Assembly: GCA_001600815.1 (NCBI GenBank)
Contig: BCKZ01000009.1
Span: 708,194 to 742,453 of the forward strand
Length of the DNA stretch: 34,260 nt
Reading direction: 5' to 3'
Source of the DNA: Alloascoidea hylecoeti
Taxonomy: Eukaryota
The position numbers were made by a program, and so were the translations under genes. Positions 1 through 34,260 of the stretch are shown here, piece after piece (positions within the stretch are counted from its first letter, which is position 1; each line of letters starts with the position of its first letter). The notes under the pieces are model-generated. The model worked only from the letters and a program-made list of their open reading frames with translations. It was not told where the DNA came from and did not search any database.

Positions 1-945
1 CAGATAAGAAAGTGTGATTAAACATGATTATAAGCTTTTTGTACTGAAAATATATATGAAGGTTGAAAGAATAGAGAGCAAAAGAATATAATGAAGGAAA
101 AAAAATAAAATGCAAACTTATACTGCAATTCACAAATTAGGAAACTGTTGCTTCCCAATAAAGTTTCTGCATAAAAAAAGCAGTGAATAGCCTTTATGAT
201 CGCAATGAGGGAATTATAACTATAACAATTATTATAGGTTAACAACTTACAATATCCTTTTGTTTCAGCCGTGTAAGTTGCATTGACTTATTTATATAAC
301 TTATACAGTCATTCTACTCAATATGGGCCACTTCTTGAACCAAAATTTTAAGCAGAAAGTACCTGGTATATTATAAGAAGTGTCCACCACTTAATACTCA
401 AGGTACATATAATAAGCTACTTAGCAGTATCTGCTCTAGCTATAATATACCTATAGATAATTTATCATTGAGGTGCTCAACAGTACTTATATACCTCTGA
501 ATTTGAATATAGATGTTATAATCCTATAAATATTCAGTTCATGATAAGCTAAATAATATTTCCTCATTATAGAAGTATCATCCTCCTTAATGAATACTCC
601 AACACTATGGCTTCCGATATTCAACCTACTGCGAATTCTATATCAGGATCCAACATCTTCACTAACATACGAACTGCATTATGCACAGTATCAAAATGGA
701 TTAGTTTCATTTTTTAAATTTTCTAATCGATCACTCTCAACACATATATGCATAAGGAAAGGCCCTTAGGTTTGATAATGATCGGTCCTTACTCACCAGA
801 ACGAGTTATTTTAAGTTAAACTGTTTGAAAGAGAATTTTTTTTTTCTATTTTTAGTTGACCAATAACTATACTTGTTTTTATTACTAAAGATATTAGTGG
901 AAGATAATTAGCTGTTCTCTTTATTTTAGAGGGAACACCCGTTGG

Positions 946-947
<2 letters not shown>

Positions 948-983
<36 letters not shown>
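948..983. repeat. (TA)n microsatellite
   Basis: Near-uninterrupted TA dinucleotide run. Confidence 0.9.
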
Positions 984-1579
984 TTGAAAGGAAGAATTTT
1001 TTCTGAAAAAAAAGGTTAATTTTTTCATTGGGATAAGTTTTTTTATATACAATTTTTTATACCTTTTATGGTCGAGAGATGATCCACGCTTAGAAGATCT
1101 CATGATCATCTATGAGAGATCGCAGCTTCTCCTGAGATCCACAAAATGTGTGATCGAGTGGTAGAAGCTTCGATAAGACATGTGATCAGCGCTTTGCCAT
1201 ATATGGCCGAGTATGTAACATTTATTATCCAAGAGCTATACAATAAGTGTTGTATCGTACATTGTTCAAATGGATAAAGTGTTAGTATAGTTAATATCTA
1301 ACATTAATTACAATACTTAAGCTTCTCAAATTCTTATATGCGTAGAATTCGAATATTCTACTGCCTAAGTTATATTTGAATTTGTAAACACTACTCAAGT
1401 GTATAGATAGTTATCCCCTTATACATTCTTTTTATATGCCCGTATATATATCATATAACTTATACTTAAAAGTTAAAACTACCAAATATATTAAAATTAA
1501 ATGTATACAAAACTAAATCTAGCTAGAGGTTAAGTTTTACATGAATACAACTCATCCTTAAGATAAAAAAATCCAATCT

Positions 1580-2434
1580 TCATAAACCTCTACGTTGATT
1601 TTCATTGTAAAGTTGTCCTTTTCTAAAATTTAATTCAAACAACTTTTTGTTCTCTTCTGTTCCAAAAATTAAACCAATTTCTATCTCTCTAGTTCTGGTA
1701 ATCGTGCATCTTTGATACACATATTCTTCATCTAGATTTAAAGATTCAGGTAAGTTAAAATCATCAGAAAATGAGTCTTTCAATTTATATTCTGGCTGAA
1801 TTGTATGGGTTATTAATGCTTCGTTGCTGGAAATATTAAGCGAATTCGAAGCTGAAACTGGAAATATTGAAATAAAACTTTCATTTTGAAGACCATTCAT
1901 AACACCATGGGAAATTTGTATCTTACAAGTTATGGGAGTCGACCATTTGTGTGGTTGTTTTGGTTCATTATGTATCAATAATTTTGCTCTTATTTCGAAA
2001 TCTACTTTTATATCTTGATAATATCCATTCGTTGATATTTTTTCAAAGTCACCGATGGGATTCGACCATTGTTGTGGTTGTTTTGAATCATTTTGAATCA
2101 AAGCTTTCGCTTNTTGAGTTTCATAATCTGTACATGTTGATTTTTTATCAGAGTCATCGATGTTTTCGTATTGCGGTGGGTTTCTTCGATTCTTTTTATC
2201 AGAGTCATCGATGTTTTCGTATTGCGGTGGGTTGCTTCGATTCTTTTTATCAGAGTCATCGATGTTTTCGTACTGCGGTGGGTTGCTTCGATTCTTTTTA
2301 TAATTCATAATTGATTTGAAAACATTAGTAACTGATTTTTTCCAACTGTTTCTAGTACCGTAATTATGTTCTGGTGAAGTTTGTTCAGCCTTCTTATCTT
2401 CATCAAGTACTGAAATCAAATGCTTTTTGTCCAT
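1580..2434 (-). CDS. Divergent RanBP1/Yrb1-like (PH-fold) domain protein, long form with PPxY repeats (copy A; may be degenerate)
   Basis: 284-aa ORF. The motifs FEIRAKLL..W, THTIQPEYKLK, YVY and IGLIFGTEENKKLFELNFRKGQ parallel recalled Yrb1 ([45 protein letters not shown]). Versus the 31767 copy it has a 14-codon deletion and a frameshifted C-terminus. One N at 2113. Confidence 0.6.
   Translation of the reverse strand: MDKKHLISVLDEDKKAEQTSPEHNYGTRNSWKKSVTNVFKSIMNYKKNRSNPPQYENIDDSDKKNRSNPPQYENIDDSDKKNRRNPPQYENIDDSDKKSTCTDYETQXAKALIQNDSKQPQQWSNPIGDFEKISTNGYYQDIKVDFEIRAKLLIHNEPKQPHKWSTPITCKIQISHGVMNGLQNESFISIFPVSASNSLNISSNEALITHTIQPEYKLKDSFSDDFNLPESLNLDEEYVYQRCTITRTREIEIGLIFGTEENKKLFELNFRKGQLYNENQRRGL
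2142..2301 (-). repeat. 51-bp coding tandem repeat x3 (KKNRSNPPQYENIDDSD)
   Basis: Three near-identical 51-nt units visible in DNA and protein. Confidence 0.95.
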
Positions 2435-3599
2435 GATAAAATTATTATATTAATTACTTGCGATTATGTTAAAGAAAAAGAGCTTGAGTGAAAATAATTT
2501 GTTTTTTTAACGAGAAGGTATAAGAAACCATGTGGAAACTTTAAACAGTGCATAATTATAACAATTGCTGGATGTAAGATAGCAATATTGAACTTCACTG
2601 ATATCCCAATACATCAATTGCATGTTTATGATTATATTTTTAGTAAGTAGTAGTTATTAAATTTGAATGTGCTGCTTTTTACGTGGTCCAAGACTATAGC
2701 TACGTGATACAGTAATTATGTTGTTGTTATGGTATAATTCCTTCTATTATGCTAAATATTATAGGTAGATATAGAGATGTGTTCAGCGTGCACATTCTAC
2801 ATATCCTTATTAATTATTCATTTTAAATTTGGAATTTTAACTTCCAACATTACAATTTCTAAAGTTTCCTATATTTCCATTTTCATTATTAATTTTCATT
2901 TTTCATTATTTCTTTAAATTTAATTAATTAAAATACCTTTAATTGTTTTGGATTTGATGCACTTTCTTCAATTGCTCCCCAAAAGTTTCTAAACTATATC
3001 CCAATCATTTAAATTTTGATTAGTTAATAAATTATCACCATCAAAAAAAAAAAATAATTAAATTAAAAACTTACTGTTTTCTTTCTTTCATTATATATTT
3101 TAATTAATTTCATTTGTCTATCAATAAGCTTTGTTAAATATTCTTTAGAAGTTAATTCATCACCTCCATTATCAAACTCTTCAATTTTTGGTTCTAACAT
3201 TTTTTTAAATTGTTCGTTGTTGGGAATGATAAGATTTCACATTGTGCTATAATATTAATAACATTTGAATATACTTACTTGTTTTCAATTCACCAAAAGA
3301 TAAAGAAATCTCTTTTTCTTTTTCTTTTAATTTCTCAATTCTATCATTTAATTCTTCAACATGCCAATCTTACCTTTGTAACAACATAAAACGTTTGTTT
3401 CTCACAATTCTTTTTAAATGTAGTTTCCCCGATGATTAAAATGATTCTAAAACTTTAACAGATGTTGCTTTATTTATTGTATTATCAAGATGTAATATTA
3501 TATCTAAAACTGAATATGGAAAATTTTGTTTTTTTAAATAATCAAAGATTGTATTTTCAGTTATTTTGAAATATTAGTACTAAATGTTTCTTTGATATA

Positions 3600-3860
3600 C
3601 CGTCAGGTCTGTAGATACCGGATGGTACTATGATTCCAGACACAACATAATTGATATTTTCAACCACCATTTTCTTAACCAAAAACTAATATAAATTAAA
3701 TTTAATACAATTACCAAGATCTATTTAATCTGGTAAATTCTGATAATGATTTTTCAATATACACTTTTTGTGTTTTCTGTTATGGAGTGGGATCTTTTCT
3801 CCGACTTAGAGTATTTAGGTTATTAGAGTCAGTAGCACCAGTCTTTCAACATAATTTTCG
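3600..3860 (+). repeat. Left terminal inverted repeat
   Basis: Reverse complement of about 5180-5415; high identity over about 3623-3807, weaker inward. Confidence 0.85.
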
Positions 3861-4055
3861 GTATCTATTATTAGCTGGAAAATTTTTATTTGGGTATATA
3901 CTAGAATTAGTTTATGGGACGTACTGTCGTAAGGCGCGAGAAATAGGGTGGGATGGTTTGAGGAATTATGACCAGCCATCCCAAAACGCGATAATCGGGA
4001 GCATATAAAAGTACTTTGTCTTTCAATTGTCACCAAGCCTCCATAATAAGTCCAG

Positions 4056-5249
4056 ATGACTCGTACAGGATCTGTGCAGAATTAGAATGAGCTTCAGAAT
4101 ATGTTAGTCAACGCGGCTGTCGATTATAAGCGAAAACACATGAATCAGTCGTTCCGGAAGGTTTCTAAAAAATCTCTGTTCCAAGATCAACTTTAAACGA
4201 ACGTTTCAATAGTTCATCATTGCAAAAGGATTCCTACATTTCTCAAATGGTTCTGACTCCCCTTGAAGAGCAGGAGCTTGCTCGGAGGTTGTTGTTTTTC
4301 TCGTTTGTCGAATGCGTGTGTGCCGATGGTTCCAGAACTGCTCCACTCATTATATTTAAAAAAAAGGAGGATGATGATGTCTCACCTGCTTGGGTAACTG
4401 ATAATGAAGATAGGACACGAAAGAATTGGGTATTTACATGTTCCGGTTCTGGTTATATAAATGGAGATTTGATGTTAAGATGGTTACACGAATTATTTTT
4501 ACCCCATATTGCGTACGAAAAAGGACACATTATTTTATTAGACAGGCATTCTAGTAATATTTCATTTAGACTAGTTATGGAATTTATTAAATATAATAGT
4601 CGACTCTTTATATTGCCTGCGCACACTAGCCAATTGACGCAGGTATTAGACGTCTCTTGTTTTGGTCCTTTTAAAAAGAGGTTGAAAAACATCTATGACG
4701 AAATCCTAGTAGATAAACCCAACAATCATAGAGCACAAAAAGGAGAATTCATTGAAATATATAAAAAGGCCAGATTTGATCCAATAACAGCTAGAAATAT
4801 TCGTTCTGGTTATAAGGCAACTGGAATATACCCATTTGAGCCAGAGAAGATTTTATCGAAACTTGGAGAAGTTTGGGTGGAAGAAAAAACGAAAAAATCC
4901 GAGAGAAATTTCATTTTATATGAAGATTTGGAGGGAGAATTAAAATACGGAACGTTTGTGAACGAAGCTCACGAAACGATGTTGGAAAGGCTGAAAATAT
5001 ATGTATCGGAGGATGAATTTCGTATTTGGAAGAATTGGCTTGGGGTGCAAACAGGCTTTATTATCAAATACATCCACCAATACTCTTGAAGATCCCTTAA
5101 AAGCTATCCGGAGTGGACTTAAGACTTCTAAGAGGGGGAAAGCACTCATAACACATAATTCCTCTGAGATAACGAAGAGAAATGCTTGTCGTGAGATTGG
5201 TGCTGATGAGCTGAATACACCAAGTCGGAGAAAATATCTCACTCCATAA
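4056..5249 (+). pseudogene. DDE_1 (CENP-B/pogo-like) transposase pseudogene
   Basis: HTH-like SFRKVSKK/SVPRSTLNER...LTPLEEQEL, then VECVCADG..PLIIFK, SGYIN..L..WL, ILLLDRHSS, LPAHTSQLTQVLDVSCFGPFKK, GYKATGIYPFEP. It has a stop and frameshifts, and an internal deletion removes the second HTH and the first catalytic Asp (DETG) region. Confidence 0.9.
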
Positions 5250-5415
5250 TAGAAAACGCAAAAAGTGTATATTGAAAAATCATTATCAGAATTTACCAGA
5301 TTAAATAGATTTTAGTAATAGTATTAAATTTAATTTATATTAGTTTTTGGTTAAGAAAATGGTGGTTGAAAATATCAATTATGCTGTGTCCGGAATCCTA
5401 GTACCGTTCTGACGG
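5180..5415 (-). repeat. Right terminal inverted repeat
   Basis: Inverted match to 3600-3860. Confidence 0.85.
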
Positions 5416-6019
5416 TACATGTATATATGTATAACTTCAGAAATATCTAAGTTTTTTGGATGCCATTTTTAAATGTCAAATAAAATTTAAAGGGATGGGA
5501 AAAGAAAGGAGGTGAGGTGCAGCTAATTATCTACTACTAATATTAAACCGTTATATAGTGAATATTACCCTGTTAGATCTGGAACCTATATATATATATA
5601 TTGTTTTGATGATACCAAGAGTGTTGGTATAAAAATATCATTCTTATGATGGAGGTGATCGTTGAAGGTTAATTCCTGAAGGAAATCCAGTAAGTATTTT
5701 CAAGTTGTTCTTAGTTTTCTTCTGTTAAATAATTGAGATTCTTGGAATCTTACTTTTTTCCATTCTTAAAATTTTACTTTGGAGAGAGAAGTTCGGTATT
5801 ACTAACATACAAGCAAGTAGCCATAGTCAATAATGGATATAAGTTTTATTAACAACCAGTTAAATGTATTATGAGGTTACAATTTTCAATTCCGTTGCAT
5901 GGTATATCAAGAATCACCAAAACTTTAATCCTTCTTCTACTTTTTTTCTTTGGTCAAAGATCTCACAAAAAGGTCTTTTCATATCATTTGAAGCCTGTAA
6001 TTAATTGATAATATATATT

Positions 6020-6799
6020 ATGTCCTTCATAAGTAGGACTTCAATAAAACCTCGGTTGCTTTACATCTGGTTTCTCCACTAGCGATTACCCTTAAACCTC
6101 AATAGAACTTATTATCTTTCATAGATGATGGTATATTGGCCTTAGTCGTTCCTATAATTGCATATTGGTATTATTCTTCTCTTTTTTATTTAATTGATGT
6201 TAAAGATTGGTGGCCCCAGTACAGAATTCGTCCCCAGAAGAAATTGCAAAGAGGAACAAAGTTAGCTTGAATTCAGTCATCGCTGAGGTTATTTCTCAAC
6301 ATATAATACAAACATTAGCCAGACTGATACCCGATGACTGGAATGGAGATTTTTGAAATGTAAGAAATTAAACAAAGGTTCCCGGTGGTTTCAGATAATA
6401 TCATATATGTTTGGTATTATTTCATTCTTTCCGCCATTAGAACCTTCGCGCACTTTTACCTTCATTGATTCCTGGCAGTACTTTTTACATTGTTTAATAT
6501 TAATGCAAACAACCGGATTTCTTTGTAAGCATTTGCACTCCGTTCATCATCGTCTTTATGTTCCATACGCATATGGCGCTTTATATAATCATCCATTGGA
6601 AGGTTTTTTGTTGGATACTTTAGGAAGTGGCCTAGCTTCAATGACAATAGGCCTCACACCTCGGGAGTGCCTATTTCTCTATCCTTTTGCAAAATTGAAA
6701 ACAGTCGATGATCATTGTGGATATTCTTTACCATTAGATCTATTTCGAAAGTTATTCCCCAGTAATGCAGTTTATCACGATCTTCATCTTTTGATCTGA
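6020..6799 (+). pseudogene. SUR2: Sphingolipid C4-hydroxylase (SUR2-like) pseudogene
   Basis: DGILALVVPIIAYW..YRI/EEIAKRNKVS..QHIIQT, DSWQYFLH, HSVHHRLYVPYAYGALYNHPLEG, KTVDDHCGYSLP, NAVYHDLH. It has a stop and frameshifts and is truncated within the last His box. Confidence 0.88.
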
Positions 6800-7080
6800 G
6801 ACCAAATTGGTACCTGCATTGGTCATTTTGACTGTTGGAATCGATTCAAATCCTTCATCACTTAACTATTTCCGCAATAATAAACTTATTAGAAACCCGT
6901 TCTTTATCTTTCAACTTATCATCTTTTGGTAGCAGCAACCTACCATAATCATTCATTTAAGTATATTTCTTAAAGCCAGGACAGACGAGTCACCACAACC
7001 ATGAAGGCCAGTTAAAACATATTCATTGTCACCATCACAATTTTCAATTTATTTTGTTCTTCAACCCATATTAATAAGTT
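6800..7080 (-). pseudogene. METTL25/RRNAD1-like methyltransferase fragment
   Basis: EYVLTGLHGCGDSSVLALRNILK*MIMVGCCYQKM matches the family motifs GLHxCGDL and VGCCY; in-frame stops present. Confidence 0.7.
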
Positions 7081-7121
7081 TGTGAGATCATTAACAGTAC
7101 TTGATCTTTGTGTAATATATC

Positions 7122-7545
7122 AGTTTCAAGTAATGAACTCAGTGAAGTCGATCAAGAAGATTAGAAGGAAGTCATGATTAAGGGAAATAATGATGATACA
7201 GTTGAATTTGATGGCATTATAATTTATTTTCCTGTATTTGGCGGTGAACAAGATCAATATATCCAACAAGACCTGAAGTAATATATATCTCTACTATATG
7301 TAGTCTATAGAAATTTAACACTCAAATTATTGGTAGATCGCCAGAGAAAGACGTTGAAGGATTGAGTCATCTTAATATCCAAATATGTACCACAACATTA
7401 GATACTTAGACAAAGAAGAGAAACAAACAAGTCTATTTCTTTGTCTTTGGTCGAGATACTTGAGCATCCTGGAATCTACAACTCTTTTTGATTCCCTACG
7501 GTAATATTAATATGTTCTATGGAAAGACCATTACTATACCTTTAA
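7122..7545 (+). pseudogene. MTD1: NAD-dependent methylenetetrahydrofolate dehydrogenase (MTD1-like) fragment
   Basis: GNNDDTVEFDGIIIYFPVFGGEQDQYIQQ ... SPEKDVEGLSHLNIQ/NMYHNIRYLDKEEK ... LVEILEHPGIYN ... PYGN..FYGK, compared with recalled Mtd1 NGIMVYFPVFGNAQDQYLQQVVCKEKDVEGLNHVYYQNLYHNVRYLDKE. Stops, frameshifts and an intron-sized gap are present. Confidence 0.85.
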
Positions 7546-7554
7546 AATAATAGA

Positions 7555-7880
7555 AAAAGAAGATGAGTCTTTTAATTTATATTGTTAATTTATTTTGGAT
7601 GAATTGTATGGCTTGCTAATGATTTGCTATTGACATGAGTTTTGACCGAAGCTGAATGTGTCACAGGATATATTGAAAGAAAACTTTCTCTTTGAAAAGT
7701 AATTAAGTGGGAACCACAGTAAAATGCTACCTCACAAACTATGGGATTCGACCATTTTTGGGGTTGTTTTGAATTATTTTGAATCAATACTTTTGCTCTC
7801 TTTTTGATTAACATATATGTTTTTCTTTTTGAAAGGAGCTGAGATTACCATGATCAATTACTGAAATCAAAATGAGCTTA
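7555..7880 (-). pseudogene. Divergent RanBP1-like family fragment (copy B)
   Basis: LISVIDH..., RAKVLIQNNSKQPQKWSNPIVC...ESFLSIYPV...SLASHTIHPK*, then YKLKDSSS. A clear paralog of 1580-2434 and 32998-33621, truncated. Confidence 0.8.
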
Positions 7881-8000
7881 GTAAGGAGGAGTTATAAATT
7901 TCAATATGTTGAAAATGTGCTTGTAGTTGGTCGTGTTGTTATGGTACTGGTAAATATTCTAGGTACGGATACAATTATAGAGCTATACATGTAACTTATA

Positions 8001-11000
8001 TTATTTATTTATCTTATTTACTGCAATCCCAATTTTATTGTACAGGAACCGCTTACTTGCCTCGTCTGGAATAGGAATAAACGGACCTTGTTTGCCCCCC
8101 TTAAGCCCTATCGTTATTCCTCCCTTTTCCAGCGTAATACTCCGGATTTGAGGGTAGCTAATAACCCATCGGGTGTTCATTTTCCCAAGAGAAACAAGCA
8201 TCAATCGTCTAAAAGTGACGATAATCGCCTTTTCGTCTCCTGGTAAACAAACATGCGCAATATACTCCTCTTCCTTTGCGAAATTCCCACCATTTACGGT
8301 CTTCAACCAAAATTGGCCCTGCGCTTCCCGGTGGGAATAAGGTTTGATAACCCCATCGTGGCCCACATATCTTGTTAAGCGAACCCGCTCTAATGCTCCT
8401 TGGTCAAAAACAGTCGTTGTGTTGCGAACTCCTTCACTAACACTAGATGCCATATCTAGCAGCCCAATGGCGGTTTTAGTAGGTAACCCAATAACACCTT
8501 TACCTAATCCTTTGAAAAACCCAGCGGCTCCTTCTTCTGCAACCCCCCGCATTGGACTTAATGCTATCCCAGCAATACCACTAGCTAAATTTTCTGCAAA
8601 TGATGTGGCTCCTTGTGTTATCCCATATAACGCATGTACTGGCCGGTTTCGATTTTGAACCAACCTTCTCTTTTCTTGATATCGCTTATCCATAGTTGCA
8701 ACAGATAATCCTTTAGCTGCACTACCCGTTAATCTAGAGATACTATCTGAAATCCCAAAGACAGATTTCTTAACAAAACTCAATCCCCCTTTAGCCAATC
8801 CAATCCCTAGTTCTTGTGGTCTATCATTCATTATAAATCCCTGATATGGTTGATAAAAAATATCCATTACTCCCGAACTAATATTACTAAATAAACCAAC
8901 GGGATTCCCAATAAAATCAGCTGATCCCAATATTTTATGGACCTGATAAATCGATTCTTGTGAATAATGTGTTGTAATTGATTGTAGCAATATAGGTATT
9001 GGAACCTTAACATTTTCCATAAATAATGCGTTTAATCGAACAGGTGCATCATTAATATTACCGATTGCCATTGAAAACATATCAAAAATAAAAATTAATG
9101 GTCCTGAGATACTTGATAATGATAAAAATTGAATATTATCAGAATTAACTGCATGAGTCCTCATAAATGATAAATCTATTTGAATCGGCTGAATATGTAA
9201 TGCTTCAAAATATATATTTAACCCATTTGATGTTTTTAAAGGTTCAGGAATAACTAAATTTTCAAAATTTGGCAACGATTCATCTTCAATTTTTTGTTTT
9301 GTGAAAAATGATCCTGTTTGTGATGCAAATTCAATCAATGCTAATAAAAAATCTTCATCTAAATCAAGCGCCATTTCTTGTAATAAAATCGTAGCATATT
9401 TAACAAATATAACTCCATGACTTTCATCCTTAACAATTGAAATTGACGATGAAATACATGGATGTAAATCCATACTTTTTCCATTTTTGGGTATAATTGT
9501 TGGATATAAAACAATTGGATAAATTCCATTAAATAACTGATTATCAATTTGTAACCATTTTAATTTAATACTATAATTTTGATAAATTTTTGATTCAATA
9601 TATTTTAACTCTGTTCCTTTTAAGGTAATATAACATAATTCTTTTAAATTTGAATTTATAATCGATATGCCAATTGTTTCAAAATTAATTAAAAATCGTG
9701 TCTTAATTGGATCATCGCTGTCATCAATTTCAAATTGTTCATTGTCAATACTCGATGCTAAGCTTTTATTTGACGATCTATACTGTTCAGTCAATTGATA
9801 TAAATTAAATTCTGAATTATATTCTGATATATATAATATTTGAACGGATCCTTCAACAGAAACATTAAATTCTAATATTTTCATTGCTCCTTTTGAATCG
9901 ATACATTTCATTGGTAATAAAGTACCGATTTCCGCAAGTTGAATCCTTCTTTTACTTTTTCCAATTTGTAAAATTAATTCCTTTTTACTAGATGCTGGAT
10001 AATCCCATGAATATGACATTGAACTTTTACCAGGTACCATATATTTAATCGGTTTATAATTATGTTTTAATGCTAATGTTGAATTTGAATTTGAATTTGA
10101 ACTTGAACTTGAATCTAAAATTGAATCGCTTTGATAATAAATTATATCAATATCACTATAATTTCGAATTGAATATGGCCATTGATCTTTTGCATCTTCA
10201 ATATGTATAAACAATGTTGCATCTTCTAATAACACATTAATTAATAATAATGTTGTTATAATTCTTTTAGATTGTGGCAATTGTCTTCGAACACGTAAAT
10301 ATGTTTTGCCAATATCATTAATACTAAATGCCGATGACCATATGATTTTTGATTTATTTGGATTATTATTTTTATTTGTTGGAAATCCTAAAAATATTGT
10401 TTTTTCTTTTGTTGATCTTATAAATTTTAATGACATTAAATCATTTGGATCCAAAATAAATGGTTCATTATCATCATCATTATTTTCAACGATATGAATT
10501 GTTTCACTTAATTTATTCTTCAAAACAAATCTTGGTGATATAGTAACCATTTTAGAAAATCTATAAATTCCAACACCCTCATTAACGGAAACCCCTGCAT
10601 TTATTTCTCTTTGCTTTGTTGATGAGTTCATTGCAACGTTGAAAGAACTACCAATTGCATCTAAACTGATTGGTTTACTCCATTCTGAATCGCCAACTTT
10701 TAGTAATGCTCGTCTATTTGTATCATTAACATCAAACGAAAACATGCTGGGTAATGCTTTTTTAATACTACCATTTGTTTCAGTATCATAAATTGATGAA
10801 ACTTTAGAAACAAGTGTATTATTATTTCTTGTTGCATTTCTTGCTAAATTCTTATTACTTGTTAATTTTAATTCTAAACCAGTTTTATTTAAAATTAAAA
10901 ATGGTGAACTGATATAAATCTTGATACCACGTCCTTCCTTTTCGTTTGTTTCATAGTTTAATCTAATGGTCAATTTTTGACCAGTTTCATTATTTTCAGT

Positions 11001-14000
11001 ATGTAATGTAATTTCTCTTTTATGATTTGTTCCCCTTGGTGCATTAATTACTGCAAAATCAGTCTGATTAAAGCCAGAATTTGGTAATTCAATAGTCAAC
11101 ATTAAAACGTGTGATAATCGAACAACATGAATTTGACTACTTTTACCATTTGATAAAAATGAAGCCCAATCCTTTTTAAGATGTGTGTCATAAATTTTAT
11201 ATCTTAAATCAAATGGTAACGTATTTATAATTTCTAGTGGTGATGTAACAACCAATCTTAAATTTGGATAAATTGTTGATGAATAAGTTTCTGGTGTTAA
11301 ATTATTTGCAACATGGATTTGGAAATTAAATAATGTTTTATCATGCTTCGTTAGTGATGGACAAATTAATGGGATTGAATTAGTATCTTTCTCAATTTCT
11401 TTCCATTGAATTCCATCAACTGACCAATCAAAATTAATATCTCTTTTGGGCACTGGTTTCATAAAGATTTCGGAGGAATACACAAATTCAATCGGAACTG
11501 AGCGACTATCACCTGGGTTTATAATACATTCTCTTCGATAATCATCTTCAAATATATGAACTCCAATCATTATTGGAATTTGTGTTTCATTTGCTATTCT
11601 GAATGATGAACCCAAAGTAATTCTTTTAACATAATCTTCACCAAGATTAACTGTGCACAATAATCGATCATAATATTTATTATTCTTTTTGGGTTTTAAA
11701 GTGTATAATTCTTCGCCTTCTCCGGTAACAGAAATACCATTTATACTTGAATATTGTGTATCTAATAATTCAACGCCAAGAATAGTTCTTTGATTATCCG
11801 TATCTAATTTCTCACGGATTTCCCTCCAATCTTCAAATCTCCATGGTATTTCTTCATCATCTTCCAATTCAGTAAGGTTTAATCTACTATCTTGACCTTT
11901 TAAATCAATCCATATTTTAATTTTGAAACCGGTTTGGTTTCTAATTCGATATGGTGATTCTTCACCTCGTGGTTTCACCAAATCATCTGATGAATAATTC
12001 ATCTGTGAAATAATTTCAGAAAATAATGATAATGAATAAGAAGTTACCGTAACTTCAACATTTTTCCTTGATACTAAATCTAATGATAATGTTTCTTTAA
12101 TTCGTGAAACATGGGCACCAAGTGTCCAAGGTTCAATAAATGGTTCCCATGCAGATTTTGAATAGTTGAAAATATTAACAAACATTATTAAATCAGAATC
12201 AACTTCCAAATCATTCGACCAATTTTTAGCACCAACCGTGAAAGGTCTAACTCTCATATCAATCATTGGTAATTCATGTATTGTTCCAATTATAACTAAT
12301 CTCATACCTTGCATATCAGCACAAAAAGTTTCATCTTTAATTAATATTTCAGCATCTGGAATATCATCATTGTCAAGAATATTATTATTATTAGGATTTG
12401 AATTAACAGTGGATCCAACACTTGAAATACTTTTAGCATACCTAGCAACGCCATCTTTAAATCGACTTGGAAATGTTAATTGCTGCATCTGATTATCATC
12501 ATTTTCGGTATTATCATCATCATCATTATTATACAAATTAGTTACTTTTTGTAAAATCGAAAGTACCAATTGAATATCCCTGAAAGATAATCTTAAAACA
12601 AGTGGTTCAACAGCAATATTTATCTTTGTTAACAATTTAGTAGATGTTGAATTTCTTGTATCAATTAATGAAGAAAATGAAAAATCATCTAATAATCTTA
12701 ATCTTTGATCATTGAATGATTTCATTCTACACAAAAACATTCCAATATTATTTCCAGAAATATTTAAAACTTTTAAACTCGATAATAAAAATTGATCGAA
12801 TTTAAATACAATTGCTTCTGTATTTTCATCTTCTGGATTTGCCAATACTATAACAAATGCATCAACAACATTAATTGAATATGCTATATTTGATCCTTCT
12901 TCTTCATCATCATCACTAGATTCTTTTTGTTTGCTATTAGTAGTAGTAGACTTCTGTATTTGTAATTTGGAGGTGTTTGCTATAGATTCATTTTCTCCTG
13001 CTTTTGGTAAATCAGTCAATACTTTAGCAGTTGAATTCGTTTGTAATTGATCTGAAAATAAAGCAACATCAACAAATGATTTTAAACCAAATAAATAATC
13101 CAACACAAGATATGTACGAGGACTATCAACAGATAGTGAAAAATTCATTTTTCTATTTGGATCTTTACCTGTTGTTTTAATAGATGACATAAATTGATAA
13201 TTATCTTCATGTATTGGATGAACAATATCAGTAAATTTATTATCACCAATTCTCCTAACATCTTCAACAGTAAAAGATTTTGCTTGTATATCTGCTGAAT
13301 AATTCCCATCATCCTTCATTTGTAATTGAATTGATGTTTCATTAAGTGAAAAAAGTGAAAGACCCTTTTCACTTATATCAGATGTATTGGTAGTATCAAC
13401 AAATATTTTTAATGCAATTTTATTGGCAAGAAATTTAAAAGTTATTTTTGTATAATTTGGATCAATATCACCAGGAGTATTAGCTTCAATATTTAATTCA
13501 TTTCTTTTAACTTCTAAATCTTTTGAATCTTGAGATGGTGTTATGAAAACAAATGGGACTGTTTTTATTAAGGAAAGTAAATAACGAGCTTGGATTTCAG
13601 TTAAATTCATTTCAATATCAGGCATTGAACCTTTCATTACCATCATTGGTCTATTAAATTTTTTACCTTCATCAAAAGATGATAGTTTAAAATCCATATC
13701 TAATTTATCAATTATTTCAACATGTTGTTCAATATTATTTGGATAATTAAAAGTAGATGTTAATCTAGTTGAACGGAAGCCAAATTCCATTAAATTAATA
13801 AGACATTTATTGTTTTCAATATCATGATAAACATAATCATTTTTTGCATACATTTCACCAAGATGGGCAGTTATTTTATCATATTTTTCAGTTTCAATAT
13901 TGAATTTTGGAAAAACAACAATTGGAGATTTTATTAAAATATCAAATTTCATTTTTCCACCTTCTTCTTCAACTTGATTTAAAGAAATTCTTCTTGCTGA

Positions 14001-17000
14001 ATCAAAAATTGCTTTTAATTGCAATAAATTACTTAAAAAATTTAGTAATTTTTTATATGGTTCTTCAATAAAATTAAAACGAATTGATTCTGAATGAAAA
14101 TAAACCATTGTAAATAAATCTTCAGTTTTTGTATTTGCAGCATCCATTGTTTCATATCTAATATCTGCTAAATTATCACCTTCAATACTAATTAATTTTC
14201 TTAAAACTGAATCTCTATCAACACCTTCATTTACTTCATCATGAAGTGTTAAAGCACCAAGATTCATTTTAACTTTCATTGTTCCACCTGCTAATAAAAC
14301 ATCAACATCTGCACTACTTAATTTTATAGTAGCGAGTTTTATACCATCATCATTTAAAATTAATGTGATACTATTCATTTCGATCATAACATCAATTCTT
14401 TGAGGTAAATCACTATGTTCATCTGTTTCAATTAATTTTGGAGGTGCATCATTACTAACGAATGTTGTTAAACAAAAATCAATAATTGTTAAAATACTTG
14501 TTCTCGTTACAACTACCAATATATCAGAAATTTTCAAATCAACCGATTGATCAAATAATTCAATAATACCTTCTTCAGTTAGAGCCATTCTTTGTTTTCT
14601 TGTATAATGGACAGTAAATAATTTAAATTGATCATCATTTTCTTTATTAGTTATAAATGATTTATTAAGAGATGTGGCTAACATTCTAAATTCAGGTGGC
14701 ATTGTAGGATCAATAAAATCTTCAATTTCTAATGATTTTAAAGTCATATCAACTTCCATATCAGGACCAATTTTAGCAAATTCAAGTTCTAAATTAGAAG
14801 CTCTGAGATCAACTAATCTTGATTGTTTGAAAGTTTTTTTATCTGTACATTTATATAGAGATAGTTGTACTTCATCAACAGAAAAATTAAAAGCAAGTAA
14901 TTTTTGAATGATGGTTGATTTTGAAGTATTATTGGTATTTGTAGTAATTGCTGATTGTTGATCATCATCATGTTCATTTATACTTGTTTCATCACTTGAA
15001 TATGAATCATCAATTAAATCAGCAAGATTTAATTCATCACTGTTGGCATCTTTATTTCTTATTTCATTATCAAAATCATCAAAATCAGGAATAACAGAAG
15101 TTAATAATTGCATCATAACTTTATATTTAGCATCCGACATTGAAGCACAAAACCTAGGAACATTTGCTGATACTTTAAATCTTGGCAATTCCTTTGATGA
15201 AGGAACAATTGACAATTCAGCAAGAAAACTTATATTTAATCTATCAAGAACATAAGAAGATCTTTCATTTGATTGAATATCATGAGAATGTAATTCAGAA
15301 ACAGTACTTTTAATAGTTGGACCAATTAATATTTGAGTATCTTCTAAAGTAATATTAAATTGATCATACATTAAAGAATTTAATTTATTCCAATCTTCTT
15401 TATTAATTGAATTTTTTGAATTGATATCTTCTTTTAATTTTGGGTCAGCTAATTTACTAACAACATTAATATGACCGGAATCAATTATACCACAAGGAGA
15501 ATTCCAAGTTGTTGGATCAATTGGTAATATAAATAATGGAGCTTGTAAATCTAAATTTAAATCAATTGTTTGATGTTCCTGTAATGCATATTCAAGACCA
15601 ATTCTTGTTTGATTTTTAAAATCATCAATAGTTGCTTCTGTAACATTCATTATTGCATCAATTGTTTCTTGATGAGATTTTAATGGCTTAAAGAATTTAT
15701 AAACTTCTTTTATATAACTAATATGATAAAAAACTGTTATACTTTTCATTTTTGAAAATAATGAATAATTTGCTATCGAATTCATTGGATTTTTTTCAAA
15801 TGATGCATAAAAAAAGGGTTCTTCATTGATACTTGATGATGATGATTTCGTTGGATCATGCATATCAGAATGAATTGATTTAACACTAACAACATGTGGA
15901 TAAATTGAATTTTCAGTACCATCTTCAACTCTGAATTCTTGTAAACTACATTCTGATAGAAAAGAATCAGGACGTTGTTTAAAAAAAGCTTTAAAATCAT
16001 CAAATACCAATTCAGTTATAAAAGCATTATTACTATTTGTTGGTGATAATGATGATGATTTTTTTAATTTAAAACTACCACGGGATAAAGATAAAATCAT
16101 ATTAAATATAACACGATCTTTCGGTAAATCAACAGATTCAATTAATGCTTGTTCATCAAAATCAATTGCTTCAAATAATTCTTTTCTTTGTTCTTCAGAT
16201 AATGTTTCATTTTCAGTTGCAATTGATTTTTCATTATTTTCTCCAGTTTCTGAATCAGTGATTGAATTTGAATCATCTTTTGTTCCCCATATCCAACTTG
16301 ACCAACTTGAATTTTGTTGAATTTGTTGTACTCTTGGTTGTAATAATTTTTCTTTTTTTAATTCAGCTCTTGTTAATGATCTATAAAATCTAATATCTTC
16401 AAAATCTAAAATCTTTTCGAGATTTTCAAATGATTTCTTTTCATCAATTGTCATTGATTTTTCATCAACATATTTTTTTTTATAAATTTTAATATATTCT
16501 TTTCTATTATCTCTTCTTTTTTTAAAAAATTCCCACGTCCATTTATATCTTGTCTCATGAACTTTATTTAATATAACTTTTATTGTATATAACATCCAAG
16601 CTTTTGGATCTTCATTGGGTTTAACACTTGGTCTAAATTTTCTAAATTTTTTGATTTTTTGATATAAATGAAATTGATTTGCCATCCATAAAGCATCTCT
16701 ATATTGATTTGAATCTAATTCAATGTCGATTACACCAAATGATAAATTTGTACTTGTTTTGGGGTTTTCCGGTGTTGAGCCTGCTTTATTTAGAGTAATT
16801 TTACCAATACCAGAAACAGGATTCACAATATATTGAATTTCGTTATCATTTGAATTATCATTTGATATTGAACTTGAACTTGAATTTGAAATATATTCTC
16901 TGAAAACTTGCAACATTTCTTCAGGAGTTTCAATATTTTGTTTTAAAGATTTAGTATCAGTATTCCAATAAATACTAAATTCAGTTAATGTTATTAATTT

Positions 17001-17743
17001 AAAAGTTAATGCTTTACTAATTTGTATAAAACTAGTTTCCCATGAATCATTTGTACTAACAGCAGATAATTCTTTTAATATTATACCAATTGCAAAAGGA
17101 TTTGGAGTTAAATTTGAGAATTCTTCAAATCTAATATGAATATTTTTAATTTGAATTTGTAAATTATCAATAATTTTTGTAATTAATGTTGTTTGGAAAT
17201 TTTCATTTGCTAAATCATTCGAATGGTTTTCAGAATATGTAGCAGATTCTTGATTTTTTGTAATTATATCTAAAGTTGCTAAATTTTCCTGTTTTACAGC
17301 TTGTGCCCTTCTTTCTTCTTCTTCAGAATTATACCTTTCATCGTTAGTTGGTTCGATCAATAAATAAACGTCTTCGACAATCACTTTCACGGGCTCATTT
17401 CGTAGATTTGACCATGGTATTTGTAAAGTGAGTTGACCCAAATAACCCGAATGAACATTAATTGGCAATTCCAATTTATCAAGGGCTTCTTTTTTCAAAG
17501 ATAGATTTCGTAATTTAACATCACCGGACCATATTCCGATGTTGAGTTGTTTTGGATCGAAGTTTTGTACCTAATAATAATATAGTATTAGGGGCAAATG
17601 CTAGAATGTGGTTGTTAAGGGTTGAGATGTCGACATACATAAGAGCCCTAATAAGATGTTAGTGAATGGAAATTGCCATAATAAACAAACATTTAACATA
17701 CTAAAACCCGATTGAGTAGAGACGCTACGATACTTTCCAGCAT
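8001..17743 (-). CDS. VPS13: Vacuolar protein sorting 13 bridge-like lipid transfer protein, about 3206 aa; exons 17743-17702, 17647-17639, 17570-8001
   Basis: Spliced N-terminus [37 protein letters not shown], chorein motifs LQIPWSNL and KIIDNLQIQIKNIHIRFE, and C-terminal GSADFIGNPVGLF and GFFKGLGKG. Both introns are GTATGT..AG. Confidence 0.97.
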
Positions 17744-18000
17744 TTATATGAGTTTTTAGTATTATTTAAGAAGATTTGCTATCAAACATGGAAACAGTTG
17801 TTGGGATGTTGCCTCATTGTTCTTATCCAACGCAGAATGCCACGAATTATGAGTGTGTCAGCTGACCATTAATATTTTCAATTTTGCCTAATTAATTTGT
17901 TTATCAATCCGAATTATCTCCATCTGATGTGCTAATGCACTTTGGTTTTTGAACTTTCTACTTACACGGTGATATACACCCATCTTTTAATCAACACCAA

Positions 18001-19439
18001 ATGTCAGATCAACAATCCAATGACAAGCCATTATGGTCTCAATTTCGTTCTCAATCTTGGAAATCCCGTACAAAAATAAGCAACTCGAATAACAATAGCG
18101 CCGATGGTGGTAGATATACAAATGCTCAGAACAAACACAAAAAGAACCATAACTTATCAGTTACTTCATCTGGCATGAAAAAGACAACTAAAAACTTCAA
18201 TACTGAAGAGAATTTTATTGGATTGGTTAGTCGTGGTGAAGACAGTTGGTATGTTATTTATTATTTATTATTTATTATTAATTATCACGATAATGGCTAA
18301 TTGTGCTCTAAAGTCTAAAACTTGACGAAAATGAAAGAGAGCGTTTCTTCAAAGAGATTCAAAAACAGGTAATTTCTTTCAATCTTATATCGAATAATAG
18401 TGATCTAATCTTTTTGTTACTCTTATAGTTCATTTTATATGTTCACTCAATAGTAGATGATGATATTGAGACATTACTAGATGGTGATCCTCTTCTAAAA
18501 TCCATTCATGGAATACCTTTAAACGTAACAATTACACAACCTCAATTACTTGATCATGTTACTAAGAAACCAATTATTACACTAGATCATTTATTCATGA
18601 ATCTAAGTAAGTAACTAATTATTTATAAATAAGTTAACAAAATATGTTTTATTAATTTTCATCATATAGGAAAATTAAGGGAAGTATTAATTAGTTCAAA
18701 ATTTACTTTATTTTCAAAAGAAGTCTTTTTATTTTCAATGCGTTTATCTGCAGTTTATGGCAATTATCAAAATTATATTCCAAGTATAAAGTATTTATTG
18801 ACTAATTCAAAATTCGAAACCAAAAACAATATTATTACCAATAACAATATTCTAAATATAACACATTTAATGAATAATTTAAAATTCAATGTCAATGAAG
18901 ATAACAAATTCATACAAATTGTTGATAGTCATAATAATTTAATATCAAATGATGAATTAATTGAAATTATTACAATATATGTTATACATTTAATTCATTT
19001 CAATAACAATGATAATGTTAATGATAATGATAATATATTAGAATCATTAATGATTTTAAACTATTATAAAGATATTCTTAAATTTAATAATGATCATTAT
19101 GAAAAACTTTGGATTATTTTAAAATCTTGGATAGATAAAGATTATTATAATTGGTTTACAATTTATAAAAGTTATGCTTATACTAATGAAACTAATGTAA
19201 TTAATGAAAATAACAAATTTTCTTATTCATATTCAATTTTTAAAATTATGGACTTTGGTAAAAAAAAAATGGCATTAGAAGCATTAAGTAAGATTGGTTC
19301 CTCATATTTCTTTATAAATAAAAGTTATTTGGAAGATTTAATTGATTATAAATGGAGTCAGATAGTTGATGATTTAAATTGTAAATGGAGGGATGATGGT
19401 GTTGTTATAACTATTAGGGAAAGGAAGTCTAAGAAATGA
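18001..19439 (+). CDS. Conserved fungal protein, probable SAC3/THP3- or CSN8/PSMD8/eIF3K-type PCI domain; exons 18001-18248, 18314-18368, 18429-18606, 18670-19439 (416 aa)
   Basis: Three GT-AG introns join the two ORFs in frame. Motifs GLVSRGED, LFMNLRKLREVL, FSKEVFLFS.RL...GNYQNYIPSIKYLL, and a winged-helix-like C-terminus IGSSYFFINKSYLE...CKWRDDG. The family call is tentative. Confidence 0.7.
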
Positions 19440-20206
19440 ACTTCATATGGATCCTAAATAAAATTACAAACCACTTTTAATTTTAGAAAAGTTTGGGAAT
19501 TCATTCGTGATGAATAACCAGGAATTCATAGCTAGATTAATACAAATCAATTACATAAATATTTAAACTTACAGGTGAAGATAATAATTGTTACACTTCA
19601 TTTATAAACCGTGGTGGTATCTTCGTTTTTCCACTCCTAAAATGCCATAATTCAGAAATACATATTTACTCATATATATGTGTGTGTAAGACTGATTTTA
19701 ATTATAAAAATTGTAGAAAGATTCTAGATGGAGATGTCACACCAGATCCAGAGACTTCACAGAAACCGATGGGATCAGGATGTGTACTACATACATCTAT
19801 TCGAAACGAATTTGAGCTCCCCGATCGCAAGATTGCTATTCTGCCCATGCCCCTCATGCAACTAAAAAGACAAATATCCTCTATTCTAAATACAGAACCC
19901 CATAGAAATAAGCTGATAAAGATACCTAGGTTCAAAAGGCACCTGATTTTGGCAAAGATTTTAGAGATAAGTTAATATCCATACAAAATGAGATTCTTAT
20001 TCTCAAAGCTGGTGATATCATGGCGTATTTGGAAAAGGAGGAAATTGAAGTAATGGAATGGGTTACAAATACATATAAGACGCAAGTCAGTTAATGATTT
20101 GAGCTTTAAATATGAGGAATTTACGATAAAAGTTATAAATATAGAACAAAATTTTTAAAGCTTTCAATTGCCGTTACAAACAGTTAATTATGTATAAATA
20201 ATATAT

Positions 20207-22394
20207 TTATTTAGATGGATCTTCTTCAAATCTTAAATCCCATCCAATTTTTGGTCCTAAAGTTGGTAAAACTTCAGCTACACTTTGAACATCCTTATCA
20301 CCTCTACCACTTAAACAAATAACAATATTTTGTTCAGGCTTTAAAGTTTTTGCTAATTGAATTGCTCCATAAACAGCATGAGATGATTCTAAAGCTGGAA
20401 TAATACCTTCTAATTGTGATAATAATTTAAAACCTTGTAAAGCTTGAGCATCAGTTGCTGCTATAAAAGTAGCACGACCATTGGCTTTCCATGATGCTAA
20501 TTCAGGTCCAACACCTGGGTAATCTAATCCAGCTGAAACAGAATGAGTGTCTTGAATTTGTCCATCTTGGTTTTGTAAAACATAGGTTTTAACACCATGT
20601 AAAACTCCGGCATGACCAGCAGTTAATGTAGCACTATGTCTTGGAGTATCGATACCATCACCACCTGCTTCAACACCAAATAATTGAACAGATTTATCAT
20701 TTTCAAAAGGTGAAAACATACCAGATGAATTACTACCACCACCAACACATGCAACAACTGCATCTGGTAATTTCCCATCATTTAATGCTTTAAATTGTTC
20801 CTTGGTTTCATTACCAATTACACTTTGGAAAGTTCTTACCAATGTTGGATATGGATGTGGGCCAATAGCACTTCCAACAACATAATGAGTTGTTGAAAGA
20901 TTGGGTACCCAAAATCTAAAAGCTTCACTTGTTGCATCACGTAAAGTTTGTGTACCATTCTTAACAGCAACAACATTTGCTCCTAATAATTTCATTCTGA
21001 AAACATTTAAAGCTTGTCTTCTAACATCTTCAGCACCCATAAATACGGTACATTCTAATCCAAATTTAGCAGCAGCAGTCGCAGTTGCAACACCATGTTG
21101 TCCAGCACCAGTTTCAGCAATAACTTTTTTTTTACCTAATCTTTTAGCTAATAAAACTTGTGCTAGAGCATTATTGATTTTATGTGATCCTGTATGATTT
21201 AAATCTTCACGTTTTAACCAGATTTTTGCACCTCCTGCATATTCAGTTAATCTTGGAGCTTCGTGTAATGAGGAAGGACGACCAATATAAGAATATAATG
21301 ATTTAAATTCAGCCCAAAATGAAGGATCATTGACAGCATCTTCAAACCCACGTTCTAATTCCAAAAGACATGAGTGTAAAGCTTCAGGTACATATTGTCC
21401 ACCAAATTGTCCAAATCTTGGATTGAATTGATGTTTTTCTCCATCATTTTCAGATTCAATGTTGATTTGATTTTTCTCTTCTGATGAATTTAAAATAGAA
21501 GATGCAGCTTCGGGATGAGCAGGTGTTTGTTCTTTGGCTTCATCACCAGTGCCATGAACAATTGAAGAAACATAATCTTTAACTGCTTCCCCTCTCTTAC
21601 CAGCAGGTGAATTTTCTAAAACTGAGATGATTTTAGATCCGATAACAACACCATCGGCAGCAGAGCCAACAGTCAAGAAATGTTGTCTTGTACTAACCCC
21701 AAATCCAACAGCCAATGGGATATCACCACTAAAAGTTCTAATATGATCACATAATTCAGTAACAGTTGCGGAAACTTCTTGTGAAGCACCGGTTGTACCC
21801 ATTCGTGAAACCACATATATAAAAGAGTCAGCAATACTTGATAAAACTTTTAATCTAGAATCACTTGTAGAAGGAGCTACCAATGGAATATAACTAAGAC
21901 CTGATTTCGTTGCATAAGTTCTAAATTGAATAGCTTCTTCTGGTGGTAAATCAACGACAATAAACCCATTTGCTCCGGCATCTTTTGAATCTTGGATCAT
22001 TTTTTGTTCTCCATATTGTAGAATTGGATTATAATAACCCATTAAAATAATTGGAATAGTAACACCTGCTGATCTTGCCTTTTTAACTAGTTCAAGAGAT
22101 AACGAAACAGATATACCATTTTCTAAAGCTACAACATTTGCTTTTTGGATTGTTGGACCATCAGCAATTGGATCAGAAAACGGAACACCAAGCTCAATTA
22201 CTTCAGCACCACCTTGCTGTAATCCAAGCAAAGTAGGAACGGTATCTTCGATGGTTGGGTACCCAGCAGTAACAAAAGTTACAAGAGCTCTTCGGCCTGA
22301 AAAATATTAGATTCCGCTTCAGGCAATCGGTTTATAAAGCAAACATACCCTCTTTTTTACACTTTGAAAACACTTCTTTTAACTGAGCAGACAT
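20207..22394 (-). CDS. TRP5: Tryptophan synthase (fused alpha/beta), exons 22394-22349 and 22296-20207, 711 aa
   Basis: [41 protein letters not shown] (PLP lysine), [23 protein letters not shown]. 52-nt GTATGT..CTAAT..CAG intron. Confidence 0.98.
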
Positions 22395-22443
22395 TATTTG
22401 TGAGAATAGATGAAAAATAGTAAAAGAGAAGATTTATCCACTA

Positions 22444-22475
22444 TTTTATATCAGTAGTAACAGTAATATGACTCA
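22444..22475 (-). promoter_or_regulatory. TATA box (22444-22450) and Gcn4/CpcA site TGACTCA (22469-22475) upstream of TRP5
   Basis: Exact TATAAAA on the minus strand and ATGACTCA. TRP5 is a known general amino acid control target. Confidence 0.7.
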
Positions 22476-22547
22476 AGTTATGATATTTACCCGGATTTTT
22501 CACTGGATCTGTTTATCATCTTCTTACATCATAAAATCTGTCCTTAA

Positions 22548-25043
22548 ATGTTGGCAATGTTTAGTTTATTTGCCTTATTTTTCTCATTTGCCTTGTTTGT
22601 GGTTAGTTCGGCTGATAAATTAGATAATATTCTATACAATGAGTATTCAAGAGCGTCCAATGCTTCCTTATTATGGGGTCCTTATAGGCCAAACGTCTAT
22701 CTTGGAATACGACCAAGAATCCCGTTATCTTTAATATCAGGTTTTGTATGGTTCAATGCTGATGATCTATCAGGGATTTCAAATGCAAGACATTTTTGTA
22801 ATCAACATGATGATTTAAACTCATTTGGGTGGACGAATTATGATCCAAGAATTGGTGGAACTGAATTTATCAGTGATAATAATGCTAAACTTAATCTAAC
22901 TTTTAATTTTATAAAAACTCCAAATGGGAAAAATTGGGGTGTTAAGGTTAAAGGTGTTCCATTTAATAATGATAAAAATACTATATCTAGTATTGTTTTT
23001 TATACTGGTTTACAAGGTGCTGGAGAAATATCATTATCGAATAAGCCAGAAGATAAAGGTTATACTAGACCAATTCATATAAAAGGATCAACACCTGAAT
23101 TAGGTCAATTTCATTTAACAGTTACAAATGGTCCAAAAACTAATGTTCATCCTATATCTCGTCATCCAATTGAAAAGCTTCTAACAAGTACGAAAACTCA
23201 TCATATGAGTTTAAAAATTCCTGATGAATTTTTATGGAAAGCCAAAGATGTTTTTTATACTTTAGTACAACAATCAGCAGAAAAATTAGGAGAATCATAT
23301 CAAAAAGAAAATGTTGAAATGGCTCCAGCTCATAATATTTTCACTTTAAGAAATTTAGAAGGTTATACAGGTAATTTACATTTTGTTCAAAAAACATTCA
23401 AAGGGGAATTTGAATTTGATGTGTTGTACAATACAATTGGTGATGAAAGTGAAGATGAAAAATTAGATGATAAGAAATTATCTAAACTTTCTGAAATTGC
23501 TTTAGAAAAATTCAAACAGAAATTTGATTTAAAATTTGATTTAAAGTATCCTTATAATAATGATGAACATAAACGTTTCGGTCAAGAATTATTATCCAAT
23601 CTTATGGGAGGTGTAGGATACTTTTACGGAGATTCAATCGTTGATAGAACACATGAAAATGATTATGATGAATATGAAGATGAAGAAGATGAAGAATACA
23701 ATAGTATTACTAATAATGAAAAGAAAAAACCAACAGTTGAACCTCCTCATGAGTTATATTCTTCTGTACCAAGTAGACCTTTTTTTCCAAGAGGTTTTTA
23801 TTGGGATGAAGGGTTTCATTTAATTCCAATACTTGAATATGATCTTGATCAAACATTAGAAATTTTAAGAAGTTGGTTTTCTTTAATTGATAATAATGGT
23901 TGGATTGCAAGAGAACAAATTTTAGGTCCTGAAGCTAGGAATTTTGTACCTGAAGAATTTCAAACACAATATCCTCATATTGCAAATCCTCCTACTTTAA
24001 TGATTGTTTTTACTTCATTATTAGAAAAGGCTAAAGAACAAGAATTAAAATTAAAAGAACAACAACAAATAAATGAAGATTTCATTAATTTAAATGATGA
24101 TATTTTAAATCAATTTAAACATTTTAAATATGAAGATTTAGGTGAAGCTCATATGAAATATCCAAGTTTATTAGTTAATTACGCACATGAGATATATCCT
24201 AAACTTCAAAAGCATTACGAATGGTTTAGACAAAGTCAAGCAGGTGAAATAACAGAATGGGATCGTGAAGCTTATTCAAATAAAGAAGGGTATAGATGGA
24301 GAGGAAGAACTGAAACTCATTGTCTTGCAAGTGGTCTTGATGATTATCCTCGTGCCCCTGATCCAAATGAAGCAGAACTTCATGTTGATTTATTATCTTG
24401 GATTGGTGTTATGACAAGATCAATGAGGCAGATTGCACAATTATTAGAAAAAGAAGAAGATGAAAATAATTATAAAGATATTGAATACTCCATTCAAAGA
24501 AATCTAGATGATTTACATTGGAGTGAAAAGGATAAAACATATTGTGATTTAACATTAAATGATGAAGATGAAACTGAATTTGAATGTCATAAAGGTTATA
24601 TTTCAATTATGCCTTTTTTACTTGAATTATTAGCAATTGATTCACCACATATAAAGCCATTAATCGAAACAATTAGCAACCCAGAAGAATTATTTAGTCC
24701 ATATGGTATTCGAAGTTTATCTAAATCAGATGAATATTTCAGAACAGCCGAAAATTATTGGAGATCACCAATATGGATAAACATGAATTATTTAGCACTT
24801 AAATCATTAAAATATTATGGAGAAGGATCTTCTGATGAAGAAGTTCAAAAATTGGCAGCCGAGACGTATAAACAATTAAGAAATAATATAGTTGATAATG
24901 TTTATAATCAATGGATTAATACAGGATTTGCTTACGAACAATATGATGAATCAACTGGGAAGGGACAAGGTGTTCGGCATTTCTTAGGATGGACTTCCTT
25001 AGTTATTATGATTATGGGTATGGAACCAAACCTAACCATTTAA
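22548..25043 (+). CDS. CWH41: Mannosyl-oligosaccharide glucosidase I (GH63)
   Basis: N-terminal hydrophobic anchor, SLLWGPYRP, VPSRPFFPRGFYWDEGFH, GWIAREQILG, ANPP, CLASGLDDYPR, YWRSPIWINMNYL, YEQYD..TGKG...HFLGWT. Confidence 0.97.
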   Translation: MLAMFSLFALFFSFALFVVSSADKLDNILYNEYSRASNASLLWGPYRPNVYLGIRPRIPLSLISGFVWFNADDLSGISNARHFCNQHDDLNSFGWTNYDPRIGGTEFISDNNAKLNLTFNFIKTPNGKNWGVKVKGVPFNNDKNTISSIVFYTGLQGAGEISLSNKPEDKGYTRPIHIKGSTPELGQFHLTVTNGPKTNVHPISRHPIEKLLTSTKTHHMSLKIPDEFLWKAKDVFYTLVQQSAEKLGESYQKENVEMAPAHNIFTLRNLEGYTGNLHFVQKTFKGEFEFDVLYNTIGDESEDEKLDDKKLSKLSEIALEKFKQKFDLKFDLKYPYNNDEHKRFGQELLSNLMGGVGYFYGDSIVDRTHENDYDEYEDEEDEEYNSITNNEKKKPTVEPPHELYSSVPSRPFFPRGFYWDEGFHLIPILEYDLDQTLEILRSWFSLIDNNGWIAREQILGPEARNFVPEEFQTQYPHIANPPTLMIVFTSLLEKAKEQELKLKEQQQINEDFINLNDDILNQFKHFKYEDLGEAHMKYPSLLVNYAHEIYPKLQKHYEWFRQSQAGEITEWDREAYSNKEGYRWRGRTETHCLASGLDDYPRAPDPNEAELHVDLLSWIGVMTRSMRQIAQLLEKEEDENNYKDIEYSIQRNLDDLHWSEKDKTYCDLTLNDEDETEFECHKGYISIMPFLLELLAIDSPHIKPLIETISNPEELFSPYGIRSLSKSDEYFRTAENYWRSPIWINMNYLALKSLKYYGEGSSDEEVQKLAAETYKQLRNNIVDNVYNQWINTGFAYEQYDESTGKGQGVRHFLGWTSLVIMIMGMEPNLTI

Positions 25044-27052
25044 TTTGAACATCATATGACTAGGTAGTATATAGAGAAAGCTAAATAGATTATCGCTACA
25101 TATAAAAAATGAATAAAGTAATGAACTCGTTAATATGTCTAGACAAGATGTCTAGAAGTAAAGAAAATATGGGAATGCCCATTACACCAAACAGGTGTGG
25201 ACAAAAATGTCCATTGTTGTAGGAGAAAATGGACATTTTGGTCCATATCGTCAATCATCGGTCTGAGAAGTCCCAATCTTGATTGCTAAAACATCCGGAA
25301 CATCTTAGTGGAAACCTCCGGAGTATGCTTACACTGTGTTACACACTTAATTTCGGCCATCTCATAACTTATCCATTTAAAATATGACTTAATATTTACT
25401 CCACAGAATGTCCGAAATTAAGTGGATTGGAAAAATAGATTGTAATTCATGTAAACCAACATCAATCTCAATTCCCAGCTAATATTTACTCCCAGTTCTA
25501 CAAAACCAAAATGTCACATCAATGGTACAAAGACATTTTTAGATTTTATTAATCACTTCGATGTCTAGACTCTAGATGTAGACATTAGAAAATCGCTTCA
25601 AAGGCGAACACCTTTTTTTAGAGGCCACCAAAATCCTAATCTTTTGAATAAAATAGAATGACTTCTAAAACTCAGTGAAACAATATTTCAGGTACTATAT
25701 AGTGATTCTAAAAAACATTTAAAAAACTGAGGATTCAGGGTTTATAAGTTTTGTCGCATGTACTAGAATTTGGAATGGTGGTAGTTGTACTTCACTGTAT
25801 AGAGCGGTTATGGGTCATAATACTCCATTTCTGGTCCCATTTATAACGTTAATGGTGCTAACACTAAATACTATACCTAAGTCATCTCATAAGTTATAAT
25901 CTGATATAATCTCTCGAATTCACAGAACATGATGGACTATTTTAAGAACAACTTAAGTACCCACTACTCAGTAATCGGTTATAATAATTTTGCCATTTTA
26001 AATTTTACTTGGAGTGGTAAGTTTAATGTTGAGGCAATTGTAAACAGTAACAATCCTTTCTTTTTTAATGGGTCGAAGGTGTATTTATTTTCCTCCTTCA
26101 TTATAAAATATGATAAAGTTCTAAGTGCTTGTTTGTTCCAGTTACGCTAAAAAACCAATCGACTTCTTGTGAACTGTTCTAAGAGTGGTACTATCCAACA
26201 AAATATATCCTTAAATATTGGCAATGTTTAATTTTTTTTTCATTTAACGTTAACAGTTACAAATGTCTTGAGCTTCAGAATTATATAATATTCAATCTCT
26301 ACCCCAAGACAAACATAGATTCATACCTTTCAATTATTATGATAATTAAATGTATAACAACAATTGTTAGAATTTATAATAATAAAGATTTAGAGTAAAT
26401 TAATAAAGCAAAAATTTTAGAATCCTTAAGCTTTATTTTCCGTAATGACCAATATTTGGTAGATCTGGAAGTTATTTGATACAATATTTGAAACAAAACA
26501 ATGAAAAAAAACAAACAATGAAATAAAACTAAATGAAAAAAAAAACGTTTATTGGTAAGAATAGTGATCAGATATCAGTCACGATCATGAAGAGATCTAA
26601 AGAAATCTAAAAGAGAATTTTAATTGTTTTAGATATGATCATGCATATGATATTTCATGATAATAGTGATGAATTTGATACATCTAACTTATAGTTGACA
26701 AATTACCTTATAATTAAAGAAAATAAAATTATAAAATCTAGACAATGCAACTCTTAATATCCTGTATCCTTTTCTTACACTTTTAAATTTTTGTTAGGTT
26801 TTCTTTTTTTTTTTTTAACTTTTCATATATTTTCCAATTAAATTATATAACTAGAAAAAACTATGTAAATTCTAAGGAAATCTCTACTATATATAGTGAA
26901 ATAAAAACCTCTCTTTCTATTCTTCTTATTTTTGTGTATTCTTGCCAATCTTCTTTCTTCTCTTTTTTCAGAAACAGTCACAGAAACAGAAGGCTGACAC
27001 AAACAGCAACAAAAAGTGTAAGGTTGTAACCCTTTGTGGTGTAACTGAACAT

Positions 27053-27347
27053 GGCTCTGTTTCAATCCGCGCTTCCCCGTGTACAAAAGAACGAACTGTA
27101 AAAAGTTCGTTAGAAAACACTAGAAAACGGGTGGGAAATTCGGTGGTACTTCTCCAAAAAATTATTAGTTCTTGAGAACAGGATTATTCTGTGGAAACGG
27201 ACTGCGATGCCATTAGAAATCTAAAACTTTTCAAAAGTTTATGGGAAGGGTATTGCTGGGGATTGGGTCCTACAGGGACTTGTTTAGTGCAATGCGCGGA
27301 CTAAGGTGGAAATCTTAGCACTCGATACCGATCAATGGGACAGAGCC
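27053..27347 (+). ncRNA. RPR1: Nuclear RNase P RNA
   Basis: Conserved regions in order: GGTGGGAAATTCGGTGG, CTTGAGA, TGTGGAAAC, AGTGCAAT, ACTCGATACCGAT. P1 pairs GGCTCTGTTTC with GGGACAGAGCC; P2 pairs TCCGCGC with GCGCGGA. T-tracts follow. Confidence 0.93.
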
Positions 27348-27363
27348 TTTTCTTTTTCTTTTT
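27348..27363 (+). terminator. Pol III terminator T-tracts after RPR1
   Basis: TTTTCTTTTTCTTTTT directly after the P1 3' strand. Confidence 0.7.
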
Positions 27364-27384
27364 GTGATGTGTTGCAGAGGTATT

Positions 27385-27398
27385 GAGTTCGAATCTTG
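27385..27398 (+). promoter_or_regulatory. Pol III B-box-like element downstream of RPR1
   Basis: GAGTTCGAATCTTG contains the GTTCGAATC core. Confidence 0.55.
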
Positions 27399-28321
27399 CG
27401 GTGCGCGTTAACTTTTGATTCTTTTGATTTTGGAATTTTATTGATAAAACCATCCACCACCCAATCGAACAAAGTTACTTCCACATCACATAATTAAATG
27501 CTTCCAAATTTAAGAAGAATATTTGCATCGTTTCGTACAGAAGAAGAAGAAAGAGAATATTCTAGAAAAGCAGTAAGTATAATCAATTCTATAATCAATT
27601 TATTAATATTTAAAATTAACTTTTTGAAGTTCTTTAACCTTCTTGGATTTCTCGGTTCATGTGTCCTCTTTTCATTAATTTCACAAAAATTGACATTTCC
27701 CCATGATGCACACGTTGCAATGATTAAAGCATTAAAGAAATAATAAATATTATTAATCGGGTCAGAATTATAGAAAAGTGGTAAACTAGTTTTATAGTTA
27801 TAGGGATAAATGTTGATCAATTGTAAATTGAATAGATTTAAAGATAAATAGTTATCAACATTCCAATAACAAGTTTTGAGTATTTTATTATACTGTAACT
27901 AGTTATAATTATTATTCACAATTATAGTTTGTTACGAGATCATGATTGATTCACGATAATAAGGATGTATTAATAATATATTGTGTATATAATTTATATA
28001 TTTTTGATTTGAAATTGATGGGATAGGGAGGAGAGTTGTTAGATGCGAAATTAAATAAAATATAAACATATACTTTTTTTTTATATATATAATTGTAAAT
28101 TATAAATTGAGAGGGAGCAAAAAAAAGCTCAAAAATGAAACAAAAACAATAATGGTAATAACGTAAGGATTGACATGTCTAAATAAAAATAAATATATAT
28201 AAAAATAAAGTGAAAATAAAATATAGGTGAAATTTAAAAAATAAGCAAAATAGAACGTAGAACTTTAAAAATTAAAAATTAAAAAATTAGAAAATTAATT
28301 CATGAACATTACAATTCAAAA

Positions 28322-29689
28322 TTATAGGAAAAGAACAGATAAACCTGCAATAACACTAAAACCTGCAAATAAAACACTATTCCCATTTGAATTCATAACA
28401 GCACCACCAGTAGAAGTAGCAGTTGCTGAAGCACCACTTGTACCAGAAGCAGAAGAACCACTTCCAGATCCTTGAGTTTTAACAACAACAATTAAAGTTG
28501 TATCTTCACCACTTCCGGATCCTTTAATAACTGAAGTCTTTGTGGCTTCTTTTGTTGTTGCAGCATTACTTGTTGTTTCTCTAACAATTACTAAAGTTGT
28601 TAAATCTTCACCAGTTCCTAAAACTGAAGTTTTTGTTGTTTTACCGACTGTTGCTTCATCAGAAGATTTATGTTTTGTTGTTGTTTCAGTAACTTTTGAA
28701 CCATTTGTTGTTTTAACGACAACAACGGTTGTTTCTTCTTCATCAGAACTAGATTTTGATTTTGTTGCAGCAGTTGTAATTGTAGAAGAAATAACAGAAC
28801 CATTTGTTGTTTTAACGACAACAACGGTTGTTTCTTCTTCATCAGAACTTGATTTTGTGGCAGTAGCTGCAGAAGTAATTGTAGAAGAAATAACAGAACC
28901 ATTTGTTGTTTTAACGACAACAACGGTTGTTTCTTCTTCATCAGAACTAGTTTTTGTGGCAGCGGCAGAGGTAATGGTTGAAGAAATAACAGAACCGTCA
29001 GAGGTTGTAACGACAACAACGGTGGTAGCTTCATCAGAGGCAGAATTTGTGCTTGTAGCAGCGGCAGAAATGGTACTAGTGGAGGAAGAAACTGAACCGT
29101 CTGATTGTGTAACGACAACAACGGTAGTAGAATCACCAGAAGAAGAAGTTTCAGCGTTTGAAGCGGATTCGGTATTTGTAACACCTCTATCACCATTGGT
29201 AGTTGCTTCTTCGGAAACTTGGGTGGTAGCGGCGGTAGTAACCTGGGTGGTAGCTGCTTCGGTGGTAGTAGCTTCAGTGGTGGTCTGGGTAGTTGCAACG
29301 GTGGTAGCTTCAGTAGTGGCGGTAGTAGCCTGAGTAGTAGCTTCGGTGGTAGCCTGGGTGGTAGCCTGGGTGGTAGCAACAGAAGTAGTTTCAACGGCAG
29401 TAGCAGTGTTTGTTGCAACAGAAGTAGCCGCACCTTCGGCAGTTGTAGGATTGACATAAATGGTGGAAGTGGCAGCAGCACCACCACCATAAATAAGGGT
29501 AGGGACGATAGTTGTAGAAGTATAGGTGGTAATGGCGCCATTGTTGGAAGAGATCAAGAGATTGATGTAAGTGAGGTAATCAGTCGAGATGGCCAAACCA
29601 ATGTAGGAGGTGTAAGTGACGACCACAGCGTTAACGGAAGAAGCCAAAAGGGCGGCGACCGCGAGGGAAGAAGAACGAGAGAGTTTCAT
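28322..29689 (-). CDS. Secreted GPI-anchored Ser/Thr-rich cell-wall protein or adhesin-like protein
   Basis: Signal peptide MKLSRSSSLAVAALLASSVNA, Thr/Ser-rich body with repeats, C-terminal hydrophobic GPI signal, TATATAAA at 29754-29761. Confidence 0.9.
   Translation of the reverse strand: MKLSRSSSLAVAALLASSVNAVVVTYTSYIGLAISTDYLTYINLLISSNNGAITTYTSTTIVPTLIYGGGAAATSTIYVNPTTAEGAATSVATNTATAVETTSVATTQATTQATTEATTQATTATTEATTVATTQTTTEATTTEAATTQVTTAATTQVSEEATTNGDRGVTNTESASNAETSSSGDSTTVVVVTQSDGSVSSSTSTISAAATSTNSASDEATTVVVVTTSDGSVISSTITSAAATKTSSDEEETTVVVVKTTNGSVISSTITSAATATKSSSDEEETTVVVVKTTNGSVISSTITTAATKSKSSSDEEETTVVVVKTTNGSKVTETTTKHKSSDEATVGKTTKTSVLGTGEDLTTLVIVRETTSNAATTKEATKTSVIKGSGSGEDTTLIVVVKTQGSGSGSSASGTSGASATATSTGGAVMNSNGNSVLFAGFSVIAGLSVLFL
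28690..29140 (-). repeat. About 99-bp coding tandem repeat (SSDEEETTVVVVKTTNGSVISSTITSAATATKS), about 5 units
   Basis: Identical anchors at 28702, 28801 and 28900, plus two more diverged units upstream. Confidence 0.9.
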
Positions 29690-30530
29690 TGTCTAAAGAA
29701 GTGGAGAGGAACTGAATTGATGAAGAGAAGAACGAAGGAAGGGAGTTGGGGGATTTATATAGTTTTATATAGAAATAGAACAGGAACGCAATTGGTAGCA
29801 AGTTGGTAGCTATGCAGATCGCATAGTCGTATTTGGTAGTAAATATTATTGAGAGCCGTTTGACATTTCGAGCTGCCAGCCACGAGCCCTGTGGGTGATG
29901 CGTGCGACAGCCAGGACAACAGCAGTCAGCCAGCCTTTTCTCTGGCAGGGCTGGGTGCTTCTATTATTAAAATATGGACATTGGATACAACATATGACCA
30001 CATGCATCTCCAACTATTTAAATACAAATTTACATTGCATCATTGCTGATTTGACAAAGATCACTGTTTCTCGTGGGCCCATTCCAGCACGTTATCCCTC
30101 CTGGGCCGCGGCGTCGCATCTCACCTTCAGCGGAGGGTGTGTCGGTGCGATGCCAATTGTCAGGATATGGTAGAATATATAGATGGATGGTCGATTCGAG
30201 CTCGAATCCTGATATGCGTGGAATATGCAAGTAATTTAATATCCAATGTCTATGCATATTGCATATTTCACATCCATAGCCAACAACCTCTTTTAAATTT
30301 ATCCAATTACAACATTTATTGCTTTTCGTAACGGTGGAAGCCTGTCGTCACCTCTAGTTCGTAGAGTGTTCTGCTCTGTTTGTCTGTCACTAATGTCAAG
30401 TATATACCAACAAATACACAACTATTTTGTATGCCTGTGTGTCGTATGCTTAAAACTATTAAAGATCTAGATATAGAACGTGTGCGCATTCTATCCTATA
30501 ATCAGCCATCTCCTAATCATTAATTAATAA

Positions 30531-31360
30531 CTACTTTGGAATTTTAACCTCCAAAATTACAATGTCCAAAGTTTGCTATATTTTCGAATTCATTATTAAT
30601 TAAAATCTTCCATTTTTACCTTAATTTAATTAAAATATGCTTACCTTTAATTGTTTTCCAATTAAATTACATGAATTATCACCGTCAAACACAAATAATT
30701 AAATTAAAAACTTACTTTTCCCTTTCTTTCATTATATATTTTATTTAATTTTATTTGCTTAACTTTTATCAATAATCTTTGTTATTTCTTTCTTCTTTTG
30801 AAATTAATTCATCTCCTCGTTATTATTATTATTAAATGTTTTAAGTTTTGCGTTTAGAATTTTATTTTTTCTTGTTCGTTGTTGGTGATGATGATAAGAG
30901 TTCACATTGTTGTATAATATTTAATTAATATAATATAATATTAACAATATAATAAATTAAAATGATAACATTTGGATATACTTACTTGTTTTGAGTTCAC
31001 CAAAAGATAAAGAAATTTCTTTTTCTCTTTCTTTTAATTTCTCAATTTTATCATTTAATTCTTCAACAGAAGGACAGCCATCTAAATTATCTGGCTAAAA
31101 ACCTTAAATTTTATTAATAATATGATACCTGTGTAGCAATATAAAACGTTTGTTTACCATAAGTTTTCCTGCTGAGTGTAATGATTCTAAAACTTTAACA
31201 AATGTTGCTTTATTTATTGTATTATGAAGATTTATAATTATGTCGGAAACTGAATATGAACGATTTTGTTTTTTTAAATAATCAAAGATTGTATTTTTGA
31301 AATATTAGTATGCATATTCATTTCTAAGTATTTATGTATAACTTCAGAAATATCTAATTT
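30531..31360 (-). pseudogene. HOP2: HOP2 pseudogene (copy 2), no transposon insertion
   Basis: IFDYLKKQNRSYSVSDIIINLHNTINKATFVKVLESLHSAGK/TYGKQTFYIATQ resembles Hop2 (DYL..QNRPYS..DI..NLH...TFGK). It carries a frameshifting deletion and has lost most of the penultimate exon. Confidence 0.85.
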
Positions 31361-31394
31361 TTAATTTTTACACATACATGTATGATAATGATTA

Positions 31395-31666
31395 ACAAAA
31401 TAAAGATTTTTGACATCTCAGAAAATATTGAAATGAGACTTTTTAGTGATTTTACAGTAATTGAGCAAAAAAAATGCATCTCCTCATTTAGCAAGAATAT
31501 CACAGAGAAATCCTTTATCAGTTGATGATTTGATCAGTTATAAATACTATGCTCATGAATCCGGTCAAAAGGTTAATGCTTATGTTCTGGATACTGGTTT
31601 CAATTTTGATAATCCGGAATTTGAAGGAAGAGGTCATTTTGGTGCTGATTTCACTGGTGATGGACC
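31395..31666 (+). pseudogene. Subtilisin-like (S8, proteinase K/Prb1-type) protease fragment, cut by an assembly gap
   Basis: NASPHLARISQR...YKY....GQKVNAYVLDTG...PEFEGR..FGADF (catalytic Asp motif). A +1 frameshift lies in the A8 run near 31467, and no N-terminus is seen. Confidence 0.8.
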
Positions 31667-31766
31667 NNNNNNNNNNNNNNNNNNNNNNNNNNNNNNNNNN
31701 NNNNNNNNNNNNNNNNNNNNNNNNNNNNNNNNNNNNNNNNNNNNNNNNNNNNNNNNNNNNNNNNNN
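31667..31766. other. Assembly gap (100 N)
   Basis: Run of N. Confidence 1.
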
Positions 31767-32368
31767 AAGCGAAAGCTTTGATTCAAAATGATTCAAAACA
31801 ACCACAACAATGGTCGAATCCCATCGGTGACTTTGAAAAAATATCAACGAATGGATATTATCAAGATATAAAAGTAGATTTCGAAATGAGAGCAAAAGTA
31901 TTGATACAAAATGAACCAAAACAACCACACAAATGGTCGACTCCCATAACTTGTAAGATACAAATTACCCATGGTGTTATGAATGGTCTTCAAAATGAAA
32001 GTTATATTTCAATATTTCCAGTTTCAGCTTCAAATTCGCTTAATATTTCCAGCAACGAAGCATTAATAACCCATACAATTCAGCCAGAATATAAATTGAA
32101 AGACTCATTTTCTGATTATTTTAAGTTACCTGAGTCTTTAAATCTAGATGAAGAATATGTGTATCAAAGATACACGATTACTAGAACTAGAGATATTAGC
32201 AGAGCTATTTATCTAGAAAATTGTGAACTTTTGTCGATAGAAATTGGTTTAATTTTTGGAACAGAAGAGAACAAAAAGTTGTTTGAATTAAATTTCAGAA
32301 AAGGTCAACTTTACAATGAAAATCAACGTAGAGGTAAAATGTATGAAGATTGGATTTTTTTATCTTAA
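31767..32368 (+). CDS. Divergent RanBP1-like family protein (copy C), 5' end lost in the gap
   Basis: Open frame nearly identical to copy A, without copy A's deletion and C-terminal frameshift. Confidence 0.7.
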
Positions 32369-32472
32369 GGGTGAGCTGTATTCATGTAAAACTTAACCTC
32401 TAGCTATATTTAGTTTTATGTATGAAGATGTTATTTAAATTCAAGTCTACGCGATTATATGCATTCTGACTG

Positions 32473-32660
32473 TGATGGTCAAAAGTTTCATATTTGTATT
32501 ATAAATGGGTGGTATATTTATCAGCAAAACTTTCTTCTGACCTGCGCGGGTCTTATATATAAAATTTTAGTACACGTTTTATGTTATATACAGATATTCG
32601 CGGAGGTCAGAAAGTTTGTTAAGATAAAAAGTCAAAAAATAAATTTTCTGACCAATATCA
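32473..32660. repeat. Imperfect fold-back, MITE-like element
   Basis: AAACTTTCTTCTGACCTGCGCG versus CGCGGAGGTCAGAAAGTTT. Outer arms TGATGGTCAAAAG and TTTTCTGACCAATATCA. Confidence 0.5.
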
Positions 32661-32997
32661 AATAAGCACTTACATCCGGTATGTAGTACACTACTTGATT
32701 TTTTCATCTATGTCATATCACAAATTGCTTCTCTAAAAATATCTTCAGACGCAAATATTTTCAAATAGGCGACAAGTTAAAAAGAATGAAATATCAGTAT
32801 TAGGGTAATCCTTTTTCTTATAAATAGCGTATAGTTTCTACTTTTAATATATATAAACCATCCAATATATTTTACATTTTACTTTCCATTACTGACATGA
32901 AACATTTCCTAGAAGATATCTCGAGATTAAACTATATAAAACTAAATCTACCTAGAGGTAAATGTTACATGATCATGAGTACAACTCAGCCGCAGGA

Positions 32998-33621
32998 TCA
33001 AAAAAAACAATTTTGATATCTCGTATCCCTACGCTGATCTTCATTGTAAAGTTGTCCTTTTTTAAAATTTAATTCAAACAACTTTTTGTTCTCTTCTGTT
33101 TCAAAAACAAAACCAAATTTTACTGACAAAAGTTGATCACGATTTTCTAGATAAAATGTTCTGCGAATGTCTGTAGTTCTAGTAATCGTGTATCTTTGAT
33201 ACACATATTCTTCATCTAGATTTAAAGAGTCATGTAAATTAAAATCTTCAGAAGATGAGTCTTTTAATTTATATTCAGGCTGAATTGTGTGGAGAGCTAA
33301 TGATTTGTAATCGGCATTAGTGTAGACTAACCTCGAAGCTGGAACTGAAAATATTTCAAGATAACTTTCACGTTCAAAAGTAGTTGGGTGGATACCATGG
33401 TAAAATTCTACCTTACAAACTGTGGGGTTCGACCATTTTTGTGGCTGTTTTGGATCATTCTGAATCAAAATNTTTGCTCTCATTGTGAAAACTAGTTCTT
33501 GATTTTTATAATATGCCCCTTCCAAATTGCCATCTGTGGGTATATTATAATTAGGTTCTAGTGAAGTTCGTTCGGCCTTCTTATCTTGATCAATTATCGA
33601 AATCAAATGCTTTTTGTCCAT
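32998..33621 (-). CDS. Divergent RanBP1-like family protein, short form (copy D, 207 aa)
   Basis: Complete ORF MDKKHLIS...ELVFTMRAXIL..KW...ALHTIQPEYKLK...YVY...TTDI...KFGFVFETEENKKLFELNFKKGQ. One N at 33472. Confidence 0.72.
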   Translation of the reverse strand: MDKKHLISIIDQDKKAERTSLEPNYNIPTDGNLEGAYYKNQELVFTMRAXILIQNDPKQPQKWSNPTVCKVEFYHGIHPTTFERESYLEIFSVPASRLVYTNADYKSLALHTIQPEYKLKDSSSEDFNLHDSLNLDEEYVYQRYTITRTTDIRRTFYLENRDQLLSVKFGFVFETEENKKLFELNFKKGQLYNEDQRRDTRYQNCFF

Positions 33622-33985
33622 GATAAAATTATTATAGTATTGATTTCTGGGGATAATGGTAAAGAAAAAGAGCTCAAGTGAAAAAAATAATCATAATTAA
33701 TATATTCATATGCATAATATCAAAAAGGTATAGGAAACGGTGTTGAAACTTTAACGTCAAATAACACTGCATAATTATAACAATTCCATGTAAGATAGCA
33801 ATCTTGAACTTCTCACTGATATCCCAATACATCAATTGCATGTTTATAATTATATTTTTAGTAAGTACTAGTAGTTATTGCTTTATAGGTGGTCGTAGAC
33901 TATAGCTGTGTGATACAGTAATTATGTTGTTGTGCTAAATATTATAGGTATCGATCTTATATAATCAGACATATATTTTTAATTA

Positions 33986-34260
33986 TCATTTTAAATTTGG
34001 AATTTTAACCTCCAACATTACAATTTCTAAAGTTTCCTATATTTCCATTTTCATTATTAATTTTTATTTTTCATTATTCCCTTAAATTTAATTAATTAAA
34101 ATATGCTTACCTTTAATTGTTTTGGATTTGGTGCACTTTCTTCAACTGCTCCCCAAAAGTTTTTAAACTATATCCCAATCATTTAAATTTTGATTAGTTC
34201 ATAAATTATCACCATCAAAAAAAAAAATAAAAAATAATTAAATTGAAAACTTACTGTTTT
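33986..34260 (-). CDS. HOP2: HOP2 3' exons (copy 3; visible exons intact, gene continues beyond the window)
   Basis: Exon 34167-34111 (FKNFWGAVEESAPNPKQLK) and exon 34036-33986 (ETLEIVMLEVKIPNLK*) have canonical GTAAG/AG sites. The next donor is at 34254. Confidence 0.6.

Follow-up and report, generated by a model that had tools for sequence, protein, structure and literature searches.

The window, by which the whole analysed stretch of 34,260 nucleotides of Alloascoidea hylecoeti DNA is meant, contains four related copies of a gene family, here termed copies A to D (Table 1). The original prediction had described an orphan four-copy family that resembles RanBP1/Yrb1. Four copies are indeed present in the window, but genome-wide the family is larger and is accompanied by a sister subfamily.

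Table 1. Positions of the family copies and associated features, counted from the first nucleotide of the window
Feature	Position	Strand	Remarks
Copy A	1580-2434	minus	ATG-to-stop ORF, 284 codons; the ORF named in the original prediction
RanBD-like (PH-fold) core of copy A	1583-2047	minus	155 aa; predicted seven strands and long C-terminal helix
Single N in copy A	2113		codon NAA: Lys, Glu, Gln or stop
Tandem repeat in copy A	2142-2301	minus	period 51 nt, 3.1 copies, 98% matches
Upstream flank of copy A	2435-3100	minus	common to the upstream flank of copy D (33622-34260)
HOP2 copy, truncated	3436-3573		neighbour of copy A
Copy B	7590-7844	minus	84-codon fragment, N-terminal half of the domain only; identical to database protein P0007
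Assembly gap	31667-31766		100 N; hides the 5' part of copy C
Copy C	31769-32368	plus	inverted near-twin of copy A; complete domain and C-terminal tail
Copy D	32998-33621	minus	207 aa; most canonical copy in the window

Copies and relatives of the family

Copies A and C share 97% identity over 431 nt, and their proteins are 58-61% identical to that of copy D. Copies A and D also have related upstream flanks, which align over 593 nt with 89% identity, a value that rises to 95-98% distally. Their coding regions are less similar than this non-coding flank, with 79% nucleotide identity overall and only 68% in the loop region that replaces the Ran-contact motifs. The motifs that had been quoted for copy A, ELVFTMRA.IL, ALHTIQPEYKLK and KFGFVFETEENKKLFELNFKKGQLYN, turned out to be strings of copy D, and their equivalents in copy A are DFEIRAKLL, ALITHTIQPEYKLK and EIGLIFGTEENKKLFELNFRKGQLYN. 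Copy D contains one N at position 33472, where the codon AAN encodes Lys or Asn and never a stop. A reassignment of CUG is irrelevant here, as CTG codons are absent from copies A, C and D.

From its N terminus onward, copy A consists of a tail beginning with MDKKHLIS, 3.1 tandem 17-aa units, an additional, incomplete copy of strand one (.AKALIQNDSKQPQQWSNPI) and the RanBD-like core. The tandem repeat encodes KKNRSNPPQYENIDDSD and thereby three PPxY motifs, with PPQY in each 17-aa unit. Relative to copy C, a 51-nt deletion between the last two strands has removed 17 aa; a 5-nt indel frameshifts the C-terminus and removes the conserved tail, and ATA is found where the paralogs have the ATG that precedes RAK. 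By homology, the single N of copy A corresponds to the position where the N gap of copy C ends, and when reads were assembled over the family, the contigs were short and fragmented and none spanned the gene of copy A or settled this position; the metatranscriptome run X7 yielded no contig at all. Judged by these sequence features, no other member of the family is as strongly altered as copy A, which may represent a derived, possibly dying gene.

The designation as an orphan family is fair: three window copies were scanned and have no meaningful match to any Pfam family, and only 8 proteins were found at E<=1e-3 among 1.84 billion representatives. A protein search with a joint profile of both subfamilies (E<=1, 2000 candidates) returned 5 proteins only, namely members of the sister subfamily including P0013, with no canonical Yrb1 orthologue and no window-type protein among them, and with P0008 as query only P0008, P0011 and P0012 were recovered at E<=10. 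In the sister subfamily, the N-termini carry MGxxxS and DPPPY in 4/4 cases. Several members are truncated or fragments (copy B/P0007, P0003, P0005 and P0009), and P0010 and P0013 apparently are two parts of one split gene. The contig depth in run X1 sums to ~476 for the conserved 3' part of the family vs ~24 for the unique flank. A literature search found no description of such a Yrb1-derived family, which does not prove that there is none.

Sequence ancestry and predicted fold

When the window copies were scanned directly with the Pfam model Ran_BP1 (PF00638), as had been proposed with the original prediction, 0/3 matched, even at E<=10, and also P0001 has no match to this model. Among the relatives, however, P0012 reaches 27.1 bits and thus passes the gathering cut-off of 23.2 bits, whereas P0011 (19.5 bits) and P0008 (14.9 bits) remain below it. 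Three profiles were used for more sensitive comparisons, one of the window-type subfamily (A4), one of the sister subfamily with P0008-P0013 (A5), and one of both joined (A3). In a HMMER search against 177,635 PDB sequences, 7/8 matches of the window-type profile are Yrb1 chains, with aligned stretches from HTIQPEYKLK on and in the C-terminal FG..EN..F helix. The colinear Yrb1 matches of the original prediction were thereby reproduced, but the E value is only 0.076, which is not significant alone, and it drops to 5.1e-8 once the sister subfamily is added in the joint profile, for which again 7/8 matches are Yrb1.

The sister subfamily provides the missing link. Its profile aligns to the window-type profile with 99.5% probability (hhalign, E 2.3e-23, 138 columns, 37% identity), and it matches Yrb1 in the PDB with E 1.2e-12 across the whole domain (profile positions 41-180, chain positions 18-139). 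Even single sequences of this subfamily suffice for a match to Yrb1 (P0008 with E 4e-6, P0010 with E 7e-6). As the window-type profile alone does not reach significance and has no Pfam match, it is the transitivity via the sister subfamily that assigns the window copies, and this transitive profile chain supports a genuine descent of the family from the Ran-binding domain of Yrb1/RanBP1, with very strong divergence. The resemblance claimed initially was thus borne out, by way of intermediate paralogs that can rescue an annotation missed by a direct Pfam scan. As to other Ran-binding domains (RanBDs), the sister profile matches RanBP2 with E 2e-6 and human RanBP1 with E 0.14 only, and the difference between the latter value and the E of 1e-12 for yeast Yrb1 points to an origin in a fungal YRB1 gene.

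The homology to Yrb1/RanBP1 extends over the whole domain, with the same predicted order of strands and the same C-terminal helix, and structure predictions agree with this. The AlphaFold2 model of the copy A core (mean pLDDT 72.6, pTM 0.71) adopts a PH-like fold, and among the Foldseek matches listed, RanBDs fill every row up to and including rank 33 (best E 1.9e-5). The model of copy D is poor (mean pLDDT 53.2), but also here all Foldseek rows above rank 38 are RanBDs among the matches listed, and in VIA-align the three best-scoring among 48,161 chains are RanBP1, RanBP2 and Yrb1 (Z 11.3-10.7). The proposed structural check therefore came out in favour of a RanBD/PH-type fold for copies A and D, so that profile similarity and structural similarity were both found, albeit with a tie in VIA-align: the core of copy A aligns to Yrb1 with Z 14.5 (rmsd 2.6, 119 aligned residues, 23% identity, the highest of all rows) and to the EVH1 domain of Homer3 with Z 14.6 (rmsd 2.8, 115 aligned residues, 16% identity), and the Foldseek TM-scores are 0.76-0.81 for EVH1 vs 0.6-0.72 for RanBDs. 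The predicted fold alone does not discriminate between RanBD and EVH1. A search of the ESM Atlas with copy C was uninformative, as its best score (0.78) belonged to an unnamed bacterial cluster.

The near-identical geometry of EVH1/WH1 domains (Homer, Ena/VASP), which ties with or beats that of RanBDs, would be compatible with a proline-peptide binder of the EVH1/WH1 type that is linked to Yrb1 only by the common PH-like fold, and the proline-rich (PPxY) tails and weak scores of relatives with the Pfam model WH1 (PF00568; P0011 20.3, P0012 19.1, P0010 14.1 bits, all below its cut-off of 22.4 bits) point in the same direction. Such an identity is nevertheless extremely unlikely: there is no significant sequence relation of the family to EVH1/WH1, the profile matches are specific to Yrb1 over the full domain and include no EVH1 chain, P0012 passes the cut-off of Ran_BP1 and fails that of WH1, and the identity in the structural alignments is higher to Yrb1 than to Homer. 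In the window copies, WH1 has no match.

The Ran-contact surface

Three sequence motifs of RanBDs, KXRAKLXRF, WKERGTGXXXXLXHK and RXXMRRXKTLKXCANH, are given in PMC7229160, and only RAKxL, one Trp and one His are left of them in the family. In the first motif, RAK[LIV]L is present in all copies that cover the region, and RF is changed to IQ, IH or IK. Of the second motif the Trp alone survives, followed by W-S-x-P-x-x-C instead of WKERGTG, and of the third only the final His (as NH in the sister proteins), without any MRR stretch; both changes apply to every member of both subfamilies. The alignments with Yrb1 therefore confirm that WKERG and MRRD are replaced, and the loop insertions that had also been claimed are present: a family-specific insertion of ~16 aa follows PEY (..DYFKLP.S.NLD..), and in comparison with Yrb1 the loop that precedes the last strand is extended, an extension that copy A has lost again. 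Both subfamilies, which are only ~30-37% identical, have the new motifs WSxPxxC, the DYFKLP insertion and IxPEY in common. Besides RAKxL, Trp and His, the family has kept I.PEY and the helix FG.(E)EN..F...F..Q, the last two being Yrb1-type features. An NES-like reading of the insertion (YFKLP.SLNL) was dropped, as pattern memory was its only basis.

Also the charge of the domain has changed. According to a preprint, a positively charged patch of the RanBD that holds the DEDDDL tail of Ran is necessary for tight binding (bioRxiv 10.1101/2021.10.26.465790). In the family, basic residues are few in the N-terminal half of the domain, and between RAK and the conserved His, Lys and Arg together decrease from 17/50 in Yrb1 to 5/63 in copy A by hand count in the joint-profile alignment. 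With two Ran motifs and most basic residues of this half lost, the proteins would not form a canonical Ran-GTP clamp, and co-activation of RanGAP would accordingly not be expected of them. Instead, the RanBD fold may have been put to a new use in binding another partner, and a new role probably has replaced the canonical grip on Ran.

It is quite improbable that the proteins still bind Ran-GTP in a weak or non-canonical way and thereby modulate the Ran cycle or Crm1 export, or interfere with them as dominant competitors, a role that the original prediction had considered. The models for such a role would be Yrb2/RanBP3, Nup2 and Nup50, conserved single-copy transport factors in which the RanBD is joined to FG or other regions and Ran binding is retained. 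For NUP50, Ran binding is stated in the preprint on the charged patch (bioRxiv 10.1101/2021.10.26.465790). Their RanBD folds, which depart from the RanBP1 consensus as well, are among the structural matches of the copy A core (VIA-align, Z 11.3-12.4 for RanBP3, Nup50, Nup2 and Yrb2), and the retained fold with its RAKxL strand, Trp, His and C-terminal helix could serve residual Ran binding. They differ from the family in that no sequence match to them was found among the matches listed for the joint and sister profiles, and the replacement of WKERGTG and MRR throughout both subfamilies argues against the retention of Ran binding, as does the loss of most basic residues from the Ran-facing half.

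Selection, turnover and possible roles

The pairwise dN/dS values are 0.43 for copies A and C (with 14 changes only), 0.75-0.88 for copies A or C vs D, and >1 in comparisons with fragment B, values that lie near those of neutral drift. Together with the many truncated or split members, the truncated HOP2 copy next to copy A, and the deletion, the frameshift and the possible stop codon of copy A itself, they would fit non-functional YRB1-derived pseudogenes that were carried along in segmental duplications with HOP2 remnants and drift neutrally, their open frames being leftovers. What renders this unlikely is the coding capacity of the better preserved copies. Stop codons make up 7.1% of codons in all frames of this AT-rich DNA, and yet copies C (>=199 codons) and D (207 codons) are both open after a dS of ~0.3. 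In a neutral simulation, 167 codons remained stop-free after 107 substitutions in only 0.25% of the runs (a chance of 0.0025, P ~0.003), a value that is biased by the fact that the open copies were those noticed. Drift would also not be expected to conserve motifs novel with respect to Yrb1 between subfamilies of 30-37% identity, and in the predicted models the domain is complete.

RanBP1/YRB1 normally is a single, conserved, essential and slowly evolving gene. The family contrasts with this usual pattern, as it is private, multi-copy and fast-evolving, occurs in very few database proteins, and has new N-terminal tails, which carry PPxY and, in the sister subfamily, MGxxxS. We consider it likely that it comprises lineage-restricted small cytosolic proteins that arose by duplication of the YRB1 RanBD, lost the canonical Ran clamp and re-used the fold. 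In such proteins, the PPxY motifs of the N-terminal tails (three in copy A, one in each of the sister proteins) could dock a ubiquitin ligase of the Rsp5/Nedd4 type, and the MGxxxS start of the sister proteins would be a signal of the fatty-acylation type. Selection may hold at least some copies open while the central loops diverge fast and other copies decay, which would amount to a birth-and-death turnover. If expressed, the family would be a clean natural case of a core transport domain that was turned to a new binding function.

Beyond this, one may think of an arms race as the driving force, in which the duplicate of an essential Ran-cycle gene became a variable binding module with PPxY motifs for the docking of a ubiquitin ligase, to which a lipid anchor was added in the sister branch. 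Such a module might fight or serve selfish elements that depend on nuclear transport, or it might have a poison/antidote or drive-like role together with the duplicated HOP2 block, and its fastest-changing part, the loops in place of the Ran-contact motifs, would be its specificity surface. This is speculative and, in our estimation, has little probability. The middle-sporulation (Ndt80-type) element with the consensus CRCAAAW occurs 27 times in the window vs 30.4 times expected, and none is in the upstream flanks of copies A or D. A known system of a comparable kind is Sd of the Drosophila Segregation Distorter, a truncated RanGAP duplicate in genetic conflict. The family described here differs from it in that no sign of drive is seen and no Ndt80-type motif lies upstream. 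If expressed, the family would be a yeast candidate for evolution driven by conflict, and like Sd it is a fast-evolving duplicate of a component of the Ran cycle, with part of the normal function probably lost.

The four copies and their coordinates

Repeat finding and translation recover four related copies (A to D) in the window, as the original prediction had claimed, but the motif strings that it placed at 1580-2434 belong to copy D and not to copy A, and with this correction of coordinates the observation is confirmed overall. Copy A is an ORF of 284 codons from ATG to stop. The window has three N features: position 2113 in copy A (codon NAA, which is Lys, Glu, Gln or stop), the gap at copy C, and position 33472 in copy D (AAN, Lys or Asn). 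N 2113 and the gap's final N, 31766, occupy the same homologous position in the nearly identical copies A and C, and this coincidence suggests a repeat-caused assembly or scaffolding problem rather than biology.

Features of the window
Feature	Position	Strand	Evidence or remark
Copy A	1580-2434	-	repeat finding and translation
Copy B, 84-codon fragment	7590-7844	-	repeat finding and translation; identical to database protein P0007
Copy C, inverted near-twin of A (97% over 431 nt)	31769-32368	+	5' end enters the 100-N assembly gap 31667-31766
Copy D, 207 aa	32998-33621	-	repeat finding and translation
HOP2, left-hand copy, truncated	3436-3573 (block 3063-3573)	-	Pfam TBPIP, E 4.6e-8
HOP2, right-hand copy (TBPIP winged-helix)	31104-31304 (block 30957-31304)	-	Pfam TBPIP, E 4.3e-13
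DNA transposon-like unit	3624-5405	+ (ORF)	DDE_1 transposase ORF 4247-5089(+), Pfam E 5.8e-20
VPS13-like ORF, ~3,000 codons	8001-17570	-	name read from translation
Tryptophan-synthase-like ORF	20207-22042	-	name read from translation
Glucosidase-I-like ORF	22548-25043	+	name read from translation
Nuclear RNase P RNA	27056-27344	+	Rfam RF00009, 59.8 bits, full-length match

Descent and fold of the domain

The direct resemblance of the window-type copies to Yrb1 goes barely beyond chance. A profile of eight window-type sequences (A1) gave eight matches among 177,635 distinct PDB sequences, the best seven of which are Yrb1 chains (E 0.076), and its colinear stretches, HTIQPEYKLK with a string of 11 residues and the helix FG.EEN..F...F..Q..N, are exactly the two that the original prediction had named. 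Very few proteins belong to the family: among 5.8 billion proteins, a word-seeded search gave four relatives at 45-61% identity (P0001-P0004), and when 1.84 billion representatives were searched exhaustively with HMMER, eight proteins reached E<=1e-3. Two of these eight, P0008 (E 6e-22) and P0010 (3e-7), come from a sister subfamily, the remaining members of which are P0011, P0012 and P0013, and it is through this subfamily that Yrb1 ancestry is supported at the sequence level. P0008 alone matches Yrb1 over the entire Ran-binding domain (RanBD; E 4e-6, query 44-182, chain 19-139), and P0010 matches Yrb1 with E 7e-6. None of three window copies gave a match to Pfam Ran_BP1 (hmmscan, E<=10), and the sister protein P0012 scores 27.1 bits on it, over the cut-off of 23.2. 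The sister profile A5 finds Yrb1 with E 1.2e-12, RanBP2 with 2e-6 and human RanBP1 only with 0.14, it aligns to the window-type profile A4 with an hhalign probability of 99.5% (E 2.3e-23, 138 columns, 37% identity), and the joint profile A3 reaches Yrb1 with E 5.1e-8, Yrb1 accounting for seven of its eight matches; these comparisons bear out the claimed resemblance to Yrb1/RanBP1. YRB2 and NUP2 are missing from the profile hit lists. Since yeast Yrb1 scores far above animal RanBDs and Yrb1-type strings (I.PEY, FGS.EN.DKF) are shared, the data point to a fungal YRB1 gene, rather than YRB2 or NUP2, as the probable origin.

The predicted fold supports a PH-like domain of the RanBD/EVH1 type, and RanBDs head the listed Foldseek matches of both models, in line with the structural similarity that had been predicted. 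The model of copy D is poor (mean pLDDT 53.2, 13-sequence alignment); its listed Foldseek matches that rank above 38 consist of RanBDs throughout (best E 1.1e-4), and when 48,161 chains were scanned independently of Foldseek, human RanBP1 (Z 11.3), a RanBD of RanBP2 (10.8) and Yrb1 (10.7) lead, followed by Homer EVH1 (10.3) and PH domains. The model of the copy A core (1583-2047, minus strand; mean pLDDT 72.6, pTM 0.71, 15 sequences) comprises seven strands plus a long helix at the C terminus. In its Foldseek list, every match given as far as rank 33 is a RanBD (best E 1.9e-5, TMt 0.6-0.72); Homer EVH1 appears from rank 35 on, and its TM-scores are higher (0.76-0.81). In VIA-align, Homer3 EVH1 (Z 14.6) ties with Yrb1 (Z 14.5; rmsd 2.6, 119 aligned, and 23% identity, more than in any other row). 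A domain of the EVH1 type without relation to Yrb1 would fit this tie and the Homer TM-scores, but is extremely improbable, because the sequence evidence, and not the fold, assigns the domain to the RanBDs.

Motifs and N-terminal tails

The motifs described as conserved in RBDs are KXRAKLXRF, WKERGTGXXXXLXHK and RXXMRRXKTLKXCANH (PMC7229160). In alignments to Yrb1 and among the copies, the family retains RAK[LIV]L together with the Trp and the last His, both subfamilies have W-S-x-P-x-x-C in place of WKERGTG, and the MRR stretch is absent, so the claimed loss of the canonical Ran-contact motifs holds at this level. The loop insertions claimed with it are found as about 16 residues after PEY (..S.DYFKLP.S.NLD..) and as a loop ahead of the last strand that is longer than in Yrb1. 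Between RAK and His, Lys and Arg make up 17 of 50 residues in Yrb1 versus 5 of 63 in copy A (hand count, A3-Yrb1 alignment). A positively charged RanBD patch is described as sequestering the DEDDDL tail of Ran and as a requirement for tight binding (bioRxiv 10.1101/2021.10.26.465790). As WKERGTG and MRR are replaced or gone, basic residues are reduced and the basic patch is needed for tight binding, canonical Ran-GTP clamping has presumably been lost. That the copies are residual Ran modulators is distinctly unlikely, though it overlaps with the preferred reading, by which the family is probably YRB1-derived, neofunctionalised or partly decaying, and subject to birth and death.

All four sister N-termini start with MGxxxS and contain DPPPY, and two of the four have a Cys at position 4 or 5. 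MGxxxS with Cys follows the pattern of N-myristoylation or palmitoylation, and DPPPY that of a docking site for WW domains (Rsp5/Nedd4). Window-type proteins start with MDKKHLIS. In copy A, a tandem repeat with a 51-nt period (3.1 copies, 98% matches) encodes KKNRSNPPQYENIDDSD and therefore three PPxY motifs, and at the comparable place copy D has only EPNY.

Divergence, copy number and neighbourhood

Copy A is the most derived copy, because compared with C it is shorter by 17 aa between its last two strands (a tight hairpin in the model) and has a 5-nt indel leading to an early stop in place of the aromatic tail conserved at the C terminus (..MYEDWIFLS in C), and because it has ATA at its paralogs' ATG before RAK as well as the NAA codon; it may be decaying. 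Upstream of the domain, A and C both carry a further, partial copy of the first strand (.AKALIQNDSKQPQQWSNPI). Pairwise dN/dS (Nei-Gojobori) is 0.43 for A-C (dS 0.05, 14 changes), 0.88 for A-D and 0.75 for C-D (dS about 0.3), and >1 against fragment B. Counting all frames, 7.1% of codons are stops, and in a simulation, biased to open copies as these were the ones noticed, a 167-codon frame stayed stop-free after 107 neutral substitutions in 0.25% of cases. It is unlikely that the copies are pure pseudogenes; truncated or split members do occur (B/P0007, P0003, P0005, P0009, P0010+P0013). Identity between the A and D loci is 89% in the upstream non-coding flank (distally 95-98%), 79% in the coding part and only 68% in the domain centre, which may reflect either fast-diversifying central loops or flanks homogenised by gene conversion.

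Contigs from three DNA runs fragment over the gene, and summed contig depth in one of the runs compared (X1) peaks at ~476 on the conserved 3' part versus ~24 on the unique flank, which gives just a rough indication of many copies. One contig joint over the gene reads GYYENENEVFALR in hand translation and matches P0004, so at least the P0004 paralog is present in the same organism.

Copies A and D adjoin copies of a HOP2-containing block, both lying within a segmental duplication that also bears Yrb1-derived genes; upstream of A or D there is no Ndt80-type element. The transposon-like unit is bounded by 203-nt inverted repeats (3624-3826 and 5203-5405, 92% complementary). The window is AT-rich (G+C ~29%), and its VPS13-like, tryptophan-synthase-like and glucosidase-I-like ORFs are, by their translations, apparently ordinary budding-yeast genes. 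A Ser/Thr-rich ORF of 455 codons (28322-29689, minus strand) with a hydrophobic N-terminal stretch and five 96-99-nt tandem repeats has no Pfam match, resembles a cell-wall or mucin-type protein and explains the high G+C of bin 29001-30000 (0.476). An open frame at 31461-31660(+), likewise without any Pfam match, stops at the N gap and reads ..VLDTGFNFDNPEFEGRGHFGADFTGDG, which we take to resemble the Asp-box region of subtilisin-type proteases. The 130-codon ORF 6407-6799(+) matches Pfam FA_hydroxylase (E 4.7e-12, profile positions 5-110 of 132) and seems to be a piece of a sterol or sphingolipid hydroxylase/desaturase-type gene, intron-split or truncated.

Follow-up and report, generated by a model that had tools for sequence, protein, structure and literature searches.

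A yeast gene in Alloascoidea hylecoeti encodes a protein whose N-terminal tail carries three PPQY motifs. The question raised by this locus is what such a tail does, and whether the gene and a shorter, motif-free paralog could differ in ubiquitin-dependent fate as the poison and antidote of the fission yeast wtf drivers do. The window, i.e., the whole stretch of DNA analyzed, comprises 34,260 nt (GCA_001600815.1, BCKZ01000009.1:708,194-742,453, forward strand) of a 24.8-Mb genome of low GC content in which introns are present. The members of the gene family found in the window (copies A to D) and the parts of copy A are the following:

1580..2434, minus strand: copy A, an intronless open reading frame (ORF) of 284 aa with an N-terminal tail and a diverged Yrb1/RanBP1-like domain
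1583..2029, minus strand: RanBD/PH-fold domain of A, with the Ran-binding motifs lost
1932..2111, minus strand: in-frame internal duplication of 41 aa by which the start of the domain is doubled (2055-2111 versus 1932-1978, 85%), common to A and C
2113, no strand: the first base of codon 108, unread; the codon is K, Q, E or, with one of the four bases, the stop TAA
2142..2301, minus strand: in-frame tandem repeat of 3.1 x 51 bp (TRF, 98% matched)
2270-2281, 2219-2230 and 2168-2179, minus strand: PPQY motifs of A, at aa 52, 69 and 86, with lysine pairs on both sides
7542..7814, minus strand: copy B, a truncated piece of the family, immediately downstream of an ORF of 2971 aa, which we take to be VPS13-like
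31767..32368, plus strand: copy C, an open frame and sister of A, with its 5' end inside a 100-N gap
32998..33621, minus strand: copy D, 207 aa, a short form produced by an N-terminal deletion, without PY motif, tail to tail with C

The domain of A begins at about aa 137, and all the PPQY motifs precede the folded part. Copies A and C are close: among 189 residues compared, 166 were identical and 178 similar or identical. They differ in a methionine at the domain start, present in C and lost in A, and in the C terminus, which is shorter in A after a 5-bp deletion (frameshift) near 1585. The domain of A also shows an in-frame 14-aa loop deletion near 1685. A distance of 30 kb separates A from D, which is a gene of its own; in the common domain, 87 of 148 residues (59%) are identical between the two. 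A single N in D (33472) lies in a codon that reads K or N whichever base is present, never a stop. Neither A nor D has a transmembrane segment, the highest 19-aa Kyte-Doolittle mean being 0.64 and 0.34, respectively.

Both TRF and the translation confirmed that A contains three 17-aa repeats, each with PPQY and nearby lysines, and PPQY is a canonical PY motif, as the original prediction had it. The repeat pattern, searched in the assembled genome with up to 2 mismatches, occurred at no place besides the three in A. In the long ORFs of the examined loci of this genome, PPxY was found at 7 of 37,573 positions, a background of about 2% per 100 aa. The three motifs have one origin followed by tandem duplication and are not three independent gains. 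In copy C17, the single unit is bordered on both sides by a 10-bp microhomology, at which slippage can explain the triplication, and copy C7_803 has its own tandem duplication of the same region. The triplication is thus explicable without selection.

With A as the query, 38 matches were found in the genome, a number that should not be read as copies. The family tree consists of two clades. Clade I, the older relatives, includes three intact genes and one split gene, whereas clade II (20 rows, star-like tree) includes A, B, C, D and copies dispersed in the genome. One older relative matched yeast Yrb1 with an E value of 5e-8, and a profile of 13 family sequences did so with 3.7e-8. Scored with a profile of 23 canonical RanBP1 proteins, A obtained 11.4 bits and C 9.1 bits, values reached by 0 of 300 shuffles, and D obtained 3.9 bits, reached by 1 of 300. 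Three of the older relatives scored 26, 19.5 and 15 bits with PF00638, the cut-off of which is 23.2 bits; a Pfam scan of A, C and D (E<=1) gave no Ran_BP1 match. Copy E as a lone query retrieved no Yrb1 among PDB sequences, and BLASTP of the A domain against one Yrb1 yielded no alignment. Since these single-sequence searches miss Yrb1, the ancestry rests on the profiles and on the older relatives.

Structural models agree with this ancestry. An AF2 model of C, built from an alignment without any Yrb1 row and weak (pLDDT 43), placed Yrb1 chains at Foldseek ranks 1 to 25 (E 0.05-0.35). The model of the A domain (pLDDT 76.9), for which the comparison is partly circular because its alignment included Yrb1 rows, matched Yrb1 at Z 14.2 (rmsd 2.6 over 119 residues), in a tie with a Homer EVH1 domain (Z 14.0). 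Aligned to Yrb1, A retains the invariant Trp, His and Phe and the C-terminal helix. Of the three conserved RBD motifs defined in PMC7229160, motif 1 is partial in A, motif 2 is reduced to its Trp and motif 3 to its His, suggesting that Ran binding was lost. A and D are soluble offshoots of Yrb1/RanBP1 without its Ran-binding motifs, an ancestry that the original prediction did not name. Canonical YRB1, YRB2-like and NUP2-like genes persist in the genome. Two introns interrupt the domain in the YRB1 gene, whereas the family reads through both sites. An RNA-mediated origin is thereby suggested, provided that the introns predate the family. The family therefore shares with Yrb1/RanBP1 (PF00638; PDB 3m1i_B and 4gpt_B) homologous sequence and the PH-like RanBD fold but is intronless, multicopy and fast evolving, and a PY-bearing tail, found in A and the older relatives, was seen in 0 of 56 short canonical RanBP1 proteins. 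The genome also has two Ran genes (L114 on contig C20 and L115 on contig C3) and a second intron-bearing Yrb1 paralog (L066, G000:C1:1323273-1323617), which stands behind a long acidic repetitive N terminus and breaks at about the two YRB1 intron positions.

The PY motifs are unevenly distributed among the clades. All four clade-I proteins start with Met-Gly and carry PPPY near residue 15; the Met-Gly start with a nearby Cys or Ser is presumably an acylation signal. In clade II, the PY site was covered by 9 of the 20 copies examined (a count that excludes C, whose 5' end lies within the gap, F, B and three fragments), and PxY was present in A alone. The other eight show RPPN, QRRY, stop-PLD, RPRN, RPQN, PPLN, RPLN and RLRN; the motif is absent from all of them, an outcome that the original prediction had named as refuting it, although all eight are broken genes. 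The further claim that the motif separates long from short forms holds among open genes, where A has it and D and E lack it, and fails across the family (1 of 9). One of the eight copies has Pro at motif position 1 and one has Tyr at position 4, which by a rough count gives a chance of about 13% for a gain in one of nine lineages.

Fifteen copies have both a start and the domain, and only A, D and E are open from the ATG through the domain; all 12 dispersed copies are broken by loss of the ATG, stops or frameshifts. The sequences indicate that the long N terminus with a single unit is ancestral and that D lost it by deletion. The shared start of A and D was confirmed (19 of the first 25 residues are identical), as was the lack of [LP]PxY in D, but A does not have an insert relative to D: it is D that deleted an ancestral unit. 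The short forms (D, E, C9_562, C21_348, C21_232 and C28) arose by separate deletions with different ends. Counted by eye, 11 of 17 copies have the internal methionine at the domain start, a level of retention not above that expected from drift. At informative sites, C has the clade-I base in 14 of 20 cases, compared with 54 of 144 in dispersed copies (P = 0.003), and A in 10 of 17 (P = 0.06). A basal branching of A and C was not rejected (AU test, P = 0.11); A and C may thus branch first, in which case PPQY would have been retained instead of gained. The tails of clades I and II never aligned above shuffles (16 of 16 pairs), and homology of PPPY and PPQY is therefore not established. Inversions or inverted duplications are found inside two family copies, at L059/L061 (contig C13) and L046/L054 (contig C19). 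The clade-I gene on contig C10 is flanked by two identical ORF fragments separated by 4.3 kb (L035:3350-3757 and 7642-8049), either a tandem duplication or a collapsed assembly. An apparent 2278-aa open frame at locus L008 was discarded, as it is actually a run of N.

Although most copies of clade II are broken, their substitutions bear the mark of coding. With the stops expected from the observed substitution spectrum, and with B dropped as a sister, 14 dispersed copies showed 11 stops versus 35.9 expected (P = 1e-6), the C and D lineages 0 versus 8.9 (P = 1e-4) and the A/C lineage 0 versus about 4. This deficit was confined to the coding frame, the five other frames being at expectation. Among 155 well-covered codons, 21 were invariant (5.1 expected) and 27 hypervariable, i.e., changed in at least 45% of the lineages (11.9 expected); each excess was reached in 0 of 200 simulations. 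Hidden common ancestry could inflate this codon heterogeneity, but not the frame-specific stop deficit. Together, the two results indicate that clade II was protein coding through most of its history, with a core that was held and one fast-changing region. Core codons 31 to 76, a region picked post hoc, have a dN/dS of about 2.1 (1.9 if shared states count once), to be read against a neutral baseline of the method slightly above 1. The domain dN/dS against the majority consensus was 1.79 for A, 1.13 for C, 0.95 for D, 0.81 for E and 1.24 for 15 dispersed copies pooled, values near 1 that by themselves look neutral, with A and C no lower than the dispersed copies; pairs of clade-I genes gave 0.27, 0.60 and 0.74. 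Undisrupted cores were found in 6 of 17 lineages (4.5 expected), which makes intactness by itself weak evidence. The comparison of in-frame and frameshift indels in the cores gave P = 0.06; a version of this test with P = 0.005 was set aside, since it mixed regions and selected intact lineages after the fact.

The open copies of the family cluster within about 50 kb, in a region with repeated copies of HOP2, a meiotic gene that is normally single copy. The following features belong to it in the window:

2860..5578 (low end approximate), minus strand: broken HOP2 copy directly upstream of A, with a TBPIP match at 3406-3558 and one stop
3600..5415, plus strand: DDE_1 DNA transposon with inverted repeats of about 200 bp and TA on both sides, sitting in the HOP2 copy of A
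30670..31369, minus strand: second decayed HOP2 copy, with a TBPIP match at 31155-31295
34040..34260 (low end approximate), minus strand: upstream of D, the 3' end of one more HOP2 copy

The first exon of the copy upstream of A lies near 5422-5578. The transposon, presumably pogo/Fot1-like, has a transposase ORF of 280 aa (4247-5089) that looks truncated. Copies A, D, E, F and one on contig C5 each stand directly behind a HOP2 copy. Genome-wide there are 4 TBPIP matches, all in the HOP2 block or in the small contig C85, which ends inside the block. Other HOP2 winged-helix matches (G000:C5:1240126-1240305 and C85:1718-1897) share 99% identity and look intact over their assembled parts. Between copies D, F and E, which are spaced by 7.5 to 8 kb, lie long N runs directly beyond the window (G000:C9 742454-748783 and 751491-755900); the array may hold additional copies. 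In copies E and F, a HOP2 exon contains an insert of about 480 bp (L031:7840-8330 and L032:6125-6556) that is bounded by 10-bp direct repeats and has a short coiled-coil ORF running in the opposite direction. Copy E sits in a rearranged block, with one half of a subtilisin gene on either side. Near E, this gene for a subtilisin-like protease is in pieces, in part duplicated or inverted (L032:3901-7230; L128:1-1100; window 31369-31666), and contig C85 carries a near-complete subtilisin-like copy adjoining HOP2. The dispersed copies lack HOP2 and have about 200 to 450 bp of upstream DNA with ragged ends, which indicates copying at the DNA level following the intronless origin. In the parts of the flank alignments inspected by eye, the dispersed copies had no terminal repeats, target duplications or poly(A) in common. 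One family copy adjoins a gene that we take to be GDI1-like (L011), and another adjoins a decayed duplicate of the 3' end of that gene (L012), suggesting that flanking DNA was copied along.

Two Rsp5-type ligase genes with three WW matches each (L135 on contig C2 and L138 on contig C31) and with a HECT-like C terminus, recognized by eye, were found in the genome, so that the ligase anticipated by the original prediction is available. PY motifs bind the WW domains of Rsp5/NEDD4, and several of them act redundantly (PMC10721834). Our leading reading, which is tentative and which we hold at a little less than an even chance, is that the PPQY motifs give A, an adaptor-like protein, a functional tail for docking on Rsp5. 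It builds on the motif, the fold, the ligase genes and the coding selection, all of them observed, and reaches beyond them to binding, expression and cargo. A is one of the few members still open in a lineage-specific family derived from Yrb1/RanBP1, and its tail holds a single 17-aa PPQY unit that was triplicated in frame, probably by slippage at the microhomology. PPQY would bind the WW domains of one of the two Rsp5 ligases, with three motifs facing three WW domains and providing avidity. A would then act as an Rsp5 adaptor or substrate: its fast-evolving domain would hold a partner, probably no longer Ran, and its tail would recruit the ligase, a role that PPPY would also have in the older relatives. 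D is a separate paralog that became PY-less by deletion, and would not be the cognate poison of A. The presence of PPPY in 4 of 4 older relatives, compared with 0 of 56 canonical RanBP1 proteins, counts for a use of PY in the family. In contrast, the 5-bp frameshift, the 14-aa deletion and the 41-aa duplication of A and the transposon upstream of it are signs of possible decay and count against the docking tail, as do the domain dN/dS of A and C and the absence of PxY from the eight other copies. Like the PY-motif adaptors of Rsp5, A combines PY motifs in a likely disordered tail with a folded recognition domain. The alpha-arrestins (ARTs), which are PY-motif adaptors of Rsp5, have an arrestin fold, whereas the folded part of A is RanBD/PH-like.

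Close behind the docking tail ranks the possibility, somewhat less probable in our judgment, that the motif is incidental, having arisen from an RPxN-type word through two neutral substitutions and been multiplied by slippage with no selected role, A being a duplicate that is relaxed or dying and neighbors a broken copy of HOP2. The RPxN-like words in most of the eight other copies fit such an origin, as do the microhomology in C17, the independent duplication in C7_803, a dN/dS around 1, the several lesions of A and a chance of gain that we roughly place at 2 to 13%, but the PPPY of all four older relatives and the stop-free A/C lineage are at odds with it, and the outgroup bases of C (14/20 versus 54/144) suggest that PY may be retained (AU P = 0.11). 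A different doubt comes from the N at 2113, which could conceal a stop or mark a collapse of A and C alleles, in which case the PY tail and the domain would not be one protein. One base in four would indeed give TAA, the contig of C starts exactly one base after the N of A, and the whole repeat-plus-N stretch is spanned by no single contig among those listed. However, contigs of three studies cross 2113 free of gaps in runs X2 (2072-2193), X3 (2072-2171; possibly the sample behind the assembly) and X4 (2071-2171), which rules out that the N joins unrelated contigs, a case that the original prediction had considered. The homologous codon elsewhere is a sense codon one change away from the Lys reading, and the frame downstream is stop free where about 4 stops would be expected; we therefore regard an artifact or pseudogene of this kind as very unlikely. 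Single Ns are frequent in neighboring collapsed copies too, and an X2 contig over 2215-2331 contains two PPQY motifs in tandem. In X2 and X4, the read depth of 2072-2171, which ends in the last Tyr, was about the sum of the depths of the A-specific and C-specific contigs; this was less so in X3 and not the case in X1. The 3' flank of A had about half the depth of that of C in X2 and X4. Since depth is not copy number, these values only hint that C shares the motif or that A is polymorphic.

The idea closest to the original prediction is that of a poison and antidote, or of a driver and suppressor, which we consider unlikely. PY-less D, E, F or a short form of C would be toxic to spores, and long PY forms (A and probably C) would neutralize them via Rsp5; unlinked PY-less copies would die, and the HOP2-linked cluster would persist. 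In the most far-reaching version, C could supply both products from one gene by means of the domain-start methionine, A would be an antidote-only suppressor, and the cluster, amplified behind HOP2, would have converged on the wtf ubiquitin switch from an unrelated fold. The birth-and-death pattern (a star-like tree of 20 rows, lesions in all 12 dispersed copies and open ones clustered in about 50 kb), the stop deficit combined with hypervariable codons (including the post hoc region of codons 31-76 with dN/dS of about 2.1), the tail-to-tail arrangement of C and D and the position of open copies behind a meiotic gene would all suit such a system. The family also resembles wtf in being dispersed and multicopy, with many dead copies, coding-sequence repeats and long and short forms, and A in having three PY motifs in an N-terminal tail. 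The poison and antidote of wtf are, however, multi-transmembrane products of one gene (PMC10721834), differing only at the N terminus, whereas A and D are separate diverged genes without transmembrane segments, and PY is found in only 1 of the 9 family copies covering the site. Moreover, wtf antidotes neutralize only identical or highly similar poisons (PMC11892871), and A and D share just 87 of 148 domain residues, so that A and D do not stand as a wtf-like pair. A complex prediction for the A domain and D scored 0.00 (alignment not used, partner fold uncertain) and carries no weight here. No wtf family was matched in the Pfam scan of A, C and D (E<=1), the homology being to Yrb1 instead. The long form ancestral to the burst apparently had no PY, and many unlinked copies nevertheless remained coding during much of their history, a poor fit to a lethal unprotected poison, and the internal methionine (11 of 17 copies) is within drift. 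As C keeps the domain-start methionine, it would be the better single-gene candidate, if such a system exists.

A tie between the Ran pathway and drive has a precedent, since Sd-RanGAP is a Drosophila driver from this pathway. Fast-evolving, high-turnover duplicates of nuclear-transport genes have arisen recurrently in Drosophila and are linked to drive (PMC8645118), a parallel that adds to the case for a driver. Like those retroduplicates, the family described here is composed of intronless, fast-evolving, high-turnover Ran-pathway duplicates with pseudogenes; unlike them, it is derived from RanBP1, has lost the Ran-binding motifs and apparently later spread at the DNA level.

Relatives in other species were not found in the databases searched, which does not prove their absence. 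Searches at near-full length retrieved 4 + 4 NCBI proteins, all identical or near-identical to copies of this genome. A profile search of 1.84 billion representatives gave 10 matches, namely, 8 family pieces and 2 repetitive false positives. No member was found in viral or metagenome contigs, and the ESM Atlas had nothing at or above 0.9. Among the literature matches listed (titles and beginnings of abstracts, with partial coverage), no PY-bearing RanBD family was described. Both the RanBD and the PY-Rsp5 mechanism are known, and it is their combination in an expanded yeast family that was found neither in this literature nor in other species. Ran-binding domains are highly conserved, and here about two dozen copies evolve fast, two branches of them with putative Rsp5-docking motifs. 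If the docking tail is real, the RanBD would be a new scaffold for ubiquitin-ligase adaptors. A held frame and core with one fast region is also what genetic conflict typically leaves. Should toxicity and PY-dependent rescue be demonstrated, the family would parallel the wtf ubiquitin switch in a budding yeast, starting from an unrelated protein, and would tie the Ran pathway to drive outside flies.

Two other ORFs of the window deserve mention. One (28322-29689) encodes a Ser/Thr-rich protein of 455 aa, secreted or of GPI type, with 99-bp tandem repeats and nothing above the cut-off in Pfam. The other (6407-6799) encodes a 130-aa piece of a fatty-acid/sphingolipid hydroxylase (PF04116), probably a partial duplicate.

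Follow-up and report, generated by a model that had tools for sequence, protein, structure and literature searches.

The 34,260-nt stretch of DNA analysed here (the window; positions are numbered from its first letter) would, in the reading we consider likely, carry at its ends DNA-level segmental duplicates made up of HOP2 with its introns, a spacer of ∼370 bp and a downstream gene encoding a strongly diverged, PH-like Ran-binding domain of Yrb1/RanBP1-type ancestry. The family of this downstream gene, hereafter the orphan, would have lost the Ran-contact motif and would turn over by birth and death, that is by duplication, segment exchange, deletions, tandem-repeat expansion and decay. Its founder would have sat downstream of HOP2, so that duplications dragged HOP2 sequence along; these passenger copies would then have decayed, copy A through a stop, frameshifts and a transposon, and copy B through loss of its start, a frameshift and exon deletion. 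HOP2 (TBPIP) is a meiotic recombination factor, and Yrb1/RanBP1, an essential Ran cofactor, is a conserved part of the nuclear-transport machinery and is normally encoded by a single gene. Passive duplication with decay, which the first-pass annotation had named only as an alternative to a driver or suppressor family, fits better.

The block of HOP2, spacer and downstream ORF lies at 1509-3579, from where it resumes beyond a transposon to reach 5466, and again at 32933-34260, both times on the minus strand (units A and C). Together with the additional pieces, the features are:
1509-2434, minus strand: orphan copy A of unit A (ORF 1580-2434, 284 aa with one X, plus ∼75 nt of shared 3′ flank)
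2142-2301, minus strand: three tandem 51-nt repeats in copy A, 97-98% identical, each with one PPQY motif
2435-2817, minus strand: spacer A, from the HOP2-A stop to the orphan A start, 383 bp
2818-3579, minus strand: HOP2 pseudogene A (HOP2-like exons of unit A, the last two intact)
3601-5415 (approximate ends), plus strand: pogo/Tc5-like DNA transposon, an insertion within HOP2-A's 5′ region
5416-5466 (start approximate), minus strand: remainder of unit A, the 5′ end of HOP2-A upstream of the transposon, with its ATG at 5466-5464
7542-7814, minus strand: orphan fragment F7 (74-aa ORF 7590-7814; first half of the domain only)
30497-31362, minus strand: HOP2 pseudogene B, a third HOP2 copy, with no orphan after it
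31667-31766, no strand: 100-N scaffold gap, interrupting the inverted orphan copy in its 5′ part
31767-32417, plus strand: inverted orphan copy, with a frame open between the gap and 32368 (160 aa when counted from the Met at 31886)
32933-33621, minus strand: orphan copy C of unit C (ORF 32998-33621, 207 aa with one X, plus shared 3′ flank)
33622-33985, minus strand: spacer C, 364 bp
33986-34260, minus strand: 3′ end of HOP2-C, its last two exons open; the window end cuts the copy

The co-oriented double occurrence of the unit, claimed from a first look at the sequence, is borne out by self-blastn and by ungapped blocks. Positions 33548-34260 match 2361-3080 at 79% over 768 gapped columns (E=0), and 32926-33514 match 1496-2024 at 72.5% over 590 (E 2e-97); in ungapped blocks the repeat copies are 87-94% identical, and the two spacers 88-95%. 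Matches of this kind inside the window are far beyond chance. Downstream of the stop, all three full orphan copies share their 3′ flank for ∼75-90 nt and then diverge. Further pieces that had been placed at 7555, 30531 and 31767 likewise hold up, as 7542-7814, 30497-31362 and 31767-32417. Retroposition was rejected as the origin of the unit because introns and spacer were copied too. Helitron- or LTR-type boundaries, sought by eye, were also rejected: the shared flank ends past a stretch containing CTAGCTAG, with no hairpin or other hallmark.

The identification of HOP2 stands, since copies A and B match the Pfam TBPIP/Hop2 winged helix (PF07106) above its gathering score (winged-helix exon of HOP2-B 48.8 bits, 6.8e-13; of HOP2-A 32.8 bits, 6.5e-8; cut-off 22.8). 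With HOP2/TBPIP these copies share, besides the winged-helix domain, introns and putatively coiled-coil-like exons. For the C-terminal leucine-zipper/coiled-coil part, the translations of three short HOP2 exons (31-48 aa, too short for Pfam to be decisive) gave no match at E<=1. Introns in the visible part of HOP2-C have the form GTAAGT/GTAAGC...ATATAG. Unlike HOP2/TBPIP, copies A and B have lost the capacity to code for a protein: neither has an uninterrupted spliced CDS, and both are pseudogenes, not working copies. The winged-helix exon of HOP2-A has an in-frame TAA, at least three frame changes and, relative to copy B, a 48-nt deletion, and the transposon sits in the 5′ region of this copy. 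Both sides of the transposon are collinear with copy B, the 5′ piece of HOP2-A matching the region upstream of HOP2-B (5421-5455 vs 31328-31362, 94%). HOP2-B lacks a start codon at the position of copy A's ATG, carries a winged-helix frameshift and stops, and has lost a 3′ splice site and most of its penultimate exon. An intact first exon and intron could not be built for any HOP2 copy in the window, and a weak search for an annotated full-length HOP2 (winged-helix exon as query, longer proteins) returned seven candidates, none at E<=0.001. Since the two fully readable HOP2 copies are pseudogenes, the tie to a meiotic gene on which the first-pass annotation had built looks like hitch-hiking; apparent links of this kind call for caution, and here hitch-hiking HOP2 pseudogene fragments explain the link best.

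Orphan copy C and the inverted copy carry a complete domain, the latter of the same type as copy A, to which it is 90% identical over 651 gapped columns (self-blastn) and 97% over 431 ungapped nt. Compared with the inverted copy, copy A lacks 45 nt in frame and, elsewhere, another 5 nt, the smaller loss shortening its C-terminus; the start of its domain is partly duplicated internally. Its PPQY motifs, at residues 52, 69 and 86, come from a repeat expansion that preserves the reading frame, and no PPQY-type PPxY motif is found in copy C, the inverted copy or F7. F7 is identical to the database protein P0007.

The assembly deserves attention at these copies. Single Ns lie at 2113 in copy A and 33472 in copy C, at a near-identical homologous site, and the inverted copy begins, after the scaffold gap, at the base right after copy A's N, which makes the join between leader and domain the least certain point of the assembly. 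Because each of the three long copies has Ns at this homologous position, the link of leader and HOP2 to the domain is partly scaffolding-based. It might be argued that the repeats were themselves produced by faulty assembly or scaffolding, or that they represent a single locus whose diverged alleles or homeologs were placed next to each other, for which the coincidence of the 100-N gap and two single Ns at one homologous site, the start of the inverted copy exactly one base after copy A's N, and its 97% match to copy A over 431 nt would speak. We regard this as very improbable: divergence between the copies amounts to 10-30%, with large indels and a transposon as further differences, their 3′ flanks differ beyond ∼80 nt, open reading frames cross both single Ns, and the independent database proteins P0003 and P0004 show leader and domain in a single ORF.

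The Ran-binding ancestry proposed for the orphan finds support through intermediate relatives and through profile and structure matches, and not by direct recognition. None of the four window copies matches Pfam Ran_BP1 (PF00638) at E<=1, nor do any of four close relatives; P0008 reaches 14.9 bits against a cut-off of 23.2. The distant relative P0012 exceeds that cut-off (27.1 vs 23.2 bits; P0011 only 19.5), and BLASTP aligns copy C with P0012 over 161 aa (29% identity, 3e-16). A window-family profile finds P0008 at 9.4e-22, and P0008 in turn matches Yrb1 across the entire domain (E 4e-6). Searched against 177,635 PDB sequences, a 13-sequence family profile hit only Yrb1 chains (7/7, E 9.5e-6 to 3.3e-5). 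These matches demonstrate homology to a bona fide Ran-binding domain: the orphan gene descends from a Yrb1/RanBP1-type gene, its domain strongly diverged. Predicted models show a PH-like order, a β-sandwich followed by a C-terminal helix, with a mean pLDDT of only 52.9 and 48.7; the second, built with P0008 first in 13 rows, is no better (48.7). Foldseek with the low-confidence model gave, as the matches listed above rank 46, RanBP1/RanBP2 Ran-binding domains throughout (best E 2.5e-4), and VIA-align of the low-confidence model placed RanBP1 best (Z 10.7-9.1 over 113-133 residues). With Z 10.0 and 9.2, EVH1 and PH domains come close behind, so that from the fold alone no more than a PH-like domain can be deduced. 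A search of the ESM Atlas was uninformative, its best score being 0.78 to a bacterial cluster.

Conserved between the orphan family and Yrb1/RanBP1 are the blocks around RAK-L, W, H-I-PEY and FG--EN---F--F---Q, and strand and helix order in the models matches. The family differs in being multi-copy, against single-copy Yrb1, in lacking the acidic N-terminal stretch, in an insertion of ∼10-14 residues after the PEY block, and in a new N-terminal leader with PPxY motifs. The conserved Trp is kept, followed by SNP, STP, SDP or SEP where Yrb1 has ERG. We take W-K-E-R-G from this Trp onward to be the Ran-contact motif important for Ran binding; the title of PDB entry 2y8g names a RanBP3 E352A-R353V double mutant, whose E352 and R353 are presumably the 'ER' of this motif and which presumably loses Ran binding. 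With both the 'ERG' and the acidic N-terminal stretch gone, canonical Ran-GTP binding has probably been lost, and a role of the orphan family in the Ran pathway seems doubtful because the Ran-contact 'ERG' is replaced. PPxY motifs, together with an MGxxxS start in the sister branch, suggest instead an adaptor that is membrane-associated or linked to a Rsp5/Nedd4 ligase, copy A and the sister branch sharing the PPxY sequence motif with ligands of Rsp5/Nedd4 WW domains; this functional reading draws on short motifs and on the Ran-contact motif as known from the literature.

That the orphan is multi-copy and diverging, as first noted, is confirmed by four copies or fragments in the window and by database relatives beyond it, seven further close and four distant, each a singleton on a contig of a different length; the count pools window copies with database proteins and need not be the copy number of one genome. 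A search of 1.84 billion representatives with the window-family profile yields only eight proteins at E<=0.001, and a metagenome scan with the family alignment gave 75 pattern matches of which none was confirmed. Judged by these searches, this is a small family confined to a narrow lineage. Six of the twelve sequences in the window-type subfamily I (four from the window and eight from the database, P0007 of the window itself included) are clearly truncated or deleted (F7/P0007, P0003, P0004, P0005, P0006 and P0009). All three full-length sister-branch proteins (P0008, P0011 and P0012) have DPPPY and the MGxxxS start and keep the whole domain, at 63-81% identity. No description of such a Yrb1-derived family was found in the open-access literature.

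A comparable pattern is known from yeast birth-and-death families such as TLO of Candida albicans, likewise lineage-specific, amplified from a single-copy founder and with truncated members. In the accessible text of PMC5908203, TLO is an expansion of MED2 homologs, a founder other than that of the orphan family. A subtelomeric position is, in contrast to TLO, not evident for the orphan repeats, since 22 kb of ordinary genes lie between their two clusters. If read correctly, the orphan family would be a clean example of a domain of the core machinery recruited for something new: in at least a dozen sequences the fold would be kept, the Ran-contact motif dropped and PPxY and myristoylation-type signals gained.

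Divergence is uneven along the copies. The flanks of A and C differ by a JC distance of 0.115 over 593 sites, and dS is 0.39-0.50 in the first half of the domain against 0.15-0.20 in the second, where the pair A and C gives 0.15. For the second half of its domain, copy C finds its best matches in A and the inverted copy (74-78% aa); over the first half it resembles P0001-P0003 (58-61%) more than A (47%). Because the excess in the first half is also synonymous, it points to mosaicism through exchange between paralogs rather than adaptive change, though part of the A/C mosaicism could reflect an assembly chimera. Between full copies dN/dS is 0.22-0.95, and in the second half of the domain 0.22-0.67; the value of 1.34 for A against the inverted copy in the first half comes from six differences only, and the 0.7-1.7 of pairs with F7 from little data. 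In the domain and leader comparisons of the three long copies dN/dS never departs significantly from 1 (|z|<1.6), and at 0.5-0.95 weak constraint and neutrality cannot be told apart.

These values would also suit a view in which every copy in the window is a dead relic of a YRB1-derived duplicate, spread by segmental duplication, with frames open by chance. Roughly half of the family consists of truncated members, copy A carries two deletions, HOP2-A, HOP2-B and a SUR2-like gene next to the copies are pseudogenes, and the leucine codons are less TTA-biased than in VPS13, TRP5 and CWH41. We nonetheless think it unlikely, as ORFs of 160-284 aa remain open in an AT-rich genome, dN/dS in the second half of the domain is 0.22-0.67, and the PPQY expansion is in frame; moreover the sister branch keeps MGxxxS, DPPPY and the whole domain (3/3 full-length, 63-81% identity), which argues that at least this branch is functional. 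Turnover of the kind seen makes gene families candidates for roles in conflict or adaptation, and the first-pass annotation had gone further, reading the orphan as a driver or suppressor family. In favour of such a family, a RanBD-derived selfish element or conflict suppressor (spore killer or meiotic driver) turned over by an arms race, the orphan is multi-copy and confined to a narrow lineage, with many dead copies; segments have been swapped between paralogs, a recent tandem expansion added a protein-interaction motif, and the copies sit among pseudogenes and a transposon. The idea found no support in our analysis and is very unlikely to be right: HOP2-A and HOP2-B are dead, leaving no functional tie to meiosis, the 'ERG' is replaced, there is no sign of positive selection, every dN/dS value being consistent with 1 or less, and neither a poison-antidote architecture nor a transmembrane segment was noticed. 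Similar turnover is, besides, typical of ordinary dispensable gene families. The MSE (CRCAAAW) and URS1 consensus sequences come from S. cerevisiae. Neither MSE nor the URS1 core occurs in the 383-bp or the 364-bp spacer (MSE-like words have a window background of 0.79 per kb), which counts only weakly against drive, as the S. cerevisiae consensus may not apply.

Precedent for drive comes from Drosophila, in which duplicated nuclear-transport genes have been proposed as drivers or suppressors (PMC8645118). As far as the accessible text of that paper goes, Ran-system components there undergo recurrent duplication and turnover (Ran-like, Ntf-2r and importin-alpha duplicates), mostly via RNA intermediates and with testis expression, and the term 'RanBP1' has no occurrence in that text, which mentions no RanBP1 duplicate (PMC8645118). 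The orphan family resembles the Drosophila nuclear-transport duplicates, Sd-RanGAP also among them, in the recurrent duplication and turnover of a Ran-system component; it differs in that its unit was duplicated as DNA, introns and spacer included, and in being known from sequence alone. There is a very slim chance that in a budding-yeast lineage a Yrb1 duplicate gave rise to a fast-turnover multigene family that lost the Ran-contact motif, gained MGxxxS as a membrane-anchor and PPxY as a ligase-recruiting signal, and took up a conflict role as spore killer, drive suppressor or self-nonself factor; if so, the family would be a fungal parallel to the Drosophila duplicates.

The transposon in HOP2-A has terminal inverted repeats of 203 nt at 3624-3826 and 5203-5405, 92% identical, and an ORF at 4169-5089 with a DDE_1 domain (7e-20); the element is probably defective, because its upstream ORFs show no match to a DNA-binding domain. 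The 22-kb block of ordinary genes between the two repeat clusters contains VPS13, TRP5, a CWH41-like gene and the RNase P RNA, the latter the sole Rfam family match within the window; Rfam gave nothing on a GC-richer patch at 29650-30550, and no tRNAs were found in the window. The neighbours of the orphan copies include a SUR2-like pseudogene, and leucine codons in the orphan are less biased towards TTA than those of VPS13, TRP5 and CWH41.

Self-comparison of the window recovers two co-oriented units of HOP2, a spacer and a downstream orphan ORF on the minus strand (units A and C), as the first-pass annotation had described, and the further pieces it listed are real: an orphan fragment (F7), a third HOP2 copy and an inverted orphan copy.

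Repeat units, related copies and the inserted transposon
1580-2434, minus strand: orphan ORF of unit A (copy A)
2435-2817, minus strand: spacer of unit A (383 bp)
2818-3579, minus strand: HOP2-like exons of unit A (HOP2-A)
3601-5415 (ends approximate): pogo/Tc5-like DNA transposon within the 5' region of HOP2 pseudogene A
7542-7814: orphan ORF fragment F7
30497-31362: third HOP2 copy (HOP2-B)
31767-32417: inverted orphan copy, sharing 97% of 431 ungapped nt with copy A
32998-33621, minus strand: orphan ORF of unit C (copy C)
33622-33985, minus strand: spacer of unit C (364 bp)
33986-34260, minus strand: HOP2 3' end of unit C (HOP2-C), visible only up to the window end

The 3' flank is common to all three long orphan copies for about 75-90 nt, after which the sequences part. 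Unit A resumes beyond a 1.8-kb insertion, where 5421-5455 matches 31328-31362, just upstream of HOP2-B, at 94%; since HOP2-B is collinear with what flanks the insertion on either side, the span of 1580-5466 originally assigned to unit A is correct.

The winged-helix exons of HOP2-B and HOP2-A score 48.8 and 32.8 bits against Pfam TBPIP (cut-off 22.8), which upholds their identification as HOP2. Neither copy can encode a protein. HOP2-A has a TAA within the winged helix where HOP2-B reads CAC, at least three frame changes and a 48-nt deletion relative to HOP2-B, and the pogo/Tc5-like element in its 5' region. HOP2-B lacks the ATG present in HOP2-A and most of its penultimate exon, and contains a frameshift inside the winged helix, a lost 3' splice site and stops; one frameshift, in an A-run, may reflect a sequencing error, which cannot account for the lesions as a whole. 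Only the last two exons of HOP2-C are visible, and these are open with canonical splice sites. A database search for a full-length annotated HOP2 found none, which is weak evidence. The transposon has 203-nt terminal inverted repeats (92% identical), is apparently bordered by a TA or GTA duplication and contains an ORF (4169-5089) with a DDE_1 domain (7e-20); no DNA-binding domain was detected upstream of this ORF, so the element is probably defective.

The proposal that the orphan is a RanBP1-domain derivative is borne out through intermediate sequences and profile matches to Yrb1. None of the four window copies matched Pfam Ran_BP1 at E<=1. A profile of these copies and four close relatives matched eight PDB sequences at E<=10, seven of which are yeast Yrb1 (E 0.09-0.31, each in two collinear segments). 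HMMER, run exhaustively against 1.84 billion representatives, returned just eight proteins at E<=0.001, among them the more distant database protein P0008 at 9.4e-22, and P0008 by itself matches Yrb1 over the whole domain (E 4e-6). P0012, 64% identical to P0008, scores 27.1 bits against Pfam Ran_BP1, above the gathering score of 23.2, and its alignment to window copy C reaches 3e-16, at 29% identity across 161 residues. With 13 sequences, the profile recovered 7/7 Yrb1 chains and nothing else, at E about 1e-5. AlphaFold models, of low confidence (pLDDT 52.9 and 48.7), have the expected strand order followed by a long C-terminal helix. Foldseek placed RanBP1/RanBP2 Ran-binding domains in every row shown above rank 46 (best E 2.5e-4), and VIA-align gave Z 10.7-9.1 over 113-133 residues; because EVH1 (Z 10.0) and PH domains (Z 9.2) score close to these, the modelled fold by itself reads as 'PH-like' only, and it is the sequence evidence, rather than the fold, that points to Yrb1 ancestry. 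PMC3032688 regards RanBP1/Yrb1 as a conserved component that the last eukaryotic common ancestor probably already had. In the open-access literature, searches for a yeast multigene family derived from Yrb1 yielded no account of one.

Alignments show that the orphan family keeps the RAK-L, Trp, H-I-PEY and FG--EN--F--F--Q blocks of Yrb1. In contrast to Yrb1, it lacks the acidic stretch ahead of the first strand, carries a 10-14-residue insertion after the PEY block, and after the Trp reads SNP, STP, SDP or SEP in place of ERG. Contact with Ran is made by the W-K-E-R-G motif, and RanBP3 no longer binds when the 'ER' of this motif is altered. As judged from the alignments this contact motif is absent from the family, and given its role and the replacement of ERG canonical Ran-GTP binding has probably been lost. 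The N-terminal leaders are new in the orphan family; that of copy A holds three 51-nt tandem repeats, 97-98% identical, each encoding PPQY. A sister branch (P0008, P0011, P0012) has a more Yrb1-like domain preceded by an MGxxxS start, with a Cys nearby in two of the three, and by DPPPY at a single conserved position in all three; it looks like the better-preserved branch and the one more likely to be functional. We take MGxxxS to be the consensus form of an N-myristoylation signal, and PPxY-type motifs (PPQY, DPPPY) that of ligands bound by the WW domains of Rsp5/Nedd4 ligases. The favoured prediction of function, held at low confidence, would make the orphan family a membrane-linked or ligase-linked adaptor.

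Single Ns at 2113 in copy A and 33472 in copy C lie 8 nt apart in homologous position, and the 100-N gap at 31667-31766 ends precisely where copy A sequence restarts after its N. As these Ns share nearly one homologous position in the three long copies, the assembly evidently broke at the repeat boundary in all of them. We accept the leader-domain joins, since the reading frames of copies A and C continue through their single Ns and the independent proteins P0003 and P0004 have leader and domain within one ORF.

Units A and C are 88-97% identical in the HOP2 3' part and spacer, 64-77% in the first half of the domain and 85-91% in the second. Synonymous divergence parallels this, with JC 0.115 in the flank (593 sites) and dS of 0.39-0.50 and 0.15-0.20 in the first and second halves, respectively. 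The second half of copy C is nearest to copy A and the inverted copy (74-78% at the amino acid level), whereas its first half is 58-61% identical to P0001-P0003 and 47% to copy A. Because the synonymous rate follows identity and the two halves have different nearest relatives, the pattern appears to be the signature of exchange between paralogs and not of positive selection. The first switch in similarity may in part be a chimera; at the second, the sequence is uninterrupted. Whole-length pairs have dN/dS of 0.54-0.74 and domain halves 0.22-0.95, with higher values where data are few (copy A against the inverted copy 1.34, from six differences; F7 pairs 0.7-1.7). Among domain and leader comparisons of the three long copies, the scope of the significance test, no value differs significantly from 1 (|z|<1.6), so the data are compatible with weak constraint and neutrality alike.

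Beyond the four window copies there are seven close relatives (P0001-P0006, P0009) and four distant ones (P0008, P0010-P0012) in databases, possibly from other genomes; each database relative is a singleton cluster, on contigs of 3.9 to 30 kb that all differ in size. Six of 12 window-type sequences are clearly truncated or deleted (F7, itself database entry P0007, and P0003, P0004, P0005, P0006 and P0009), and copy A has lost 45 nt in frame and another 5 nt at its end. The orphan had been described as a multi-copy, fast-diverging paralog tied to a meiotic gene and fitting a driver or suppressor family. It is multi-copy and diverging, but the divergence does not appear adaptive, the excess being also synonymous and dN/dS, in the comparisons tested, not significantly different from 1, and the two fully readable HOP2 copies (HOP2-A and HOP2-B) are dead passengers. 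MSE and URS1 motifs, by the S. cerevisiae consensus, were not found in spacers A and C, which is weak evidence. A conceptual precedent comes from Drosophila, where duplicates of nuclear-transport genes have been proposed to act as drivers or suppressors (PMC8645118); 'RanBP1' does not occur in that text. With two dead HOP2 copies, no signal of positive selection and the Ran-contact motif gone, the drive or suppressor reading finds no support and is unlikely: nothing here favours it over ordinary birth-and-death duplication, which fits better.

The window is AT-rich (GC 26-39%) and has the look of a budding-yeast scaffold. Its centre holds ordinary genes, while its ends (1-8000 and 29700-34260) mix repeats, pseudogenes and the transposon. 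The ORFs under study contain no CTG codons, so the choice between standard and CTG-Ser codes is immaterial to them.

Neighbouring genes (protein names read by eye)
8001-16916: VPS13, 2971-aa ORF
20207-22042: TRP5, 611-aa ORF
22548-25043: CWH41-like, 831-aa ORF
27056-27344: nuclear RNase P RNA gene (Rfam RF00009, 59.8 bits, full length)
28322-29689: Ser/Thr-rich 455-aa ORF with 96-99-nt tandem repeats

An Asn-rich ORF of 233 aa (18738-19439) had no match in a Pfam search, and a local GC-richer patch with overlapping ORFs on both strands (29898-30260) gave nothing at E<=1 in Rfam. A fatty-acid-hydroxylase gene at 6106-6799, SUR2-like by eye, is split among three reading frames, its last piece matching Pfam FA_hydroxylase at 7e-12, and is probably a pseudogene. 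A piece at 31461-31666 codes for the beginning of the mature part of a subtilisin-type protease (proteinase K, E 1.3e-4); it is not preceded by a pro-domain, and the 100-N gap interrupts it. By eye, the Ser/Thr-rich ORF begins like a signal peptide and ends in a hydrophobic stretch, resembling a cell-wall or GPI-type protein.
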